From: a bacterium
GTDB taxonomy: Bacteria > Patescibacteriota > Dojkabacteria > JAKAPS01 > JAJZLI01
Length of the DNA stretch: 62,792 nucleotides
Direction of reading: 5' to 3'
NCBI GenBank assembly: GCA_021785355.1
Contig: JAJYFR010000005.1
Coordinates: forward strand, 1-62,792
In this document: positions 1 to 62,792 of the stretch, in pieces
Numbering within the stretch: the stretch's first letter is position 1
Layout: each line of letters starts with the position of its first letter
Program-made: the position numbers and the translations under genes
Notes under the pieces: generated by a model
What the model saw: only the letters and a program-made list of their open reading frames with translations
Told to the model about the DNA's origin: nothing
The model's database searches: none

Positions 1-1
1 T

Positions 2-85
2 CCTCATCATAAAGAAATAAAATCAGGAACAGTAAAGAGTATTATTAAACAATCAGGGATTGATGAAAAAGATTTTTTCAAATAA
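2..85 (+). CDS. hicA: HicA-family toxin, C-terminal fragment (5' end lies outside the window)
   Basis: Frame 2 reads PHHKEIKSGTVKSIIKQSGIDEKDFFK*. This resembles the conserved HicA/YcfA C-terminus (H-x-x-K-(D/E)-I-x-x-GT-x-x-x-I-x-KQ-(A/S)-G). Truncated by the window edge. Confidence 0.55.
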   Translation, partial: PHHKEIKSGTVKSIIKQSGIDEKDFFK

Positions 86-114
86 TTATATTATTTTTTT
101 CATTATATCTAACT

Positions 115-138
115 TAATAAGGGTTCTGACATCATCCA
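115..138. repeat. Direct repeat copy 1, TAAT(A/T)AGG(G/T)TTCTGACATCATCCA, upstream of the S51 peptidase gene
   Basis: TAATAAGGGTTCTGACATCATCCA at 115-138 matches 1012-1035 with 2 mismatches. The core AGGGTTC...CATCATCC also resembles the tRNA-like fragment at 62674-62696. Confidence 0.7.
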
Positions 139-288
139 TTTATACTGAAAATAGTCTAAAAGGGATATAATCCATCTAAGACAAAAGGGGATGTAGTATT
201 TGTCCATTAGGAGAGAGTAACTCTACCTATTAATCGTGAAAATATATTATGATAGAATAAATTAAACTTTTGTTATATAATCTAAAGT

Positions 289-918
289 ATGAAATATTAT
301 CTTTCTTCATATAAGTTAGGAAATGAGACAAATATATTAAAGGAATTAATTGATAATACCTCTAAAAAATTTGGATATATTCCTAATGCTTTAGATTTTA
401 CATCATCTGATCCTGTAAGAAAGAAATTACATACTGATAAAGATATGGAAGATTTAAAAAGTTTAGGAGCAGAAGTTGAATTACTAGATTTAAAAAATTT
501 TTTTGGAAAAGAATTAGACCTTAGTCTTAAATTGGAAAAGTTATCAGGAGTGTATGTTAGTGGAGGAAATTCTTTTATTCTAAGACAATCGATGTATCTA
601 AGTGGATTTGATAAAATCATATCTGAAATATCGAAAAATAAGACTGATTTTGTATATATTGCATATAGTGCTGGAGTATGTGTTCTTACTCCTTCTATGA
701 AGCCTTATGAAATTACCGATGATACTATAGATATGCCATATCCAGAAATTAAAGAACAAATATGGGAAGGAATAGGAATACTAAACTTTACATTTGAACC
801 ACATTATAAATCTAACCACCCTGAATCTGAAAGTATTGATAAAGGAATTCAGTATTGTATTGATAATAAAATCCTGTTTAAAGCCTATAGGGATGGAGAG
901 GTCTTAATAATTAAATAA
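289..918 (+). CDS. Peptidase S51 family (dipeptidase E-like)
   Basis: 209 aa. Contains the SGGNSFIL motif (GGNTF-like) and YSAGVCV (GxSAG-type nucleophile context), both typical of S51/PepE. Confidence 0.75.
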   Translation: MKYYLSSYKLGNETNILKELIDNTSKKFGYIPNALDFTSSDPVRKKLHTDKDMEDLKSLGAEVELLDLKNFFGKELDLSLKLEKLSGVYVSGGNSFILRQSMYLSGFDKIISEISKNKTDFVYIAYSAGVCVLTPSMKPYEITDDTIDMPYPEIKEQIWEGIGILNFTFEPHYKSNHPESESIDKGIQYCIDNKILFKAYRDGEVLIIK

Positions 919-1011
919 GATTTTATGAATGCAAGAAATTATTAAAATTACTATTTCATATAGAGAAGATAGGAGATTGAAGAGTAAGTACATAAGTATG
1001 ATATAAATTGA

Positions 1012-1035
1012 TAATTAGGTTTCTGACATCATCCA
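1012..1035. repeat. Direct repeat copy 2, downstream of the S51 peptidase gene
   Basis: TAATTAGGTTTCTGACATCATCCA matches 22 of 24 positions with 115-138. Confidence 0.7.
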
Positions 1036-1098
1036 CGATACCCAGCCAATTTGGTAACATATGACTACAGTAACTTCTTAGTTTCAAAAAACCCAATT

Positions 1099-1965
1099 TT
1101 ATACTTGAAATTCTCCTTGTTGAAATATATTATCTAATACCCAATCAAAATTTCCTGAAATTACTTTAGCTTTACAGTATTTACATTCACCAAATTCATT
1201 GATGTCTATAGGTGCTCCACAATTAGGACAAGTTTGTGCAAGAAAACCTTTAGAATAATCAGATAATACACTTTTTGATCTAATAAACTCCCAATATTCA
1301 GTGAATCTTCCATTTATAAACTTGTTTCCACTAACAACCTTTCCTGTATCTTTATTTACATCATAATCTTTCATTGATGCATCTATCTGTACAGTAAGAT
1401 ATTCGAAGTTATTATCGATACTACATTTAACTATCTTCAAACCTCCAATAGCTATATTTTCTAAAACATCTTGCTCATTTTTTTGTATTAATTCTGAAAT
1501 CTGAGTTTGTAATCTTGTATACATACTTTCAGTAAGATAAGCTTGAACAGGAGTTATATTTGAAGCAGTCCAAGCTTGTTGAAATTTAAAAAATAAACTT
1601 TGTACATGATCTAAAAATCTTTGTTTTGAAAAATTAGAATCAATTTCTGTTAACTGAGTTATGTTCGCTTCTTGAAAAAAAGGAATACCCATCGCTGATC
1701 CATTCTGTATTCCACTTATTCCTGTTGTAATTCCTGATGCAATATTCTTTTTTCTTAGAATAAGTACCATAATTATTATTAAAACAAATACAACAATAAA
1801 TATTATTGCTCCTAAAGTTGACATATGAGTAGTAGTTCCACTAGTAGTACCATAGTATCCACCATAATACCCTCCTCCAGAGGATAATCCTCCTCCTGAT
1901 GAAAAACCTCCAGACGAAAAACTACCTCCTCCTCCAAATCTTATTAAAGATACATATTTATTCAT
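1099..1965 (-). CDS. Tim44-like domain membrane protein with Gly-rich N-terminus and C-terminal zinc ribbon
   Basis: 288 aa. It has GGGGSFSSGGFSSGGG low complexity, one TM helix and a Tim44-like alpha/beta region, and ends with CPNCGAP...CKYCKAKV. Its start overlaps the stop of the upstream SPFH gene (ATGA). Confidence 0.6.
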   Translation of the reverse strand: MNKYVSLIRFGGGGSFSSGGFSSGGGLSSGGGYYGGYYGTTSGTTTHMSTLGAIIFIVVFVLIIIMVLILRKKNIASGITTGISGIQNGSAMGIPFFQEANITQLTEIDSNFSKQRFLDHVQSLFFKFQQAWTASNITPVQAYLTESMYTRLQTQISELIQKNEQDVLENIAIGGLKIVKCSIDNNFEYLTVQIDASMKDYDVNKDTGKVVSGNKFINGRFTEYWEFIRSKSVLSDYSKGFLAQTCPNCGAPIDINEFGECKYCKAKVISGNFDWVLDNIFQQGEFQV

Positions 1966-2915
1966 GATAGACTAGATCCACAATTAGAACAAAATTTTGC
2001 AGTTGCAAGATTCTGTGTTTGACAATTTTTACATACAATCATTGATTGTTGTTGTGCAGTATTATTTTGATTCATCATATTATTCATCATCCCAAAACCT
2101 ATTCCTGCAGCAATTCCTGCTCCTGCAACAGATGCATTACCTGATGAATTTTCTAAACCTGTTGCTGCTCCTAACTTTATTGCAGTATCTGCAAGATTAG
2201 GATTATTATTGTATGCAATATTTCTTCTCATTTCTTTTAGAGTTGTTTCATCTTCAGGTTTTAGAGTAACTGTTAAATTTCCTAACTGAGATATTTCTAT
2301 TCCATAATTTAGAAGGAACTCTGCTGTCTTTGGAATAATTTCAGAAGAAAGATCTTCTGTTTTAGATGCAATACCTAGAATATCCCATTTATCATTAGTT
2401 ATATGATTAGATATTATTTCTCTTGTAGCTTTAAGGAGTTGATCTTGACTCCAATTTGATATTTCATCATTAGAAATTAAGTTCTGAGTACCCACAAGAT
2501 TAAGTATTAATTTAGATGGATCATTTACTTTAAGTGCAAATTCTCCAAAAACTCTAAGTCCAACAGCTAGTGTAGTATCAGGGTCTATTACATTATCTAA
2601 AAATCCTCCAAAATTAAAATTAGGAAATTCTCTTATAGAAACAAAATATACATCAGATACTAAAACATTCCCTCCAGTTGCAGAATCAATCAAACCCCCT
2701 AAAAATGGTATATTTGCTCCATCTAATTTGTGTTGCCCTTGCTCTATTATTCCTGCTACTACACCTTGTTTTATAAATAAACATACTTCATCAGGTTGTA
2801 CAGTTAATACTGAAAGCATCCTTATATTATTATCAAGATACTTATATACTATCTGATCCTTACTATTATCAGGTCTAGATATAAATTGTGCTTGTATTGG
2901 ATTAAATAATGACAT
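1962..2915 (-). CDS. SPFH/Band-7 domain protein (virion-core-like subgroup) with C-terminal zinc ribbon
   Basis: 317 aa. The N-terminal SPFH-like fold pattern (QFISRPD...VCLFIKQG) is followed by a Gly/Ala/Asn-rich linker and then CKNCQTQN...CSNCGSSL. Confidence 0.6.
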   Translation of the reverse strand: MSLFNPIQAQFISRPDNSKDQIVYKYLDNNIRMLSVLTVQPDEVCLFIKQGVVAGIIEQGQHKLDGANIPFLGGLIDSATGGNVLVSDVYFVSIREFPNFNFGGFLDNVIDPDTTLAVGLRVFGEFALKVNDPSKLILNLVGTQNLISNDEISNWSQDQLLKATREIISNHITNDKWDILGIASKTEDLSSEIIPKTAEFLLNYGIEISQLGNLTVTLKPEDETTLKEMRRNIAYNNNPNLADTAIKLGAATGLENSSGNASVAGAGIAAGIGFGMMNNMMNQNNTAQQQSMIVCKNCQTQNLATAKFCSNCGSSLS

Positions 2916-3267
2916 ATTTAAATATTTTATACATAAATTTAAATACGAATATACAATAAATTAATACAAAATACAACAAACTAAAAACTGTTAAAATATT
3001 ACAAAATTAGTACTATATCAATCTTAAAAAAGAGAACTTATTAATTATATTGTTATCTTTTTAACAAACTTCTATAATGTATGCTATTAATTATTTTATA
3101 AAAGATATAAAGTTATAAAGAATATGAAAAAATATTCAAGAAGCAATATTACTTTATTTAGAAAAAACAAATAAATTACAAACAAAACAATAAATTTTAT
3201 AAATAATCTTAAATTTAATAACATTAATATTTTTAGAAGATTATAATAAACATCACTATAAGTAATT

Positions 3268-3765
3268 ATGAATGAAGTTAAAATGGAATGGTATAGTTCT
3301 GATAAAATACTTATAGAGCATGAAAATTTATTATACAAACAAGTATATTGCTGGATTATATCTAAAAATAATTTATTACCTTTAGTTTCTAAAGATAATA
3401 AATATTGGCAATTTCCAGGAGGACATCCTGAAAAAAATGAGACAATACTGGAAACCTGCTATAGAGAAATAAAAGAGGAAACAGGTTTAAATTTAGAACA
3501 TACTATTCCTAAATTTTTTGGATACTATCGAGTAGAAGAATTCAATCCTACAATAAATAAAATGGATGTATATTTACAATTAAGACTATTTACTAAATTA
3601 GATAAATTTAGTACAGAATTAGAACTAAATGTTAATGAAAAGATAGATGAAGAAAGAAAAGTTTTTTATACAAAATGGTTTACTCTAATAGATTTAATAA
3701 ACACAGTTCCTTGGGTTGAAAATTCAGAAGAATTTAACACTTTCAAAAAAAGAATATTTATATAA
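3268..3765 (+). CDS. NUDIX hydrolase
   Basis: Nudix box GGHPEKNETILETCYREIKEETGL (GX5EX7REUXEEXGU). Confidence 0.8.
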   Translation: MNEVKMEWYSSDKILIEHENLLYKQVYCWIISKNNLLPLVSKDNKYWQFPGGHPEKNETILETCYREIKEETGLNLEHTIPKFFGYYRVEEFNPTINKMDVYLQLRLFTKLDKFSTELELNVNEKIDEERKVFYTKWFTLIDLINTVPWVENSEEFNTFKKRIFI

Positions 3766-3798
3766 AATAAATAATTCCTATGTTACAATATAGTTATT

Positions 3799-4572
3799 AT
3801 GGCAATGCCAAATGAATTAGTCTTAGTAAGACATGGACATTCTGAAGGAAACTTAGCTGTAGAGAAATCTAGGGAAGGTAATGATGGGTTATATACTTCT
3901 GAATTTAGAGAGAAACCTGCACATCGTTGGAAATTAACAGAAGAAGGACAGAAACAGTCAAAAATTACAGGAAAATGGATACTGAAAAATATAAGCAATA
4001 AATTTGATAGATACTATGTCTCTCCTTTTTCCAGAACATGTGAAACTGCAGGCTTATTAGGATTACCTAATGCTGAGTGGAGAATAGATCAACGACTTCG
4101 AGAAAGAGATTGGGGAGATATAGGAACACTTCCACACTCAGAGTTTAGAGATATATATCCTCAAAATGCAATAATAAAAAGAGTTGATCGTTTATATTGG
4201 AGACCTCCTGGAGGAGAATCTATAGCAGATGTAAGACAAAGAGTTAGAGATTTTTTTGATACATTACACAGAGAGTGTGATGGTATGAGAGTTATAGTAG
4301 TTACTCATGGAGAATTCATGTGGGCTATAAGAGCAGAACTTGAATATATAAATGATAAAGATTTTATCATAGCGGATGAAAACCCTTCTTTAAAAATCTA
4401 TAATACTCATATATTACAGTATTCTAGAAAGGATCCTATATCTGGAATGTATGGAGATTATTTAGATTGGACAAGAAATATTTGTCCTTGGATGAATAAT
4501 AATGAAATTTCATGGACAAAAATCAAGCGTAAAAAATATAGTAACAAAGATTTAATTAATCTATCTATATAA
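3799..4572 (+). CDS. Histidine phosphatase family protein (phosphoglycerate-mutase-like)
   Basis: The LVLVRHGHSEGN motif (RHG catalytic His) lies near the N-terminus, with a later VTHGEF motif. Confidence 0.8.
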   Translation: MAMPNELVLVRHGHSEGNLAVEKSREGNDGLYTSEFREKPAHRWKLTEEGQKQSKITGKWILKNISNKFDRYYVSPFSRTCETAGLLGLPNAEWRIDQRLRERDWGDIGTLPHSEFRDIYPQNAIIKRVDRLYWRPPGGESIADVRQRVRDFFDTLHRECDGMRVIVVTHGEFMWAIRAELEYINDKDFIIADENPSLKIYNTHILQYSRKDPISGMYGDYLDWTRNICPWMNNNEISWTKIKRKKYSNKDLINLSI

Positions 4573-4602
4573 AAAATATTAATAGGGATATATAATACAA
4601 AA

Positions 4603-5268
4603 ATGAAATACTCAAAAAACATTATATACACTCTACTTGTTATAATTGTTATTACAATTATTTATTTCATATTTCCTAAAAAAAATAATATACCCTCAAA
4701 AAATCTAACATCAACAAAGGTAAAAACATCTTTAATAGGACAAAATCCAATATTAAATTTATCGAAACTTACATCATTAAAAAATTATACTTTTAGTTTT
4801 ACAGATAATTCATTAACAATGACAGGAGTAGTATATTCAAAAAATAATTGGAGTTTACAGAAACCTTTTCAGGAATATCATGTAAATGGTTATATATACA
4901 CAAAACTTGCTAATACTTGGTATAGACAAAATGAAGCTTTAAATAATTATGCACATTCCCCATATATTTCTAGTGCTGAACAATTCATAGGATACAAAAA
5001 TGTTTATGGAATAAAATTGCAAGAAGGAAAATCTTGTACAATTGCAGGAGTTAAAGGTCATTTATGGATATTCAAATCACCTAGTAATGGAGGTTTATTA
5101 AATGAAGTAGCATCTTCTTGTATATCTAATAAAGGTTATATGTTATCTGAATATATAGGAGCTCAAGGTTCTGCAATAAATGGGAAGAAATATACCAGCT
5201 CATTTATAATTCAAAGTATTGGTGATACAAAAGCATATATACCACCTACTTCTTTTAAAATAGATTAA
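4603..5268 (+). CDS. Hypothetical membrane-anchored or secreted protein
   Basis: 221 aa with an N-terminal hydrophobic helix (IIYTLLVIIVITIIYFIF). No family recognised. Confidence 0.6.
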   Translation: MKYSKNIIYTLLVIIVITIIYFIFPKKNNIPSKNLTSTKVKTSLIGQNPILNLSKLTSLKNYTFSFTDNSLTMTGVVYSKNNWSLQKPFQEYHVNGYIYTKLANTWYRQNEALNNYAHSPYISSAEQFIGYKNVYGIKLQEGKSCTIAGVKGHLWIFKSPSNGGLLNEVASSCISNKGYMLSEYIGAQGSAINGKKYTSSFIIQSIGDTKAYIPPTSFKID

Positions 5269-5287
5269 TTGTATTATAATAATTTAA

Positions 5288-5623
5288 ATGGCTAAAAATA
5301 TAAATCAAACACACAAAGATTCTCTAACACATCTTGATAAGATAGCTTTATTTATTACCACTATAGTAGGTACAATGTATTGTGCATTTATATTTGCAAT
5401 AATCGCATTTGCAGGATTCCCATTTAAAGGTGCTACTCCACTACAGTACGTTTTATGGACATCTACTATATTTCTTCAATTAGTACTTCTTCCTATTATT
5501 CTTGTTGGTCAAAATTTACAAAATAGACATTCTCAACTTTTAGCAGAACAAATGTATAAGATAGAAATGCATAACGAAAAACTTCTTGAAGAATTAGAAC
5601 AAATAAAAAATAATCAAAAATAA
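5288..5623 (+). CDS. Small two-TM membrane protein (possibly DUF1003-like)
   Basis: 111 aa with two hydrophobic helices. LVGQNLQNRH resembles the SQNRQ segment of DUF1003 proteins; this is recalled from memory and unverified. Confidence 0.5.
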   Translation: MAKNINQTHKDSLTHLDKIALFITTIVGTMYCAFIFAIIAFAGFPFKGATPLQYVLWTSTIFLQLVLLPIILVGQNLQNRHSQLLAEQMYKIEMHNEKLLEELEQIKNNQK

Positions 5624-5634
5624 ATATTTTTTTT

Positions 5635-5994
5635 ATGAATAATATAAATTGGAATCCTCCTACTATCAGTAAAAGAGATATGATAATGGATTCATATAGG
5701 AAATCTAGAGGTGGAAATGCTGAAATGATAACTATTTATTGTATGACATGTAATTCTCCTATTTTATTCTATCAAAAAGACGGTAAAGGAAACTTATATA
5801 GATGCTATATAGACAGAATAATATATCCTTATCATTTCAAAGATTTTTTAAAATATTCAATAAAAAATATTCCTCAATTAAAATGTATTGTGTGTGATAA
5901 TAGTATCGCAACACCTATGATTTATAAAAAAGAAAAAAGACTTGCTTTTGGATTATTTAATAGTAAATTTTATAAAAGAAAAAATAAAATATAA
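5635..5994 (+). CDS. Hypothetical Cys-pair (zinc-ribbon-like) protein
   Basis: 119 aa. Contains CMTC...C and CIVC cysteine pairs and a basic C-terminus. Confidence 0.5.
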   Translation: MNNINWNPPTISKRDMIMDSYRKSRGGNAEMITIYCMTCNSPILFYQKDGKGNLYRCYIDRIIYPYHFKDFLKYSIKNIPQLKCIVCDNSIATPMIYKKEKRLAFGLFNSKFYKRKNKI

Positions 5995-6014
5995 AGTATT
6001 GAACATTTATAGAT

Positions 6015-7241
6015 TCATTCATATCTAAGAGCTTCAATAGGAGATAATCTTGAAGCTTTATATGCAGGAAAAATACCAAATATAAGCCCTATTGTAATTG
6101 AAACTGTAATTGAAAGTATAATTGCTAATGAAGATATAATAAAAGGCACTTTTATTATATAAGAGGCCACTACATAATCAAGAAATATTCCAATAAAAAC
6201 ACCTATAAATCCTCCTATAATAGTTATTAGAATAGCTTCTACTAAAAATTGATATAATATATCACTATTTTTTGCACCAACAGCTTTTCTTAATCCTATC
6301 TCCCTAGTTCTTTCTGTTACAGAAACAAGCATTATATTCATAATTCCTATTCCTCCTACGATAAGAGATATACCTGCAATTCCTCCTAGTAAAAGTGTGA
6401 AGGTCCCTGTTATGGTATTTAGTGTTGTAAGTATCTGAGTTTGATTAGTAATATTAAAATTAGCTTGATTTACATTTGTAATTCCTTGCACTCTCATTAA
6501 AGTATTTTCTACTTCAGCTGTAGCCTCATTCATAACACTAGCACTACTTGCTTGTAATGTTATTGAACTGTATCCTACATTTCCAAATAATTCTGACTGT
6601 GCAGTACTAATAGGTATTGCAACTTGATTATCTTGATTAAAAGAACCTCCTGTAGATCCCTTAGATTGAGTAATACCAATTACAGTAAAAGATCTATTTC
6701 CAATAGTAACAGATTTTCCCATTGGATTCGAATTTGGAAAAAGCTCACTTGCAACAGTAGGACCCAATACAATTACAGGTAAATTATATTTTATATCAGG
6801 TTCTGTAATAAAAGATCCTTTTTCCATTGTAATATTATTTACTATTTGTGCCGATGGAGTGACACCCTCTATTAATGTAACTGCATTTTGACTTTTATAT
6901 ATAAGCTCTCCTGATTTACTAATAACAGGAGAAATGGCTATAACATCAGGTGTATTATTTTGAGAACTAAGTGCTACTACATCATTCTGATTAAGAGTAT
7001 TTGCAGTTCCTATTCCTTGTCTAACATTACCAACTTTAGCATTTCCAGACGTTACTATAATAAGATTCGATCCAAGATTCTGAATATTTTGAGTAATTTT
7101 AGACTGAGTACCCTGACCAACAGATATTAAAGCTATAACAGAAGCTATCCCTATAATAATACCAAGTGCTGATAATATAGTTCGTCCTAGATTAATAGTC
7201 AGAGAATGAATAGATGTATAAAGTAATTTTTTGAATGTCAT
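6015..7241 (-). CDS. ABC transporter permease, MacB/FtsX family
   Basis: 408 aa. It has an N-terminal TM helix, a large extracytoplasmic domain and three C-terminal TM helices with a typical FtsX-family end (AYKASRLSPIEALRYE). Confidence 0.85.
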   Translation of the reverse strand: MTFKKLLYTSIHSLTINLGRTILSALGIIIGIASVIALISVGQGTQSKITQNIQNLGSNLIIVTSGNAKVGNVRQGIGTANTLNQNDVVALSSQNNTPDVIAISPVISKSGELIYKSQNAVTLIEGVTPSAQIVNNITMEKGSFITEPDIKYNLPVIVLGPTVASELFPNSNPMGKSVTIGNRSFTVIGITQSKGSTGGSFNQDNQVAIPISTAQSELFGNVGYSSITLQASSASVMNEATAEVENTLMRVQGITNVNQANFNITNQTQILTTLNTITGTFTLLLGGIAGISLIVGGIGIMNIMLVSVTERTREIGLRKAVGAKNSDILYQFLVEAILITIIGGFIGVFIGIFLDYVVASYIIKVPFIISSLAIILSITVSITIGLIFGIFPAYKASRLSPIEALRYE

Positions 7242-7927
7242 ATTCTTTGTTGTTTTATAATTTTATCTTCAATTAATACTCCGTCTTTAAGCATAATTTT
7301 TCTTTTTGCTCTATTTCCTATATCTTCCTCATGTGTAACTATTACTATTGAGTGACCTTCATCATTTAGATCTTGTAGAATTTTTATAATTTCTAGTGTT
7401 GATTTTGAATCCACATTACCTGTAGGTTCATCTGCTAATATTAAAGTTGGTTCTTGCGCTAATGCTCTTGCTATAGCAACTCTTTGTTGTTGCCCTCCAG
7501 ATATTTGATTTGTTTTAAAATATGCACGTTTATCTATTCCTAATTTTTTGAGAATTTCCATTGCTTTTTTCTCTGCAATATCAGTATTCTCACCTCTATA
7601 CAGAAGAGGTAATATAACATTCTCTATTACAGTAGTGCGAGGGAGAAGGTTAAATGCTTGGAATACAAAACCTATATATTTATTTCTTACAGATGAAAGT
7701 TCTCTTTCTTTTATATCTATAGTATTTACTCCGTCTAGTATATATTCTCCTCTTGTGGGTTTATCCAAAAGTCCCATTATATGCATTAGTGATGATTTTC
7801 CTGAACCTGAAGCTCCCATAATACTTACATATTCACCTGATTCTATTTGAAGATTAATATTGTTAAGAGCAATAACTTCATTTTCTACATCACCATATAT
7901 TTTATATATATCTTTTAGTTTAATCAT
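7238..7927 (-). CDS. ABC transporter ATP-binding protein (MacB/LolD-like)
   Basis: Walker [10 protein letters not shown], signature [14 protein letters not shown] and Walker B ILADEPTG. Confidence 0.9.
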
Positions 7928-9243
7928 AATCCTAACTGTTTACCCAGTCCTTTTGCCTTCCCTCCTATATTTTTTGTACTAGAAGACTTTATATGGAATG
8001 AACTATTCCCATTTATAACAATTTTATTTCCTAAAGAAAGTCCACTTACTATTTGTGTATAATATATATTACTAATTCCTGTTTTAACAAATCTTCTTAT
8101 CTGGTGACCTTTTTGATCAAGTATTACAAACGGTTGTCCTTGTGTTGTATAAATTAGTGCAGAATTTGGTATTAATAAAACATTATTAGCACTCTTAGTT
8201 ATTATGTTTACATTCGCACTCATTCCAAGTTTAATTCCAGAAGGAGCATTGTGAATACTTATAGTTACACCGTAATTTACTACATTTTGTATAATAGTAG
8301 ATGATGGCTCAATTGATGTTACAACTCCTCTAAATGTTTGATTTGGATAAGCAGTTAAAGTTATACTTACATTTTGTCCAATAGATACACTTGCTATTGA
8401 ACTTTCATCCACATATGCAAATATTTGAGCAGATGATGTATCTGCAATAGTAATAAATGAATTACCTGCAACATTTGATATACCACTTTGTGCAGAAGAA
8501 ATTCCTTTAGAACCTCCTTGAGAAGAAGCACCTACTTGCTCATTTGGTGCTATAGAAGAAAGAAATATAACAGTTCCTGAAATAGGAGATATAAGTGTTG
8601 CTTGAGAAAGATTATTCTGTGCTTGCTCTAAATTTATATATGCATTATTTTTAGCATCTATAAGTGGAGCAAGGTTATAGTAGAGAGGTTCTTGTTGAGC
8701 ATTTACAAGATTTTGTTGATCATTTTGCACTAAAGTATTATCAGTCTGTACTTTTGCTAGTATTGATGAATAATTAGGTGATGTAGTTGAAGTAGATTGA
8801 AGTGTTATTTGGTCTGCATTTAAAGTAGATTCTGCTTGATTTAGAACATTTTGAGCATTTTGTACATCTTGGGAAGCTTGTCCATAAAGAGCATTTATTT
8901 TTTGTTGAGCTATATCATAATTATTTTGAGCTATTTGAACATTTTGAGAAAGAATAGTTGTATCTAAAGTTGCTAATTTTTCTCCTATTTGTACATTTTG
9001 ACCATCTTTAACATATACTTGTGCTAGTTTTCCAGATATAGGGAAATTTAACTCTGTCATATTACCAAAAACTACATTTCCGACGGAAGAAACATTTTGA
9101 GTTATACTACCAGTTTTAATTGTATATAATTTAATGGTTTTTTGTTTTGTTATTACAAAAGAGTTATATATAAAATATATTACTCCTAAGACAATAATTG
9201 CTAATACTATTTTTGCAATAAGACTTTTTTTTATTATTTTCAT
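7924..9243 (-). CDS. HlyD/MacA-type membrane fusion (periplasmic adaptor) protein
   Basis: 439 aa. It has an N-terminal TM helix, a lipoyl-like segment (GQNVQIGEKLATLD), a long Q/N-rich coiled coil and a beta-barrel C-terminus. It overlaps both neighbouring genes. Confidence 0.8.
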   Translation of the reverse strand: MKIIKKSLIAKIVLAIIVLGVIYFIYNSFVITKQKTIKLYTIKTGSITQNVSSVGNVVFGNMTELNFPISGKLAQVYVKDGQNVQIGEKLATLDTTILSQNVQIAQNNYDIAQQKINALYGQASQDVQNAQNVLNQAESTLNADQITLQSTSTTSPNYSSILAKVQTDNTLVQNDQQNLVNAQQEPLYYNLAPLIDAKNNAYINLEQAQNNLSQATLISPISGTVIFLSSIAPNEQVGASSQGGSKGISSAQSGISNVAGNSFITIADTSSAQIFAYVDESSIASVSIGQNVSITLTAYPNQTFRGVVTSIEPSSTIIQNVVNYGVTISIHNAPSGIKLGMSANVNIITKSANNVLLIPNSALIYTTQGQPFVILDQKGHQIRRFVKTGISNIYYTQIVSGLSLGNKIVINGNSSFHIKSSSTKNIGGKAKGLGKQLGL

Positions 9244-9611
9244 TATATTACTATTATAAATTTAGCTATAATACCGTTTTTAGAATGTAGACCAATAACA
9301 CTTATTGTTACTCCATTTTGTAAAGTACTCACATTCTCTAAACTATTACCTCTATATATTTTTGTATTTTTATTTATATTTATATTTGTACCATTAATAG
9401 TGATACTCTTTGCAGTTATATTACTTATATTACCTTCTTCTTGTATAAATACAGTAGGTTTTGTTTTTCCTTTAGATGAAATAGTACTACTACTTACATT
9501 TCGTTTACCTTTATGATGTAATACTTTATGAGGTATTAAATAGCCTATTATTCCAAATATAATAGCTACAATTATTAAAATAATAATGTTCCTTATTTTT
9601 TGATTTTTCAT
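9243..9611 (-). CDS. Single-pass membrane protein with beta-rich C-terminal domain; paralog of 44340-44798
   Basis: 122 aa. The C-terminus NISNITAKSITING...KTKIY...IAKFIIVI aligns with NISNNSITINN...KTSIY...IARFVIVIK of 44340-44798. It is the first gene of the efflux operon. Confidence 0.65.
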   Translation of the reverse strand: MKNQKIRNIIILIIVAIIFGIIGYLIPHKVLHHKGKRNVSSSTISSKGKTKPTVFIQEEGNISNITAKSITINGTNININKNTKIYRGNSLENVSTLQNGVTISVIGLHSKNGIIAKFIIVI

Positions 9612-9646
9612 AATATATATTATAATAAAGTTATCTTTAGATATTA

Positions 9647-9674
9647 ATACAATATTTTATATAAAAATGTTTCA
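9647..9674 (-). promoter_or_regulatory. ECF-type promoter candidate, TGAAAC-N17-TGTAT
   Basis: The minus strand reads TGAAAC ATTTTTATATAAAATAT TGTAT. It ends 35 nt upstream of the ATG at 9611. The same architecture occurs at 17609, 17643, 44248 and 44279. Confidence 0.6.
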
Positions 9675-9740
9675 AAAAATATTTAAATACTTTTTCATAC
9701 TATAGATTTTACCCATATATAGCCTTATAGTACTACACTA

Positions 9741-9769
9741 TTGACAGTGGTAATTTATAAGAATAGCAT
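9741..9769 (+). promoter_or_regulatory. Sigma-70-like promoter candidate for 9801-10328
   Basis: TTGACA-N17-TAGCAT lies about 30 nt upstream of a strong SD (AAAAGGGGGTGA). Confidence 0.35.
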
Positions 9770-9800
9770 ATTATATATATTAAAAGGGGGTGAATAAGAA

Positions 9801-10328
9801 ATGAATATAAAAAAACTTTTAATAGGAGGGACTTTGAGTCTTGTAGTATTAGCTTTAAGTGCTGTTTCTGTTTTTGCAAAAGGTGGATTTAATCAATTTG
9901 GATATAATTACGGTGCAAGAATTTTTAATGGAACAAATGCTAGTTTTTGTGCATCACTAAAAGCTCCTTCAAATTGTGATGGAAATCCTTATGATAAAGT
10001 TATTATGAAATGGAATGCACAGTGGGATAATTGTAATGCAAATGGATATAATAATCCCAAATACTGTTTAGGTGCTTGGGTAGATAATGAATATAATGGT
10101 AAAGTACCTAATGGTTCCGGAGTAGTCTGGCATTATAAAATTATTTGGGTTGGTTCAGCAGGAGCTTCTAGTCCATATTGGTTAGCAGGAGGTTATTCTA
10201 TTTGGGGTAATTATGAAGTAATAATGGATCAAGGTATCAATAGTACCTGTAGTGGTAATGTAGACACTGGACATCAATTTTGTGCATTAGCAACACCAAA
10301 TGGTTATGGAGCAGTTTTTGCTAAATAA
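9801..10328 (+). CDS. Secreted Cys-containing hypothetical protein
   Basis: 175 aa with a signal peptide (LSLVVLALSAVSVFA/KG), 8 Cys and a Gly/Asn/Tyr/Trp-rich composition. It has a strong SD, GGGGGTGA, 7 nt before the ATG. Confidence 0.7.
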   Translation: MNIKKLLIGGTLSLVVLALSAVSVFAKGGFNQFGYNYGARIFNGTNASFCASLKAPSNCDGNPYDKVIMKWNAQWDNCNANGYNNPKYCLGAWVDNEYNGKVPNGSGVVWHYKIIWVGSAGASSPYWLAGGYSIWGNYEVIMDQGINSTCSGNVDTGHQFCALATPNGYGAVFAK

Positions 10329-10342
10329 CTATTTTTAATACA

Positions 10343-10384
10343 AAAAAACAACTCACTATTTAGAAGTAGTTGGGTTGTTTTGTA
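10343..10384. terminator. Bidirectional intrinsic terminator candidate between convergent genes
   Basis: An imperfect stem AACAACTCACTA / TAGTTGGGTTGTT is flanked by an A-run on the left and a T-run on the right. Confidence 0.5.
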
Positions 10385-10388
10385 TTAT

Positions 10389-11090
10389 TTATTCAAAAAT
10401 CTCAATACTATCCTCTGCGCCTGTTGTAGATAATAAAGACATCATTTCTTTATATTGAGAATTATACTCCTCTCTAGCTTTTTCACCATGATAAATTCCC
10501 ATACCAGCCAAGCTTAAAGATGTAAGTTCTAAACCTCTTTTTACAAATTCATTATCTGTATCATTAGTTGCAATAGCACATACTAAAGATATAAGTTTTT
10601 CTGCCATAGCTTTCTTACCTCTCTTTGAAGTAGGGAGCACTAGTTTATCTCCACTAGAATTATGTGTTGATTTTCTAAGTTTAGTATAATTATGTGATGA
10701 TTTTAATGCCCATATAGATTTTATGCCCTCTTGTCCTAATATACTTAGAATTGCAACTTTACTCATAGGACTTACTCTTGGTGCAAAAGAAGCTGCAGAT
10801 GAAACTATTAATATGCTCAATGTATCAGAAATTTGATCTCCCATAGCTCCTATTTTTGTAGTTCCAATATTTAATTCTGGAAAATTTTTATCAAAAAATC
10901 TTGCAACTTTACCATCCATATCTGATAATGCCATAAGTGCAATAATAGGCGTAATAGGTTTTTCTCCTGCTAAAAGCATTTTATCTACTAACAAAGCTAA
11001 TGCAGGTCTACTCAGTGTCATTATATTAGCCGGAGTAATTAATCTGTCTTTTTTTTCTTGAATATTGTCAGTATGCCTTAAATTTTCCAT
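10389..11090 (-). CDS. CDP-alcohol phosphatidyltransferase-like protein (divergent)
   Basis: DGKVAR...GAMGDQISD fits DGx2AR...Gx3Dx3D, but the spacer is longer than canonical. The C-terminal half is not obviously hydrophobic. Confidence 0.4.
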   Translation of the reverse strand: MENLRHTDNIQEKKDRLITPANIMTLSRPALALLVDKMLLAGEKPITPIIALMALSDMDGKVARFFDKNFPELNIGTTKIGAMGDQISDTLSILIVSSAASFAPRVSPMSKVAILSILGQEGIKSIWALKSSHNYTKLRKSTHNSSGDKLVLPTSKRGKKAMAEKLISLVCAIATNDTDNEFVKRGLELTSLSLAGMGIYHGEKAREEYNSQYKEMMSLLSTTGAEDSIEIFE

Positions 11091-11184
11091 ATACCTGTAA
11101 CTGAGTAGACATTATATAACGACTTATAATATTTATCAAAATCTCTGACACTTACACATGCGCTATAAAGCTTATATAATAGGT

Positions 11185-12492
11185 TTATTCTATATTCAAA
11201 AAATTATCTATATGATTATTACTTATCTTAATAATAGATATTAACACTACTGTTATACCTCCAAAAACAATTAAAGCTATACCTGTATTGAAATGACCAG
11301 CAAGTTCTCCAAAAAGGAAAGCCCCTATAGGTGTTGTTCCTCCCATTAATAAAATATAAATTCCCATTATCCTTCCTCTATATTTATCTGGAGTAATTAT
11401 TTGTAATCTAGTATTAGTTGTAACTGAAGTTATAATGCCAGCAAAACCTGCAATAACTAAAAGAAACATACTTAATATATAAGAATGAGAAAATCCTAAT
11501 AATAAAATTGAAAGACCTAAAGCTATTCCTCCAATTACTATACGTCTCTCACTCGCATTATTATTCTTTGCTTGAATAATTGCACCAATAAGAGAACCTG
11601 CTCCTAATGCAGCCATAAGATCTCCAAATTCTACAACTTTTTGATGTAGAGAAAAACGTGCTATTAGTGGTACAGCAACCTGCCAATTAAAACCCAAAAG
11701 ACCTATTATTCCAAAAAGAAAAATTATTCTTCTAATTGATATCTCTTGAAATGCATATACTAAACCTTCTTTAAGTTCAATAATAGCAGATTGTTTCATT
11801 ATATTTGTTTTTGCAATAGTATATGCAGGTCTAATCTTTATAAGAAGAATGATTATTGGTATAAAACTTAAAGCATTAAATAACAATGCACCAGAAATAC
11901 CCCACAAAGCTATAGCTATTCCTCCAACTGCACCTCCTATCATTCTTGAAGTATTGAATTGAACACTATTTAAAGCAACAGCATTAGGGACAAGATCTTT
12001 ACTTACTAATTCAGGTATAAAAGATTGCTGTACAGGTCCATTTAAAGCATTTGTTGTTCCTAAAAATAAAGCTAATAAACCTATTTCCCAAATAGTCACA
12101 CTGTGAGTAAAAACAAGTACACTTAAAATAATAGCTTGTATTGCTAATATTATTTGAGTAAATATAAGCAACTGTCTACGAGGTAATCTATCTGCTATAA
12201 CTCCTCCATACAAAGAGAAAAGAAGCATAGGTAAAAATTGCAACATGGTTATTACACCTAAATCTATAGCTGAATGTGTTAAATTAAGTATTAACCATGA
12301 TTGTGCTATTGCTTGAGCCCATGTTCCGATTCCTGATAAAAGTTGAGTTGACCAATACCAACGATAATTCGAAATTTTAAAAGCTGCACCCATATCCTTC
12401 CAAAATTTTTTATTATTTTTTTGTACAGAAATATCATTTATATTTTTTTCTTCCAAATCTTGATCTTTTCCTTCATTAAACATCTTAAACAA
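11185..12492 (-). CDS. MFS transporter
   Basis: 435 aa with about 12 predicted TM helices. The loop motif GGVIADRLPRRQ is typical of the MFS 2-3 loop. Confidence 0.85.
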   Translation of the reverse strand: MFKMFNEGKDQDLEEKNINDISVQKNNKKFWKDMGAAFKISNYRWYWSTQLLSGIGTWAQAIAQSWLILNLTHSAIDLGVITMLQFLPMLLFSLYGGVIADRLPRRQLLIFTQIILAIQAIILSVLVFTHSVTIWEIGLLALFLGTTNALNGPVQQSFIPELVSKDLVPNAVALNSVQFNTSRMIGGAVGGIAIALWGISGALLFNALSFIPIIILLIKIRPAYTIAKTNIMKQSAIIELKEGLVYAFQEISIRRIIFLFGIIGLLGFNWQVAVPLIARFSLHQKVVEFGDLMAALGAGSLIGAIIQAKNNNASERRIVIGGIALGLSILLLGFSHSYILSMFLLVIAGFAGIITSVTTNTRLQIITPDKYRGRIMGIYILLMGGTTPIGAFLFGELAGHFNTGIALIVFGGITVVLISIIKISNNHIDNFLNIE

Positions 12493-12581
12493 TAATATTC
12501 ATATAAACTTTTATTGACTTCATAATTGTATAATATGATATTTTATATATCAATAAAAATGAATTGCATTTATAGTTAATA

Positions 12582-13055
12582 TTGAGCATAATAGAGCATA
12601 TGTATAGAAAAGGAGTTGCTGCAATTATATTAAATGATAAAAATCAAATATTATTGGTTAATCTTACGACATTTGACTCTAAATTTTTTTCTATACCAGG
12701 AGGAGGATCAGAAAAAGGAGAAAGTGATATAGATACTATAAAAAGGGAACTTTTAGAAGAATTAGGAATTGAATCTTCAATGATTGAAGTTATAAAAAAA
12801 TCATCTACCTTATATAAATTTAATTTCAAATCAATAACCATTAAAGATGGGAAAAAATATAAAGGACAAAAAAAAGTTTGTTTTTTAGTAAAATTTAATG
12901 GAACCGATAAAGATATAAAGATATCAAAAGATGAAATAAGAAAATATTTATGGTCTGATTATAAAGATTTGGATAAATATTTGTTATTTGAAGAACAATT
13001 AGAAAGTATACAATTTTTTATTAAAGATTTGTGCCCATATATTATAAAAATATGA
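12582..13055 (+). CDS. NUDIX hydrolase
   Basis: Nudix box GGGSEKGESDIDTIKRELLEELGI. The ORF opens with TTG at 12582; the ATG at 12600 is an alternative start. Confidence 0.75.
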   Translation: MSIIEHMYRKGVAAIILNDKNQILLVNLTTFDSKFFSIPGGGSEKGESDIDTIKRELLEELGIESSMIEVIKKSSTLYKFNFKSITIKDGKKYKGQKKVCFLVKFNGTDKDIKISKDEIRKYLWSDYKDLDKYLLFEEQLESIQFFIKDLCPYIIKI

Positions 13056-13609
13056 AAAGTATTCTATTTGCAACAACCAACATAAGAAAACTTAGAGAAG
13101 CTGAAGCTGGATGTAGAGAATGGGGGATTGAAGTAAATCAAATAGAGTTAAATATTAATGAGATACAGTCTAAAGATACAAGGTATATATCTTTAAATAA
13201 AGCTGAAGAAGCTTTTAGGTTAGTCCAAAAACCCTTAGTCATAACTGATACATCATGGACAATACCTTCATTAAATGGTTTTCCTGGTGGATATATGAAG
13301 GATATTGCTTCGTGGTTTGAAGCTGAAGATTTTATTAATTTACTGAAATCCAAAAAAGATAAAAGAATTAGTTTTACTGAATGTATAGTATATAAAGATA
13401 AAATTAATACTAAGGTATTTAGTAATGAATATTGGGGTATTGTAACTGATACTCCAAGAGGAAAGGGGACTTCAAGTATAGAGAAAGTTGCAGAATTTAA
13501 AGGATTCACAATAGCAGAAAAACATGACAATGAAGAATTTTCTCATGATCCAAAAGAATATATTTGGTATAAATTTGCTAAATGGTATTCAAAGTATACT
13601 ACGAGATAA
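13052..13609 (+). CDS. rdgB: Non-canonical purine NTP pyrophosphatase (Ham1/RdgB family)
   Basis: N-terminus MKSILFATTNIRKLREAE (ATGNxGKxxE-like) and a later SLNGFPGGYMK motif. I prefer the ATG at 13052, which overlaps the previous stop as ATGA, over the GTG at 13031 in the ORF track. Confidence 0.7.
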   Translation: MKSILFATTNIRKLREAEAGCREWGIEVNQIELNINEIQSKDTRYISLNKAEEAFRLVQKPLVITDTSWTIPSLNGFPGGYMKDIASWFEAEDFINLLKSKKDKRISFTECIVYKDKINTKVFSNEYWGIVTDTPRGKGTSSIEKVAEFKGFTIAEKHDNEEFSHDPKEYIWYKFAKWYSKYTTR

Positions 13610-14581
13610 AGCTAGTTTTACTATATTCAAAATCATAGCCTCATACTCTAAATTTATATTTAACATACAAGCTTTTGGAAATGATCCATATCCATTAATT
13701 AAACTTGGAATAAGATTGGCTTCTAAAAAATGAGGTGTACCATTTTTATCTAATCTAATATCTATCCTACCATAATCACGAGCTCCCAGAGCATGAAAAG
13801 CTTTGATTGAAAGATCTGTAATTTTAGATTTAATACTCTGATCTGTAACAACTAAAACTCTTTCTATATTTGATTCTTTTACTTTTTTACTTAGAAGTAA
13901 TCTTCCATATTTATCTGGATGAGAAACTAATTCAATTGGCATTATATGATAACCTTCTTTTATCCTATCCTTTAGAATAGCTACACTAAACTCACGACCA
14001 GGTAAATATTCTTCTATCAGTGAATCTGTATGTAACCTTTTTGATATTAATCTTACTTTCAGGCAAAGCTCTTCAAAATTATGAACTACAGAATCACTAT
14101 CAATTCCCAATCCTCCGCCTCGATTTATTGGCTTAATAAATAAAGGAAATATTAAAGATTTATCTTCTCTTATTTGAGAACAATTTTGTTTAACAACATA
14201 AAATGGTGAGGTTTTAAGTCCTGCTTTAATTATTCTTTTCTTTGCTAAAGATTTATTAAATTCAAGCTCATGTGCAAATTGAGTTGACCCTGTATGTGCT
14301 ATTTTATGATCTTTTAAATATTGTGTTATCCAAATCTTTGAAGGATCTTCTAAACGTAGTATTTCATCTATTGATATAAATTTCATACCTAGAAAAACTA
14401 AATCTGGTTTATTCTTAACTAATTTTTTAAGATCTGACAAATTATTAACAGTAGTAATACTGACATTGGTGTAATGATTTTTTAATACATTAAATATTGC
14501 ATTGGAAGATTCTAAACTCATTGAACTAAGCCAATTTTTACTAGAACGTACAATCTCAATATGTTTATTTATTTTTGTCAT
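13589..14581 (-). CDS. ATP-grasp ligase, D-alanine--D-alanine ligase-like
   Basis: FPLFIKPINRGGGLGI, EEYLPGREFSVAIL and GRIDIRLDKNGTPHFLEANLIP are typical Ddl-type ATP-grasp motifs. Its 3' end overlaps the convergent rdgB-like gene by 21 nt. Confidence 0.7.
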   Translation of the reverse strand: MTKINKHIEIVRSSKNWLSSMSLESSNAIFNVLKNHYTNVSITTVNNLSDLKKLVKNKPDLVFLGMKFISIDEILRLEDPSKIWITQYLKDHKIAHTGSTQFAHELEFNKSLAKKRIIKAGLKTSPFYVVKQNCSQIREDKSLIFPLFIKPINRGGGLGIDSDSVVHNFEELCLKVRLISKRLHTDSLIEEYLPGREFSVAILKDRIKEGYHIMPIELVSHPDKYGRLLLSKKVKESNIERVLVVTDQSIKSKITDLSIKAFHALGARDYGRIDIRLDKNGTPHFLEANLIPSLINGYGSFPKACMLNINLEYEAMILNIVKLALSRSIL

Positions 14582-14756
14582 ATATTAAATATTTAAACTT
14601 TAAAATAAGCCTAAATACTGTCAATATCTAGAGAATGTATTTATTCAAAAACTAAATTACTGAAATATTCTGATTAATAAAAATCTAGACTTTTACGAGT
14701 TATAAAACTATATTACGAATTACAGTATACCACAGATGACCTAATTCCATCTTATA

Positions 14757-15947
14757 TTATATCTGTGTATCGAGTATTTCATTCTTTCTTCGCTCCCTTT
14801 TATCATATTTACTATATTTACCCACTAATATATTTAGATATGGTATCTGCATTATTAAAAGAACAATAGACAAAGAAATTAATACCGTTAACATCCATCC
14901 TAGTATAATTATTATTCCTCCTATATATGGAATATTATTATATTTATAAATAGGGAACATTATATTACTTGATACCATATTAAGTATAATTGGATGTATC
15001 AAATATATTCCAAATGCTGCTTCTGATACTATCAGAAAAAATTTAACTAAACTTTTATTTATCTTTTTTAATAAATGGATTTTATTTTTACTAATACTTA
15101 AAGATATTTTATATAATATAAATATTAGAGATAAACTGTAACTAATAACTAAAGGTTGATCAAAAGAAGATGCTATTGCTATAGGAAGATGAAATACTAA
15201 TATCTCTATATAATAACTTAATAATAATACTAGAGTTGATAGTATGAAAAATAAAATAAATTTAAAATAATTTTTCTTAAATTCTTTTTCAATATCATTT
15301 ACATATAGTGCAAAAAATCCTCCAAGGAATATATATACAAGATAAAATAATATAAACCTATATTGAATATGAGTAAGTCTTAAAACAAATTTATAATTAG
15401 TATTATTTACCTTTAAAAAGAAATAAGTATAACTCATTAATAAAAATTGAAATATACCTAAGGATAATAGAGTTATAAAAACTTTATCTTTTAATTTATT
15501 TAATATTTTTATAAAAAAAGGTAATAGTATGTATAATTGTATTGCAAGAAGAATGTAATATAACTGATACTCTGCAGAACCTGTTATGATAGCATATACA
15601 TAATTATATAAACTAGGATTCTTTATGTATAAAGCAACATATATAATACTCCATATAATATAAGGAATTATTATACCTAAAGTCCTTTTCTTCCAAAAAT
15701 TTATTAAATTAAGATTGGGTTTATTGTAAACATAAACTAACACAAATGCTGTTATAAAAATAAATGTTTGACGATTATATCTTAATAACAGTAATATCAT
15801 AAACTGAATTATAGACCAAAAATTATTAGTATCTACAAAGGTTATAGTACCTACTGTATGCATAGCAACAACACTAATAACTGTAATACCTCTTATGATA
15901 TCTGCTTCATATCTATGATTTACATTTCTTTTTTTAATTATGCTCAA
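14757..15947 (-). CDS. Acyltransferase-3 family membrane protein (OafA/WecH-like)
   Basis: 396 aa and polytopic. The N-terminal YEADIIRGITVISVVAMH is typical of the family. It is a close paralog of 19157-20296. Confidence 0.8.
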   Translation of the reverse strand: MSIIKKRNVNHRYEADIIRGITVISVVAMHTVGTITFVDTNNFWSIIQFMILLLLRYNRQTFIFITAFVLVYVYNKPNLNLINFWKKRTLGIIIPYIIWSIIYVALYIKNPSLYNYVYAIITGSAEYQLYYILLAIQLYILLPFFIKILNKLKDKVFITLLSLGIFQFLLMSYTYFFLKVNNTNYKFVLRLTHIQYRFILFYLVYIFLGGFFALYVNDIEKEFKKNYFKFILFFILSTLVLLLSYYIEILVFHLPIAIASSFDQPLVISYSLSLIFILYKISLSISKNKIHLLKKINKSLVKFFLIVSEAAFGIYLIHPIILNMVSSNIMFPIYKYNNIPYIGGIIIILGWMLTVLISLSIVLLIMQIPYLNILVGKYSKYDKRERRKNEILDTQI

Positions 15948-15959
15948 AAATTTATTCCT

Positions 15960-17579
15960 TTATTTTTTTAAGAATATTATTTTATTTTCTTCTAAATATT
16001 TTAGAATTTTATCAATACTTTCTTTTATAGACAACTGAGAAGTATCTATGACAATTTCGGCTCTCTGAGGTACTTGATATGGATCATCTATACCTGTCAT
16101 TTTCATTCCTTTATTATTTTGTGCAGAATTATATAAACCCTTTACATCTCTATTAATACAAATATCTAGTGGAGTAGATAGATAAATTTCTATGTATCTA
16201 CCATGCTTAGATATAAGCTCTCTATTTTTTAATCTAGATGAGTTATATGGAGCTATTGCAGAACAAATAGCTATTCCTCCATGTTTTGTGATTTCATTTG
16301 CTACAAAACCAATTCTCTCTATATTTATATTTCTATCATCCTTAGAAAATCCTAAACCTTGTGACAGATTATTTCTAACAACATCCCCATCTAACAAAGA
16401 TATAGATCTTTCTTGAATTTCTTGTAATTTTATATATAAATGTTTTGCTAATGTTGATTTTCCAGAAGAAGGAAGTCCTGTGAAAAATATAGTTAGACCA
16501 TCTCTATTATTCCTAAAATAACCTTTTTTAATCTCTTCAATTACTTCTGTGAAAGAAAACCAACTAGGAATCTCTTTTCCTTCTGATATCATTTTTCTAA
16601 ATTCAGTACCAGATATATTTTTTATCTTTTGATTTTTATTTATTTTATCTATTTCAAAATATTTATCTTCATCCTCTACATATACCATCTCTTGAAATGG
16701 TATCATTTCTATTCCAATGTCTTTTTCATACATCTTAACTAACTCCTGAGCATCATATGCTCCATAAAAATCGTTTCCCTGACTATCCTTAGGCTCTGCA
16801 TGATGTCTTCCTACTATAAAGTGAGTACATCCGTAGTTTTTTCTTATAATGGCATGCATAAGAGCTTCTTTTGGGCCTCCCATTCTCATAGCTAAAGGAA
16901 GTAAAGATATCTGAGAAAAATCATTAGCATATTTATTCTTTATATGAATATATGATTTTACCCTTGTTATATAATCTATATCACCATCATTTGTAACTCC
17001 TACAGAAGGATGGATAAGAACCTTAATTCCATAATTATCATAAACACTCTTTATCATATAAAAATGAGCTTTATGTATAGGATTTCTCGTTTGAAAAGCA
17101 CATACCTTATCCCAATTATTGTCTTTAAACCATTTTTTTAACTCTTCTGGGGTATGTCTATATTCTGAAAAATCAAATCTATCTATATCATTAATTTTCT
17201 CCACATTTCCTCCCAAAGCGAATTTATGAGTTTTATTCATTATATAATTAACTCCATAATGCTCTCTATTAGAAGTACCATACACACTCTCTACTTCTTT
17301 ATCCTTTTGTAGTTTAAAAATAGAAGAGATATTAATAATAGCTATTGGTTTTCCATACTCATCTGACAGCTGTATTCTATCCCCAATACTAAACTCATCT
17401 ATATTATCTACATCAAGTATTATAGGAATAGGCCATAAAACACCACTAGGTAATCTCATGTTCTCTATAACAGATATATATTCTTCTTCTTCCATAAAAC
17501 CCTTTAATGGAAAGAATCCTCCATTCATTATTAATTCTAAATCACATAATTGTCTTTCTGTTAGTTTAATCTTCTTCAT
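15960..17579 (-). CDS. Bifunctional sulfate adenylyltransferase / adenylylsulfate kinase (PAPS synthesis)
   Basis: ATP sulfurylase motifs QTRNPIHKAH and GRHHAEP. The C-terminal APS kinase has P-loop GLPSSGKSTLA and LDGDVVRNNLSQGLGFSKDDRNINIERI. Confidence 0.9.
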   Translation of the reverse strand: MKKIKLTERQLCDLELIMNGGFFPLKGFMEEEEYISVIENMRLPSGVLWPIPIILDVDNIDEFSIGDRIQLSDEYGKPIAIINISSIFKLQKDKEVESVYGTSNREHYGVNYIMNKTHKFALGGNVEKINDIDRFDFSEYRHTPEELKKWFKDNNWDKVCAFQTRNPIHKAHFYMIKSVYDNYGIKVLIHPSVGVTNDGDIDYITRVKSYIHIKNKYANDFSQISLLPLAMRMGGPKEALMHAIIRKNYGCTHFIVGRHHAEPKDSQGNDFYGAYDAQELVKMYEKDIGIEMIPFQEMVYVEDEDKYFEIDKINKNQKIKNISGTEFRKMISEGKEIPSWFSFTEVIEEIKKGYFRNNRDGLTIFFTGLPSSGKSTLAKHLYIKLQEIQERSISLLDGDVVRNNLSQGLGFSKDDRNINIERIGFVANEITKHGGIAICSAIAPYNSSRLKNRELISKHGRYIEIYLSTPLDICINRDVKGLYNSAQNNKGMKMTGIDDPYQVPQRAEIVIDTSQLSIKESIDKILKYLEENKIIFLKK

Positions 17580-17608
17580 AGTTTTATCTAAATAATTAAT
17601 GAATTGTT

Positions 17609-17636
17609 ATACATAAAAAATAGAGAAAATGTTTCA
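17609..17636 (-). promoter_or_regulatory. ECF-type promoter candidate, TGAAAC-N17-TGTAT (drives the PAPS synthase arm)
   Basis: The minus strand reads TGAAAC ATTTTCTCTATTTTTTA TGTAT. It ends 29 nt upstream of the ATG at 17579. Confidence 0.6.
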
Positions 17637-17642
17637 ATTGCA

Positions 17643-17670
17643 TGAAACATTTTCTTAATTTATATTGTAT
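17643..17670 (+). promoter_or_regulatory. ECF-type promoter candidate, TGAAAC-N17-TGTAT (drives the adenylate-forming enzyme arm)
   Basis: The plus strand reads TGAAAC ATTTTCTTAATTTATAT TGTAT. It ends 42 nt upstream of the ATG at 17713. Its -35 is the other half of the palindrome AAAATGTTTCA-ATTGC-ATGAAACATTTT. Confidence 0.6.
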
Positions 17671-17712
17671 TTATATATCAAGTAACACATTTATTTTTTC
17701 ATATGAAAATTT

Positions 17713-19179
17713 ATGGAATCTTCGTATTATAATAAAAACTTATATAGTAAACTTGAGTTTTGGGCAATAAAAAATCCTAATAAAACTTTTATATATGACA
17801 CTCAAAGTAGCATACACTTAAGCTACTTTGAGACAAAAAATATTGTAGACAATATTATTTTCTATCTCTCAGATAAAAAACATACTATTATGTTTATTGA
17901 TGAAAATAACACACTTTCTTCAATACTTTGGATAGCAGCTCTTTCTGGAGGTCATAGAATAATACCTCTACATTCTCAGGTATCTGAAGCTGATCTAGAA
18001 AAATTAATTGAATATTTTAATCCTGATTTATTTATAACAAATAGAACTTCAGATATTATAGATAAAGTTAAGACAATAATAAAAGAAGAAGACCTTTTAT
18101 ATAATTTAAAAAAATCAAAATCTATAGGTGAGATTAGAGATGAAGGTATCGTTTATCTTACTACATCAGGAAGTACAGGAACCCCTAAAAAAATTGCTCT
18201 CAAAGAAAGTCAGCTTTATAATACAGCTTTGAATGTAGTAAAAGTCCACGAATCAAAAGAAAATGATGTGTGTCTAAACTTTTTATCCTTCTCCCATATA
18301 AATGCACCTGTAATAGCTCTATTCTCAACTTTAATATCAGGAGGTACTATTATAAATTCTAAATTTAGTAAAACTAATTTTTGGAAAATTACAACAGAAC
18401 TTAAAGTAACATGGGTAAACGCTGTGCCTACTATTATTAATATACTTTTAGAAACAAATCATAATAAAAAAAGTAATATAGGATTTATAAGAACAGGTAG
18501 TGCACCTATATCTAAAAATATAATCACAAAATTTGAAAAAAAATTTGATATTCCTATAATTGAAACTTACGGTGCAACTGAATCTTGTAGTCAAATAACT
18601 GCAAATAATAAGAATTTAAGAAAAATTGGATCTGTAGGGAAACCTCAGGGACTAGAACTTATTATCTGTAATAAAGATAAAGATATTCTAGAAGAATTGG
18701 ATTCTAATACTGTAGGGGAAGTATGTATAAAAGGATTTAGCGTTATAAAAAAATATGAAGATAAAGGTTTCGAGAATAATTTCATAAATGGTTTTTTTAA
18801 AACAGGAGATTTAGGATATAAAGATAAAGATGGTTTTATTTTTCTTACGGGAAGAAAAAAAGATATTATTATATCTAAAGGTGAAAATATTTATCCAAAA
18901 GAAATAGAGGATACTTTAATAAAATATGAAGGCATAAATGAGGTTGCTGTTATAGGAGAGAAAGATGATATTCTAGGAGAGAGAGTTGTAGCATTTATAG
19001 TATTAGAAGATAAATATGATTTCAAAGAAGAACATTTTAACAATTGGATAGAAGCCAGGTTATCTAAATATAAAATACCTCATAAATTATTATTTGTAGA
19101 AGATTTTCCAAGATTAAGAAGTTATAAAATAGATAAAATGAAATTAAGAGAATACATTGATGATAAAAAAACAATCTAA
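17713..19179 (+). CDS. AMP-dependent synthetase/ligase (adenylate-forming enzyme)
   Basis: AMP-binding motif TTSGSTGTPKK, then TGDLGYKDKDGFIFLTGRKKDIIISKGENIYPKEIE. No carrier-protein gene is seen nearby. Confidence 0.85.
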   Translation: MESSYYNKNLYSKLEFWAIKNPNKTFIYDTQSSIHLSYFETKNIVDNIIFYLSDKKHTIMFIDENNTLSSILWIAALSGGHRIIPLHSQVSEADLEKLIEYFNPDLFITNRTSDIIDKVKTIIKEEDLLYNLKKSKSIGEIRDEGIVYLTTSGSTGTPKKIALKESQLYNTALNVVKVHESKENDVCLNFLSFSHINAPVIALFSTLISGGTIINSKFSKTNFWKITTELKVTWVNAVPTIINILLETNHNKKSNIGFIRTGSAPISKNIITKFEKKFDIPIIETYGATESCSQITANNKNLRKIGSVGKPQGLELIICNKDKDILEELDSNTVGEVCIKGFSVIKKYEDKGFENNFINGFFKTGDLGYKDKDGFIFLTGRKKDIIISKGENIYPKEIEDTLIKYEGINEVAVIGEKDDILGERVVAFIVLEDKYDFKEEHFNNWIEARLSKYKIPHKLLFVEDFPRLRSYKIDKMKLREYIDDKKTI

Positions 19180-20296
19180 AAAATTACGAAGATATGAAGC
19201 TGATATTCTAAGAGGAGTTACCATATTCTCTGTAATGGGAATGCATACAGTTGCAACCATAACATATATAGATACAAATAATACATATCTATATATTCAA
19301 TATCTTATAATATTACTATTTAGATATAATAGACAAGTCTTTATTTTCATAACAGCATTTATACTAGTATATATATATAACAGACCTGATTTTAATGTAA
19401 GAGAATTTTTTAAAAAAAGAATTTTCTCAATTATAATACCCTATATAATCTGGAGTATTATATATGTCTTTATATTTAATAGACATGCAACTTTATGGAA
19501 ATATATATATGATATACTTACAGGCTCTGCTTATTATCAATTGTACTATATCCTTCTTGCAATTCAATTATATCTACTCTTACCATTTTTTATAAAAATA
19601 CTAAATAAACTTAAAGATAAAACAGTAATAACCCTTACAATTGTTAGCATAATTCAAATTTTAATTATAAGCTACACTTACTTTTATTTAAAAAATATAC
19701 CAGATAAATCAACCTTAGATAATATAATATTAGCAATTCAAGATAAATTCATACTCTTCTATATAGGATATATATTTATGGGAGGATTTATAGCTTTGCA
19801 TATAAATAAATTTGAGAGAGAAGTAAAAAAATATATAAAACAAATATATGTATTTTTTGCACTATCATTTATAGCAACAATTCTCTCATATATAATAGAG
19901 ACAAAAATATTCAACCAATCTATCTATTATGCATCTTCCTTTATGCAACCTATGATAATTATATATAGTATATCTATAATACTATTATTTTTTTCTATCA
20001 CACTTAATTTTATAAATAAAACAAAAGATATTAATAATAATAAAATAATAAAATTCATTTTTTTAGTCTCTGAAAGTTCTTTTGGTCTATATCTTATACA
20101 TCCAATAATTTTAGATATAATATCTTATCTTTTATATTTTCTAAGATTATATATACCAGGAGTAATACTTGTAATATTAGGATGGTTTATAACATTTTTA
20201 ATTTCTCTTTTAATAGTAGTTATAGCCCTAAATATTCCTTATATTAATTTTCTAGTAGGGAAGTTCAAGAGAAAAATAGATTTATTTAATGCTTAA
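19157..20296 (+). CDS. Acyltransferase-3 family membrane protein, paralog of 14757-15947
   Basis: It shares long identical blocks with 14757-15947, for example RYNRQxFIFITAF, IIPYIIWSIIYV and YQLYYILLAIQLYxLLPFFIKILNKLKDK. Confidence 0.8.
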   Translation: MMIKKQSKKLRRYEADILRGVTIFSVMGMHTVATITYIDTNNTYLYIQYLIILLFRYNRQVFIFITAFILVYIYNRPDFNVREFFKKRIFSIIIPYIIWSIIYVFIFNRHATLWKYIYDILTGSAYYQLYYILLAIQLYLLLPFFIKILNKLKDKTVITLTIVSIIQILIISYTYFYLKNIPDKSTLDNIILAIQDKFILFYIGYIFMGGFIALHINKFEREVKKYIKQIYVFFALSFIATILSYIIETKIFNQSIYYASSFMQPMIIIYSISIILLFFSITLNFINKTKDINNNKIIKFIFLVSESSFGLYLIHPIILDIISYLLYFLRLYIPGVILVILGWFITFLISLLIVVIALNIPYINFLVGKFKRKIDLFNA

Positions 20297-21203
20297 AAAA
20301 ATAATTATGAATGAAAAAAAAAGATTTAACATAAAAGATATAAGTTCAAAAGAAATATCTTCTCATATAATTTTTGAAGATAAAAATAAAATACCAAATA
20401 TGATTTGTGGTATAGCACCTTGTAGAACTGGAACTACAGCTCAATTAAAAGTTTTTGCAGGAGGAGAAATAGACGCTTACTATCAACCTATAAAAAGTAT
20501 ATTAAGACGTATTGCATTTGATTCTGATTATGAAGATTTTATAATACCTAGCAAAGATATAATTTTTATAAAAGAAACAATAGGTCCATATTCTTATGCA
20601 GAATCTAAATTTAATCCTATTGAAGTATTAGAAAATATTAACTATCCTAAATCAAAACTGAAATTAATATTTGAAATGAGAGATCCTATAGATGCGTATC
20701 TTTCGTGGATTAATCAATTTTTATCACATGAAGAATATAGAGAACAGATGCTTGATTTATTTATATTATCATATAAAACAGTTAACGATATGATAGATAT
20801 AGCAAAGAAAAATAGCTATATATCTATACCTTATATTTATGAGTCTATAAAAGATAATATCCCTGAGGATGTTATATCAAAATTATTTAAACTACTTGAT
20901 ATTGAATTTAGAGAAAGTGCTATTAGAGGATGGGATAACAAAGATATTGAATCTAAAATTCATTTTGCAAAAGAACCTGAGGTTTATGAACCGTTGAATT
21001 TACATGATGAAATGAAAAAATCTGAAGGATTGAAATATAATGCAAAACCAATCGAATATATCAAATCAATTCTAAGAAAAGATGAGATAGAAAAAATACA
21101 AAAAAGTGAAATATATTCTATATATCAAAAACTCATAGAAGAACAAGAAAAGGTTTTTGATATAAAAATTAATAAAGATTTTAGAATAAAGTATTTATTA
21201 TAA
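20289..21203 (+). CDS. Sulfotransferase family protein (putative PAPS-dependent)
   Basis: A 5'-PSB-like motif (IAPCRTGTTAQL, compare PKxGTTxL) and a 3'-PB-like motif (MRDPIDAYLSW, compare RxPxDxxxS). It lies in the same locus as the PAPS synthase. Confidence 0.6.
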   Translation: MLKKIIMNEKKRFNIKDISSKEISSHIIFEDKNKIPNMICGIAPCRTGTTAQLKVFAGGEIDAYYQPIKSILRRIAFDSDYEDFIIPSKDIIFIKETIGPYSYAESKFNPIEVLENINYPKSKLKLIFEMRDPIDAYLSWINQFLSHEEYREQMLDLFILSYKTVNDMIDIAKKNSYISIPYIYESIKDNIPEDVISKLFKLLDIEFRESAIRGWDNKDIESKIHFAKEPEVYEPLNLHDEMKKSEGLKYNAKPIEYIKSILRKDEIEKIQKSEIYSIYQKLIEEQEKVFDIKINKDFRIKYLL

Positions 21204-21263
21204 TTAAAAACTTTTAACTACTAAATTTTGATAAGAAGTTTTTATATGTAGGTATAGAAAAAT
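21178..21263. repeat. 86-nt direct repeat, copy A (left boundary of the VapBC cassette)
   Basis: Near-identical to 21982-22068, with about 4 mismatches and 1 indel. It contains the sulfotransferase stop. On the minus strand it holds an orphan duplicate of the 3' end of gene 22019-22693 (FSIPTYKNFLSKFSS*). Confidence 0.85.
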
Positions 21264-21297
21264 TATATCTTCATATATATGTGATATACATAAAAAT

Positions 21298-21326
21298 TTG
21301 ACCGACATATATGTATGATGTATAAT
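21298..21326 (+). promoter_or_regulatory. Near-consensus sigma-70 promoter of vapBC
   Basis: TTGACC-N17-TATAAT. The spacer contains the palindrome ACATATATGT. The -10 ends 9 nt before the vapB ATG at 21336. Confidence 0.6.
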
Positions 21327-21335
21327 TCATATATT

Positions 21336-21584
21336 ATGATTAGAACACAGATTTATATACCTGAAAATTTACATAAAAAACTTATATATTTAGCCGAGAA
21401 AAAAAATAAATCTATGGCTGAGTGTATACGTATTTTTATTAAAGAAGGAATCAAAAAAGATGAGACTTTAGATATTAGTGGAAAAGATGTATTAAAAAAG
21501 ATATCTCTTTTAAACTTTGTTGGAGGGAATAAAGATATGTCTTCTAAAATAGATGAAATTATATATGGTAATGGAAAAAAATAG
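21336..21584 (+). CDS. vapB: Ribbon-helix-helix (CopG-like) antitoxin
   Basis: MIRTQIYIPENLHKKLIYLAEKKNKSMAECIRIFIKEG shows the RHH pattern. I prefer the start at 21336 because the longer ORF from 21315 would include the promoter -10. Confidence 0.65.
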   Translation: MIRTQIYIPENLHKKLIYLAEKKNKSMAECIRIFIKEGIKKDETLDISGKDVLKKISLLNFVGGNKDMSSKIDEIIYGNGKK

Positions 21585-21993
21585 TAAAAGAGTAATTTTT
21601 ATTGATTCAGACATATTTATAGCATTATCCAAAAGTGATGACAGTAACCATGATAAAGCTTTAAAAATTCTGAATAAATTCTTTGATGAAATTATTTTTA
21701 CTACATCTAATTATGTAATATCTGAGGTGATTACAGTTTTAAGTATGCAATTGGGTCATTCTCAAGCCTTAGATTTTATCAATACAATTAAATCTGAAGA
21801 AAACATATTCTCAATAAATTGGGTAGATGATAAAGTTGAAAACTTGGCGATAGAAATTTTTAAAAAACAAACATCAAAAAATACAAGCTTCACTGATTGC
21901 ACTAATATGGCCTTTATAGAAATGTTAAAATTGGATGGAATATTTAGCTTTGATAGTGTCTATAAGAAAAATAAATGTGTCATTTTAGAATAA
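21571..21993 (+). CDS. vapC: PIN-domain toxin (VapC family)
   Basis: VIFIDSDIFIAL (first acidic residue), a central SEV and FTDCTNMAFIE. It overlaps the antitoxin 3' end. The start could also be 21553. Confidence 0.7.
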   Translation: MEKNSKRVIFIDSDIFIALSKSDDSNHDKALKILNKFFDEIIFTTSNYVISEVITVLSMQLGHSQALDFINTIKSEENIFSINWVDDKVENLAIEIFKKQTSKNTSFTDCTNMAFIEMLKLDGIFSFDSVYKKNKCVILE

Positions 21994-22068
21994 AGTATTT
22001 ATTATAATTAAAAAATCTTTAATTACTAAATTTTGATAAGAAGTTTTTATATGCAGGTATAGAAAAAT
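21982..22068. repeat. Direct repeat, copy B (right boundary of the VapBC cassette)
   Basis: Matches 21178-21263. It spans the vapC stop and the genuine 3' end of gene 22019-22693 (FSIPAYKNFLSKFSN*). Confidence 0.85.
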
Positions 22069-22693
22069 AATCATCTGAGATAGAATCTAAATATTTTTTA
22101 GATATATCTTTAAATTTTTTAATACCTATTATCTTAGAAAAAACATCTTCTATTTGGGTATATATATTCAAACTTAAATTAATAAATTCTTCCTCTGATA
22201 TATTATTTTTATATATATCTTCATAATTTATATTATAACTACCATTAGCATATAAATTCTTTAGATTAAAAGATAATACTTCATCTATTTTATTAAGAGA
22301 TCCAAATACTTCAATATAATTTTTAATTATATTATTAAGGTATAAGCTATATAAAAATATAGTCTGATATCTATAATCATATGTAAGTAAAATGATAAAT
22401 TTATCTAAATTCTCTTCCTTAAATTTTTCTATTAATAATTTTTTTAGAACAGGAGCATAGTTATCTTTTAGTATAGGAGTATTGTTTTCTTTAATAAACA
22501 ATATTAACTGAGTAGCTATATCAATATATTCAATATGCTTTTTTTTAATATCCTTTTCATATTTATATACCTGGTTGAATTTAGATAAAATATCTCTTAC
22601 CAAAGAAAGATCTTTTATCATTAAAAAGAGATATACAAGTATTTTATCTTCTTTGCTATCGGATATATTAAAATAGATTTGGTCAAAAATCAT
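22019..22693 (-). CDS. Hypothetical protein (predicted all-helical)
   Basis: 224 aa with no recognisable motif. Its start overlaps the stop of 22693-23100 by 1 nt. Confidence 0.6.
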   Translation of the reverse strand: MIFDQIYFNISDSKEDKILVYLFLMIKDLSLVRDILSKFNQVYKYEKDIKKKHIEYIDIATQLILFIKENNTPILKDNYAPVLKKLLIEKFKEENLDKFIILLTYDYRYQTIFLYSLYLNNIIKNYIEVFGSLNKIDEVLSFNLKNLYANGSYNINYEDIYKNNISEEEFINLSLNIYTQIEDVFSKIIGIKKFKDISKKYLDSISDDYFSIPAYKNFLSKFSN

Positions 22694-23100
22694 TAACTTT
22701 TAGATATATTTATAAATTTAAAAGCTGAAATTACAAAAATTATCATTCCTATAAGCATTAATGACATATGTACTAACATATCATAATTCATAGATAAAAT
22801 ATTGAAATAGGTATCTATTGCTGTCCATAGAAAAGCAACTATCATAAACACTATTCCAACTATTATAAATTTAAATGTATTACTAATTTTTCCTCCTAAA
22901 TTTTTTAAACCTAAAGATATTACAACAATAGAATAAATACCAAAAAGTATACCTAATGCAAGGATTATATATAAGATATTATTACTATACACAGTAGTAC
23001 TTGTTGTATTGCTCATATTCATACTTTGAGCATATACATATAAAGGTGATAGTGCTAAAAATAAAATTATAGAAATAATAGAAGTTAATTTAGAAATCAT
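22693..23100 (-). CDS. Hypothetical membrane protein with signal peptide
   Basis: 135 aa. It has an N-terminal signal-like helix (ILFLALSPLYVYA/QS) and three further TM helices. Confidence 0.6.
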   Translation of the reverse strand: MISKLTSIISIILFLALSPLYVYAQSMNMSNTTSTTVYSNNILYIILALGILFGIYSIVVISLGLKNLGGKISNTFKFIIVGIVFMIVAFLWTAIDTYFNILSMNYDMLVHMSLMLIGMIIFVISAFKFINISKS

Positions 23101-23197
23101 ATTTTTAAATATAAATAAATATCTTGATATAATATTATCAGAACAACAGAATAAAACAATATATAATACCTAAAAAATTTAGGAATAATATCTAAAA

Positions 23198-23584
23198 TTA
23201 ATCTCCAGTAAGATTAACAACATTCTTTCTTTGGAATTCCACAACTTCTTCAAAAAAAGCTTTGATGTCTATTGCATTTTTTTTAAGTATTCTACCAATA
23301 AGAATCTCCGATTTATCCATATGTACAATTCTTATAGTACCAAAAAATATTCCTTCCTCTACAACAACTTTATCTATAGTTTTTACACCTATCACATCCA
23401 CAGTCTTTGTTATTCCACGTATATGGAATACAGTTTTTTCTATTGATCTTGCCTGTATAAAATATTGTATAGGAGATATTGGAGTAAGAATTCCTGGAGT
23501 CCTTATAGTCAAAGACTTTGATAAAATTTCATCTTGTGTGTTATTATTGTTATCGTTGTTATTATTATTTGTTAAAGGATTCAT
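23198..23584 (-). CDS. Hypothetical protein, possibly a bacterial PH-like domain, with a poly-Asn N-terminus
   Basis: 128 aa. It has an NNNNNDNNNN tract. The beta-rich core followed by a terminal helix resembles bPH domains; this is weak and from memory. Confidence 0.5.
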   Translation of the reverse strand: MNPLTNNNNNDNNNNTQDEILSKSLTIRTPGILTPISPIQYFIQARSIEKTVFHIRGITKTVDVIGVKTIDKVVVEEGIFFGTIRIVHMDKSEILIGRILKKNAIDIKAFFEEVVEFQRKNVVNLTGD

Positions 23585-23663
23585 ATACTGTATATAGTAA
23601 TATTTTTGGAAGGAAAAGTCTATTAATCTTAATTTAATCTAATCTGTATAACCTCTTGTACTT

Positions 23664-24800
23664 ATGTATGATAAAAAATCAATTGAACTGCACAAAAAAT
23701 ATAAAGGAAAATTAGAGATACGCTCTGTAATAGATATAAAAGATAAAGAAATATTATCTTTGTTATACACTCCAGGAGTTGGAGCTGTATCTAGAGAAAT
23801 ACACTCACATCCAGAAACTGCATATGATTATACTATTAAAGGAAGAACTGTAGCTGTTGTAACAGATGGATCTGCTGTATTAGGTTTGGGGAATATAGGT
23901 CCTCTTGCTGCAATGCCTGTTATGGAGGGTAAATGTGCTTTATTTAAAAGTTTTGGTAATATAGATGCTGTTCCTATATGTCTTAATGTACATACACCTG
24001 ATGAGATTATAAATGTTATAAAAGCTATATCTCCTGGATTTGGAGGTATTAATTTAGAAGATATAAAAGCACCAGAATGTTTTATTATTGAAAAAGCATT
24101 GCAAGATATAGGAATACCTGTAATGCATGATGATCAACATGGAACTGCAATAGTAACACTAGCAGCTTTAATTAATGCATCTAAAGTAATAGATAAAGAT
24201 ATCAAAGATTTGAAAGTTATAATATCTGGAGTAGGTGCTGCAGGTGTAGCTATATACAGACTACTTACAAATAATAGAATAGGTATACAAAACATAATAA
24301 TGGTAGATTCAAAAGGTATATTATCTAAAGAAAGAACAGATATTGACGGATATAAAAAAGAAATTGCGCTAAACACTAACCCTTTAAATATTAAAGGATC
24401 TATGAAAGATGCCTTAGAGGGTGCTGATGTTTTTATAGGTGTATCTGCACCAAATATATTAACTTCTGATATGATAAATAGTATGAATGAGAAAAAAATA
24501 GTATTTGCTATGGCAAATCCTGATCCTGAAATATCACTTGAAAATGCAAAAAAATTAGGAATAACAGTTTTTGCAACAGGTAGATCTGATATACCTAACC
24601 AAATAAATAATGTCCTTGCATTTCCTGGTATATTCAGAGGCCTTCTAGATAATAAAATTAATAAAATAACAGAAGATATGAAAATAAATGCTTCTTTGAA
24701 AATAGCAGATATGATAAAAACACCTGGAAGAGAGAATATAATTCCATCTGTATTTAATAAAGATGTTGTAAAAGAAGTTGCAAGTGCGTTTAGTAAATAA
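23664..24800 (+). CDS. NAD(P)-dependent malic enzyme (short form)
   Basis: LLYTPGVGAV, VVTDGSAVLGLGNIG and the Rossmann motif ISGVGAAGVA are typical of malic enzymes. Confidence 0.85.
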   Translation: MYDKKSIELHKKYKGKLEIRSVIDIKDKEILSLLYTPGVGAVSREIHSHPETAYDYTIKGRTVAVVTDGSAVLGLGNIGPLAAMPVMEGKCALFKSFGNIDAVPICLNVHTPDEIINVIKAISPGFGGINLEDIKAPECFIIEKALQDIGIPVMHDDQHGTAIVTLAALINASKVIDKDIKDLKVIISGVGAAGVAIYRLLTNNRIGIQNIIMVDSKGILSKERTDIDGYKKEIALNTNPLNIKGSMKDALEGADVFIGVSAPNILTSDMINSMNEKKIVFAMANPDPEISLENAKKLGITVFATGRSDIPNQINNVLAFPGIFRGLLDNKINKITEDMKINASLKIADMIKTPGRENIIPSVFNKDVVKEVASAFSK

Positions 24801-24805
24801 AATAT

Positions 24806-25516
24806 ATGAAAAATAAAATAATACTTGCTGTATCAGCACATGAAGACGATTTAGAATTTGGATGTTCTGGAACTATTGCAAAATGGGTAAAAGAAGGTGC
24901 AAAAGCTTACTATCTAATACTCACAGATGGTAGCAAAGGAAATGAGAATAGAAATCTAACGGATATAGAAATAAAACAAATAAGAGAAAAAGAACAAATT
25001 GAAGCATCTAAAATCATAGGAGTAGAAAAAGTATTCTTTGGAAATTTTACAGATGGAGAATTAAAAGATTCAGATGATGTAAGAAGAAAAATTGTTAGAG
25101 TTATAAGAGAAATAAAACCTGATATTGTTATAGGAATGAATCCTAATGTTATATTTAATGAAGAATTCGGTTTCATTAATCATCCTGATCATATAGAAGC
25201 GGGGAAAGCTACTCTTTTTTCAGTCTATCCTTTTTCAAGAAATATGCATTCTTTTCCAGAACTCTTAAAAGAAGGACTAGAACCTTATAAAGTTAAAGAA
25301 CTCTTACTTATAGCATTTTCCAGAGAGGGTATTAATGAATTTATAGATATTACAGATACTGTTGATATAAAAATCAAAGCTTTAGAAAAACATATTAGCC
25401 AGTATGATGATTTTGATTCTCTGAAAAAAAATATACTAGATAGAAGCTCATTTATAGGAAAAGAAAAAGGTTATAAATATGCAGAAGCTTTCATTAAAAT
25501 AAAAATAAATCAATAG
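24806..25516 (+). CDS. PIG-L/LmbE family deacetylase
   Basis: AHEDDLEFGCSGT (AHPDDE-like) and HPDH metal-binding motifs. Confidence 0.8.
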   Translation: MKNKIILAVSAHEDDLEFGCSGTIAKWVKEGAKAYYLILTDGSKGNENRNLTDIEIKQIREKEQIEASKIIGVEKVFFGNFTDGELKDSDDVRRKIVRVIREIKPDIVIGMNPNVIFNEEFGFINHPDHIEAGKATLFSVYPFSRNMHSFPELLKEGLEPYKVKELLLIAFSREGINEFIDITDTVDIKIKALEKHISQYDDFDSLKKNILDRSSFIGKEKGYKYAEAFIKIKINQ

Positions 25517-25579
25517 AATGATACATATTTACAAATTCTATAGGTTTATGTTATAATTCTATAAATTACAATATTGATT

Positions 25580-26860
25580 ATGGGACCAGAAACATATCCA
25601 CATATACCTGATGATTTCCTTTTTGGAGCTGCTACTGCAGGAGGACAAGTCGAAGGACACCATAATAGTGATTGGGCTGAATCTGAAAAAAGAAATGCAG
25701 AAAAACTTGCTAAAGAAGCTCAATTTAGAGATTATGGAAATGGTAAACTACCAGAAGATGTATGGACAAGACTTGCACCTGAACTTACAGACCCATCAAA
25801 TTATATATCAAAAGAAGCTTGTGGATGGAGAGAAGGGCATTATATAGAAGATTTAGATATAGCACAAACCTTAGGCCTTAAAGCTATAAGGTTTTCAATA
25901 GAAAGATCTTGGACTCAACCTACATCTTCAGATGAATTAAATAAAGAAAGTATATTACATTATCAAAAATTTATTGATGAATGTGAAAAAAGAGGAATAG
26001 AACCTATTCTTACATTTTTTCATTTCACAAATCCTCTATGGATATCAAACAAAGGAGGATGGGAGAATAAAGATATAAGAGATAATTTTAATAGATATAC
26101 TAAATCATTACTACAATCAATAGATAGAGAATTCAAACACGTACTCACAATTAATGAACCTGAAGTATATACTTTTATGGGATGGATTGCAGGAGAATGG
26201 CCAAATGAAGAAAAAAATCTTTTAAAAGCATTTAGAGTAAGAAAAAACTTAATTGAAACTCATAAAAAAATGTACTCTACTATAAAAGAATATGATGACT
26301 CAATATTAGTATCTTCTGCGTTAAATTTACAAGATATAGAATCCTACTCTTCTAAATTATCAGATAGAATAGGTACTACTGTAGCAAATAAAGCATCAAA
26401 TGGCCTGTTTATAGAAAAGATCCTAGATGAAATGGACTTTTTGGCTATAAATCATTATATGCATAATGTACAAAAAGGATTGATACCTGGAAAGTATATT
26501 GATACTGGAGAAAAGAAATCTGATATGGGCTGGAATGTAAACTCAGAAAGTTTATATAGAGTATTATTATCTTTAAAAAAACACAAAAAACCTATAATAA
26601 TAACTGAAAATGGAGTGGCTGATGCACAAGATAGCATAAGACCTCAACAAATAAAAGATGCAATAAATTCTATTAATAGAGCTATAGGTGAAGGTATTGA
26701 TGTAAGAGGATATCTTCATTGGTCACTACTGGATAATATAGAATGGGATAAAGGGGAAGCTATGAGATTTGGTTTGATCGAGATAGATTACAAAACACAA
26801 AAAAGAACTGTAAGAGAAAGTGCAAAGACATATTCCGATATTATCAAAAGTAAAAAATGA
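25580..26860 (+). CDS. Glycoside hydrolase family 1 (beta-glucosidase-like)
   Basis: FGAATAGGQVEG, TINEPEV (acid/base Glu) and ITENG (nucleophile Glu). I prefer the ATG at 25580 over the TTG at 25574. Confidence 0.85.
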   Translation: MGPETYPHIPDDFLFGAATAGGQVEGHHNSDWAESEKRNAEKLAKEAQFRDYGNGKLPEDVWTRLAPELTDPSNYISKEACGWREGHYIEDLDIAQTLGLKAIRFSIERSWTQPTSSDELNKESILHYQKFIDECEKRGIEPILTFFHFTNPLWISNKGGWENKDIRDNFNRYTKSLLQSIDREFKHVLTINEPEVYTFMGWIAGEWPNEEKNLLKAFRVRKNLIETHKKMYSTIKEYDDSILVSSALNLQDIESYSSKLSDRIGTTVANKASNGLFIEKILDEMDFLAINHYMHNVQKGLIPGKYIDTGEKKSDMGWNVNSESLYRVLLSLKKHKKPIIITENGVADAQDSIRPQQIKDAINSINRAIGEGIDVRGYLHWSLLDNIEWDKGEAMRFGLIEIDYKTQKRTVRESAKTYSDIIKSKK

Positions 26861-27294
26861 AAATTCCAATACCACCTATATTATTTGTATTTTTAATTAT
26901 TCTTTCATTCCTTCTAAAAATATTTTTTCCTATATATACAATACCCACAATTTATCCTTTTTCTATTATATTTTTAATCACAGGTATTTTTTTTATATTA
27001 GACGCTATTTATCTTATATATAAAAATAAAACAACTATAGATCCTAGTGAGACACCAAGTACGCTAATTGAGAAAGGAGTATTTTCTATTTCACGTAATC
27101 CTATATATTTAGGAATGCTTTTTATTCTATTTAGTACAGATATCTATTTATCTAGTTTATCTTCATTTATAAATCTTTTTATCTTTTTCTATATTATTAA
27201 TAATTTTGTAATAAAAATAGAAGAAAAGAATATTGAAAAGAAATTTAAAAAAATATATATAGATTATAAAAATAATGTAAAAAAGTGGATATAA
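26857..27294 (+). CDS. Isoprenylcysteine carboxyl / phospholipid methyltransferase family membrane protein
   Basis: GVFSISRNPIYLGMLFIL is the family signature. There are 4 TM helices, and the start overlaps the GH1 stop as ATGA. Confidence 0.7.
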   Translation: MKIPIPPILFVFLIILSFLLKIFFPIYTIPTIYPFSIIFLITGIFFILDAIYLIYKNKTTIDPSETPSTLIEKGVFSISRNPIYLGMLFILFSTDIYLSSLSSFINLFIFFYIINNFVIKIEEKNIEKKFKKIYIDYKNNVKKWI

Positions 27295-27362
27295 ATATCC
27301 TATACTATTAATTAATAATATATAGTATAATTCAATTAAAATTAATTTTAGTAGCACAAAAT

Positions 27363-28706
27363 ATGAATAAAAAAACTAAATATATAGGTATAGTACTAGT
27401 AATTATTATTGCTATTATAATAGTAGTTATAATTCAAAAAAATACTCCTATAAAACCTCTGACAACATATTCATATGGAAACTATAATCAATATTCTAAC
27501 GATGGAGATAATAATAATGTAACAACGGAAATAAAAAATAACTTTATATCTAAGGTCATTAAAGCTAAAAATATAAATGGATTTGGTTTTGATACAACTC
27601 CTATAATATCGGGAGATTCTATATATATAGGAACAATGAATAAATCCAATATGACTGGAAATTTGCTTTCAATAAACAGGTTTAACTTTAATGTAAATTG
27701 GAATGATCATTTTTCAAATTGGGTTATGACAAACCCTGTAGTAGTTGCTTCAAAGAGTATGGTCTATATAGGTACAGGGAACAGTATAAAATATAAATTG
27801 GATTCAAAAGGAAATGTTTTATACAGAGGTTTAGGTTCAAATTATATATATGGAATAAGTATTGATACTGGAAAAATTATGTGGAAATATAAAACTCCTG
27901 GAGAAGATATGCCAACACCTGTATATTCTAATAATGTACTCTATTTTGCTAATGGAAATAAAGAATTTTATGCATTAAATGCTCAAACTGGAAAATTAGA
28001 ATGGAAAATAAATATAGGTTCAATCGTATCTATGTCATCTCTACTTCTTGTAGGAAACAATATCTATTTTGGAGGAGCTTCTCCTTATACTTTCTTTGAT
28101 GTAAATATAAATACTCATAAAATTCAGTGGTCAGATGTATTTCCTAAAATAACAGGAGGATTGGATGACACAACACCTACATATTCTAATGGATATGTAT
28201 ATACAAATGCTACAAGACTAATTGGTCAAACTATAAAAAATCAAGGTTATGAATATTTATATAAAATTAATGCTTCAACTGGAAAAATAATATGGACTAT
28301 AAATGAAGGAAAAGGAACTATAAATTTACCTACAGATCCTATGGAAGGAAGTGTTTCTACTATAGTAAACAATATACTTTATACTTCATCTAATACATCT
28401 AGAAGAATATTTGCAGTGAATGTAGATACACAAAAAAATTTATGGTCATTTGGAATTAATAGTATGATAAATGCTCCATTTATAATAAAAAATAATTTAA
28501 TATATGCTATTACTACTTCAGGAAATATATATCTATTAAATCCTTTAAATGGAGAATTTATAGCAAAAAGAAGTCTAGGAGGACCTGAAATTGCATCAGG
28601 ATTAACTCTGTACAATAATCATATTTATGTAGCAACAGGTAACGGGAATTTATATAACTTAAGTAACTCAAATACTTCTAATAAAGTTACAAGTAGTACA
28701 AAATAA
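27363..28706 (+). CDS. PQQ-like beta-propeller repeat protein, membrane-anchored
   Basis: An N-terminal TM helix is followed by repeated motifs: YALNAQTGKLEWK, SIDTGKIMWKY and NASTGKIIWT. It is a paralog of 45238-46617. Confidence 0.75.
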   Translation: MNKKTKYIGIVLVIIIAIIIVVIIQKNTPIKPLTTYSYGNYNQYSNDGDNNNVTTEIKNNFISKVIKAKNINGFGFDTTPIISGDSIYIGTMNKSNMTGNLLSINRFNFNVNWNDHFSNWVMTNPVVVASKSMVYIGTGNSIKYKLDSKGNVLYRGLGSNYIYGISIDTGKIMWKYKTPGEDMPTPVYSNNVLYFANGNKEFYALNAQTGKLEWKINIGSIVSMSSLLLVGNNIYFGGASPYTFFDVNINTHKIQWSDVFPKITGGLDDTTPTYSNGYVYTNATRLIGQTIKNQGYEYLYKINASTGKIIWTINEGKGTINLPTDPMEGSVSTIVNNILYTSSNTSRRIFAVNVDTQKNLWSFGINSMINAPFIIKNNLIYAITTSGNIYLLNPLNGEFIAKRSLGGPEIASGLTLYNNHIYVATGNGNLYNLSNSNTSNKVTSSTK

Positions 28707-28722
28707 TCCAAGGGGAATAGTT

Positions 28723-29019
28723 TTAACCGAAATTATTCCCCCATTTTCTCAAATCATTAATAACTCTATGTAAAGATTTTCCTTTTTCAGTAAGTTCATA
28801 TTCTACATGTAAAGGAATTTCTTTATAAATTTTTTTTGTAATTATTTTATTTTTTTCAAATTCCTTTAATCTTAAAGATAAAGTTTTAGGAGATATACCT
28901 TCTAGAGAAGAGAGTAACTCCCCAAATCTTTTTTTCTCATCAAAAAGATCTCTTAATATAAGTATAGACCACTTAGCTCCTATAATTTTAATTGTTTTTT
29001 CAATTCCACAGTTTTTCAT
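28723..29019 (-). CDS. HxlR-family transcriptional regulator
   Basis: IIGAKWSILILRDLFDEKKRFGELLSSLEGISPKTLSLRLKEFE is a canonical HxlR winged-helix sequence. Confidence 0.85.
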   Translation of the reverse strand: MKNCGIEKTIKIIGAKWSILILRDLFDEKKRFGELLSSLEGISPKTLSLRLKEFEKNKIITKKIYKEIPLHVEYELTEKGKSLHRVINDLRKWGNNFG

Positions 29020-29060
29020 ATACCATATTATATCATATCTAAAGTTTTTTTCATACTATA

Positions 29061-29085
29061 CATTTTGTAATTACTTTACAAAATG
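29061..29085. promoter_or_regulatory. Perfect 10-bp inverted repeat (candidate HxlR operator)
   Basis: CATTTTGTAA-ttact-TTACAAAATG lies in the divergent HxlR / FMN reductase intergenic region. Confidence 0.5.
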
Positions 29086-29098
29086 AAGTATATAGTAT

Positions 29099-29123
29099 AA
29101 ACTAAACTTTCTTAGTTTAGTTT
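29099..29123. promoter_or_regulatory. Second inverted repeat just upstream of the FMN reductase start
   Basis: AAACTAAAC-tttctta-GTTTAGTTT ends 11 nt before the ATG at 29135. Confidence 0.4.
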
Positions 29124-29134
29124 AAATAATAAAT

Positions 29135-29713
29135 ATGTCAAATATAAAAATAATTTTAGGAAGTACAAGAAATAATAGAGCTGGAGATAAGGTTGCTCAA
29201 TGGGTTTTAGAAGAAGCAAAAAAATATAATCTTTTTGAAACAGAACTCATAGATTTAAGAGAATATACTTTACCTTTTTTTGAATTAGATATATCTCCTG
29301 CATACAAAAAACCAAATTACAATGAAATTCAAGAAAAACTATCTAAAAAAATAGAAGAAGCAGATGGTTTTATTTTTGTAATGCCAGAATATAATCATGG
29401 ATATACAGGTGTTTTGAAAAACATGATAGATACTTTCTATAATGAATGGAGAATCAAACCTGCAACATTCGTATCTTACGGAGGAGTATCTGGAGGAACA
29501 AGAGCAGTAGAACAATTAAGAGAAGTTTTAATTGAATTACAAGTAGTTCCTATAAGAGCTTCAGTTCATATACCTTTTATATTTAATCAATTCTCAGAAG
29601 AAGGTTTATTAAAAGAAGAAACAAAAGAAGCTGCAAACTTAGAAGCTACACTTCAAGATATAAATTGGTGGGCAGAAGTATTAAAAGAACCAAGAAAAAA
29701 TAAATTGCAATAA
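29135..29713 (+). CDS. NADPH-dependent FMN reductase
   Basis: IILGSTRNNRAGDKV and PEYNHGYTGVLKNMID are typical of the family. Confidence 0.8.
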   Translation: MSNIKIILGSTRNNRAGDKVAQWVLEEAKKYNLFETELIDLREYTLPFFELDISPAYKKPNYNEIQEKLSKKIEEADGFIFVMPEYNHGYTGVLKNMIDTFYNEWRIKPATFVSYGGVSGGTRAVEQLREVLIELQVVPIRASVHIPFIFNQFSEEGLLKEETKEAANLEATLQDINWWAEVLKEPRKNKLQ

Positions 29714-29738
29714 TAATAAATTTATTTAATAATAAAAT

Positions 29739-30188
29739 ATGAATAAAATAAAAAAGTTTTTTACAATAGATACAGTATATGCTCATTGTGATGTGCCTTG
29801 TGGATTATATGACCCTAGAGCAGCTTTAATGGCAGCAGAAACTGTAAAGGTGATGGTAAAACAAATTATAGATATAGAAGAAAGTGAAGATTTCAAAAAT
29901 AATCCTTCAAATATCAAATTTAGTAATTCTTTTGTAAGAAGAATTATGACAAAAGAACAACATGCAGAATTAGTTAAAAAAGAAATAGAAATTTTATGGA
30001 GTGACTATTTCAAAGAAGAAGACTTAATTGTAGTACCAAATCTTCATGAACAAATTTGGAAAGTTGTAAAGTTAGCATCATATAATAAACAAAATGTAGA
30101 TTTAGAAAAAGCAGAAGAACTGTACAAAGAAGTTTTAAATGTATCTAAAATGTTTGATAAAGTAGTTGAACATAGAAAAAACAAATAA
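29739..30188 (+). CDS. sodN: Nickel-containing superoxide dismutase precursor
   Basis: A 14-aa leader (MNKIKKFFTIDTVYA) is followed by HCDVPCGLYDP, which matches the Ni-hook H-C-x-x-P-C-G-x-Y. Confidence 0.85.
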   Translation: MNKIKKFFTIDTVYAHCDVPCGLYDPRAALMAAETVKVMVKQIIDIEESEDFKNNPSNIKFSNSFVRRIMTKEQHAELVKKEIEILWSDYFKEEDLIVVPNLHEQIWKVVKLASYNKQNVDLEKAEELYKEVLNVSKMFDKVVEHRKNK

Positions 30189-30480
30189 AATAATATTCAA
30201 ATTATTAAAAGTAGAGGGGGATAGTATGTCCCCTTCTATAATAAAAAACAGTATTATTATAGTTAGTTATATTCCTTATTTTTTTACTCAACCCAAAATT
30301 GGTGATATAGTAATTGTAAAACATCCACATAAAAATATATCCATTATTAAAAGAATTCAAAAAATTAAAAATAACAAATACTATATACTAGGTGATAATT
30401 CATATCAAAGTACAGATAGTAGAGATTTTGGATATATAGACAAATCTTTAATTATAGCCAAAAAAATAAATCTCAAATAA
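30166..30480 (+). CDS. sodX: S26-family NiSOD maturation protease
   Basis: VEGDSMSPSI (signal-peptidase-type Ser) and later GDNSYQSTDSRDFG. TTG at 30166 is the only canonical start that retains the catalytic Ser. It overlaps sodN by 23 nt. Confidence 0.7.
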   Translation: MNIEKTNKIIFKLLKVEGDSMSPSIIKNSIIIVSYIPYFFTQPKIGDIVIVKHPHKNISIIKRIQKIKNNKYYILGDNSYQSTDSRDFGYIDKSLIIAKKINLK

Positions 30481-30547
30481 GCATATAAACATGCAGTGGC
30501 ACTAAGAAATTTTTGAATTATTGCAAAGATATAGTATAATACTATAT

Positions 30548-30835
30548 ATGGAATTAGAAAAAACAGATATAAATTTAGAAGAAGAAATATCAATTCTTTT
30601 AAAACAAGGTAATCTAGAAGAAGCTTATAGAAAAAGCACTCTTATTCAAAATGTTGCTATAAGAAATGGTCACTTTCTAAATATATTAGCAAGTAAGACA
30701 GGAGAGGGTGTTGGACTTATTGATCTAATAAAAGCTTTTACTCGATTTAGAATAGATGATAATGGAGACTATGAAACTATTTGTATATTAGAAATATCAG
30801 ATAATTTCTTTAAAGAAAACTCTCTCTTTGAATAA
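30548..30835 (+). CDS. Hypothetical protein
   Basis: 95 aa counted from the ATG at 30548 (the ORF track opens at 30521). No motif recognised. Confidence 0.5.
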   Translation: MELEKTDINLEEEISILLKQGNLEEAYRKSTLIQNVAIRNGHFLNILASKTGEGVGLIDLIKAFTRFRIDDNGDYETICILEISDNFFKENSLFE

Positions 30836-30980
30836 AAAATATTAATATATAAAAAATATAAAATTTCAAAATAAATCTAATATACATTTTTTGGCTTATA
30901 TACAATATAAATATAAATACTCCTCCTTTTCATAACAATTAGTGATAAAATATATATAGATAAAAAAGGGGGTGACGAAT

Positions 30981-31244
30981 ATGGGACTAGTAGTATATTT
31001 AATAATAGGAGTAATCCTAGGTTGGTTAGCTAGTGTTGTTGTAAAACAACAAAATCCTAACGTGGTAAAAGATATAGTTCTAGGAGTTATTGGGGCTATT
31101 GTAGGAGATATCCTAGCAAGACTTTTTGTTTCAGGAGAATCTTTTGCAAGTAAAGTTACAACTTCAGGACTTATCGGAGTAATTGTTTTATCAGTTATAG
31201 TTATTGCATTAGGGAGATCATTTAACTCTAAAGAAAAGAAATAA
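30981..31244 (+). CDS. GlsB/YeaQ/YmgE family stress-response membrane protein
   Basis: GVILGWLASVV and GVIGAIVGDILA are transglycosylase-associated family repeats. The ATG at 30981 lies 8 nt after the SD GGGGGTGA. Confidence 0.8.
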   Translation: MGLVVYLIIGVILGWLASVVVKQQNPNVVKDIVLGVIGAIVGDILARLFVSGESFASKVTTSGLIGVIVLSVIVIALGRSFNSKEKK

Positions 31245-31264
31245 TTATACTTTTAAAAAACAAA

Positions 31265-31302
31265 AACATGTAAGGAGGTAAACTCTCCTTATGTGTTTTT
31301 TT
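31265..31302 (+). terminator. Intrinsic terminator after the GlsB-like gene
   Basis: A stem ACATGTAAGGAGG / TCTCCTTATGTGT (with G-U pairs) is followed by TTTTTTT. Confidence 0.6.
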
Positions 31303-31308
31303 ACTAAT

Positions 31309-32070
31309 ATGAAAATAATATCTTGGAATATCAATGGAATTAGAGCACTATATAAAAAAGGTATAGATCCCTTTTTAGACAAATATTCTCCAGATATATT
31401 ATGTTTTCAAGAAATCAAAGCAGATGAATCACAAGTTCAAATTCCTAAAAGTTTAGAGGATATGCACTCTTACTATAACTCAGCAGAAAAAAAAGGTTAT
31501 AGTGGTGTTGCACTTTACAGTAAAATTAAACCAGAATCAGTATCATACCTTATAGGTGATAATAAATTCGAAAATGAAGGCAGATTAATTTGCGCTAAAT
31601 ATAAAGATTTCATTCTTTATAATATATATTTTCCAAATGGTCAAAGAGATGAAGAAAGGTTAAAATATAAATTAAACTTCTATAAAATAATTATAAAAAA
31701 ATTAAAGAAACATCAAGAAAATAATGACAATATAATTATACTAGGAGATTACAATACTGCACATACTCCAATAGACCTTTCAAATCCACAAAGCAATAAA
31801 AATACGTCTGGATTCCTAGACATAGAAAGAAAACTAATAGATAAAATTATAGATATAGGATATGACGATACATTGAGATTATTCCATAAAGAAGATCAAC
31901 TCTATACCTGGTGGTCTCCTATAACTAGAGCTAGAGAAAGAAATGTAGGTTGGAGAATAGATTATATTTTTACATCTAAAAATATTAGGAAAAAAATAAA
32001 ATCAGCTGATATTTTATCAGAAATATATGGCTCTGATCATTGCCCTATATCAATAGATATAGAATTCTAA
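31309..32070 (+). CDS. xth: Exodeoxyribonuclease III
   Basis: MKIISWNINGIRA, CFQEIK, GDYNTAH and a C-terminal GSDHCPI. I prefer the start at 31309, because the upstream ATG at 31291 sits inside the terminator stem. Confidence 0.9.
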   Translation: MKIISWNINGIRALYKKGIDPFLDKYSPDILCFQEIKADESQVQIPKSLEDMHSYYNSAEKKGYSGVALYSKIKPESVSYLIGDNKFENEGRLICAKYKDFILYNIYFPNGQRDEERLKYKLNFYKIIIKKLKKHQENNDNIIILGDYNTAHTPIDLSNPQSNKNTSGFLDIERKLIDKIIDIGYDDTLRLFHKEDQLYTWWSPITRARERNVGWRIDYIFTSKNIRKKIKSADILSEIYGSDHCPISIDIEF

Positions 32071-32119
32071 TAGTATAACTAATTTGTGCATATCATAAAT
32101 ATATATTACAATATATATC

Positions 32120-32449
32120 ATGAAAGAGATTACAGCAGATCAATTAAAACAAGAAAAACATAAATATATTCTATTAGATATAAGAGAGGATTTTGAAAGA
32201 GCAAAAGATGGTGCAATTCCAAATTCTCATCATTTAAAATCTTCTGAAATAGATATTTATAATATATTAGACTTTTTTAATAAATTTGAAGAAGAGGAAA
32301 TTGTGATTTATTGTAATTCAGGAGCAAGATCATCTTCTCTAATTGAAAACCTCCATAATAATAATATATATAAAAAAGATAAAATAATAAATTTAAAAGG
32401 TGGTTTCCAAATATGGAAAGCTTCTATGTATGAAATTGAAAAAATATAA
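32120..32449 (+). CDS. Rhodanese-like domain protein
   Basis: Active-site loop IVIYCNSGARSS. Confidence 0.8.
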   Translation: MKEITADQLKQEKHKYILLDIREDFERAKDGAIPNSHHLKSSEIDIYNILDFFNKFEEEEIVIYCNSGARSSSLIENLHNNNIYKKDKIINLKGGFQIWKASMYEIEKI

Positions 32450-33281
32450 TTTTGCAATTTTAATATCTACTAAAGGAAAAGAAGATATTAATAAAGCTGT
32501 CTCTCAAATTAAGAATACAAATATACCTATATATATAGTATCTCCAGAAGAAATTAATATTGAAAATACTACATTAATAAAAGATAAAGGATTGGGTAAA
32601 CCTAGTGCATTAAATTTAGCAATAGAAAAAATACCAGCTCAAATAATAATATTTACTGACGGAGACGTATATACAAACGAACAATCTATAAACAATATAA
32701 TCAAGGCTTTTGATGAAAATACAGGAATCGTAACTACAAGTGTAATATCACTAAATAATAAAAACAGTATATTAGGATTCTGGTCGCACTTTTTAGTCTT
32801 TGCTGCAAATAATATGAGAAAAGAAAAATATTCTAAAAATGAATTCTTTGAAGCAACAGGATACTTAATGGCTGTAAGAAAAAATTTAATAGAAAAAATA
32901 CCCGAAAATAGTCTTTCTGAAGACGGAGTAATTTCAAAAATGGTGCATGATAAAAAATATAATATCAAATATATTGATAATGCAGAAGTATTTGTTAAAT
33001 TTCCTCAAAATTTTCATGACTGGATAATTCAAAAAAAAAGAAGTACAGGAGGTTATACCCAAAATCTAACAGAAAGAAAAAATGGATCTAGAAGTTTTTT
33101 TAAAGAGGCAAAAGCTGGTTTCTTTCTATTTTTTAGTTACCCTAAAAATATAAAGGAATTTTTCTATTTATTTTTACTATTCTTGGCAAGAATATATTTA
33201 TGGATAATAATTTTTATAGATCTTAAAATAAAAAGAAAGAATTTCTCTCAAATATGGTTAAGAGTAGAAAGTACTAAATAA
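32430..33281 (+). CDS. Glycosyltransferase family 2
   Basis: FAILISTKGKE, IIFTDGDV (DxD) and C-terminal TM helices. I prefer the ATG at 32430. Confidence 0.7.
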   Translation: MKLKKYNFAILISTKGKEDINKAVSQIKNTNIPIYIVSPEEINIENTTLIKDKGLGKPSALNLAIEKIPAQIIIFTDGDVYTNEQSINNIIKAFDENTGIVTTSVISLNNKNSILGFWSHFLVFAANNMRKEKYSKNEFFEATGYLMAVRKNLIEKIPENSLSEDGVISKMVHDKKYNIKYIDNAEVFVKFPQNFHDWIIQKKRSTGGYTQNLTERKNGSRSFFKEAKAGFFLFFSYPKNIKEFFYLFLLFLARIYLWIIIFIDLKIKRKNFSQIWLRVESTK

Positions 33282-33300
33282 ATAATATATAATAACCCCT

Positions 33301-34314
33301 ATGCAAAACGAAATAAAAAGTTCAATAAAAAAAATTGATAGTGCAAAAAAAATACTTATTCTAATATCTAGTCCTGACGGAGATAGTGTAGGAACATCTA
33401 TTGTACTAAAACATTTTTTAGAAAATAAAAATAAAATAGCAGATATTTATTCTAACAAACCTCTATATGATACTTTAAAAAAATTACCTTTATCAGATGA
33501 AATTATTATAACAGATGTAGTTAAAATAAATTTTCATGAATATGATTTGATAATAACAGTAGATACAGCAAACTTAGAGCAACTGTATAACTATAACAAG
33601 TATGATAAATTTAAATTTCCAGATTATATAGACTTTGTATGTATTGATCATCATGCTTCTAATACATCATTTACTAAATATAAAATATATGACAAAGAAG
33701 CTTCTTCTACAGCAGAAGTTTTATATACCCATCTTATAAAGAATGATTTTCCTTTAAATAAAGACGAAGCCACTCTTTTATATTTTGCAATAGCATCAGA
33801 TACAGGTTTTTTCAGATGGCAAATAAAACCAGAAACTTTCAGAGTTGCATCAAAATTATTAGAATCAAATGTAGATTATAATAAATTAGCAAATCTATAT
33901 TTTGAAAATATAGATGAGAGTTTTAAAGATATATTATCTGTATTTGTAAAAAAAACAGTATTCCATAAAAGACTGAAATATACATCCCTTTATATTGATG
34001 AAAATATTATAAATAAATTAAAAATTTCTAAAGAAAATATGAAAAATTATATTGATACTTATAGATCTAATTTTTTAATAAATATAAAAGATTATAAGTT
34101 TTCTATAATAATAAAAGATGTAGGTGATTTTAGAATTATATCTTTCAGAGGAAATCCTTTTAATAACAAATTAGACCTAACATTAATAAACAAATATTAT
34201 GATTTTCAGGGTGGGGGACATAAAAATGCTTGTAGCTTTTCATCTAAAGGAAATTATAAAGATATTATCAAAAATATAGACATAGCTATAAAAGATTTAG
34301 AGAGTATCAATTAA
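33301..34314 (+). CDS. nrnA: DHH/DHHA1 phosphoesterase (NrnA-like oligoribonuclease / pAp phosphatase)
   Basis: DGDSVGT, VDTAN, IDHH and DHHA1 GGGH motifs. Confidence 0.7.
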   Translation: MQNEIKSSIKKIDSAKKILILISSPDGDSVGTSIVLKHFLENKNKIADIYSNKPLYDTLKKLPLSDEIIITDVVKINFHEYDLIITVDTANLEQLYNYNKYDKFKFPDYIDFVCIDHHASNTSFTKYKIYDKEASSTAEVLYTHLIKNDFPLNKDEATLLYFAIASDTGFFRWQIKPETFRVASKLLESNVDYNKLANLYFENIDESFKDILSVFVKKTVFHKRLKYTSLYIDENIINKLKISKENMKNYIDTYRSNFLINIKDYKFSIIIKDVGDFRIISFRGNPFNNKLDLTLINKYYDFQGGGHKNACSFSSKGNYKDIIKNIDIAIKDLESIN

Positions 34315-35175
34315 TTTTTCTAATACAAAAGATTTTATATAATCTATATTAGAATTATTAGATTTTAAGACTATTTTTACAATATAACTTTCCATAGTTG
34401 ATTCCTCTATATAAATACTTCTCTCAAAAATACTAAGTTCTTTTGAATCTAAAATTTTATCTATTTTTTCCTTTATAATAGAAAATTTATTCTTCTTTAA
34501 AACTTCATATTTTATTTGTAATTTATAAAATTTAGCCTTATCTATTCTTTGAATAGCTGCTTGAATTAATATACTATTAGGGATCTTTATAGGAAAACCT
34601 TCATCTCCTATAAAATCTGTATAAAATAATCCCACATTATATATAACCCCTATCTGACCAGGTGTTACAATATCATTGGAAAAAAATTTAGGTGGATAAC
34701 TAGGAAGTAAAAAAGAGTATTGCCATGTTGTAAATTTTATTCTTTCTCCTATTTCAAATTGATTAAATAATAATATAATAATACCTGCAAATAAATTAGA
34801 AAGTACACTTTGTGCTGCAATTCCTAAAATTACACCGATAAACGCACCACCTAATAAAATATTAGTAACATTGATATTTAAAAATTTTAATGTCACTAAA
34901 ACTAATATAAGGTAAGATAAAGTTAGAAATATAAAATTCAATAAATTTTGCTCTCTTCTTTTTTTTACATTAAATCTTTTGAAAAAAATTTTTATTCTAT
35001 TCTCAATAAAATTTATAAAAAGAGATCCTATAAATATAATGAAAATAGCAATTATGATGTTTTTCAGAGAAGTTGATATACTTAAATAAGATACAATTTT
35101 CTGTATAAATGCTATGAAAACAAATATAAATAATAGAAAAACAGAAATTTTTAAAATAACATTTTTATTCATCAC
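34297..35175 (-). CDS. Mechanosensitive ion channel (MscS family)
   Basis: Three or four N-terminal TM helices are followed by LSNLFAGIIILLFNQFEIGERIKF, a pore helix and beta-domain junction. Confidence 0.75.
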   Translation of the reverse strand: MMNKNVILKISVFLLFIFVFIAFIQKIVSYLSISTSLKNIIIAIFIIFIGSLFINFIENRIKIFFKRFNVKKRREQNLLNFIFLTLSYLILVLVTLKFLNINVTNILLGGAFIGVILGIAAQSVLSNLFAGIIILLFNQFEIGERIKFTTWQYSFLLPSYPPKFFSNDIVTPGQIGVIYNVGLFYTDFIGDEGFPIKIPNSILIQAAIQRIDKAKFYKLQIKYEVLKKNKFSIIKEKIDKILDSKELSIFERSIYIEESTMESYIVKIVLKSNNSNIDYIKSFVLEKLIDTL

Positions 35176-35193
35176 CTAATATATAGCACAAAA

Positions 35194-35814
35194 TCAGTTT
35201 AATATGAAATATTCATTACTTTCCATAACAAATCTATTGACTAGGCTAAAATTGCTATCCGATATCAGACTTAAAATTTCATCTTCTTGAAATTTATGTA
35301 CATATCTTATATCTTCTTCTTTATTCCATGAAAGCAGATAATCTCCTTCTCCAAGATTATCTGTGATTTTACTCTCATCAAAATTCCAAATAGAAAATAT
35401 AAAATATTTATTAGTAACTGAGCGAATATCTTTCATTATCCTTAATCTTAAATCATAACTAGGAATATGATGAAGTGTAGCTATAAGTAAAACTATATCA
35501 AATTTTGCCAAATCATTACTCCAACCATCAATTGATATATCTCTTATTAAAAACTTCTTCTCTTTATATTTTTCTTTTGCTATATTTATAAGTTTTGAAG
35601 AAGAATCTATGCCTAAATAATAATCTTTATCTACATTAAGTGAAAATCTTCCATTACCACAACCTATATCCAATACGCTATCTTTCTTTTTTATATATTT
35701 TTTAATTTCCCAAAAACTATCCCACTGGTAGTTCCTTTTCGAAGAAAATTCTTCAGCATGCAAATTATAAAATTCTTTATTTATCCTTAATAATTCCTTT
35801 TTAGACGGTTTCAT
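35194..35814 (-). CDS. Class I SAM-dependent methyltransferase, Trm9-like
   Basis: SAM motif VLDIGCGNGRF. The N-terminal FYNLHAEEFSSKRNYQW, FDIVLLIATLHHIPS and IFSIWNFDE parallel Trm9/ALKBH8 methyltransferase blocks (IAxHFSxTR...W, FDxxISIAVIHH, VWAxEQ), recalled from memory. Confidence 0.55.
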   Translation of the reverse strand: MKPSKKELLRINKEFYNLHAEEFSSKRNYQWDSFWEIKKYIKKKDSVLDIGCGNGRFSLNVDKDYYLGIDSSSKLINIAKEKYKEKKFLIRDISIDGWSNDLAKFDIVLLIATLHHIPSYDLRLRIMKDIRSVTNKYFIFSIWNFDESKITDNLGEGDYLLSWNKEEDIRYVHKFQEDEILSLISDSNFSLVNRFVMESNEYFILN

Positions 35815-35828
35815 AATATAATTATACT

Positions 35829-37415
35829 ATGTTTGATATAAAAGATTTCAATAATATAAGTATAAAAGATATACTACCCAATACAAATATAAATAGATCT
35901 CAGATAATATCTAGATATAAAAAATATTGCAGAGACAATAAATTAAAAGAAGATTACTCTTTCATTGAGAAAATTCAATTAAAACCTGTAAGGACTCTTT
36001 CTGGTGTTGTCCCTATAACAGTTCTTACTAAGCCTTTTCCATGCCCAGGAAAATGCATATTTTGTCCTGATGATGTAATGATGCCCAAAAGCTACCTTAC
36101 TCTTGAACCTGGTGCGCAAAGAGCTTTAATGAACAAATTTGACCCATATCTTCAAGTAAAAAATAGAATTCAAGCATTACAAAATATTGGTCATCAAACT
36201 GAGAAAATTGAATTACTTGTACTAGGAGGAACATGGAGTGTCTATCCTAGACATTATCAAGAATGGTTCATAAAAAGATGCTTGGATGCTATGAACGACT
36301 TTTCCTTTAAAGAATATACTTACCATAAAAATCAAATAAATTTTGATACGAATATATTAGAAAGTGAACCAGAACTAAAAAAATGGAAGAAAGAAGATCT
36401 TGAAAAAGCTCAAATTTTAAACTCCAAAGCGAAATATAGATGCATAGGTATAACTCTAGAAACTAGACCTGATATGATATCACAAAAAGAAGTAGAACAT
36501 TTAAGATTTTTAGGAGGAACAAAAATTCAGCTAGGAATACAATCTACACACGATGATATTCTTATTGCTAATAAAAGAGGTGAGAGTTCAAAAGCACAAA
36601 GAGATGCTATAAATCTTTTAAGAAGAGCTGGGTTTAAAATACAAATTCATTGGATGCCTAATTTATATAAATCAACTCCAAAAATTGATAAAAAAGATAT
36701 AGAAATTATATATAAAGATAAATCATATCTTCCAGATGAAATAAAAATATATCCATGCTCAGTTATAGAAAGTGCAGAACTTTATACTTTCTGGAAAGAA
36801 AAAAAATATTCTCCATATAGTGAAGAAGAATTAATAGATGTATTGATTCATGCAAAAAGTATTATTCCTATATATTCTAGAATTAATAGACTAATAAGAG
36901 ATATTCCTTCAACATATATCTTTGATGGGAATAAAAAAACAAATATGAGACAAATAGTACAAATAGAAATGCAAAAAAAGGGAATTTTTTGTAAATGTAT
37001 TCGCTGTAGAGAAATCAGAAATGAAGAAATAAAAGAAATACATTTTGATAAATATGAATATGAGACTTCAGTATCAACTGAATATTTTTTATCATTTAAT
37101 ACTGAAGGTAAATTATTAGGATTTTTAAGATTATCTATTCCTAAAGACAGATCTCATTTTATAAAAGAATTAGAAAACAGTTCTATTATAAGAGAATTGC
37201 ATATATACGGAAAAGCTCTTAGAATAAAACAAGAATCAGATTCAGCACAACATTTAGGGTTAGGAAAAAAATTATTGAAAGAAGCTGAAATTATATCAAA
37301 AGAAAATGGTTTTGAGAAAATATCTGTAATATCAGGAATAGGTACTCGAGAATACTATAATAAAAGAGGATATGTCCTAAATAAACTATATCAGACAAAA
37401 TATATTAATGGATAA
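35829..37415 (+). CDS. elp3: Elp3-type radical SAM + GNAT acetyltransferase (tRNA U34 cm5 modification enzyme homolog)
   Basis: 528 aa. It has the radical SAM cluster CPGKCIFCP, Elp3-typical blocks (IELLVLGGTWS, TLETRPD, KIQLGIQS) and a C-terminal GNAT domain (IRELHIYGKAL...QHLGLGKKLL). Confidence 0.8.
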   Translation: MFDIKDFNNISIKDILPNTNINRSQIISRYKKYCRDNKLKEDYSFIEKIQLKPVRTLSGVVPITVLTKPFPCPGKCIFCPDDVMMPKSYLTLEPGAQRALMNKFDPYLQVKNRIQALQNIGHQTEKIELLVLGGTWSVYPRHYQEWFIKRCLDAMNDFSFKEYTYHKNQINFDTNILESEPELKKWKKEDLEKAQILNSKAKYRCIGITLETRPDMISQKEVEHLRFLGGTKIQLGIQSTHDDILIANKRGESSKAQRDAINLLRRAGFKIQIHWMPNLYKSTPKIDKKDIEIIYKDKSYLPDEIKIYPCSVIESAELYTFWKEKKYSPYSEEELIDVLIHAKSIIPIYSRINRLIRDIPSTYIFDGNKKTNMRQIVQIEMQKKGIFCKCIRCREIRNEEIKEIHFDKYEYETSVSTEYFLSFNTEGKLLGFLRLSIPKDRSHFIKELENSSIIRELHIYGKALRIKQESDSAQHLGLGKKLLKEAEIISKENGFEKISVISGIGTREYYNKRGYVLNKLYQTKYING

Positions 37416-38733
37416 AGATAAAATATATAGAGTAGGAGAGATTAATAGACTAACATCTAGAATACTTAGAGATAATTTTTCAAATATAAATATACAAGGA
37501 GAAATAAGTAATCTAAATTATAAAAATTCGGCTTGGGCATTTTTTGATTTAAAAGATAATGAAAGCGTTATAGCATGTGTAAATTTTTCAGGAATTGTAT
37601 TTAAAAATAAAGATATGTTATCTGATGGTACAGAGATTATAGCAACAGGATATCTTAGTATATATGAAAAATCTGGAAGATATCAGCTAAATATATCAAA
37701 TATAGAACTTATAGGTGAAGGTGATATATATGCAAAAATAGAAGAGTTAAAAGAAAAATTAAGATTAGAAGGATTATTTGATAAAGAAAATAAAAAAATC
37801 TTAGATTTTATACCAAAAAGTGTTGGTATAATAAGTTCTTTTGAAAAAGGATCTATGGCTTATAAAGATTTTACAAAAAGACTTATACAAAGATTCCCAT
37901 TAATAGATATATATTTTTATAATTCAAAAGTTCAAGGAATAGAGGCTTCAAAAGAATTGATCGAAGGAATAGATTATTTTAATAAAAGAGAAGATATTGA
38001 TATCATTGTTATAACAAGAGGGGGAGGTTCAATAGAAGATTTAATGCCTTTTAATGATGAAAGTTTAGCAAGAAAAATATACAAATCCCCTAAAATAACA
38101 GTATCCGCAATAGGTCATGAAGGAAACACCTCAATATCAGATCTAGTAGCAGATATATATGCATTTACACCTACTCATGCAGCTGATTTAATCTCACCTC
38201 AGAAAGAAGATTTACTAGAAAATATTAATATAACATTCCTCAAAATTCAAAATGATTTATATAGAAATTTAGAAAATAAAGAAAATATGATTAAATCAGA
38301 ATATAGAAATATGCTACAAAAAATGGATTATACTGTTTTTTCTAGTAAATCTTTACTAAATAACTCTTTTATAACCATGAAAAATATTGCTATATATAAT
38401 ATAGATTCAAAAATACAATATTTAATAGAAAAATCCTTTAATATAAAAGAAAAAAATAATATAAAAGAAATAAAAACAAATCTAGAATATAAAATGGAAT
38501 CTATTTTAAAAATATTTAATGAAAATACAAAATCATTAAAAATAGATTTGAATAACAGATTAAAATCTATAAAATCTTTAAGCCCATTAAATTTAATGGA
38601 CAGAGGCTACTCTATAACTTTTAGTAATGGCAAAATTTTAAAAGAAGTACAAACTTTAAAGATAAATGATATAATAAAAACAAGAATAAAAGACGGAGAA
38701 ATAGAGAGTAAAGTAATAAAAAAATATGAATAA
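37408..38733 (+). CDS. xseA: Exodeoxyribonuclease VII large subunit
   Basis: An N-terminal OB fold (VGEINRL...IQGEISN) and then ITRGGGSIEDLMPFNDE. It overlaps elp3 by 8 nt. Confidence 0.85.
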   Translation: MDKDKIYRVGEINRLTSRILRDNFSNINIQGEISNLNYKNSAWAFFDLKDNESVIACVNFSGIVFKNKDMLSDGTEIIATGYLSIYEKSGRYQLNISNIELIGEGDIYAKIEELKEKLRLEGLFDKENKKILDFIPKSVGIISSFEKGSMAYKDFTKRLIQRFPLIDIYFYNSKVQGIEASKELIEGIDYFNKREDIDIIVITRGGGSIEDLMPFNDESLARKIYKSPKITVSAIGHEGNTSISDLVADIYAFTPTHAADLISPQKEDLLENINITFLKIQNDLYRNLENKENMIKSEYRNMLQKMDYTVFSSKSLLNNSFITMKNIAIYNIDSKIQYLIEKSFNIKEKNNIKEIKTNLEYKMESILKIFNENTKSLKIDLNNRLKSIKSLSPLNLMDRGYSITFSNGKILKEVQTLKINDIIKTRIKDGEIESKVIKKYE

Positions 38734-38941
38734 AACAAAAGAAATAAGCTTTAATGAAGCATATAAAAAATTTCAAGAAATATCTAGACAAATAGAAGAA
38801 GATGAAGATATATCTATTGAAGATCAATTAAAAAAAATTGAAGAAGCTGGCAAATTATATAAAATATGTATAAAATATTTAAATCAAACAAAAAGTAAAA
38901 TAGAATCCATTAATAAAGATATAAATGAAATAGATATATGA
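38726..38941 (+). CDS. xseB: Exodeoxyribonuclease VII small subunit
   Basis: 71 aa. SFNEAYKKFQEISRQIEEDE is a typical XseB helix. It overlaps xseA. Confidence 0.75.
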   Translation: MNKTKEISFNEAYKKFQEISRQIEEDEDISIEDQLKKIEEAGKLYKICIKYLNQTKSKIESINKDINEIDI

Positions 38942-40470
38942 AGAAATATTTAATAATAGAGTTTAGTATATTATTATCCTTGGTAGTTTTACTGTTATTA
39001 ATATCTATTATATTCCCGTATCTATATAATCAAAGTATTCTAAACCAATCATTTAATATTAATAATCCTAAAGTAGTTTTAAGTGCTAATCCACCTAGTG
39101 CATCAACAATAATATATGCATCTAATGGAGAAGTTATAGGAAAAATATATAATTCAGAAATGCAAGGATATAATTATGTGAAAAATAAATCTTTATATCA
39201 AAATAAATCTATTCTTTATCATTTAATAAACATACCTCCTTATGCTTCAAATCCTGATGTGCTATATCTTGCTATAAAGATGAAGAAGTATATTTTAGAT
39301 GTATTAGTAAATAATAAGACCATAAATAAAAGTGAGTATACTCAAGCTATAAATAATTTTGATAAACCTTATTTCGATGTTATTCATACTCCTTTTTTCA
39401 CAGAATATACAATGAATAAATTAATGCAGAATTATCAAAAATATGTTTTAGCAGGAAATCTAAAGGTTTATACTACAGTATCTCCTCAATGGAACACAAT
39501 AGCTCAAAATATTGTCACTCAAGATATACAAAAATATATAATACCTGTCGGAGGATCTGAGGCCTCATTTGTTGCAGATAATCCAAAAAATGGAGCTATA
39601 ATAGCTATGATTGGAGGAGGTAATTATTCTCAAGAACAATTAAATATGGCAGATGTTCCTCTACAACAAGGATCCGCAATGAAACCTCTTATATATGTTA
39701 AAGCTTTTGAAATGGGATATTCACCTCTTACTCAAATTGATGATGCACCTGTATCCTATGGAAATTATTCACCTACAGATTATGAAGGATATACAGTAGG
39801 GTGGGTAAGTATTGATAGAGCTATTAATCAATCTATAAACATACCAGCTATTAAAATGTTTGCTAGAATTGGATATCAAAATGGACTCAATATGGTCCAA
39901 AAATTAGGATTAAACCTTAATACCAATATTTTTTATGGACTACCTTTGATACTAGGAGATGCAGGAGTTCCTATTGTTAGAATGGTAGGAGCATATAATG
40001 CACTAAATAATGGAGGATATTATGCACAATCAACTCCATTCCAAAAGATAGTATTTAATAACAATACAATCTTTAATTTAGATAAAATAACACCTAAAAG
40101 AGTAATTACTGCAAATGCTGCAGCTGAAATGGATCAGGTACTAGGAGATACAGCTTTAAAACAACCTTTATATGGAACTCATACATATTACTATTCTATA
40201 CAAGGAAGACCATATGGTTCAAAAGATGGTACAAGTAATGGACCTCGTGATATTACTGATTATGAATTTATACCTCAGATTACTGTAGGAGTATGGGCAG
40301 GAAATATTAATAATGCACTAATGAGTCAAAATGCGGTTGGTGCATTCCAAACGGGACCAATAGCTCATTCTTTTATAATGGATTATATACAACAAAATAA
40401 CCTTCCTGTGATAAATTATCCAACACCTACCTTACCAACACTTAATTCAACTACATCAACTATTCCTTAG
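38938..40470 (+). CDS. Penicillin-binding protein (transpeptidase domain; N-terminal glycosyltransferase motifs not recognisable)
   Basis: An N-terminal TM helix, then SAMKP (SxxK), SIN (SxN) and a KDG(T) variant of KTG. Confidence 0.7.
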   Translation: MKKYLIIEFSILLSLVVLLLLISIIFPYLYNQSILNQSFNINNPKVVLSANPPSASTIIYASNGEVIGKIYNSEMQGYNYVKNKSLYQNKSILYHLINIPPYASNPDVLYLAIKMKKYILDVLVNNKTINKSEYTQAINNFDKPYFDVIHTPFFTEYTMNKLMQNYQKYVLAGNLKVYTTVSPQWNTIAQNIVTQDIQKYIIPVGGSEASFVADNPKNGAIIAMIGGGNYSQEQLNMADVPLQQGSAMKPLIYVKAFEMGYSPLTQIDDAPVSYGNYSPTDYEGYTVGWVSIDRAINQSINIPAIKMFARIGYQNGLNMVQKLGLNLNTNIFYGLPLILGDAGVPIVRMVGAYNALNNGGYYAQSTPFQKIVFNNNTIFNLDKITPKRVITANAAAEMDQVLGDTALKQPLYGTHTYYYSIQGRPYGSKDGTSNGPRDITDYEFIPQITVGVWAGNINNALMSQNAVGAFQTGPIAHSFIMDYIQQNNLPVINYPTPTLPTLNSTTSTIP

Positions 40471-41961
40471 TTTATATACTTTTGCGCCATACTTACTTGA
40501 CACAAGAGTATAATACTTACGTACAAAAGTACTAAAAGCGTTATAAGTATATCCATCTTCATAAAATAAAATTATTTTAGGTTTATTTTTATACAGACTT
40601 TTAGTTAATTTAATTCTTTGTCTTTTCCCAGGTCCATACATAAAATCTGTTGTATAATAATTTATTGTATAAGAATCAGACATATAATAAACCCAAGGGA
40701 AATTTGCTGCTATAAAAATCTCTTTATTCCTAGCACCTAAAGAATCTAGCAAAGAGGCCATTCTATAATTTATATTTGCACTAGACTCACTCTTTTGATA
40801 TATAACATTTGTATTATATATAAAAGTTGAATAATAATTTTTCTTATTAATATAACCCAAAGAATATAGATAGAAATTAGTATAATAAGGAATAGTATTT
40901 TGAAAATTCTGAGATATCTGCCAAGAAAGCTCATTTCTAAAGAAATATGCCATATAAAGAGAAGTTAATAAAACAAAACTAAAGATTAATATTATTCCTT
41001 GAATAAATTTATTAGAAAATAAATAATATATTATATATCCAAAAAGAAATGTTATAGGAAGTGCTAATTGTATTAAATAATGTATATAAGGTCTTCCTGT
41101 TATTATAACTATCAAAGCATCTGAAAATACCCACAATAATAAAAATAACCAAACTGTATCTATAATTTTCTTTTTATATAATATATATATAAGAATAACC
41201 AATATTATAAAAACTAATAAATCTAATTCTACAAAACTAAACATATAAAACTTATTATACGTATTTACATAAGTAAAATTATTAAGAAAAATCTGATATA
41301 CAGTATTATAAAAATTGCCATATAAAAATTCTGCAAATAAAAATATAAATATAGGAGTTATAATACCAAGTGTATAGGTAAATATTTTTTTTATTGAGAG
41401 TAGAAAACTGTCTGTTAAGAAAATATATAAAACTAAAAAAAATCCATCAAATAAAACAGATACTTTAAAAAGTACCCCCAAGCCTAATATTAAACCTGCT
41501 ATATATATATATTTATAATTTTTTTCTCTTTTTATATATACATATACAGATAAAGCTGCAAAAAATATAAAGAAAGTTTCAGCATTAGCACCATTAGTAT
41601 GAAGCAGATCACTTCCTATTAGAATTGTAAAAATAAATGTATTTATTAAAGCAATTTTGTTATTAAATTTTATTAAAGATATTTTATATATTAAATATTC
41701 TGTTAATAAAGCAAATATTAAAGAGACAAACTGGGTTGAATACATCAAAGAAAATGGCAATCTCTCTAAGAAAGCATATACATAATATATAAATAAAGGT
41801 TTATTATCTATAATATTTTTATATAAAATACCTCCTCTATTCAATGATTGTCCTATTGCAGAATATATACCTGTATCCGTATACCAATAAGGTTGAAAAA
41901 AATCAGGGATTCTTAATATTATAGTAAGTAAGAAAGGTATAAATTTAATATATTTTTTCAT
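40456..41961 (-). CDS. Polytopic membrane glycosyltransferase-like protein (ArnT/PMT, GT39-like)
   Basis: 501 aa with more than 10 TM helices and an N-terminal loop PDFFQPYWYTDTGIY. The family assignment is tentative. Confidence 0.45.
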   Translation of the reverse strand: MKKYIKFIPFLLTIILRIPDFFQPYWYTDTGIYSAIGQSLNRGGILYKNIIDNKPLFIYYVYAFLERLPFSLMYSTQFVSLIFALLTEYLIYKISLIKFNNKIALINTFIFTILIGSDLLHTNGANAETFFIFFAALSVYVYIKREKNYKYIYIAGLILGLGVLFKVSVLFDGFFLVLYIFLTDSFLLSIKKIFTYTLGIITPIFIFLFAEFLYGNFYNTVYQIFLNNFTYVNTYNKFYMFSFVELDLLVFIILVILIYILYKKKIIDTVWLFLLLWVFSDALIVIITGRPYIHYLIQLALPITFLFGYIIYYLFSNKFIQGIILIFSFVLLTSLYMAYFFRNELSWQISQNFQNTIPYYTNFYLYSLGYINKKNYYSTFIYNTNVIYQKSESSANINYRMASLLDSLGARNKEIFIAANFPWVYYMSDSYTINYYTTDFMYGPGKRQRIKLTKSLYKNKPKIILFYEDGYTYNAFSTFVRKYYTLVSSKYGAKVYKLRNS

Positions 41962-41994
41962 TAAAAATGATTATATCTTAAAATACAGGGTAAA

Positions 41995-42036
41995 GTAAAA
42001 AAATTAGAAAAAGAAAGGAGCTCCTATAAAGCTCCT
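41995..42036 (-). terminator. Orphan intrinsic-terminator-like hairpin (minus strand)
   Basis: A 7-bp stem AGGAGCT/AGCTCCT with a 7-nt loop is followed on the minus strand by TTCTTTTTCTAATTTTTTT. No annotated minus-strand gene lies upstream of it. Confidence 0.4.
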
Positions 42037-42199
42037 CTCAAAATTATAACTATACAAAGAATTCTTAAAATCATTTTTCATATTCATACTAAAAAAAGCA
42101 CTAAAATATTTTAAGAGACTTATCTAGAATTACTCTTATTTATATAATAACGATTAAAGATTAATCTCTCATTAAAATTTATGATATACTATTTATCAT

Positions 42200-43123
42200 A
42201 TGGATAATATATATAATAATATAATACTAGGATCAGGACCTGCAGGTATAACTGCTGCTATTTATGCAGCTAGGTCTAATCTTAAACCTTTATTACTTTC
42301 AGGTGATACGGAAGGTGGACAACTTATTGTTACCTCTTTAGTAGAAAATTTTCCTGGATTTGAAAATGGAATATTAGGTCCAGATCTAATGAATAACATG
42401 ATAAAACAGGCAGAGAATGTTGGAGTAGAGTATATACGTGAAAGTGCAATAATGGTAGATCTAAAAAATTATCCATTAAAAATTGTAACTGGAAAGAATA
42501 CATATCTGACAAAAAGCCTTATTATTTCAACAGGAGCTACTGCAAAATGGTTAGATATACCAGGAGAAAAAGAATTAATGGGAAAAGGAGTTTCAGGTTG
42601 TGCAACATGTGATGGAATGTTTTTTAAAGAAAAAGAAATTGTAGTAGTAGGAGGAGGGGATAGTGCGATGGAAGAAGCTTTATTTTTAACTAAATTTGCA
42701 TCAAAAGTAACAATTATTCATAGGAAAGATTCTTTTAGAGCATCCTCTATAATGCAGAAAAAAGTTTTTGATAATCCTAAAATAGAAATTCTATTCGAAA
42801 GTGAAGTTGTTAAAATTAATGGAGATATGAAAGTTGTAAGTATAAATATAAAGAATAAAGATAGAGAATATGAATTTCCTACAGAAGGAGTATTTATAGC
42901 TATTGGACATAATCCAAATACTTCTATTTTTAAAGATCAAATAGATTTGGATGGTAATGGATATATAAAAGTTAAAGATAATACCAAAACTAATATAGAA
43001 GGAGTGTTCGCCGCAGGAGATGTTGCAGATCCTATATACAGACAAGCTATATCATCTGCAGGAATAGGATGTATTGCTGCAATAGATGCTCTACATTATT
43101 TGGAAAATTCTAAGAAATTATAA
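42200..43123 (+). CDS. trxB: Thioredoxin-disulfide reductase
   Basis: GSGPAG FAD motif, redox centre CATCDG and GGGDSAMEEA NADPH motif. Confidence 0.92.
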   Translation: MDNIYNNIILGSGPAGITAAIYAARSNLKPLLLSGDTEGGQLIVTSLVENFPGFENGILGPDLMNNMIKQAENVGVEYIRESAIMVDLKNYPLKIVTGKNTYLTKSLIISTGATAKWLDIPGEKELMGKGVSGCATCDGMFFKEKEIVVVGGGDSAMEEALFLTKFASKVTIIHRKDSFRASSIMQKKVFDNPKIEILFESEVVKINGDMKVVSINIKNKDREYEFPTEGVFIAIGHNPNTSIFKDQIDLDGNGYIKVKDNTKTNIEGVFAAGDVADPIYRQAISSAGIGCIAAIDALHYLENSKKL

Positions 43124-43486
43124 GACATATAGGATACCTTTTGATTTAGATATTATCTTTATGTATACATACTCATTCTTTTTTAATACATTTCTACTTA
43201 AAACTTTTCCCTGAGCAGATAATATTTTAAAATGATCTATAAAGAAAATATTCTTATATTTATTAAGATCAATTATAGATATTGTTTTTTTTGATATACT
43301 ATATATCTTACCTACATAATGATCATTATTCATTGATATTTGTTGATTTACAGCAAAATGTCTTTTATATCCAAAAAATCTCAGATGAGAGCCAACAATT
43401 GCACCAAAAGCAAATATGCCAAATAATACTATTGCTATTACTATTCCTAGTATAAATGAAATTAAAATAAGTTTACTTTTCTCCAT
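43118..43486 (-). CDS. Single-pass membrane protein with beta-rich C-terminal domain (last gene of the ECF sigma operon)
   Basis: 122 aa. It has the same architecture as 9243-9611 and 44340-44798, with weaker similarity (GKIYSISKKTISII). Confidence 0.6.
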   Translation of the reverse strand: MEKSKLILISFILGIVIAIVLFGIFAFGAIVGSHLRFFGYKRHFAVNQQISMNNDHYVGKIYSISKKTISIIDLNKYKNIFFIDHFKILSAQGKVLSRNVLKKNEYVYIKIISKSKGILYVL

Positions 43487-43734
43487 AAAATTTTAAATCT
43501 TGATATTGAATATATAATTACTGCCATTGATAATGCTGCTAAAAACACATAATAAATATTAGGAATCTGATAAACAGAAAGAATTATTACAAAAATAAAA
43601 GTTGAGATTAATAACCCATATAAAAATGGATATAGATATAAATATCTCTTCTCAATCTTCTTAATTTTATTAAAGACATTTTCATTAAAATTTTCACTCA
43701 ACATTTCATTTTTATACATAATCTTTAATTTCAT
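43462..43734 (-). CDS. Putative anti-sigma factor (small two-TM protein)
   Basis: Assigned by position immediately after and overlapping the ECF sigma gene. No HxxxCxxC motif is present, so the call rests on context only. The start is uncertain (43734, 43719 or 43704). Confidence 0.4.
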   Translation of the reverse strand: MKLKIMYKNEMLSENFNENVFNKIKKIEKRYLYLYPFLYGLLISTFIFVIILSVYQIPNIYYVFLAALSMAVIIYSISRFKILWRKVNLF

Positions 43735-44233
43735 TTTTTAATAAATCTTTAGCCCTTCTAATCCTTGTTTTTACAGTATTTATAGAAATATCTAATAAAT
43801 TTGATATCTCTCCATATTTAAAACCTTCTATATAATACATAGTTAATACTTTCTTATATTTATCTCCTATATTCTTTAATCCTAAATATAATAATTCCTT
43901 ATTTTCTACTTGACTCTCAGTATTGTTAACCTCTTCAAGCTCATATGTTAAATTATACATTTTTCTTTCTTTTAATTTATTAATTGTAGTTCTTCTTGCT
44001 ATAGTAAATATCCATGTAGAAAAAGAACCTTTGTCTGGATTAAAAGAAGACAATTTAAAATATACTTTAACAAAGATATCTTGAGTTATGTCTTCTGAAT
44101 CCTCTGCAGAAGAAAGATATTTTAAAACAAAATTATATATTCTGTTCTTATATCTATTCATTAGTATTTCAAAGAACTGAATATCCCCAGTTGAATTTAA
44201 TTTTTTTATAATATCTTCATCACTACAATCCAT
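43712..44233 (-). CDS. ECF (group IV) RNA polymerase sigma factor
   Basis: 173 aa. Region 2 reads DITQDIFVKVY...WIFTIARR. Region 4 HTH reads YGEISNLLDISINTVKTRIRRAKDLL. Confidence 0.85.
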   Translation of the reverse strand: MDCSDEDIIKKLNSTGDIQFFEILMNRYKNRIYNFVLKYLSSAEDSEDITQDIFVKVYFKLSSFNPDKGSFSTWIFTIARRTTINKLKERKMYNLTYELEEVNNTESQVENKELLYLGLKNIGDKYKKVLTMYYIEGFKYGEISNLLDISINTVKTRIRRAKDLLKNEIKDYV

Positions 44234-44247
44234 ACTCTTATTATAAT

Positions 44248-44275
44248 ATACAATTAATAAATATAATATGTTTCA
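44248..44275 (-). promoter_or_regulatory. ECF-type promoter candidate, TGAAAC-N17-TGTAT (autoregulatory, sigma operon)
   Basis: The minus strand reads TGAAAC ATATTATATTTATTAAT TGTAT. It ends 14 nt upstream of the sigma ATG at 44233. Confidence 0.6.
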
Positions 44276-44278
44276 TAA

Positions 44279-44306
44279 TGAAACATTTTTATTACTTATA
44301 ATGTAT
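44279..44306 (+). promoter_or_regulatory. ECF-type promoter candidate, TGAAAC-N17-TGTAT (divergent partner)
   Basis: The plus strand reads TGAAAC ATTTTTATTACTTATAA TGTAT. It ends 33 nt upstream of the ATG at 44340. Its -35 is the other half of the palindrome ATGTTTCAT-A-ATGAAACAT. Confidence 0.6.
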
Positions 44307-44339
44307 ACTAATATAGTTAAATTTAAATTAAAAAATATT

Positions 44340-44798
44340 ATGGATAAAAATAATCAAACAGAACATAGTGAAAAATTTCATCATTCTTTGCATAAAAGAA
44401 AATTGATTTTTCTTTTAGTAGGTATAGTATTATTAATCTTATTTTTCTTTTTTGGAATATTTGTAGGAAGAGTAAGCGGATATTTAAGAAATTCTAATTT
44501 TGAAAGAAACAACATGAGGGGATACTCTTCTAGAAACGGAATGATGAGAAATTTCAGAAATTCTTCAAATTCTAGAAGAATACAACTTTCAGATGTACAA
44601 GGAGTTATACAGAATATAAGTAATAATAGTATAACAATAAATAATAGAAGTTATTCTATATCAACAAAAACTTCTATATATAATAATGGTATAAGAGAAA
44701 GCTTAAGTAATCTTTCAAATTTAAATACAGTAAATTTAATCTATTCTGTGGATAAATCTGGATTAGATATAGCACGTTTTGTAATTGTTATAAAATAA
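44340..44798 (+). CDS. Single-pass membrane protein with beta-rich C-terminal domain; paralog of 9243-9611
   Basis: I prefer the ATG at 44340, because the ORF-track start at 44268 would include the promoter palindrome. It has a TM helix, an R/N/S-rich linker and then NISNNSITINN...IARFVIVIK. Confidence 0.65.
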   Translation: MDKNNQTEHSEKFHHSLHKRKLIFLLVGIVLLILFFFFGIFVGRVSGYLRNSNFERNNMRGYSSRNGMMRNFRNSSNSRRIQLSDVQGVIQNISNNSITINNRSYSISTKTSIYNNGIRESLSNLSNLNTVNLIYSVDKSGLDIARFVIVIK

Positions 44799-44800
44799 CC

Positions 44801-45244
44801 TTAAGATTTGGATGATGTTATAAAAAAGGATGCCTCATAAATTGGGGCATCTTTATTAAATTGTCTTAAAAATTCTGTTCCTAATATTTTGCCATCTGGA
44901 GTAATTGATTTTAGTAAAGACTCATAATAGAATATTCCATTTACAGGTGCTTTTGAAAAATTCAACCCATATTTTAAATTTTGTAATCTTTGACCTCTTC
45001 TATTTTGAGTATTCAAATCTTCAAAAATATTTAAAATTGTGAGTATATTATTAACACCTATTTGGCTATTCTCTTCTACAAAACCTTCTAAAGATACTTT
45101 GTATAAACCTATGTCCTCTTCTAATATAATTTTAGAACCATCTATTCTATATAAAGCAGATTCGTCTCTTTTAATACTATCTTCTCTAAATAAAGAAAAA
45201 TTATAAGGAAGATTATTTGATCTATTCTCTATACTATTTACCAT
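44801..45244 (-). CDS. Hypothetical protein
   Basis: 147 aa with no motif. It overlaps the 3' end of the upstream PQQ-like gene by 7 nt. Confidence 0.55.
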   Translation of the reverse strand: MVNSIENRSNNLPYNFSLFREDSIKRDESALYRIDGSKIILEEDIGLYKVSLEGFVEENSQIGVNNILTILNIFEDLNTQNRRGQRLQNLKYGLNFSKAPVNGIFYYESLLKSITPDGKILGTEFLRQFNKDAPIYEASFFITSSKS

Positions 45245-46617
45245 CTAACTCCAAAAACATGATAAAACAAAGACCATACACTATATTTTATAAATTCATA
45301 ATTATACTGATATAAATATGTATCTGGAAATGCATACAAGTACCCATTATCTGACCCCATGTAGATCTCGTTATTTACTAGTGCAGGATTAGCTGCAGTA
45401 AATTGAGCAATCTTACCAACTCCAAATCTATGAACACCTAAAACATCACCATTAGAAGCTTTTACTGCATAAAAATTATCAAATCCATCTCCAAAATATA
45501 AAATACCATTTGAATAAACTGAAGCTCCTTTTTGTACTCCATAAATCTTTATAACCCAATTTAGATCACCTGTATTTATATTGAATGAATAGAATTTGCC
45601 TTTACCTACAGGGTTTCCTACATATATATTATTCCCTATAATTATAGGAGAGGATGTTTCCATTGCAAAAGGATTTGGACCAAAACCTAATATATGTGTC
45701 CAAACTACATCTCCTGTTTTCTTGGATAAAACATATAATATTTCATAGAATTTATTTGGAGTAGGTGATAGACCTAATCCTGAGATTACAAGATATTGAG
45801 AATTAGATGAAGGAGAACAATCAGTTACACCTCCAAATGAATCAGGCATAGGTTTCTGCCATAAAATTTTCTTAGTCTTTATATTTACAGCAGCTACATA
45901 TTGAGTCTGTAACGGTTTTCCTTCTCCAAAATATGCAACATTACCAGATAGATCCATAGAAGACATGGATACATAACCTTTTAATTTTAATCTCCAATTT
46001 ACATTTCCCGTCATTGCATTTATTGAATAGAAATGTGCACCTCCATTTGCAACATATATATTACCCTTTTTGTATGCAAAAGAAGGCATATTTTCTCCAT
46101 TTGTACTTTTCATCCAAATAACCTTACCAGAAGATGAAGAAAGTGCATAAATAGCATTATTACCTGCACCTCTAACAGTTTTTCCGCCTACCTTTTTATA
46201 TGCATTATTTCCTGTTCCTATATAAACCATACCTTTTACCACTAAAGGTTCTGTCATTACCATATTATCTACTGTGATTTTCCATATCAATTTACCTGTA
46301 GTAGCTGAAAGTGCATAAACTTGATCCTTATTTGTTCCAAAATATATAACACCATTAACAACACTAGGAGTTGATATAACAGGTCCATGAGCATTAAATT
46401 GAAAATATTTATTAATTACACCATTTGCATATGAGTAATTCTTAGAACTATTCATACTCTGTTGTCTTAATGATGAATTAAAAGAAACAATTGTAGATAA
46501 TGAAGGATAATATCTTTCAGATACAGTTTTTAATAATATGAGAAATAATAGAACTAGTATAAATGCTGATATATAGATGAAATATCTAAATTGTTCAGAT
46601 TTTTTCTTTTTTGCCAT
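45238..46617 (-). CDS. PQQ-like beta-propeller repeat protein, membrane-anchored
   Basis: An N-terminal TM helix is followed by the repeats YALSATTGKLIWK, SSSSGKVIWM, NAMTGNVNWR and NINTGDLNWV. Confidence 0.75.
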   Translation of the reverse strand: MAKKKKSEQFRYFIYISAFILVLLFLILLKTVSERYYPSLSTIVSFNSSLRQQSMNSSKNYSYANGVINKYFQFNAHGPVISTPSVVNGVIYFGTNKDQVYALSATTGKLIWKITVDNMVMTEPLVVKGMVYIGTGNNAYKKVGGKTVRGAGNNAIYALSSSSGKVIWMKSTNGENMPSFAYKKGNIYVANGGAHFYSINAMTGNVNWRLKLKGYVSMSSMDLSGNVAYFGEGKPLQTQYVAAVNIKTKKILWQKPMPDSFGGVTDCSPSSNSQYLVISGLGLSPTPNKFYEILYVLSKKTGDVVWTHILGFGPNPFAMETSSPIIIGNNIYVGNPVGKGKFYSFNINTGDLNWVIKIYGVQKGASVYSNGILYFGDGFDNFYAVKASNGDVLGVHRFGVGKIAQFTAANPALVNNEIYMGSDNGYLYAFPDTYLYQYNYEFIKYSVWSLFYHVFGVRW

Positions 46618-46673
46618 ATTGCCTATAATAAACTATTATTAACATTATTTCAATATGGATATATAATAGATTG

Positions 46674-47339
46674 ATGAGAGAAGAATATATAAAAAAAATA
46701 TTAGAAAAACTACAAGAAAGATACCCTCAAAGTAAAATAACACTTAATTATACAAATTGGTATGAATTATTAATAGCGACAATACTCGCAGCTCAGTGTA
46801 CAGATAAAAGAGTAAATATTGTTACTGAAAAATTATTTGTTAAGTACAAAACACTAAAAGATTATGGCGATGCAGATTTAAAAGAATTAGAAAAAGATAT
46901 TTATTCTACTGGATTTTATAGAAATAAAGCAAAAAATATAAAACATCTTGCAAATAAATTAATAAAAAAAGATAAAATCCCACAAAGTATGGATGAACTT
47001 ATAAAACTTCCTGGAATAGGAAGAAAAACCGCCAATGTATTCTTATCAAATTACCTAAATAAAAATGAAGGAGTTATAGTTGATACACATATGATAAGGA
47101 TAAGTAATCTTTTAAAATTAGTACATTCAAAAAACCCTTCTATAATAGAGAAAAAACTTAATAATATTATACCTAAAAAAGATTATCTTCTATTTTCAAA
47201 TTTAATAATATCATTAGGTAGAGATACATGTATTGCAAAAAAACCTAAATGTAATATATGTATATTACAAAATATATGCCCATCTGCTAATATAAAAAAT
47301 CCCACTAAGATTGAGGGTGAGAAAAGCTCAGTGGGATAA
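46674..47339 (+). CDS. nth: Endonuclease III
   Basis: HhH-GPD motif LPGIGRKTANV, DTHMIRI and the 4Fe-4S cluster CIAKKPKCNICILQNIC. Confidence 0.9.
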   Translation: MREEYIKKILEKLQERYPQSKITLNYTNWYELLIATILAAQCTDKRVNIVTEKLFVKYKTLKDYGDADLKELEKDIYSTGFYRNKAKNIKHLANKLIKKDKIPQSMDELIKLPGIGRKTANVFLSNYLNKNEGVIVDTHMIRISNLLKLVHSKNPSIIEKKLNNIIPKKDYLLFSNLIISLGRDTCIAKKPKCNICILQNICPSANIKNPTKIEGEKSSVG

Positions 47340-47438
47340 AGATTTTTATCTTCAATCTATATTCTAAAAAACACAGATTAAAGATACATGAAATAATTTG
47401 CACAAAATTTTCCTATCTGTTATTCTCGTATATAGTAT

Positions 47439-48536
47439 ATGATAAAAGCATTAACACCTGAAAATAACACAGAATCTATTCTACATCAAAGTTTGAATAT
47501 AGATGATATTAATAATCCATATTTTATAGAATTAGAATACAAAAATGAAGAAAAAGTTATTCTAGATGGAAAGGAAATAGTAGATCTATTTAAAGAAAGA
47601 ATAGATCCTTATAAAAATCATTCTACACTTATTTCTAAAAGAAGAAATCTAAGACCTCAACCTGACATAAAAGATACAGAGTATATTAAAGTTCAATCTT
47701 GTCTTTTTGATAACCTTGATGAAGTTGCAAAACCTACAATCAAATATGAAGAATATGGAACATATATAGCTCCAAACCCCTTTGCTTTTAATCCGGGTTT
47801 TCATAGTATTGTTTTTACTAAAGATCATATAGAAACTATAGATCAAATTGAAGAAAAACATATAGAAGGAATATTTAATGTTCTACAAATCAAAGCTTTA
47901 GAAATATCAAAGTATCCTAATATTAATCAACTCGATATGGGGATGAATTTTGGGACAAATAAATTAAAATATACATCAGGAGCATCACAACCTCATCTAC
48001 ACGCACAAATAGGTGCTGTATATAACACAGGGTTTATGCCTCAACAAGATAATATACAGAATATTAATGATTATTATAAGAATAAAGGAATAGATTATGA
48101 AGGTTTATATCTGAGTGCTATAAAATCATCAGATCTACTTATAATAGAAAACGAAAATTTCATGGCTTATACACCTTTTTCTCCAAGATTTAAAGATGAA
48201 GTTCATATTATATCTAAAAATATGAATATACCCAATATATTATCATTGGATCAAAATAAACTGGAAGATTTATCGAAATTGATATATAGTATATTAAAAG
48301 GATATCAAGAAATGAGGGTGAGGAGTGAGAGTGGAATTCTTACCAATGTTGATATAAAAAGTTTTAATATAGAAATTCTAGGATTGAGATTTGATAGATT
48401 GGAAGGAAGAATGCTTATAAACATAATACCTAGACAAACAGATATAGCATATTCCGAATTAATGGGAAGATTTGTTATAGATAGAGAGCCTGAGAATACC
48501 GCAAATATATTAAGAAAAGCTATAAAAAATGAATAA
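47439..48536 (+). CDS. GalT-like (HIT superfamily) hexose-1-phosphate nucleotidyltransferase or NDP-sugar phosphorylase
   Basis: SQPHLHAQI matches the H-x-H-x-Q active site of galactose-1-P uridylyltransferase-type enzymes. It is the first gene of the glycogen operon. Confidence 0.5.
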   Translation: MIKALTPENNTESILHQSLNIDDINNPYFIELEYKNEEKVILDGKEIVDLFKERIDPYKNHSTLISKRRNLRPQPDIKDTEYIKVQSCLFDNLDEVAKPTIKYEEYGTYIAPNPFAFNPGFHSIVFTKDHIETIDQIEEKHIEGIFNVLQIKALEISKYPNINQLDMGMNFGTNKLKYTSGASQPHLHAQIGAVYNTGFMPQQDNIQNINDYYKNKGIDYEGLYLSAIKSSDLLIIENENFMAYTPFSPRFKDEVHIISKNMNIPNILSLDQNKLEDLSKLIYSILKGYQEMRVRSESGILTNVDIKSFNIEILGLRFDRLEGRMLINIIPRQTDIAYSELMGRFVIDREPENTANILRKAIKNE

Positions 48537-50043
48537 TTTAAAGTTATTATATACAGCAGCTGAGATATACCCTTATGCAGGTGTAGGTGGACTAGGTCAA
48601 GTATCATATTTCCTTACAAAACAACTGAAAAAATTAAATATTGATGCAAGAATATTTATGCCTAAGTATGGGAATATAGATGAAGATATATATCCTATGG
48701 AAATGTTATATGAAGGAATAAAAATATCATCACAGAATGGAAAAGAAATCATTTGTAATATAAAAAAATATGAGAGTGAAGATAATACAATACCAATAGT
48801 ATATTTTCTTGAAAATATGGAATTTTTTGAGAAAAGATCCAATGTATATGGATATAATGATGATGATATAAGATTTCTTCTTCTATCAAGAGGTTTAATT
48901 GAATTTTTAAAAATATCAGACTGGACACCAGATGTAGTTAATTCTTCAGACTGGCATACAGGGTTAGTCTCAAATATACTTAAAACTGAATATAGAAATG
49001 ATAAGAAACTTAAAAATATAGCAACAGTATTTAGTATTCACAATTTAATGTTTCATGGTCTGCTTGTTGATAGAGAACCAAATAATCTAGATTTTGATAA
49101 TGGAAAAAATGATATAGCTGATATATTTAGTCCACTTCTAAAAAAACAAAACTTTATGAGAAGAGGAATTATGTACTCTGATATAGTAACAACTGTATCA
49201 GAAAAATATTCAAAAGAAATATTAACAGAAGATTACGGAGAAGGTTTAGAACACCTACTAAGAGAAATAAGAACTAAACTTTATGGAATATTAAATGGAA
49301 TAGATTATTCATATATGAATCCTGAGACAGATCCTAATATAGTAGCCAATTATAACTCAAAATCATTTATAAGAAGAGCTATAAATAAAGAGGATTTACA
49401 AAAAGAATTCAATTTGGAAGTTGGTGATTTTCCTATCATAGGAATGGTAACACGCCTAGACCATCAAAAAGGACTTGATCTAGTAAAAGATATTATAGAA
49501 ACCGCTATAGAAGAACTTAATATTCAATTCGTTATAATAGGAGGAGGAGATCATGGGTTTACAGAATATTTTTCAAAATTAGAAAAAGAATATCCTAAAA
49601 AAGTTGGTACACACCTTATGGCAGATTTCACTCTACCTAAAAAAGTTTTCTCAGGTGCAGATATGATACTCCTTCCTTCTCGATTTGAACCATCAGGAAT
49701 AACTCAGATGGAAGCTATGAGATATGGAGCCATTCCTATTGCAAGAAATGTAGGAGGATTATCTGACTCCATAGATAATTTTAATTCAGAAACACATGAA
49801 GGAAATGGATTTTTATTTAATGAATACAACCCATATGCCTTGATGTGTGCTCTTACAAGAGCTGTTGAAATTTATCATAATCAAGATATATGGAATAAAA
49901 TAATTAAATCAGCAATGGAAAAAGATTTTTCATGGGAAAATTCTGCACTAAAATATGTAGACATATATAGAAAAGCAATAAAACTTCATTCAAATAAAAA
50001 AATAAGCAAAGAAGAAATCATATATCAAATGTATAATTTATGA
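48529..50043 (+). CDS. glgA: Glycogen/starch synthase (GT5)
   Basis: The N-terminal AAEIYPYAGVGGLGQV is a KxGGL variant. SRFEPSGITQMEAMRYGAIPIARNVGGL is the C-terminal signature. Confidence 0.85.
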   Translation: MNNLKLLYTAAEIYPYAGVGGLGQVSYFLTKQLKKLNIDARIFMPKYGNIDEDIYPMEMLYEGIKISSQNGKEIICNIKKYESEDNTIPIVYFLENMEFFEKRSNVYGYNDDDIRFLLLSRGLIEFLKISDWTPDVVNSSDWHTGLVSNILKTEYRNDKKLKNIATVFSIHNLMFHGLLVDREPNNLDFDNGKNDIADIFSPLLKKQNFMRRGIMYSDIVTTVSEKYSKEILTEDYGEGLEHLLREIRTKLYGILNGIDYSYMNPETDPNIVANYNSKSFIRRAINKEDLQKEFNLEVGDFPIIGMVTRLDHQKGLDLVKDIIETAIEELNIQFVIIGGGDHGFTEYFSKLEKEYPKKVGTHLMADFTLPKKVFSGADMILLPSRFEPSGITQMEAMRYGAIPIARNVGGLSDSIDNFNSETHEGNGFLFNEYNPYALMCALTRAVEIYHNQDIWNKIIKSAMEKDFSWENSALKYVDIYRKAIKLHSNKKISKEEIIYQMYNL

Positions 50044-51437
50044 ACTGGGTAAATTTTTTATATATATATCAGCCCCCCACACAGAAAAAAGAAATATTAA
50101 CTAAGGTTGTTAATGAGAGCTATAGGCCTATAATGAATATGTTGGTTGAAAATCCAAAATATAAATTAACATTAAATATTAATTCAGGTCTTACAGAAAG
50201 AATATTAGAAAATGGAGGAGAGGATATAATAGAAAAAATTAAAATACTCTTAAAAAGAAAACAGATAGATATTACTGATACTTCAGCATATCAAGCTTTT
50301 CTACCATTAATGCCTCTTAAAGAAGTTATACGACAAATAGAAATAAACCACGCAATGCATAAAAATATTTTTGGAGAAAATTATAATCCTGAAGGATTCT
50401 TTTCTCCTTCCTTAGCATATACAGAAGATATATTTAACGTAATCAAAGATTTAAATTATAAATGGATGATCTTAGATGAAAATACTCTAAATGAGAATAT
50501 TGATCATAAAAAAATATATACACATAAAGGTCTCGATATATATATAAGAGATAGAGAGAGAAGTTTTAGAATATTATCAGCTCAATATGATGATTCCTTA
50601 AATTTAATAAAAAATCTTGAACAAAAACTAAGTACAGATGAGTTTTTTATTTCTGCAATGGATGGAGAAACTTTTGGACACCATAAACTAAATTTTGAAA
50701 AAACATTAGAAGACCTATATGCTTCTGACAAAATGAAATCATTTTTAATGAAAGATATATCAAAAAATATAAAAGATAAAAAAGAAATAAATCCTAAAAC
50801 TAGTACTTGGATAATACCTTCAAAAGGAGAGAGTGATGTATTCGAAAGATGGAATAATCCTTCAAATAAAATACAACAAAAACAAATAGATTTAATGGAA
50901 TTTGCTATTAATATTATTAATTCATCTGTATATAAAATAGAAGATCCTTTAGTAACAAATGTTCAACTTGAATATTTATCATCTGAACAAAGAACTTGGA
51001 TGAAAGCAAGGTATATACTAGATCAAGCTTTATACCAAGATCAATTATTTTATTCTTCTGCAAAACCTAGTTGGAATATAGAATTAATTGAAAATGGGTC
51101 ATATCTGCTAAATAAAGCTATTGATTTAGTACCAGATACCTCTAAAAAAAATAAAGAGACAGCTAAAAAATTTTATGAATATATACTGTTCACAGCTCTC
51201 GAATGGCAAAAGACAAATAAAGTAGAAAATATTATAAATGAATTCTTTGATGAAGAAAAAATTCCAGAAGAAATTTCTTCGCCAAAATTACATTTACAAG
51301 GTTATATAGATGCAATAAAAAGACTTCGTTTAGAAATGAATAAAGCAAAAGAAGTAGAAGATTATGAAACATGTCAAACTCTCAAAGAAAGAATAGAAGA
51401 GATAGAAGAAAAAAAAGAAAATTTTAAATTAGAATAA
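50040..51437 (+). CDS. Glycoside hydrolase family 57 protein with C-terminal UVR-like motif
   Basis: GH57 conserved regions: IYQPP (HQP-like), WMILDE and MDGETFGHH. The C-terminal EVEDYETCQTLKERIEEIE is UVR-like. Confidence 0.7.
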   Translation: MNWVNFLYIYQPPTQKKEILTKVVNESYRPIMNMLVENPKYKLTLNINSGLTERILENGGEDIIEKIKILLKRKQIDITDTSAYQAFLPLMPLKEVIRQIEINHAMHKNIFGENYNPEGFFSPSLAYTEDIFNVIKDLNYKWMILDENTLNENIDHKKIYTHKGLDIYIRDRERSFRILSAQYDDSLNLIKNLEQKLSTDEFFISAMDGETFGHHKLNFEKTLEDLYASDKMKSFLMKDISKNIKDKKEINPKTSTWIIPSKGESDVFERWNNPSNKIQQKQIDLMEFAINIINSSVYKIEDPLVTNVQLEYLSSEQRTWMKARYILDQALYQDQLFYSSAKPSWNIELIENGSYLLNKAIDLVPDTSKKNKETAKKFYEYILFTALEWQKTNKVENIINEFFDEEKIPEEISSPKLHLQGYIDAIKRLRLEMNKAKEVEDYETCQTLKERIEEIEEKKENFKLE

Positions 51438-51444
51438 TACAAAA

Positions 51445-52878
51445 ATGTTTTGGGCAAATTTATTACATATTTATCAACCTCCTACACAAACAGAAAAAAT
51501 GCTTTCACAGATCACCTCTGAATCATATAATCAGATAATAAAAGCTTTAAAAATCAATCCAAGAGCTAAATTAACAATGAATATAAATGCATCATTATCA
51601 GAATTATTCGTAGAATATAAATATCATAAACTAATAGATGATATAAAATTTCTTCTTAAAAATGGACAATTAGAACTTACAGATTCTGCTGCATATCATC
51701 CTTTCTTACCATTAATTCCTAAAAATGAAATTATACGACAAATACAATTAAATAATATAATTAATAAAAAAATATTTGGTAAATATTATAACCCAAAAGG
51801 ATTCTTCTCTCCTGAACTTGCCGTATCAAAAGAAATAATACATATTGTAGAAGATTTAGGTTATGAATGGATGATATTTGATGAATTAGCATTTGATCCT
51901 GAAAAAGGTTCTCCTCAGTACGACAGAATATATAGAATAAATAATACTAATATGATAGGTTTTTTTAGAGATAGAGAAATAAGTTTTAAAATACTCTCTG
52001 CTCAATTAGAATCAGGAGATATATTTTTATCTGAAATAGAAAAAACATATAACGATGAAAAATATTTATCTACAGCAATGGATGGAGAAACTTTTGGACA
52101 CCATAGATTAGGATTAGAATTATTATTATTTGACATTTTTAAATCAGATAAAATTGTAACAGAACAATATCAAAATATACCTAAATATTTTATGAAAGAA
52201 GATAGAGTTAATGTAAAAGATTCTACTTGGGCTCTTCTGCCAATTGAACTTCTAAGAAACCAACCTTATAAAAGATGGTATAACGATGAGAATGAAATTA
52301 ATGTAAAACAATGGGATTTTACATATTTTGCTATAAAAGAAATTAACAACTCTCCTTATAAAGTAGAAGATCCAAAAATAACAAGAAAAAAAGAAATCTT
52401 AAGTAAGGAACAAAAACAATGGTTAAAAGCAAGATATAATTTAGATAAAGCTATACACTCTGATCAATATTGGTGGGCATCCGCAAGACCATGGTGGAGT
52501 ATAGATATGATAGATAGAGGTGCTAGTGAAATTAAAAATAGTATCTTGTTACTTCCTAATATCAGTGATAATATAAGAAATAAAGCAATAGAAAGTTATA
52601 AAGATATAATAGTCTCTTCCTTTAGACTGCAAGGTGAAGGTATTATTGATGATATGATAAAAAATTATGATGAAGAAGCATCTGAAATTATAGAAACTAA
52701 ATCTTTAGAAGCTAATCCAAAAGAATATGATAGAGTAATAGAACATTTAAGAAGACAAATGCTAGAAGCAGCAGATAAAGAAAATTTCAAAAAAGCTATT
52801 GAATACAGAAAAAGAATTGAGAATTTGAGAGAAAAACAAAAAAATATAATATCTAACTTAGAATCAAAAAAATTATGA
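51445..52878 (+). CDS. Glycoside hydrolase family 57 protein (paralog) with C-terminal UVR-like motif
   Basis: IYQPP, WMIFDE, MDGETFGHH and SDQYWWASA. The C-terminal KENFKKAIEYRKRIENLRE is UVR-like. Confidence 0.7.
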   Translation: MFWANLLHIYQPPTQTEKMLSQITSESYNQIIKALKINPRAKLTMNINASLSELFVEYKYHKLIDDIKFLLKNGQLELTDSAAYHPFLPLIPKNEIIRQIQLNNIINKKIFGKYYNPKGFFSPELAVSKEIIHIVEDLGYEWMIFDELAFDPEKGSPQYDRIYRINNTNMIGFFRDREISFKILSAQLESGDIFLSEIEKTYNDEKYLSTAMDGETFGHHRLGLELLLFDIFKSDKIVTEQYQNIPKYFMKEDRVNVKDSTWALLPIELLRNQPYKRWYNDENEINVKQWDFTYFAIKEINNSPYKVEDPKITRKKEILSKEQKQWLKARYNLDKAIHSDQYWWASARPWWSIDMIDRGASEIKNSILLLPNISDNIRNKAIESYKDIIVSSFRLQGEGIIDDMIKNYDEEASEIIETKSLEANPKEYDRVIEHLRRQMLEAADKENFKKAIEYRKRIENLREKQKNIISNLESKKL

Positions 52879-54224
52879 ATAGAAAATTAAAAGTATTGTT
52901 TGTATCATCTGAACTAACCCCTATTGTAAAAGTAGGAGGATTAGGAGATGTTGCTGGTACTCTACCTAAATATTTAAAAAATTATGTAGATATAGAATCA
53001 GTTATACCTTTATATAAATCAATATTAACATCAAAACCAGAGACAATACCAAATTCTGATGTAAAAATAAATTATATAGATATTCCTGAGTATTTTTCTT
53101 CAAGAGATAATATTTATGGATACCAAGATGATCCCATAAGATTTGCAGCTTTCTGCAGAGAAATTGTAGATAAAATTTGTGAAGGATACTTTGGAGAGGT
53201 TGATATATTACACCTCAATGATTCTCATACATCTTTTATTCCAATTATGCTTAAAGATAGAGGTATTGATAATGTAAAAACTATACTTACAATTCATAAT
53301 TTAGGATCAGCTTATCAGGGGAGATATTCCCTAGATATTCTAGATATTTTAAAATTAAATAGAACTCATATAACACTAGAGTTTGATAAAGCTGATAAAG
53401 AAATTGATCCTTTATTACAAGGAATTCTTAATGCAGATATAGTATCCACCGTATCTCCTACATATGCACAAGAAATACTCACAAAAGAATATGGAAGCGG
53501 TTTAAATGATTTTTTAGAATTAAGAAAAAATGAGTTATTCGGAATTCTTAATGGTATAGATTATTCTATATTTTCCCCAGAAATAGATAAAACAATATAT
53601 ACGAATTATAATATATCTAATTATAAAATAGGAAAATTAGAAAATAAAAAAAAGCTAATAGAAGAATTGCATATAAATTTCAATACTGATTACCCTATAT
53701 ATTCTTTTATAGCAAGATTAGATTACCAAAAAGGAATAGATATACTTATTTCTGCTATGAAAACATTGAAAGATAAAAATATTCAATTTCTACTTCTAGG
53801 TACAGGAGCAAAAGATTTTGAAAACGAATTACAAGAAATGAACTCTCAGAATAATAATATATTTGCAATAATAGATTTTGACCCTATACTTGCTAATAAA
53901 ATATATGCTTCTGCAGATGCGCTTATAATTCCTTCTAAATACGAACCCTCTGGACTTACTCAAATGATTGCAATGAAATATGGAACTCTTCCTATTGTTA
54001 GATCAACAGGTGGTTTAAAAGATTCAGTTTTTAATATGAAAACAGGTTTTGTATTTGAGAATTATTCTGCACTAGATCTAACAGATACTCTCAAAGAAGC
54101 TAGCGCTATGTATAATACAGGACAGTGGGATCAAATGATACATAATGCTATGAGTGCTGATTTTTCATGGCATAAATCTTCTCAAAAATATCTAGTGTTA
54201 TATAATAAACTTAAAAAAGTTTAA
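52875..54224 (+). CDS. glgA: Glycogen/starch synthase (GT5), second copy
   Basis: KVGGLGDVAG and SKYEPSGLTQMIAMKYGTLPIVRSTGGL. Confidence 0.88.
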   Translation: MNRKLKVLFVSSELTPIVKVGGLGDVAGTLPKYLKNYVDIESVIPLYKSILTSKPETIPNSDVKINYIDIPEYFSSRDNIYGYQDDPIRFAAFCREIVDKICEGYFGEVDILHLNDSHTSFIPIMLKDRGIDNVKTILTIHNLGSAYQGRYSLDILDILKLNRTHITLEFDKADKEIDPLLQGILNADIVSTVSPTYAQEILTKEYGSGLNDFLELRKNELFGILNGIDYSIFSPEIDKTIYTNYNISNYKIGKLENKKKLIEELHINFNTDYPIYSFIARLDYQKGIDILISAMKTLKDKNIQFLLLGTGAKDFENELQEMNSQNNNIFAIIDFDPILANKIYASADALIIPSKYEPSGLTQMIAMKYGTLPIVRSTGGLKDSVFNMKTGFVFENYSALDLTDTLKEASAMYNTGQWDQMIHNAMSADFSWHKSSQKYLVLYNKLKKV

Positions 54225-55672
54225 ATATCTTTTATTATAGGAAAAAATTCAGTTTCTCTTATATTAGAAAGATCTGCTAAAAGCATAAAAAATCTATCTA
54301 AACCTATACCAAATCCACCAGTAGGTGGCATACCATACTCTAATGCTTCTATAAAATCCAAATCCATCATTTGAGCTTCTTTATCTCCTTGATCTCTTAA
54401 TAATTGCTGCTCAGAAAATCTCTCAAATTGATCTTGAGAATCGTTCAATTCTGAAAAAGCATTTCCTAACTCAAAACCTAAAATTAATACTTGAAATCTT
54501 TCTACTATATTAGGGTTATCTTTATGTTTTTTTGCTAATGGAGATATCTCTACTGGGTGATCTATTAAAAATATAGGCCCTTTAATATTAGGTCTTACTA
54601 TTTTTTTATAAATTCTATCAATCCATCTATTCTTATCAGAGGTAATATCATCTTCCAATCCTAATCCTAGTCCTAATTCTCTTAATTTTTCTTTCGTATC
54701 ATATACATCTAAATCACATCCATATTTTTTCATTAAATCAAAATATTTCTCCCTTGGCCAAGGAGCATTAAAATCTATCTCCTGCCCTTTAAATGAAATT
54801 TTTAAAGTTCCAAAAGTTTCATTAATCATATATGTATACATCTGCTCTATGAAATCCATTAATTTTGAATAATCAGAATATGCCCAATAAAATTCCATCA
54901 TATTAAACTCTTGTAAATGTTGCATACTCATTCCTTCATTTCTAAAAACTTTTCCAATTTCAAAAATCTTATCATATCCAGCAACAATAAGCCTTTTTAA
55001 GGGTAATTCTAAGGATATTCTTAAATATAAATCTTGATCTAATGAATTATGATGAGTAATAAAAGGTTCTGCCTCAGCTCCTCCAAAAATTAATTCTAAT
55101 GTAGGTGTATCTACTTCTAAAAAACCTTTTGATAATAAAAAATTTCTACAACTTTGTATAAATTTAGATTTTAATCTCAATTTCTCTTTTAAATCTTTAT
55201 TAGATATTAAATCTACATATCTTTTTCTTATCTTCTCCTCTTCATCTTGTATTCCATAATATTCAGAAGGAAGTGGTCTTAAAGATTTAGTTAGTATTTT
55301 AAAACTCTTCACTTCAATAGATATCTGTCCTGCCTTAGTAGTAAACAAAGTCCCAAAAGCTTCTATGAAATCTCCTATATCAAATAACTCTAACTCTTTA
55401 AAATTATTTAGATTATTTTCACTAAAAAATAATTGTATTTTCCCAGAATCATCCTCTATATCAAAAAATGCAATTTTTCCATGGTTTCTAATACTAATAA
55501 TTCTACCTGCAACAAAAAATTCTTTACCCTCTAATACTGAATAATTATCTATAATATAATTATTAGTATAATCCTTATGAGATATAGAAGGATAAGGATC
55601 TATACCTAAATTAATTAATTTATTTAATTTATCTAATCTTGATTGTTGTAATTCTTTTAAAGTAGCCATCAA
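54221..55672 (-). CDS. lysS: Lysine--tRNA ligase (class II)
   Basis: An N-terminal OB fold, motif 2 FRNEGMSMQHLQEFNMMEFY and motif 3 GGFGIGLDRFFMLL. Confidence 0.92.
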   Translation of the reverse strand: MMATLKELQQSRLDKLNKLINLGIDPYPSISHKDYTNNYIIDNYSVLEGKEFFVAGRIISIRNHGKIAFFDIEDDSGKIQLFFSENNLNNFKELELFDIGDFIEAFGTLFTTKAGQISIEVKSFKILTKSLRPLPSEYYGIQDEEEKIRKRYVDLISNKDLKEKLRLKSKFIQSCRNFLLSKGFLEVDTPTLELIFGGAEAEPFITHHNSLDQDLYLRISLELPLKRLIVAGYDKIFEIGKVFRNEGMSMQHLQEFNMMEFYWAYSDYSKLMDFIEQMYTYMINETFGTLKISFKGQEIDFNAPWPREKYFDLMKKYGCDLDVYDTKEKLRELGLGLGLEDDITSDKNRWIDRIYKKIVRPNIKGPIFLIDHPVEISPLAKKHKDNPNIVERFQVLILGFELGNAFSELNDSQDQFERFSEQQLLRDQGDKEAQMMDLDFIEALEYGMPPTGGFGIGLDRFFMLLADLSNIRETEFFPIIKDI

Positions 55673-55761
55673 AAATTAAAATTTAAAAATTTAAATAAAT
55701 TATACCATATTCTATTGAAAATACTTGACTTTTGGTATAAAATTATAGGCTTAATAATTAT

Positions 55762-57447
55762 ATGGAACAAAAACAAGAAAAATATATATCAAAAGAAGAG
55801 GAGATATCTCAACTTGAGACTATAGTAGATAACAATGAAGATGGTGAAGATAAACCTATTTATGAGAGTACATTTGCAACAAAATATAAACAATTGTTAG
55901 ATAGTCTATTTGTAGGATTATTCTCTTCAGGAATAGCAGTAACAGAATCTATTAGATCTCACCAAGATATAATCACAGCGCTACAAGATAATGCCATATA
56001 TGGAATAGAAGCAGGAGCTTTAATATCTGGTTTATTTTTTGTTAATAAAAGTATACAACAAAGAAAAAATTTAAGAAAAAAAGGTATTCAAAATACTTAT
56101 GAAAAAAATAAAAAAGAAAAAATATTCTCTTTTCTATCAACTCCTATAGATAAAAGTATTCTAGATATAAGCACAGTTCTTCTTACCGAAAAAAGAATGA
56201 ACTATGATGAAGATGAAATATTCTTCAGAGAAATAGAAAAAATAGATTTAAAAGAAACAGAATTATCCGATAAGGATATCAATGAAATATATACAAATAT
56301 AGATTCAAGATTAAATCTAATTGAAATTTTGAGATTAATAAAAAGTTTAGAAAAAAAATATCCAGATATTAAAGATAGAAAAAAAGCAGTATATTCATAT
56401 ATAAGAGAAGATAGTATAGAGAGAAGTAAAGAAATAAAAGAAATGCATGAGAGTGTAGACTTTTTAGATATAAACTTTTTAAAAAAAGAATGGAGAAAGG
56501 TAGACAATTCTATAATGCAGAAAATATATTCAAAAACAGATTATAGAGAAAGAAGAAATATAGCTTTTAATAATATAGAACTTTTATTGGAATATGCAAA
56601 TAAAAAACATATAAATGGTATTAATATAGATTATGTTTCTTCAAATAAACATTTTCATAGAATATTTTCAATAGGAATAATGAAAGAATATAAAGTTCCT
56701 AAATATATAGACCAAATACATCAAGAAAAAGTCATGTTATCTCCTTTCATAGACAGAGACAGCTTAAGTAATGATAAAATAGAAGAATTAGAAAATTTAT
56801 CATATAGAATATATTTATTATATTTAGAAGATCAAAAGTGTAAAAATGATATTTATATAGCAGATTTTATTTTTGATAAAATCCAAACCCTTCCAGTAAA
56901 ACAAAAATATGTTTTTCTAAAAGAAGGAGGTCATGAAAAAATAGAAAATTTAGCCAACAATATTTTGCATTTCTCAAAAACTATTGGTTATAACAAAACC
57001 AGTAATATTAAATCCCAATTAAAAAATATGGATAATAAAGAAAAAGAAGAACATATATTATCCATAATAAAATGTTTATCTGAATATGAAAATCACCAAA
57101 AAAAATATGAACTGGATAATTCAATTTATACACCAGACACAAAACTTTTAGAAGAAATTCTTTCAATAGGATTTTTAACTCATTTCGAAATAAAAAAACC
57201 TGCTAGAAAAGTAAATGACAAAATATTGCAATATTCCTTAAAAATTCTAAAAGATTATTCTAAATTTATGAAAAAAAATTATCCAGATGAATTTAAAAAA
57301 GCTATAGAAAAAGCTTATGATAATTCTTTAATTGATGAGAAAGAATTAAGACGAAAAATGGCAATTTTAAGCATTGATCTAAACTCATTTTCTACAGTAT
57401 TATTCAATATATCATTAATAATACCTGCAATATTGACGGCTAAATAA
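55762..57447 (+). CDS. Large hypothetical protein with TM segments
   Basis: 561 aa and K/E/I-rich, with hydrophobic segments near residues 50-95 and at the C-terminus. No motif recognised. Confidence 0.55.
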   Translation: MEQKQEKYISKEEEISQLETIVDNNEDGEDKPIYESTFATKYKQLLDSLFVGLFSSGIAVTESIRSHQDIITALQDNAIYGIEAGALISGLFFVNKSIQQRKNLRKKGIQNTYEKNKKEKIFSFLSTPIDKSILDISTVLLTEKRMNYDEDEIFFREIEKIDLKETELSDKDINEIYTNIDSRLNLIEILRLIKSLEKKYPDIKDRKKAVYSYIREDSIERSKEIKEMHESVDFLDINFLKKEWRKVDNSIMQKIYSKTDYRERRNIAFNNIELLLEYANKKHINGINIDYVSSNKHFHRIFSIGIMKEYKVPKYIDQIHQEKVMLSPFIDRDSLSNDKIEELENLSYRIYLLYLEDQKCKNDIYIADFIFDKIQTLPVKQKYVFLKEGGHEKIENLANNILHFSKTIGYNKTSNIKSQLKNMDNKEKEEHILSIIKCLSEYENHQKKYELDNSIYTPDTKLLEEILSIGFLTHFEIKKPARKVNDKILQYSLKILKDYSKFMKKNYPDEFKKAIEKAYDNSLIDEKELRRKMAILSIDLNSFSTVLFNISLIIPAILTAK

Positions 57448-57468
57448 AATTAATACATAATACTTGTT

Positions 57469-58698
57469 ATGCAAAGATATTCACAATTATTTGGAAAGAC
57501 AAATAGAGAATCAAAAAATTTTGAATCTTTAAATGCAACATTACTTCAAAAAGCCGGGTTTATAAATCAAGAAATGGCTGGAGTATATAACTTTTTACCA
57601 TTAGGATTAAGAGTTTTAAATAAAATAGAAAATATAGTAAGAAAAGAAATGTTAAAAATTTCTAATGAAGTATTACTCCCTTCTTTGTCTCCAAAAGATT
57701 ATTGGGAAACTACTAAAAGAATAGATAAAATTGATATATTAATGCAAACTATAGGAGCTAATGATCTTTCTTCTAAAAAAAATACTTCCTCATATATTCT
57801 AAATCCTACTCATGAAGAAATAATAACACCCCTTGTAAAAGAATATATATCTAGCTATAAAGATCTACCTTTAGCACTTTTTCAAATACAAACAAAATTT
57901 AGAAATGAAGCTAGAGCAAAATCAGGACTTCTTAGAGGAAGAGAATTTAGAATGAAAGATTTATATAGTTTTCATATTTCTTTAGAAGATTTAGAAGATT
58001 ATTATGAAAAAGTAAAACAAAGTTACTTTAATATATTTGAAGAATTAGGTCTAAAAGATAGTACAATACTAGTAAAAGCTTCCGGTGGAGATTTTACAAA
58101 AGATTACTCTGACGAATTTCAAATTATCTGTGAGAATGGAGAAGATATAGTTTTTCTAGATAAGAAAACTAATACATATTACAATAAAGAGATTGCTAAA
58201 AAAGAAATAATAAATGATGGAATAAAAGTGTCAGAAGCTGGAAATATTTTTATACTTGGAGAAAAATTTTCAAAAGATTTCAACTTTACACTTAAAGATA
58301 AAAATAATAAAGATATTAATATATTTATGGGATGTTATGGTATAGGTACAAGTAGGATAATGGGGATTATTGCAGAAAAATTTAATGATGATAATGGATT
58401 AATTTGGCCAGAAAATATATCTCCTTATGATTATCATATAATATCTCAATCTGAAGATTTAGAGACAGAGACAAAAAAAATAATAGAACAAATTGAAAAA
58501 AAAGGGAAAACTGTACTCTGGGATGATAGAACAGATATTCATATGGGAGAAAAATTATCTGATGCAGATTTAATTGGAATTTCTAAAAGAATCGTTATAT
58601 CAAAAAGAAGCTTAGAGAAAGGAGGAGTAGAGATAAAACAAAGGAATAGCTTTGATACAAAAATAATGACATTTAAAGAATTTGCAAACTCTATTTAA
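57469..58698 (+). CDS. proS: Proline--tRNA ligase (short form, no INS editing domain)
   Basis: A bacterial-type N-terminus, motif 2 FRNEARAKSGLLRGREFRMKDLYSFH and motif 3 GCYGIGTSRIMG. At 409 aa there is no room for a full INS domain. Confidence 0.85.
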   Translation: MQRYSQLFGKTNRESKNFESLNATLLQKAGFINQEMAGVYNFLPLGLRVLNKIENIVRKEMLKISNEVLLPSLSPKDYWETTKRIDKIDILMQTIGANDLSSKKNTSSYILNPTHEEIITPLVKEYISSYKDLPLALFQIQTKFRNEARAKSGLLRGREFRMKDLYSFHISLEDLEDYYEKVKQSYFNIFEELGLKDSTILVKASGGDFTKDYSDEFQIICENGEDIVFLDKKTNTYYNKEIAKKEIINDGIKVSEAGNIFILGEKFSKDFNFTLKDKNNKDINIFMGCYGIGTSRIMGIIAEKFNDDNGLIWPENISPYDYHIISQSEDLETETKKIIEQIEKKGKTVLWDDRTDIHMGEKLSDADLIGISKRIVISKRSLEKGGVEIKQRNSFDTKIMTFKEFANSI

Positions 58699-60037
58699 TT
58701 AAAGACTCTACCTCTTTTAACTTTTCCTCAAAAATATCCTTTGATCTTGTCTCCAAATTCAACCTTATTAGAGGCTCAGTATTCGAACCTCTAAGATTAA
58801 ATCTCCAATTATCAAATTCTATAGAAACTCCATCAAAATGAGATATTTTGACTCCGGACATATCTTTATAAAAATTCTCAATTCTTTCTAAATTTTCATC
58901 AATACTATTAACTGTATAATTGATTTCAGGAGTAACTGTATAAGTATTCCTATAATAATCGAGTAGAGAAGAGAGCTTTTCTTTATTTATAGATAATAAT
59001 TCCAAAACCATTAATAAGGGAATCATACCATTATCTGAATAATAATTTTTCTTAAAATAGAAATGTGCAGAAATTTCTCCTCCAAATAAAGCATCCTCTT
59101 CTTTCATTTTTTTTGCTACAAACGAATGACCTGTTTTTGAAAGTATAGATATTCCCCCTAAAGATTCTACAGTTTCATCTACTGCCCAAGTAAGCTGAGG
59201 AGAATGCACTATTTTTGCACCTTTATTCTTCATTAAAATATTCTTAGCCAATATTGCTGTCATAAAGTATCCAGACGTATATCCACCTTTCTCATCTACA
59301 AACATACATCTGTCCGCATCCCCATCAAAAGCAACTCCTAAATCTGCACCAACTTCTACTATTTTTTCTTCTAAATCTAATACATTCTTCTCATCCATTG
59401 GATTTGCAGGATGATTAGGAAAATTTTCATCTGGCTCAAAATATAAAGGCACTAGAGTACAATTCAAATGTTTAAATATAGCCTCAACTATGTATCCTGC
59501 AACTCCATTTCCTGCATCTATTACAACCTTAAGATTTTCAATCTTATCCTTGTCAACAAAAGAAAGAACATGCTTTATATAATCATCTAAAATATCTTTA
59601 TTATCTAAAGAATAAGTTTCTGGAAGATCTAATTTATTATCAATATTCTTTTTTACTAAATCTCTAATATCCTGTATACCATCATCAATACTTATTGGCT
59701 CACCTTCTTTAACAAGTTTCAATCCATTATATTCTTTTGGATTATGAGAAGCTGTAATTTGAGCACCACCATCAAAATCATAAAAACCTGAAGCAAAATA
59801 CATCATATCTGTAGAAATAATACCTATATCTGTTACTTTTGCCCCAGCAAGTACAGCTCCTTTAACAAAAGAATCAAATAGAGAAGGGGATGAACTTCTT
59901 ATATCTCTTCCTACACAAATATTTTTAAGATTAAAAAATTTAACATAATAATATCCTATTTTTGAAACTAGAGCCTCATTTATTGAGGTAGGATATATAC
60001 CTCTGATATCATATGCTTTGAATATACTCTCATCCAT
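58691..60037 (-). CDS. Phosphomannomutase/phosphoglucomutase
   Basis: FKAYDIRG, phosphoserine loop TASHNP and metal loop FDGDADR. I prefer the start at 60037 (MDESIFKAYDIRG); the ORF opens at 60058. Confidence 0.88.
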   Translation of the reverse strand: MDESIFKAYDIRGIYPTSINEALVSKIGYYYVKFFNLKNICVGRDIRSSSPSLFDSFVKGAVLAGAKVTDIGIISTDMMYFASGFYDFDGGAQITASHNPKEYNGLKLVKEGEPISIDDGIQDIRDLVKKNIDNKLDLPETYSLDNKDILDDYIKHVLSFVDKDKIENLKVVIDAGNGVAGYIVEAIFKHLNCTLVPLYFEPDENFPNHPANPMDEKNVLDLEEKIVEVGADLGVAFDGDADRCMFVDEKGGYTSGYFMTAILAKNILMKNKGAKIVHSPQLTWAVDETVESLGGISILSKTGHSFVAKKMKEEDALFGGEISAHFYFKKNYYSDNGMIPLLMVLELLSINKEKLSSLLDYYRNTYTVTPEINYTVNSIDENLERIENFYKDMSGVKISHFDGVSIEFDNWRFNLRGSNTEPLIRLNLETRSKDIFEEKLKEVESLIK

Positions 60038-60154
60038 ATAAATATAAGTATACAGCATCTTTTAATTTTTGTCAGGAGAAGAAACTAAAACACTCATTAT
60101 TTTTTTATTATTTAACAAATAATATATTACTGTAAATAAATATTCTTTAACTAA

Positions 60155-62050
60155 TTATGATAAATTTAGCTTATCAAAAATAAAAACAAAAATATTAATA
60201 CCTTCTTCAAATGATAATAATTTAGTTGCTTCAGGAGTGTGGTCTTCAAATTTATTAAAATGTATTAAATAAGATGATTCTTTTGAAAGTTTTTTTATAA
60301 ACATAAAAGAATGATAAGGAGGAACAGTTTTATCTTTTAGATTTACAATAAATAATATATCAGGATATTTTATATTACTTACTACATTATAAAGAGGGTT
60401 CCATTTCATTATTGTCTTAATATTTCTTTTATCCAAATCTCCATACTCATTCTTGTTAAAATAGGAATGTGATTTTTCAAAAATATCTACAACAGGAGAT
60501 TTACTTATTATAGCTTTATATATCTTAGGTCTTTTTATCATTGCAGCTAAACTCATCATACCTCCATTACTTTCCCCCTTAAGAATAATATTGTTTTTAT
60601 CAGTATATTTCTTTTCTATTAAATATTCTGTGCATTTAATAATATCTTCAATCGTTTTATTTCTATCTATACTTTTTCTGTACCTACTCTCTATATCTCC
60701 ATCTCCTCTTAAAGATGCTTTTACATAAATTCCACCTTTGTTTAAAAATAATAAATATTCTTGAAAAAAATTAAATTCCATTTTTTTATTATACCCTCCA
60801 TATATATCTAATATTAAAGGAGACCTAATATTTAATTTTGTATTTTTGTTATATATCAAAATTACAGGAATCTTGAAATTATCAGTTGATAGAATGTATA
60901 TCTTTTTAATTTTATATAAAGAACTTGTATATTTTTTTGTTACAGAAGTTTCATGATTTAATACAAATCTACCTTTATCTATATAATATTTATATATTTT
61001 TTTGGGAGTAAATAAATTATCTACAGTAATATAAATAATATTATTTTTAATATTAGATCTAAGATATATATTTTTGAATTTTAAATCTATTTCTTTTTTA
61101 GATATATACTCTCCTTTGTGATTGAAAATTATTATAGATCTTTTAAAATTAGAATATGCTACAACTGATATATAATCTTTAGAAATTACTGCATCCTCTA
61201 TTTCATAATTCTTTACTTTTATAATAGGAATCATTTTAATATCTGAAGATATAACTATTTTAGATATAGAAGAGTTCTTCTTATCAAAGGTTAATAATAT
61301 ATATGTATTTTTCTCTCCATTAAGAATTTTATACTGCCAAGGAAGATTTCTAAATAATAACTTAATTTTAGATTTAGGATCATTTAAATTCTTATAACTT
61401 AAAACTTTAGAATTATTTAGACCATGTTCTATAAAAAGTATATTTTGAGATATATTTATATCAAAAATTAATAAATCTTTCGGGATCTTACATATTTTAA
61501 TCTCTTCATCTTTTATAAGAGATCTTGAATATAAGAATTTGTTTTTATTTGGTGTATATTGTATATAATATAGCCTGTTTTCATAAAATGTACTCCACAT
61601 ATATACAACCATATCAATAGTTTGCTCTAATTTCCCACTTTGAAGATCATATATAAAAAGTAAAATATCTTTTTTAGAATAGGTAAAAATAGCAATTTTT
61701 TCTAGATCTTCTAAGATATCATATCTTTTTATAAATTTATACTCACCTTTTGATAGATCTACTAGTCTTTTAGGTTCATTCTTTTTGTATTGAGAAACAA
61801 TATAAATAGATCCTTTTTTAGATTCAAACCATATTTTAAAATTTTTAAATGAATAAAAATTATATTTTATATGATTTTTCTTAGGATATATATTTAATAG
61901 CTCTTTGCGAATAACTGTATATAAATCTTTATTTTTATCTAAATATTTTTTTAATTTATAATCTTCTCTTTTTATAAAAGATTTAGTTTTTGAATTTCTT
62001 AAATCCTTTAAATATGAATACTTATATAAATTATCTTTTCTTTCTAACAT
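60155..62050 (-). CDS. Prolyl oligopeptidase (S9) family serine peptidase
   Basis: 631 aa. The N-terminal ~400 aa is beta-propeller-like. The C-terminal alpha/beta hydrolase domain has GESNGGMM (GxSxGG nucleophile elbow). Confidence 0.75.
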   Translation of the reverse strand: MLERKDNLYKYSYLKDLRNSKTKSFIKREDYKLKKYLDKNKDLYTVIRKELLNIYPKKNHIKYNFYSFKNFKIWFESKKGSIYIVSQYKKNEPKRLVDLSKGEYKFIKRYDILEDLEKIAIFTYSKKDILLFIYDLQSGKLEQTIDMVVYMWSTFYENRLYYIQYTPNKNKFLYSRSLIKDEEIKICKIPKDLLIFDINISQNILFIEHGLNNSKVLSYKNLNDPKSKIKLLFRNLPWQYKILNGEKNTYILLTFDKKNSSISKIVISSDIKMIPIIKVKNYEIEDAVISKDYISVVAYSNFKRSIIIFNHKGEYISKKEIDLKFKNIYLRSNIKNNIIYITVDNLFTPKKIYKYYIDKGRFVLNHETSVTKKYTSSLYKIKKIYILSTDNFKIPVILIYNKNTKLNIRSPLILDIYGGYNKKMEFNFFQEYLLFLNKGGIYVKASLRGDGDIESRYRKSIDRNKTIEDIIKCTEYLIEKKYTDKNNIILKGESNGGMMSLAAMIKRPKIYKAIISKSPVVDIFEKSHSYFNKNEYGDLDKRNIKTIMKWNPLYNVVSNIKYPDILFIVNLKDKTVPPYHSFMFIKKLSKESSYLIHFNKFEDHTPEATKLLSFEEGINIFVFIFDKLNLS

Positions 62051-62093
62051 TCTAAATAATAGAATAAATTATTTATATTTTAAATGAGGAGTA

Positions 62094-62147
62094 GGTGGGA
62101 GAAATATTTTTGTATATTTAATATATACAAAGAATACACTCCCAGCC
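62094..62147 (-). terminator. Compound hairpin between the 44-aa ORF and the S9 peptidase gene (terminator or attenuator candidate)
   Basis: The inner 9-bp perfect stem is TTTGTATAT/ATATACAAA with a 5-nt loop. The outer stem is TGGGAG/CTCCCA. The trailing sequence on the minus strand is only moderately T-rich. Confidence 0.45.
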
Positions 62148-62168
62148 TTACCCAGAAAAACTCTTCTT

Positions 62169-62303
62169 CTAATCGTTATCAGAGATATTAATTATAATTA
62201 CAGAACCAGGTTCACCTACTTCAAGAGCATATTCTTTTCCTTTTTCGACTTTCCTTTCAACTGCTTCTTTGATAACTTTCTTATCATCATCACTCCAAGC
62301 CAT
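62169..62303 (-). CDS. Small 44-aa ORF with near-perfect Shine-Dalgarno (absent from the ORF track)
   Basis: The minus strand reads GAAAGGAGGTGAAATAG-ATG. The translation is MAWSDDDKKVIKEAVERKVEKGKEYALEVGEPGSVIIINISDND*. Confidence 0.6.
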   Translation of the reverse strand: MAWSDDDKKVIKEAVERKVEKGKEYALEVGEPGSVIIINISDND

Positions 62304-62456
62304 CTATTTCACCTCCTTTCTAAAGAGATTTATATAGATCTAACTAAATTTTTTAGAAGAGCTAACTTAAAGAAAGCTTTTCTTATTATAAATCTAATAA
62401 GATACACCTATGCATTAAATTGATTTTTATGATATCAAATTAATTATTTTTATGCA

Positions 62457-62472
62457 TTGCTATGCATAGCAA
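62457..62472. promoter_or_regulatory. 16-bp perfect palindrome (operator candidate)
   Basis: TTGCTATGCATAGCAA. Two further ATGCAT cores occur nearby at about 62411 and 62452. Confidence 0.45.
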
Positions 62473-62539
62473 ATTGAGAGATTAATACTATAATAAAATT
62501 GAATAAATTATAATCTGTTATTTAAAAATAGACTTTTTA

Positions 62540-62569
62540 TTGACGCTATTTAAATTTTCAAAGTATAAT
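62540..62569 (+). promoter_or_regulatory. Sigma-70-like promoter candidate
   Basis: TTGACG-N18-TATAAT. Any transcript would run through the tRNA-like fragment toward the partial CDS at 62739. Confidence 0.45.
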
Positions 62570-62673
62570 ATATATATGTATGATATAAAAATAATAGGAG
62601 ATACAAAATTTAAAGATAATACAAAAAAGTTGAGAGTATCCCATCACATCAAGGAACAATCTTTCGATTCATC

Positions 62674-62696
62674 AGGGTTCGAATCCATCATCCCCA
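62674..62696 (+). other. tRNA 3'-end-like fragment (T-loop plus acceptor-like tail), not an intact tRNA
   Basis: AGGGTTCGAATCCATCATCCCCA contains the canonical GGTTCGAATCC T-loop box. The T-stem does not pair fully (CAGGG vs CCATC) and there is no complementary 5' acceptor, D arm or anticodon arm upstream. Confidence 0.5.
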
Positions 62697-62738
62697 GGAA
62701 TTATAATGAGTTTATATTTCTGATATACTTTAAATGTT

Positions 62739-62792
62739 ATGGATGAATCAGAAATTGCAAAACAGTTCATAAAGAAGAATAAACAACTTTTG
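62739..62792 (+). CDS. Partial CDS (N-terminus only; continues beyond the window)
   Basis: An ATG at 62739 opens a frame reading MDESEIAKQFIKKNKQLL. There is too little sequence to classify. Confidence 0.35.
   Translation, partial: MDESEIAKQFIKKNKQLL

Follow-up and report, generated by a model that had tools for sequence, protein, structure and literature searches.

Predicted back-to-back promoters for a SigW-like ECF sigma factor between the two arms of a Patescibacteria sulfation locus

The sulfation locus consists of two gene arms that diverge from a 133-bp intergenic region, with the PAPS synthase gene on the minus strand and the gene of an adenylate-forming enzyme (AMP-ligase) on the plus strand (Table 1). 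The PAPS synthase scores 734.8 bits on the NCBIfam equivalog model NF004040, above its cut-off of 669 bits, and both of its domains are present. A terminator scan detected no terminator-like site between this gene and the acyltransferase gene behind it, and the two genes are probably co-transcribed. The 304-aa protein encoded by the third gene of the plus arm has no Pfam match itself, and a phmmer search with it against the PDB gave nothing meaningful. It carries PCRTGTT at residues 44–50, corresponding to the PxxSGTT-like 5'-PSB loop, and R131 and S139, corresponding to the Arg...Ser pair of the 3'-PB. In the family formed by this protein and its relatives, PCRSGTT, R131 and S139 are conserved. 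The family profile matches the CurM sulfotransferase (E 0.0017), and 3 of 40 relatives match Pfam Sulfotransfer_1 and 5 of 40 either Sulfotransfer_1 or Sulfotransfer_3. An AlphaFold2 model built with the 40-sequence alignment has a pLDDT of 95.6 (a single-sequence model with a pLDDT of 39 was discarded), and the best 50 PDB matches of this model in a fold search are all sulfotransferases, with a probability of 1.00 and TM values of 0.35–0.54. By its modelled fold, its 5'-PSB loop and its 3'-PB, the 304-aa protein is a predicted sulfotransferase. Since the third plus-arm gene encodes a sulfotransferase, the two arms are, as judged from their gene content, functionally coupled, with the PAPS synthase on one side and the sulfotransferase on the other. 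A scan of the window, by which the whole 62.8-kb stretch of DNA analysed here is meant, found no Rfam match anywhere and no tRNA genes.

Table 1. Coordinates of the genes, predicted promoters and repeat discussed in the text
Feature	Position	Strand	Remarks
Operon: DUF5666 protein, HlyD-type adaptor, ABC ATPase, MacB/FtsX permease	6015..9611	-	Pfam; 3' of fifth promoter
Fifth promoter, predicted, TGAAAC-N17-TGTAT	9647..9674	-	Upstream of DUF5666-HlyD-ABC-MacB operon
Membrane acyltransferase, Acyl_transf_3	14757..15947	-	Pfam E 1.2e-27; 12 nt downstream of PAPS synthase
Bifunctional sulfate adenylyltransferase/adenylylsulfate kinase (PAPS synthase)	15960..17579	-	Pfam PUA_2, ATP-sulfurylase, APS_kinase; first minus-arm gene
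P(minus), predicted ECF-type promoter TGAAAC-N17-TGTAT	17609..17636	-	-35 17636-17631, -10 17613-17609; upstream of PAPS synthase
Inverted repeat	17625..17654		GAAAATGTTTCA ATTGCA TGAAACATTTTC; 12-nt arms, 6-nt centre; two extended -35 boxes back to back
P(plus), predicted ECF-type promoter TGAAAC-N17-TGTAT	17643..17670	+	-35 17643-17648, -10 17666-17670; upstream of AMP-ligase operon
Adenylate-forming (AMP-binding) enzyme	17713..19179	+	Pfam AMP-binding, AMP-binding_C; first plus-arm gene
Second membrane acyltransferase, Acyl_transf_3	19157..20296	+	Pfam E 1.7e-31; overlaps both neighbour genes
Divergent PAPS-dependent sulfotransferase, predicted, 304 aa	20289..21203	+	Third plus-arm gene
TM protein, 122 aa, DUF5666-like layout	43118..43486	-	Third gene of sigma operon; syntenic in all ortholog loci
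Putative anti-sigma, 85-90 aa, two TM segments	43462..43734	-	Overlaps sigma gene end; presumed role
SigW-like ECF sigma, 173 aa	43712..44233	-	Pfam Sigma70_r2 (24-90), Sigma70_r4_2 (125-163)
Autoregulatory promoter, predicted, TGAAAC-N17-TGTAT	44248..44275	-	Ends 14 nt upstream of sigma ATG
Divergent promoter, same type, predicted	44279..44306	+	Upstream of small TM + DUF5666-like gene; -35 3 bp from the -35 of the sigma promoter
TM + DUF5666-like protein, 152 aa	44340..44798	+	Weak DUF5666 match

The intergenic region between the two arms contains a perfect 12-6-12 inverted repeat, in which the arms GAAAATGTTTCA (17625–17636) and TGAAACATTTTC (17643–17654) are exact reverse complements around the centre ATTGCA. 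The original prediction had placed a palindromic double promoter between the PAPS synthase and adenylate-forming genes, and both the sequence and the flanking genes are as it described; its division of the inverted repeat into 12-5-13 has to be corrected, which is a trivial difference. Each arm of the repeat contains the -35 box of one TGAAAC-N17-TGTAT element, so that the motif can be read out on both strands as had been claimed, as TGAAAC-ATTTTCTTAATTTATAT-TGTAT on the plus strand and as TGAAAC-ATTTTCTCTATTTTTTA-TGTAT on the minus strand (17636 to 17609). An extended -35 sequence, TGAAACATTTT, is also present on both strands. Transcription would start at about 17676–17679 from P(plus) and at about 17600–17603 from P(minus). 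P(minus) lies 29 nt from the ATG of the PAPS synthase gene and is the sole candidate promoter there within the intergenic region. The plus-strand element matches the element at 44278–44306 of the sigma locus at 24 of 29 positions, and so the likeness noted earlier is real, with a count that moves from about 23 to 24. In a sister strain the intergenic region differs at six positions, one in the centre of the repeat and five in the P(plus) spacer, with no change in any -35 or -10 box and with P(minus) identical.

The TGAAAC-N17-TGTAT motif occurs at exactly five sites in the window, compared with about 0.1–0.25 expected, and TGAAAC-N(15-19)-TGTAT occurs at six compared with 0.25 expected, a number reached in none of 100 shuffles. 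The scan covers 62.8 kb (~63 kb) of a genome of roughly 0.75 Mb. All five N17 sites lie between genes, each upstream of a gene and in the right orientation for it, and two stand on either side of the window's single sigma gene, the classic arrangement of ECF autoregulation. The exact bipartite motif exceeds its expected frequency 20- to 50-fold and is confined to gene starts. The N17 spacing is constant across 17 sites; since an exact-match pattern was used to collect them, their boxes are in part invariant by definition. TGTTTCA-N(0-12)-TGAAACA is found twice in the window compared with 0.03 expected, and the second palindrome of this kind lies at 44269–44285 in the sigma locus. With one mismatch tolerated, TGAAACATTTT is not enriched in the window (8 found, 7.3 expected), and so the bipartite motif alone is informative. 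A 34-nt position weight matrix trained on sites outside the window ranks the five window sites 1 to 5, but their scores overlap those of a Markov null (maximum 18.0); because this overlap results from over-fitting of the AT-rich spacer, the matrix was dropped as evidence of significance. A scan with a sigma-70-type consensus was uninformative in the AT-rich window (76 found, 81 expected).

The sigma gene is located ~26 kb from the palindrome, and no second sigma gene was found in the window. Its product scores 95.9 bits on the sigma70-ECF model TIGR02937, above the cut-off of 42.9 bits, and consists of sigma-2 and sigma-4 domains only within the size range of ~170–200 aa, as is characteristic of group 4. 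The best PDB match is Bacillus subtilis SigW (5wuq, E 4.7e-21). The best NCBIfam model is SigW as well, with 100.7 bits against a cut-off of 209 bits and, on the second of the two SigW equivalog models (NF007223 / TIGR02948), 96.4 bits against 243 bits. Since these scores are far below the equivalog cut-offs, the sequence comparison indicates that the sigma resembles SigW in its -35 reading head without being an ortholog of it. The recognition helix for the -35 element reads TVKTRIRR, nearly identical to TVKTRIHR in B. subtilis SigW, and T168, K170, T171, R172 and R175, which contact -35 DNA in SigW, are all identical in this sigma. Directly after the sigma gene, every ortholog locus encodes a protein of ~95 aa belonging to a two-TM family of 85–95 aa. 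This protein, which has no Pfam match and no recognisable anti-sigma domain, is presumed to be the anti-sigma factor. On the other side of the sigma gene, the DUF5666-like protein encoded by 44340–44798 is a paralog of the product of the 9243–9611 gene (E 1.7e-6), and its mechanically assigned open reading frame start at 44268, inside the palindrome, is probably wrong.

Orthologs of the sigma with 44–60% protein identity were retrieved from four further lineages (loci L001/L088/L089, L085/L086, L087 and L090/L091), and all of them have the exact motif upstream. These motif copies are placed 8–40 nt upstream of the ATG and have unrelated spacer sequences, and the ~127 kb of these loci contain almost no other copies. 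A motif upstream of the sigma's own gene that is kept in orthologs, which is the pattern of an autoregulated sigma, is hence seen in the window and in four other lineages. The locus L087 has a divergent motif pair equivalent to that of 44248–44306. Orthologs of the AMP-ligase (49–50% identity) sit in syntenic operons and keep the exact plus-strand motif 27 nt upstream, at 7946–7973 of L097 and 1475–1502 of L099. In L097, TGAAAC-N18-TGTAT also precedes the ortholog of the DUF5666-MacB operon. The tract after the -35 box is ATTTT in this species only and mostly AAAAAT in the relatives. A search of GTDB representative genomes with the AMP-ligase gave only distant matches of 34% identity or less, and that with the PAPS synthase gave nothing. 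The closest homologs of the PAPS synthase (59–64% identity) are in unrelated contexts, beside PFK or within a glycan cluster that includes Sulfotransfer_3. The motif is missing from these loci, and no orthologous locus was found.

The palindrome had been expected to be kept in orthologous sulfation loci that retain the sigma, with its absence there taken to speak against the prediction. Taken literally, this absence was observed: L097 and the sigma ortholog locus L089 belong to the same MAG, GCA_021829415.1, and the AMP-ligase locus of this relative keeps the plus promoter and has no palindrome. It has no PAPS synthase gene either, and so the absence of the palindrome is what the promoter model predicts. 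The palindrome is missing wherever only one gene is driven. Since two -35 boxes that face away from each other at a distance of 6 bp produce an inverted repeat as a by-product, the palindrome is incidental, a geometric consequence of two divergent promoters and no special unit.

The original prediction that both arms are co-controlled by the ECF sigma is supported by the over-representation of the motif, its conservation in orthologs, the sparing of the boxes between strains and the SigW -35 code, all of which are properties of sequence. Back-to-back ECF (SigW-like) promoters most likely drive the PAPS synthase gene in one direction and the ligase/acyltransferase/sulfotransferase operon in the other. 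That the region 17609–17670 is a divergent promoter pair read by RNA polymerase with the SigW-like ECF sigma of 43712–44233 is probable, and we hold this with good confidence. The layout of the promoters itself is ordinary, and the predicted regulon appears to be well supported for an uncultivated Patescibacteria bacterium. The two promoters differ in their evidence, that for P(minus) being the identity of the motif within this one genome, with orthologs supporting P(plus). It is therefore possible that P(plus) alone is functional or under the control of this sigma, P(minus) being a recent inverted duplication that arose with or after the insertion of the PAPS synthase gene, or that another ECF sigma of the same specificity is encoded outside the window. 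The identity of the arms over 12 nt fits a recent duplication of a promoter, and the ~63 kb analysed leave room for a second ECF sigma in the genome. However, in P(minus) the two boxes are separated by exactly N17; this element lies 29 nt from the PAPS synthase ATG as the sole candidate promoter and is unchanged between strains compared with five changes in the neighbouring spacer; and the sigma of the window has the same motif before its own gene in five lineages, making these explanations rather unlikely.

The perfect repeat and the second palindrome in the sigma locus would also be expected if the repeat were the operator of a dimeric regulator controlling both divergent genes, with the likeness to the sigma locus reflecting a shared operator. 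Such an operator requires a constant spacing of its half-sites. A single dimer geometry cannot accommodate the three paired sites, whose -35 boxes are separated by 11 bp in L087, by 3 bp at the sigma locus and by 6 bp in the repeat described here. At least 11 further sites, the majority, have a single half-site with TGTAT always exactly 17 nt downstream and always toward the gene. In addition, the repeat varies between strains at the outermost (12th) base of an arm and at one position of its centre, and the sulfation locus has no linked transcription-factor gene. The operator reading is thus rejected as very improbable. Even less probable is that the hairpin acts as a bidirectional intrinsic terminator or as another structured RNA or DNA element. 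The terminator scan does flag both strands, with a stem of 13–14 bp followed by a T-rich tail, and folding of 17625–17654 as single-stranded DNA gives -11.8 kcal/mol with a z value of -5.7, much stabler than shuffled sequences. Both flanking genes, however, begin here and point away, so that no transcript ends at the repeat, which is not at a 3' end; it is upstream of both predicted transcription starts and would stay untranscribed; and only 3 of the 14 base pairs of the stem are G-C, so that a rho-independent terminator is rejected. The lack of an Rfam match and the missing hairpin at the orthologous locus also argue against this reading. Finally, short AT-rich words are frequent in a genome with 26% G+C, and neither the count of TGAAACATTTT with one mismatch nor the spacer matrix discriminates from the background, so that chance likeness has to be considered. 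It is effectively refuted by the enrichment of the exact bipartite motif, its restriction to gene starts and its recurrence at orthologous positions in diverged genomes, and is the least credible of all these explanations.

If the region is a divergent promoter pair of the SigW-like sigma, the sigma would be kept inactive until an envelope-type signal frees it, the probable inhibitor being the small two-TM protein whose gene directly follows. The holoenzyme would then initiate at about 17677 rightward to express the AMP-ligase, acyltransferase_3 and sulfotransferase genes and at about 17602 leftward to express the PAPS synthase and acyltransferase_3 genes. The sigma would also turn on its own operon, the divergent DUF5666 gene and the DUF5666-HlyD-ABC-MacB exporter operon. 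Because both arms would share one sigma, synthesis and use of the sulfate donor would be switched on together, suggesting that the sulfation locus is part of a small regulon for envelope modification and export. There is the further, tentative possibility that a SigW-like stress sigma turns on the sulfation, together with acylation, of a surface polymer or lipid along with a MacB-type exporter, and that the PAPS synthase gene was recently inserted beside a pre-existing AMP-ligase operon, creating an inverted copy of the promoter. To our knowledge, transcriptional regulation is almost unexplored in Patescibacteria (CPR), and no study of an ECF regulon in this phylum, nor anything relevant on sulfotransferases or promoter mapping there, came up in our literature searches. 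A promoter code, TGAAACA-N16-TGTATA, a sigma factor and at least five target units can be recovered from sequence alone and are portable to relatives. The link of a stress sigma to a PAPS synthase/sulfotransferase/acyltransferase locus leads to a testable hypothesis of inducible surface chemistry in episymbionts, the host of this locus probably being a host-attached bacterium.

The regulon of the ECF01-type sigma SigW of B. subtilis responds to antimicrobial and envelope stress and comprises membrane proteins and an ABC exporter, and the regulon predicted here is likewise rich in membrane proteins and contains an ABC exporter. The sigma gene lies between its own predicted promoter and a gene for a membrane protein, as in the autoregulated sigW-rsiW operon, although, unlike RsiW, this protein is of 85–95 aa and lacks a zinc-binding or recognisable anti-sigma domain. 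The -35 consensus of SigW is TGAAACNTTT (PMC6713349), and the extended -35 of Bacillus ECF promoters is tGAAACnTTTt (PMC5758882); TGAAACATTTT matches both, so that the -35 element here is the same as that of SigW and is of the ECF type. The -10 element of SigW is CGTA(TA) with a spacer of 16 nt (PMC5758882), whereas here it is TGTAT(A) with a spacer of 17 nt; GTA is common to both, with T in place of C, and the recognition of this -10 box by the sigma is assumed. The host is a Patescibacteria MAG and not a Firmicute, and Firmicutes and a CPR lineage thus appear to have in common a -35 reading head of the SigW type together with the DNA word that it reads.

Back-to-back promoters of one alternative sigma are found in Alphaproteobacteria, in the EcfG-dependent phyR / nepR-ecfG pair. 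There, too, one ECF sigma serves two divergent units across a short intergenic region, and one unit can be the sigma's own operon. In the present case, the -35 boxes are only 3–6 bp apart and form a near-perfect palindrome. A parallel among envelope modification operons is dltABCDE of B. subtilis, which depends on sigma-X, sigma-M and sigma-V. The dltA promoter, of the ECF type and with a T-tract proximal to its -35 box, is the model promoter in PMC5758882. In both systems a gene for an adenylate-forming enzyme is followed by that of a membrane-bound acyltransferase behind an ECF promoter with a T-tract, predicted in the present case, and the shared logic would be that a stress sigma turns on the chemical modification of a surface polymer. 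The genes here are not dlt homologs, the acyltransferases belonging to Acyl_transf_3 and not to MBOAT, with no carrier protein seen, and a PAPS synthase and a sulfotransferase are additional to the dlt scheme. What is attached would therefore be sulfate, which is negatively charged, rather than D-alanine, perhaps together with an acyl group. If so, it would be a stress-inducible change in surface charge that follows the logic of dlt D-alanylation in Firmicutes with the opposite sign.

Between the divergent PAPS synthase and AMP-binding enzyme genes, which are separated by 133 bp, plus-strand positions 17625-17654 read GAAAATGTTTCA-ATTGCA-TGAAACATTTTC, a perfect 12-nt inverted repeat with a 6-nt centre. 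Each arm of the repeat, read outward, opens a TGAAAC-N17-TGTAT element. The original prediction put the likeness between the plus-strand element and that at 44279-44306 at about 23 of 29 positions, and a recount gives 24 of 29 against 44278-44306. The window, the G+C content of which is 26%, holds six matches to TGAAAC-N(15-19)-TGTAT (expectation 0.25), a number reached in none of 100 shuffles, and two to TGTTTCA-N(0-12)-TGAAACA (expectation 0.03). The bipartite motif and the palindrome are more than chance. Five of the six matches have exactly N17 between the boxes, and all five are intergenic and face a gene start. Sites in the 63 kb of this genome and in the 10-kb flanks read in relatives were all collected by exact pattern, and so the invariance of the boxes is partly by construction. 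The single word TGAAACATTTT, with one mismatch allowed, is not enriched in the window, indicating that the signal resides in the bipartite arrangement.

Promoter-type sites and associated genes in the window and in retrieved loci of relatives
Feature	Location	Strand	Remark
Promoter-type site	9647-9674	-	predicted to drive DUF5666 / HlyD adaptor / ABC ATPase / MacB-FtsX permease operon, 6015-9611
Promoter-type site	17609-17636	-	predicted to drive PAPS synthase
Promoter-type site	17643-17670	+	predicted to drive AMP-ligase operon
Promoter-type site	44248-44275	-	predicted to drive ECF sigma gene 43712-44233; 14 nt between site end and ATG
Promoter-type site	44279-44306	+	predicted to drive divergent small TM + DUF5666-like gene
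Bifunctional ATP sulfurylase/APS kinase (PAPS synthase)	15960-17579	-	NCBIfam NF004040, 734.8 bits (cut-off 669)
AMP-binding enzyme (AMP-ligase)	17713-19179	+	
Third plus-arm gene	20289-21203	+	304 aa
DUF5666-like proteins	9243-9611, 43118-43486, 44340-44798		N-terminal TM helix, then DUF5666-like beta domain
Signal-peptide protein	9801-10328		175 aa, signal peptide, Cys/Trp/Asn/Gly-rich
Ribbon-helix-helix / PIN pair	21315-21993		89-aa CopG-like gene overlapping 146-aa PIN-domain gene
ATP-grasp gene	13589-14581	-	D-Ala-D-Ala-ligase-like, 108 bits (Ddl cut-off 243)
Two extra motif copies	L087		before DUF5666 gene divergent from sigma; before GNAT acetyltransferase
Short TGTAT-ATG distances	L087 9928-10003, 14385-14425; L097 10579-10720; L099 4108-4146		

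The three small DUF5666-like proteins share one layout, paralogy is detectable between two of them (E 1.7e-6), and all three genes stand behind sigma-type promoters. The ORF start at 44268, called mechanically and also in the public annotation (176 aa), is an ATG within the -35 palindrome; a second ATG at 44340, in frame and downstream of the promoter, is most likely the true start (152 aa). Leaders at the window's own sites are 14-42 nt long and have no obvious Shine-Dalgarno sequence. The gene of the 175-aa protein, which has no family match, is divergent from the 9647-9674 promoter and is preceded by a strong Shine-Dalgarno sequence, AAGGGGGTG, among the few such seen in the window.

The window contains a single sigma gene, encoding a 173-aa protein with regions 2 and 4. 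Its best family match, NCBIfam SigW, scores 100.7 bits, well under the 209-bit equivalog cut-off, and so the protein is not a SigW ortholog; its best structure match is Bacillus subtilis SigW (PDB code: 5wuq, E 4.7e-21). The crystal structure of SigW sigma-4 with -35 DNA gives TGAAACNTTT as the -35 consensus, with contacts made by T168, K170, T171, R172 and R175, plus H174, of the recognition helix (PMC6713349). A HMMER alignment pairs TVKTRIHR of SigW with TVKTRIRR of the window sigma, in which all base- and phosphate-contacting residues are kept save H174, which is arginine. Bacillus ECF promoters have the extended -35 element tGAAACnTTTt and, for SigW, a specific CGTA -10 element (Gaballa et al., PMC5758882). 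By these published sequences, TGAAACATTTT...TGTAT fits a SigW-type -35 exactly. The T-tract after the -35 is species-specific, and most relatives have AAAAAT. The 17609-17670 element probably acts as a pair of ECF promoters of the SigW type.

The exact sigma protein is also encoded on NCBI MAG contig DAIBWP010000001.1 (GCA_027424935.1), the AMP-ligase of which is 98% identical to that of the window, indicating that the two are sister strains. The sigma relatives carry the label "Patescibacteria group bacterium", and in the 14 orthologs (44-60% identity) the sigma gene is always followed by genes for a two-TM protein of ~95 aa and a TM protein of 120-143 aa. In each of the four further lineages with sigma-locus DNA retrieved (loci L001/L088/L089, L085/L086, L087 and L090/L091), the sigma ATG is preceded at 8-40 nt by exact TGAAAC-N17-TGTAT, with unrelated spacers. 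Apart from these sites, the ~127 kb of ortholog loci scanned hold two copies only, each in front of a gene in L087. By this comparison, the motif before the sigma orthologs is the phylogenetic footprint of a predicted autoregulated ECF promoter.

AMP-ligase orthologs in loci L097/L098 (P0026) and L099 (P0025) are 49-50% identical to that of the window and share its operon order of AMP-ligase, Acyl_transf_3 and a ~315-aa protein. Exact TGAAAC-N17-TGTAT lies 27 nt before the AMP-ligase ATG (L097 7946-7973, L099 1475-1502), and L097 shares one MAG, GCA_021829415.1, with the sigma-ortholog-bearing L089. In these relatives, the ~315-aa gene has its own promoter copy, and the true start of the DUF5666-MacB operon is preceded by an N18 version. 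The original prediction called for a check of whether the palindrome co-varies with the sigma gene. The plus-strand element is kept in L097 and L099, but the palindrome is absent from both, and the MAG of L097 has the sigma. The divergent neighbour in L097 and L099 is a motif-free Acyl_transf_3 gene 445 bp off, and neither locus has a PAPS synthase gene (syntenic region L097 6363-8000). Even the nearest homologs of the window's PAPS synthase have only 59-64% identity and are found in unrelated contexts, and so the gene looks like a lineage-specific arrival, apparently inserted between the Acyl_transf_3 and AMP-ligase genes. The one line of evidence for the minus-strand promoter is intragenomic identity.

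The public call for the DUF5666 ortholog at L097 5432-5860 (133 aa) is ~12 codons overlong; alignment to the window protein places the start at MENKNL..., with TGAAAC-N18-TGTAT then upstream, as a promoter. For several regulon genes of relatives (sigma, DUF5666, GNAT and ~315-aa sulfotransferase-like), no more than 8-12 nt separate TGTAT from the ATG, implying leaderless or nearly leaderless mRNAs. L097 has two tandem near-identical copies, ~96 bp apart, of the promoter together with the opening codons of the 314-aa gene (10579-10606 and 10675-10702).

The palindrome itself is incidental and ordinary. If the inverted repeat were the operator of a dimeric regulator, its half-site spacing should be fixed, whereas paired -35 boxes lie 6 bp (17630), 3 bp (44269) or 11 bp (L087) apart, and single-gene sites carry one box only. 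An operator should also constrain the symmetry, but among the six differences from the sister strain (L103/L104) in the 133-bp region, one is in the centre (17640) and the other five, one of them at the 12th arm base (17654), are in the plus-promoter spacer; TGAAACATTTT and TGTAT are unchanged on both strands. The operator reading is therefore rejected, and so is a terminator: the hairpin is picked out by a terminator scan of either strand and folds stably as single-stranded DNA (-11.8 kcal/mol, z -5.7), but both flanking genes begin at it and head away, its stem has 3 G-C pairs only, and it lies upstream of both inferred transcription starts. An Rfam search of the window gave no match. Five of the six sister-strain differences cluster in 11 nt (17654-17664) within 140 nt that are otherwise nearly identical, possibly a small conversion or repair patch.

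The 304-aa plus-arm protein has no Pfam or NCBIfam match. An exhaustive HMMER search finds ~300 relatives, of which 5 of 40 match Pfam Sulfotransfer_1 or _3. The family alignment keeps PCRSGTT (P44, R46, G48, T50) and R131...S139, the pattern of PAPS 5'-phosphosulfate and 3'-phosphate binding motifs, and the best PDB match of the family profile is the CurM sulfotransferase (E 0.0017). In a fold search with an AlphaFold2 model built from this alignment (pLDDT 95.6), the top 50 PDB matches are all PAP(S)-dependent sulfotransferases (probability 1.00, TM 0.35-0.54). These data identify the protein as a predicted divergent PAPS-dependent sulfotransferase. With PAPS synthase on the minus arm, one arm would therefore make the sulfate donor and the other use it. 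Membrane acyltransferases are encoded in both arms, and an adenylate-forming enzyme in the plus arm, and so the earlier label of a sulfation/acylation locus is apt. Directly past the plus arm is a typical VapBC-type toxin-antitoxin gene pair, and the ATP-grasp gene follows the minus arm, in the same orientation, after a gap of 175 bp.

From the observed motif, its positions and conservation, and the protein identities, the following mechanism may be inferred. The sigma would be sequestered and then released upon an envelope-type signal. The sequestering partner is probably the product of the next gene, a conserved two-TM protein of 85-95 aa in which no known anti-sigma domain was found. RNA polymerase bearing the sigma would then transcribe the DUF5666-HlyD-ABC-MacB exporter operon, the divergent DUF5666 gene and, in a positive feedback loop, the sigma's own operon. 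It would also initiate both rightward and leftward from 17609-17670, with starts at ~17677 and ~17602, ~75 bp apart. The whole is a computational regulon prediction for an uncultivated CPR lineage. In its logic, the proposed regulon is akin to the envelope modification driven by ECF sigmas in Firmicutes, where the dltA promoter is itself of the ECF type and has a T-tract next to the -35 (PMC5758882). However, the modification genes of the window locus are unrelated to dlt, and the promoters differ from those of SigW in the -10 word, which has GTA in common with CGTA but T in place of C, and in the spacer, which is one nt longer.

Follow-up and report, generated by a model that had tools for sequence, protein, structure and literature searches.

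A predicted autoregulated ECF sigma factor circuit with a putative envelope regulon in an uncultured Patescibacteria bacterium

The DNA analysed here, referred to as the window, is a stretch of 62,792 nt, with a GC content of 25.8%, from a Patescibacteria bacterium. On its minus strand lies a gene (43712-44233) whose Pfam, NCBIfam and PDB matches identify its 173-aa product as a SigW-like ECF (group IV) sigma factor. The protein consists of a Sigma70_r2 domain (residues 24-90, 6.9e-19) and a Sigma70_r4_2 domain (residues 125-163, 1.5e-12), regions 1 and 3 being absent, and it scores 95.9 against the sigma70-ECF family TIGR02937, above the cutoff of 42.9. Its top PDB match is B. subtilis SigW (5WUQ, 4.7e-21), and the 4.2 helix reads TVKTRIRRAK in the window sigma and TVKTRIHRGR in SigW. 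SigW is also the top NCBIfam match, with scores below the equivalog cutoffs (100.7 versus 209 for NF007223 and 96.4 versus 243.1 for TIGR02948); judged by these profiles, the protein is an ECF sigma factor, but one that stands outside the SigW equivalog. That it scores so far below these cutoffs counts against the interpretation favoured later in this text.

Directly after the sigma gene, and overlapping its stop codon, comes a gene (43462-43734, minus strand) for a 90-aa protein with two TM helices and a cytoplasmic N-terminus of about 35 aa, which we infer to be a minimal anti-sigma factor. Such a two-TM gene of 90-95 aa, directly following sigma and overlapping it, is present in 6/6 aligned orthologous loci. 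Neither the 90-aa candidate nor its orthologues match any Pfam or NCBIfam family, and a search of the partner for RsiW-type features gave no zf-HC2 or RsiW match and no extracellular domain; the lack of detectable homology to any anti-sigma domain likewise counts against the favoured interpretation. The conserved third gene of the operon (43118-43486, minus strand) encodes a TM-anchored protein of 122 aa whose TM helix is followed by an invariant GSHLR motif. It probably contains a divergent DUF5666-like domain: its family aligns with the DUF5666 paralogues over 107 columns (hhalign, probability 65%, E 5.9e-5), and one orthologue matches DUF5666 directly with an E of 0.004.

Facing the sigma operon across a divergent intergenic region of 106 bp (44234-44339) is a gene for a TM-anchored DUF5666 protein of 152 aa (44340-44798, plus strand). 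Its direct DUF5666 match is weak, and it is a paralogue of the protein encoded at 9243-9611 (31% identity over 123 aa, E 3e-13, blastp). The original prediction was right to take 44340 as the start of this gene; the longest ORF would start at 44268, within the palindrome described below and upstream of the predicted promoter. The intergenic region contains two exact copies of the bipartite motif TGAAAC-N17-TGTAT, which point outward from each other and are predicted to be ECF promoters. The copy on the minus strand (44248-44275), whose TGTAT ends 14 nt before the ATG at 44233, would be the autoregulatory promoter of the sigma operon, and its motif is identical in a 99% strain (L112). The copy on the plus strand (44279-44306) lies 33 nt from the ATG at 44340 and would serve the DUF5666 gene. 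Together with the flanking AT, the two back-to-back -35 elements form a perfect 19-nt palindrome, ATGTTTCAT-A-ATGAAACAT (44268-44286). The two elements had also been described as overlapping, which they do not: the hexamers occupy 44270-44275 and 44279-44284 and leave a gap of 3 nt.

A further exact copy (9647-9674, minus strand), identical in strain L111, precedes an exporter operon with 35 nt to the ATG at 9611 and is its predicted ECF promoter. The first gene of this operon (9243-9611, minus strand) encodes a TM-anchored DUF5666 protein of 122 aa, with a Pfam match above the cutoff (4.9e-9). It is followed on the same strand by the overlapping genes of a YknXYZ/MacAB-type exporter (6015-9243; Pfam HlyD_D23/HlyD_3, ABC_tran, MacB_PCD and FtsX), namely a membrane-fusion protein (7924-9243), an ABC ATPase (7238-7927) and a MacB_PCD/FtsX permease (6015-7241), all three in one operon, as is typical of this exporter type. 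Orthologues of the exporter carry Beta-barrel_YknX and YknX_C. The operon is headed by the DUF5666 protein and not by a Yip1-family accessory protein (YknW).

The remaining two exact copies lie in the divergent intergenic region at 17k, again back to back. The minus-strand site (17609-17636), unchanged in strain L111, is 29 nt from the ATG at 17579 and is the predicted promoter of an operon that begins with a bifunctional sulfate adenylyltransferase/APS kinase, or PAPS synthase (15960-17579, minus strand; NF004040 score 734.8 against a cutoff of 669; Pfam domains ATP-sulfurylase, APS_kinase and PUA_2). Situated 13 nt downstream, a gene for an Acyl_transf_3 membrane acyltransferase (14757-15947, minus strand; Pfam 1.2e-27) probably belongs to the same operon. 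The plus-strand site (17643-17670), 42 nt from the ATG at 17713, would drive an operon for an AMP-forming acyl ligase (17713-19179; Pfam AMP-binding, 1.4e-43, and AMP-binding_C), a second Acyl_transf_3 membrane acyltransferase whose gene overlaps both neighbours (19157-20296; Pfam 1.7e-31) and a sulfotransferase-like protein of 304 aa (20289-21203), all on the plus strand. The last of these is, tentatively, probably a PAPS-dependent sulfotransferase. Its match to Sulfotransfer_1 is weak (E 0.032, 14.1 bits against a Pfam cutoff of 22), and the segments PCRTGTT and RDPIDxYxS, which we take to resemble the PAPS-binding motifs 5'-PSB and 3'-PB, are kept between it and its L105 orthologue. A sequence search of this pair against the PDB found nothing meaningful, and a single-sequence AlphaFold model of the 304-aa protein had a pLDDT of 39. 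The presence of a PAPS synthase and a probable sulfotransferase in one cluster suggests sulfation; as a predicted target, the PAPS synthase operon would be a feature of the window's own lineage.

The repeated 28-base motif is real. An exact search of both strands returned five matches in the window, the same five that had been found by eye, and no further N17 match. The expectation, earlier put at well under one, is 0.03 per window in dinucleotide-preserving shuffles, of which 0/100 contained five or more matches. Intergenic DNA makes up 6.8% of the window, and all five copies lie within it, each oriented toward a start codon at a distance of 14-42 nt from TGTAT, as had been claimed. Likewise, the AT directly after TGAAAC is common to 5/5 sites. 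Among the 28 TGAAAC/GTTTCA hexamers in the window, 6 are intergenic and 5 of these are the motif sites. Allowing one mismatch adds a single match at 46048(+), in coding sequence, for a total of 6 against 2.4 expected; relaxing the search to N15-19 spacers and GTAT likewise adds a single coding match, at 10800(+). These additions do not go beyond what is expected by chance.

These figures bear on a further view, in which the motif represents the housekeeping promoter in a lineage-specific form or arose by chance in DNA that is very AT-rich. AT-rich words do recur at 25.8% GC, and TGTATA resembles a TG-extended -10 element. However, chance does not yield five copies where the shuffles average 0.03, and a housekeeping promoter would hardly be confined to 5 of about 35 transcription units, nor would the same orthologous genes be expected to carry the motif in other genomes, as described below. 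The 19-20 nt between TGAAAC and the TATAAT-like hexamer are also too long for sigma-70, and a promoter scan of 44200-44360 found 0 sigma-70-type promoters where 2.6 were expected. We give this view almost no credence. Much the same applies to the proposal that the inverted repeat at 17k serves as an intrinsic terminator in both directions or forms some other RNA hairpin. A terminator scan does report stems of 14 pairs, followed by T-rich tails, on either strand (17623-17656), but only 3 of the pairs in the stem are G-C, the flanking genes diverge, so that the region holds 5' ends and not 3' ends, and the same sequence units are found singly elsewhere. An Rfam search of the whole window gave no match to an RNA family. 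A hairpin function is scarcely credible.

The motif was followed into a comparison set of Patescibacteria genomes assembled from metagenomes, whose loci are labelled L001 etc. In seven lineages with sigma identities of 44-60%, the orthologous sigma gene has it immediately upstream: L001/L081/L091 and L084 (60%), L109 (58%), L085/86 (51%), L087 (44%) and L089 (47%), the last with the variant TAAAAC-N17-TGTAT. The spacers between the two boxes are unrelated across these orthologues, and the genes that flank sigma differ among the seven lineages, the motif staying with sigma. A scan of metagenome contigs with the sigma alignment returned only relatives of at most 34% identity and no new orthologous loci. 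Upstream of sigmas of at most 40% identity (L002-L048) no motif was found, an absence that says little because the tblastn match starts used there are not gene starts. In the relatives' own sigma promoters, an A-tract (TGAAACAAAAAT) occupies the place of the T-tract in the window, and in B. subtilis exchanging the T-tract for A's strongly reduces activity (PMC5758882), an observation that counts against the favoured interpretation.

Target genes carry the motif in relatives as well. L084 shares the divergent DUF5666 gene, there with a motif of its own 9 nt from the ATG, and has a further motif before its GNAT orthologue. L105 has the motif before the AMP-ligase orthologue (exact, 27 nt to the ATG) and before a PQQ-propeller gene, two copies stand before the orthologous sulfotransferase-like gene (314 aa), 8-9 nt from its ATG, and a DUF5666-YknXYZ operon is preceded by a version with an N18 spacer. 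L107 has the motif with the N17 spacer before its DUF5666-YknXYZ operon and also before a GNAT gene, and the AMP-ligase orthologue of L110 has a one-mismatch site, TGAAAC-N17-AGTAT, 8 nt before the ATG. Altogether, about 150 kb of related loci contain 13 exact matches, each of them followed by a start codon at 8-42 nt. In relatives, at least 8 nt separate TGTAT from the ATG, if for the L084 sigma the second ATG (12 nt) is taken and not the called start (6 nt), and at seven sites the interval is 8-9 nt. Because of this lower limit and the several sites that lie at it, TGTAT fits a -10 element with leaderless mRNAs at several sites. At the strain level, the 17k intergenic region of L111 has six substitutions in the spacers and linker and none in TGAAAC or TGTAT; as six random substitutions would miss the 22/133 motif positions with a chance of about 0.34, this pattern is not significant alone.

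The same comparison bears on which sigma factor reads the motif. The window covers 62.8 kb, about one fifth, of a contig that measures at least 312 kb, and an ECF sigma encoded elsewhere could be the reader. The motif would then be a genuine ECF-type promoter with the 43712 sigma merely among its targets, and the sharing of promoters by B. subtilis sigma-M, -W, -X and -V, with their overlapping specificities (PMC5758882), lends this some plausibility. On the other hand, tblastn detected no second sigma-like gene in the window, the motif accompanies this particular sigma gene through seven lineages with differing neighbours, and SigW, the nearest characterised relative, recognises almost the same motif. 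The genomes are probably small, judging from contigs of 0.57-0.76 Mb, and leave little room for many sigmas. Moreover, ECF sigma factors usually autoregulate, and their regulons are predictable from sequence for this reason (PMC7826278, the main text of which does not mention candidate phyla). A reader other than the sigma encoded at 43712-44233 is therefore improbable in our estimation.

The original prediction regarded the paired sites as built on one palindrome. The geometry is correct, the 19-nt palindrome at 44268-44286 being perfect, while the implied mechanism does not hold. Were the palindromes ATGTTTCAT-A-ATGAAACAT at 44k and GAAAATGTTTCA-N6-TGAAACATTTTC at 17k operators of a dimeric helix-turn-helix protein, with TGTAT incidental, their location in divergent intergenic regions would be typical, and the 17k region does contain 12-nt perfect arms within a 28-nt inverted repeat of 82%. 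A dimer, however, requires fixed spacing, whereas the paired TGAAAC hexamers are separated by 3 nt at 44k, by 6 nt at 17k and by 12 nt in L084; half-sites at one spacing at every regulated locus were not found. Most motif sites have no partner half-site at all: the 9647 site is single, as are most sites in relatives (L001, L085, L087, L109, L105, L107). Operators would also not predict a TGTAT that stays at exactly N17 from site to site or its distance of at least 8 nt from the ATG, and we consider them very unlikely. Since the gap varies and most sites are single, the palindrome is no functional unit. It is a by-product of adjacent promoters, and palindromes arise because two promoters sit back to back in divergent intergenic regions. 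The operator, terminator, housekeeping-promoter and chance readings were rejected on spacing, gene orientation, the sigma-70 scan and the shuffles.

The interpretation we strongly favour is that TGAAAC(A)-N17-TGTAT(A) is the promoter of the sigma encoded at 43712-44233 on the minus strand, which would drive its own operon and a small envelope regulon. It draws on the statistics of the motif, its position and orientation, its conservation at sigma and at the targets, and the family identity of the sigma, all read from sequence. TGAAAC would be the -35 element contacted by sigma region 4.2, and TGTAT the -10 element contacted by region 2, with transcription starting, by inference, some 7-9 nt after TGTAT. 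The sigma, presumably as the sole reader of the motif, would transcribe the operon for itself, the 90-aa candidate anti-sigma and the TM-anchored DUF5666-like protein, generating positive feedback, and the membrane partner would presumably restrain it until an envelope signal sets it free. Further predicted targets are the divergent DUF5666 membrane protein, the operon for DUF5666 and the YknXYZ/MacAB-type exporter, and the divergent operon pair that would provide PAPS synthesis and acyl activation along with two membrane acyltransferases and a probable sulfotransferase. The paired sites would act as independent promoters and not as a single operator. With a SigW-related sigma and a motif conserved at sigma and target orthologues, the original proposal of an autoregulated ECF regulon is supported in silico.

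A bolder idea, to which we assign only a slim chance, is that the back-to-back -35 pairs are a functional device that couples the expression of divergent operons in an either/or or all-or-none manner. If so, with gaps of 3-6 nt between the hexamers, whose centres are then 9-12 bp apart, the sigma-4 domains of two holoenzymes would be immediate neighbours, much as the two halves of a dimeric repressor are, and the binding of the holoenzymes would be mutually exclusive or cooperative. Expression of the sigma operon would then be coupled to that of its divergent DUF5666 neighbour, and PAPS synthesis would be coupled to expression of the sulfotransferase/acyl operon. A narrow search of the literature turned up no paper describing such an arrangement for ECF promoters, whether back-to-back or divergent. 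A less exotic possibility is that the locus represents the first readable stress regulon of Patescibacteria, linking an ECF sigma to cell-surface sulfation and acylation. Most likely, the circuit is of an ordinary bacterial kind, here in an uncultured Patescibacteria bacterium, and the known working of ECF sigma factors would be unchanged by this case. To our knowledge, transcriptional regulation in Patescibacteria (CPR), with their tiny genomes and mostly uncultured members, is almost wholly unexplored, and a search for literature on ECF sigma factors in this group returned no relevant paper. From sequence alone, the locus offers a sigma together with its predicted promoter motif, a conserved putative envelope regulon (exporter, DUF5666 proteins, acyltransferases and PAPS synthesis, with GNAT and PQQ-propeller genes in relatives), a functional handle on DUF5666 and on the minimal two-TM candidate anti-sigma, and a system small enough for direct tests in E. 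coli or B. subtilis.

Among known systems, B. subtilis SigW is the closest in several respects. Published SigW promoters read tGAAACnTTTt ... CGTA (PMC5758882). The window sites take the form TGAAACATTTT-N12-TGTAT, TGAAACATTTT being the reading of 4/5 of them, and agree with SigW sites in the -35 element and the T-tract, but have an N17 instead of an N16 spacer and a -10 element that begins with T instead of C. The TGTA in place of CGTA and the additional nucleotide in the spacer count against the favoured interpretation. Autoregulation of the sigma operon, predicted in the window, is a trait of SigW too. The window sigma is about 30-35% identical to SigW and far under the equivalog cutoffs, its partner is a 90-aa two-TM protein instead of the zinc-binding RsiW with its extracellular domain, and its host is a Patescibacteria bacterium and not a Firmicute. 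The SigW regulon and the predicted one each feature a four-gene exporter, in which a small membrane protein is joined by a fusion protein of the YknX type, an ABC ATPase and a permease of the MacB type; the lead protein is DUF5666 in the window and the Yip1-family YknW in B. subtilis. Butcher and Helmann reportedly found, in 2006, that yknWXYZ itself is SigW-dependent. YknWXYZ is the SDP efflux pump (PMC4887032), and the secondary mechanism of SDP resistance is induced by SigW (PMC6818787); in this respect the content of the window's predicted regulon parallels that of Bacillus ECF regulons.

With the generic ECF modules (Staron 2009; Casas-Pastor 2021), the locus shares a sigma made of sigma-2 and sigma-4 domains, a co-transcribed membrane protein and an own promoter with an AAC-containing -35 and a GT-containing -10 element; it differs in that its anti-sigma candidate has no recognisable anti-sigma domain. 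Its predicted targets also resemble those of B. subtilis sigma-V, -X and -M (oatA, dltABCDE), where ECF-controlled operons code for a membrane O-acyltransferase and an AMP-forming ligase that act on envelope polymers: oatA is part of the sigV operon, and sigma-X, -M and -V each activate dltA (PMC5758882). In the window, Acyl_transf_3 enzymes and an AMP-binding ligase lie behind the motif, a resemblance that does not imply orthology, and the PAPS synthase and the probable sulfotransferase suggest sulfation, which the Bacillus systems do not include. As for the promoter arrangement, two promoters of the same sigma that lie in one short intergenic region and point away from each other, with the sigma operon served by one of them, resemble the nepR-ecfG/phyR locus, from which the window-type pairs differ by -35 hexamers just 3-12 nt apart and, at one locus, by a perfect palindrome. 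At nepR-ecfG/phyR, in Alphaproteobacteria, the back-to-back divergent promoter pair is EcfG-dependent.

An exact pattern search covering both strands of the window (62,792 bases) found five copies, and no more, of the motif TGAAAC-N17-TGTAT, in which TGAAAC is the predicted -35 and TGTAT the predicted -10 element of an ECF sigma factor promoter. They lie at 9647-9674 (-), 17609-17636 (-), 17643-17670 (+), 44248-44275 (-) and 44279-44306 (+). These are the five copies of the original prediction, whose described sequence features are all present. Its chance estimate of well under one match is borne out by dinucleotide-preserving shuffles, which gave a mean of 0.03 matches and reached five in 0 of 100. 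Every copy was described as lying in intergenic DNA 14-42 nt before a start codon, and the distances measured are 14, 33, 29, 42 and 35 nt, each site being oriented toward its start, in a window with a coding density of about 93%, an intergenic share of 6.8% and a GC content of 25.8%. The hexamer TGAAAC/GTTTCA occurs 28 times, and five of its six intergenic occurrences are motif sites. Allowing one mismatch yields six matches against 2.4 expected, the sole extra one lying inside a coding region, and letting GTAT follow after 15-19 nt brings in one further match, again inside a coding region; this near-zero gain from looser patterns implies that the sites are sharply defined. No Rfam family is matched at gathering thresholds across 1-62792, hence no tRNA, rRNA or riboswitch is present there.

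The five sites are likely promoters read by the sigma factor encoded at 43712-44233 (-), whose 173 residues contain Sigma70_r2 and Sigma70_r4_2 as sole domains. Its score of 95.9 bits exceeds the cutoff of 42.9 for TIGR02937, the ECF superfamily model; among specific NCBIfam models SigW fits best, with a score of 100.7 that falls far short of the 209 required of an equivalog. Its top solved-structure match is Bacillus subtilis SigW (5WUQ, E 4.7e-21), and the two proteins are similar in the helix of region 4.2 that reads DNA (TVKTRIRRAK in the window sigma, TVKTRIHRGR in SigW). Downstream lie two more genes, each of which overlaps the one before it, and this three-gene unit is kept in all orthologous loci reaching far enough downstream. 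The product of the first, 90 aa long, has two transmembrane helices behind a short cytoplasmic N-terminus and matches no known family in Pfam or NCBIfam; it is from position and conservation that we infer a candidate anti-sigma factor. The second (43118-43486) encodes a TM-anchored protein of 122 aa that probably carries a divergent DUF5666-like domain, as suggested by comparison with the DUF5666 paralogues (hhalign probability 65%, E 5.9e-5) and by a DUF5666 match of one orthologue at E 0.004. In the alignment of this third gene with its orthologues (A3), an invariant GSHLR(F/L)xxY, which matches no known family, stands right after the TM helix in all six lineages.

The source is a member of the Patescibacteria/CPR. 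Among related loci from other Patescibacteria genomes assembled from metagenomes, the motif lies just upstream of orthologous sigma genes with 60% (L001/L081/L091, reading TGAAAC-AAAAATATAATTTAATC-TGTAT, and L084), 58% (L109), 51% (L085/L086) and 44% (L087) identity, and a variant, TAAAAC-N17-TGTAT, precedes the sigma gene of L089 (47%). Conservation is limited to the two boxes, and the 12-site consensus is TGAAACA-N16-TGTATA. L105, a second contig of the genome also bearing sigma locus L082, has the motif upstream of an AMP-ligase orthologue, of a sulfotransferase-like gene for 314 aa, where it stands in two tandem copies, and of a PQQ-propeller gene. Sites also precede the DUF5666-YknXYZ operon, both on L105, where the spacer is N18, and in L107, which has a further site before a GNAT acetyltransferase gene. 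L084 carries the motif ahead of its GNAT orthologue and of the divergent DUF5666 gene, and in the more distant L110 TGAAAC-N17-AGTAT stands 8 nt before the AMP-ligase ATG. Altogether, the related loci (about 150 kb) contain 13 exact matches, all with a start codon 8-42 nt further downstream, where composition predicts fewer than 0.3. With the family of the sigma factor and the motif at orthologous sigma and target genes, the proposed ECF promoter regulon is well supported in silico. In relatives at 98-99%, the promoters at 44 and 9 kb are identical and all six substitutions in the 17-kb intergenic region fall in spacer or linker, a strain-level pattern that is consistent with this reading and not significant alone. 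At L105 12579-12710, a tandem duplication covers the motif and the ~17 opening codons of the sulfotransferase-like gene, each motif copy (12579-12606, 12675-12702) lying 8-9 nt before a ATGAACAAA... start, and the first copy hits a stop codon. Of the near-identical strains L092 (224-249) and L091 (1973-2000), the former has a sigma promoter spacer shorter by 2 nt, N15 vs N17, a deletion that is probably either an A-run assembly/sequencing error or a natural promoter-down strain variant.

The divergent neighbour of the sigma gene (44340-44798, +) encodes a TM-anchored DUF5666 protein, a paralogue (31% identity, E 3e-13) of the product of 9243-9611 (-), which heads the overlapping genes of an exporter operon comprising a YknX/HlyD-type fusion protein, an ABC ATPase and a MacB_PCD/FtsX permease; exporter orthologues show YknX-specific Pfam families. 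The 17.6-kb site pair is predicted to drive two operons, on the left a PAPS synthase, the bifunctional sulfate adenylyltransferase/APS kinase of 15960-17579 (-) (NF004040, 734.8 bits, cutoff 669), with an Acyl_transf_3 enzyme, and on the right an AMP-forming ligase, another Acyl_transf_3 enzyme and, at 20289-21203 (+), a protein of 304 aa that has no family assignment beyond a weak Sulfotransfer_1 match (E 0.032). The latter, whose gene sits opposite that of the PAPS synthase, shares with its L105 orthologue PCRTGTT and RDPIDxYxS, which we read as PAPS-binding motifs, and it is tentatively regarded as a sulfotransferase. Together, the PAPS synthase, the 304-aa protein, the two Acyl_transf_3 enzymes and the acyl-AMP ligase look like a cluster for sulfation/acylation of surface molecules, unexpected for a Patescibacteria genome. 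Directly downstream of the regulon operon lies a VapBC-type toxin-antitoxin pair (21315-21993, +), a ribbon-helix-helix protein (89 aa) overlapping a PIN-domain protein (146 aa).

The paired sites at the sigma locus include a perfect 19-nt palindrome, ATGTTTCAT-A-ATGAAACAT, at 44268-44286; its -35 hexamers, originally described as overlapping, are separate, with 3 nt between them. Such palindromes could represent an operator rather than independent promoters, a reading that we consider unlikely, since the hexamer gap varies (3 nt here, 6 nt at 17 kb, 12 nt in L084) and most sites across the clade are single. The constant N17 between TGAAAC and TGTAT, broken only in L105 (N18) and L092 (N15), also speaks against an operator, as does the placement of TGTAT, at least 8 nt before the start codon at every site when the L084 sigma gene is read from its second ATG (12 nt, against 6 nt from the called start). 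Such a floor is expected of a -10 element whose transcripts begin at or beside the ATG. Sequence thus favours independent promoters, of which the palindrome is a geometric consequence when two stand back to back, and a functional interaction between two holoenzymes bound to hexamers whose centres lie 9-12 bp apart is conceivable but unlikely. A sigma-70 scan of the sigma intergenic region found 0 housekeeping-type promoters vs 2.6 expected. A consensus terminator scan took the inverted repeat at 17623-17656 for an intrinsic terminator in both directions (14-pair stem, T-rich tails). This is a false call that stems from the T-tracts after each -35 element; the flanking genes diverge from the repeat, where a terminator would have no role.

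At seven sites in relatives TGTAT lies 8-9 nt before the ATG (for several regulon genes, at L084 9928-9955 and 14385-14412, L107 5577-5604, L105 12579-12606 and 12675-12702, and L110 ~7960-8000), so that these mRNAs are predicted to be leaderless. With its 14 nt, the promoter of the window sigma gene should yield a leader of very few bases. The five window targets also lack a visible Shine-Dalgarno sequence, unlike the neighbouring gene at 9801, where it is strong (AAGGGGGTGA). The longest ORF of the divergent gene opens at an ATG within the palindrome (44268, MFH...), upstream of the predicted promoter; the orthologue identifies 44340 as the real start, which automatic gene callers could mis-annotate as 44268.

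ECF sigmas usually autoregulate, and the prediction of regulons from autoregulation is standard practice (PMC7826278). The sigma circuit belongs to a well-known kind of system; its value lies in a lineage without described regulons and in a compact, testable regulon. The predicted content echoes Bacillus envelope-stress regulons, in which ECF sigmas also govern oatA, for an O-acyltransferase, and dltA, for an AMP-ligase (PMC5758882). YknWXYZ combines a small membrane protein with YknX, YknY and YknZ (PMC4887032), and secondary SDP resistance is induced by SigW (PMC6818787), a parallel beside which an SdpI-family gene (SDP toxin immunity) at L110 2680-3006, some kilobases away from that locus's AMP-ligase gene, is curious. 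At SigW/SigV-responsive promoters a T-tract extends the -35 element to tGAAACnTTTt, and the SigW -10 element in B. subtilis is CGTA (PMC5758882); TGAAACATTTT is read at four of the five window sites. The window sigma is nevertheless not a SigW equivalog, its promoters have a spacer one nt longer and a -10 that starts with T, and its partner is a minimal two-TM protein, not RsiW, whereas in the exporter operon DUF5666 takes the place of YknW and, unlike the Bacillus regulons, the window regulon includes a PAPS synthase/sulfotransferase-like module.
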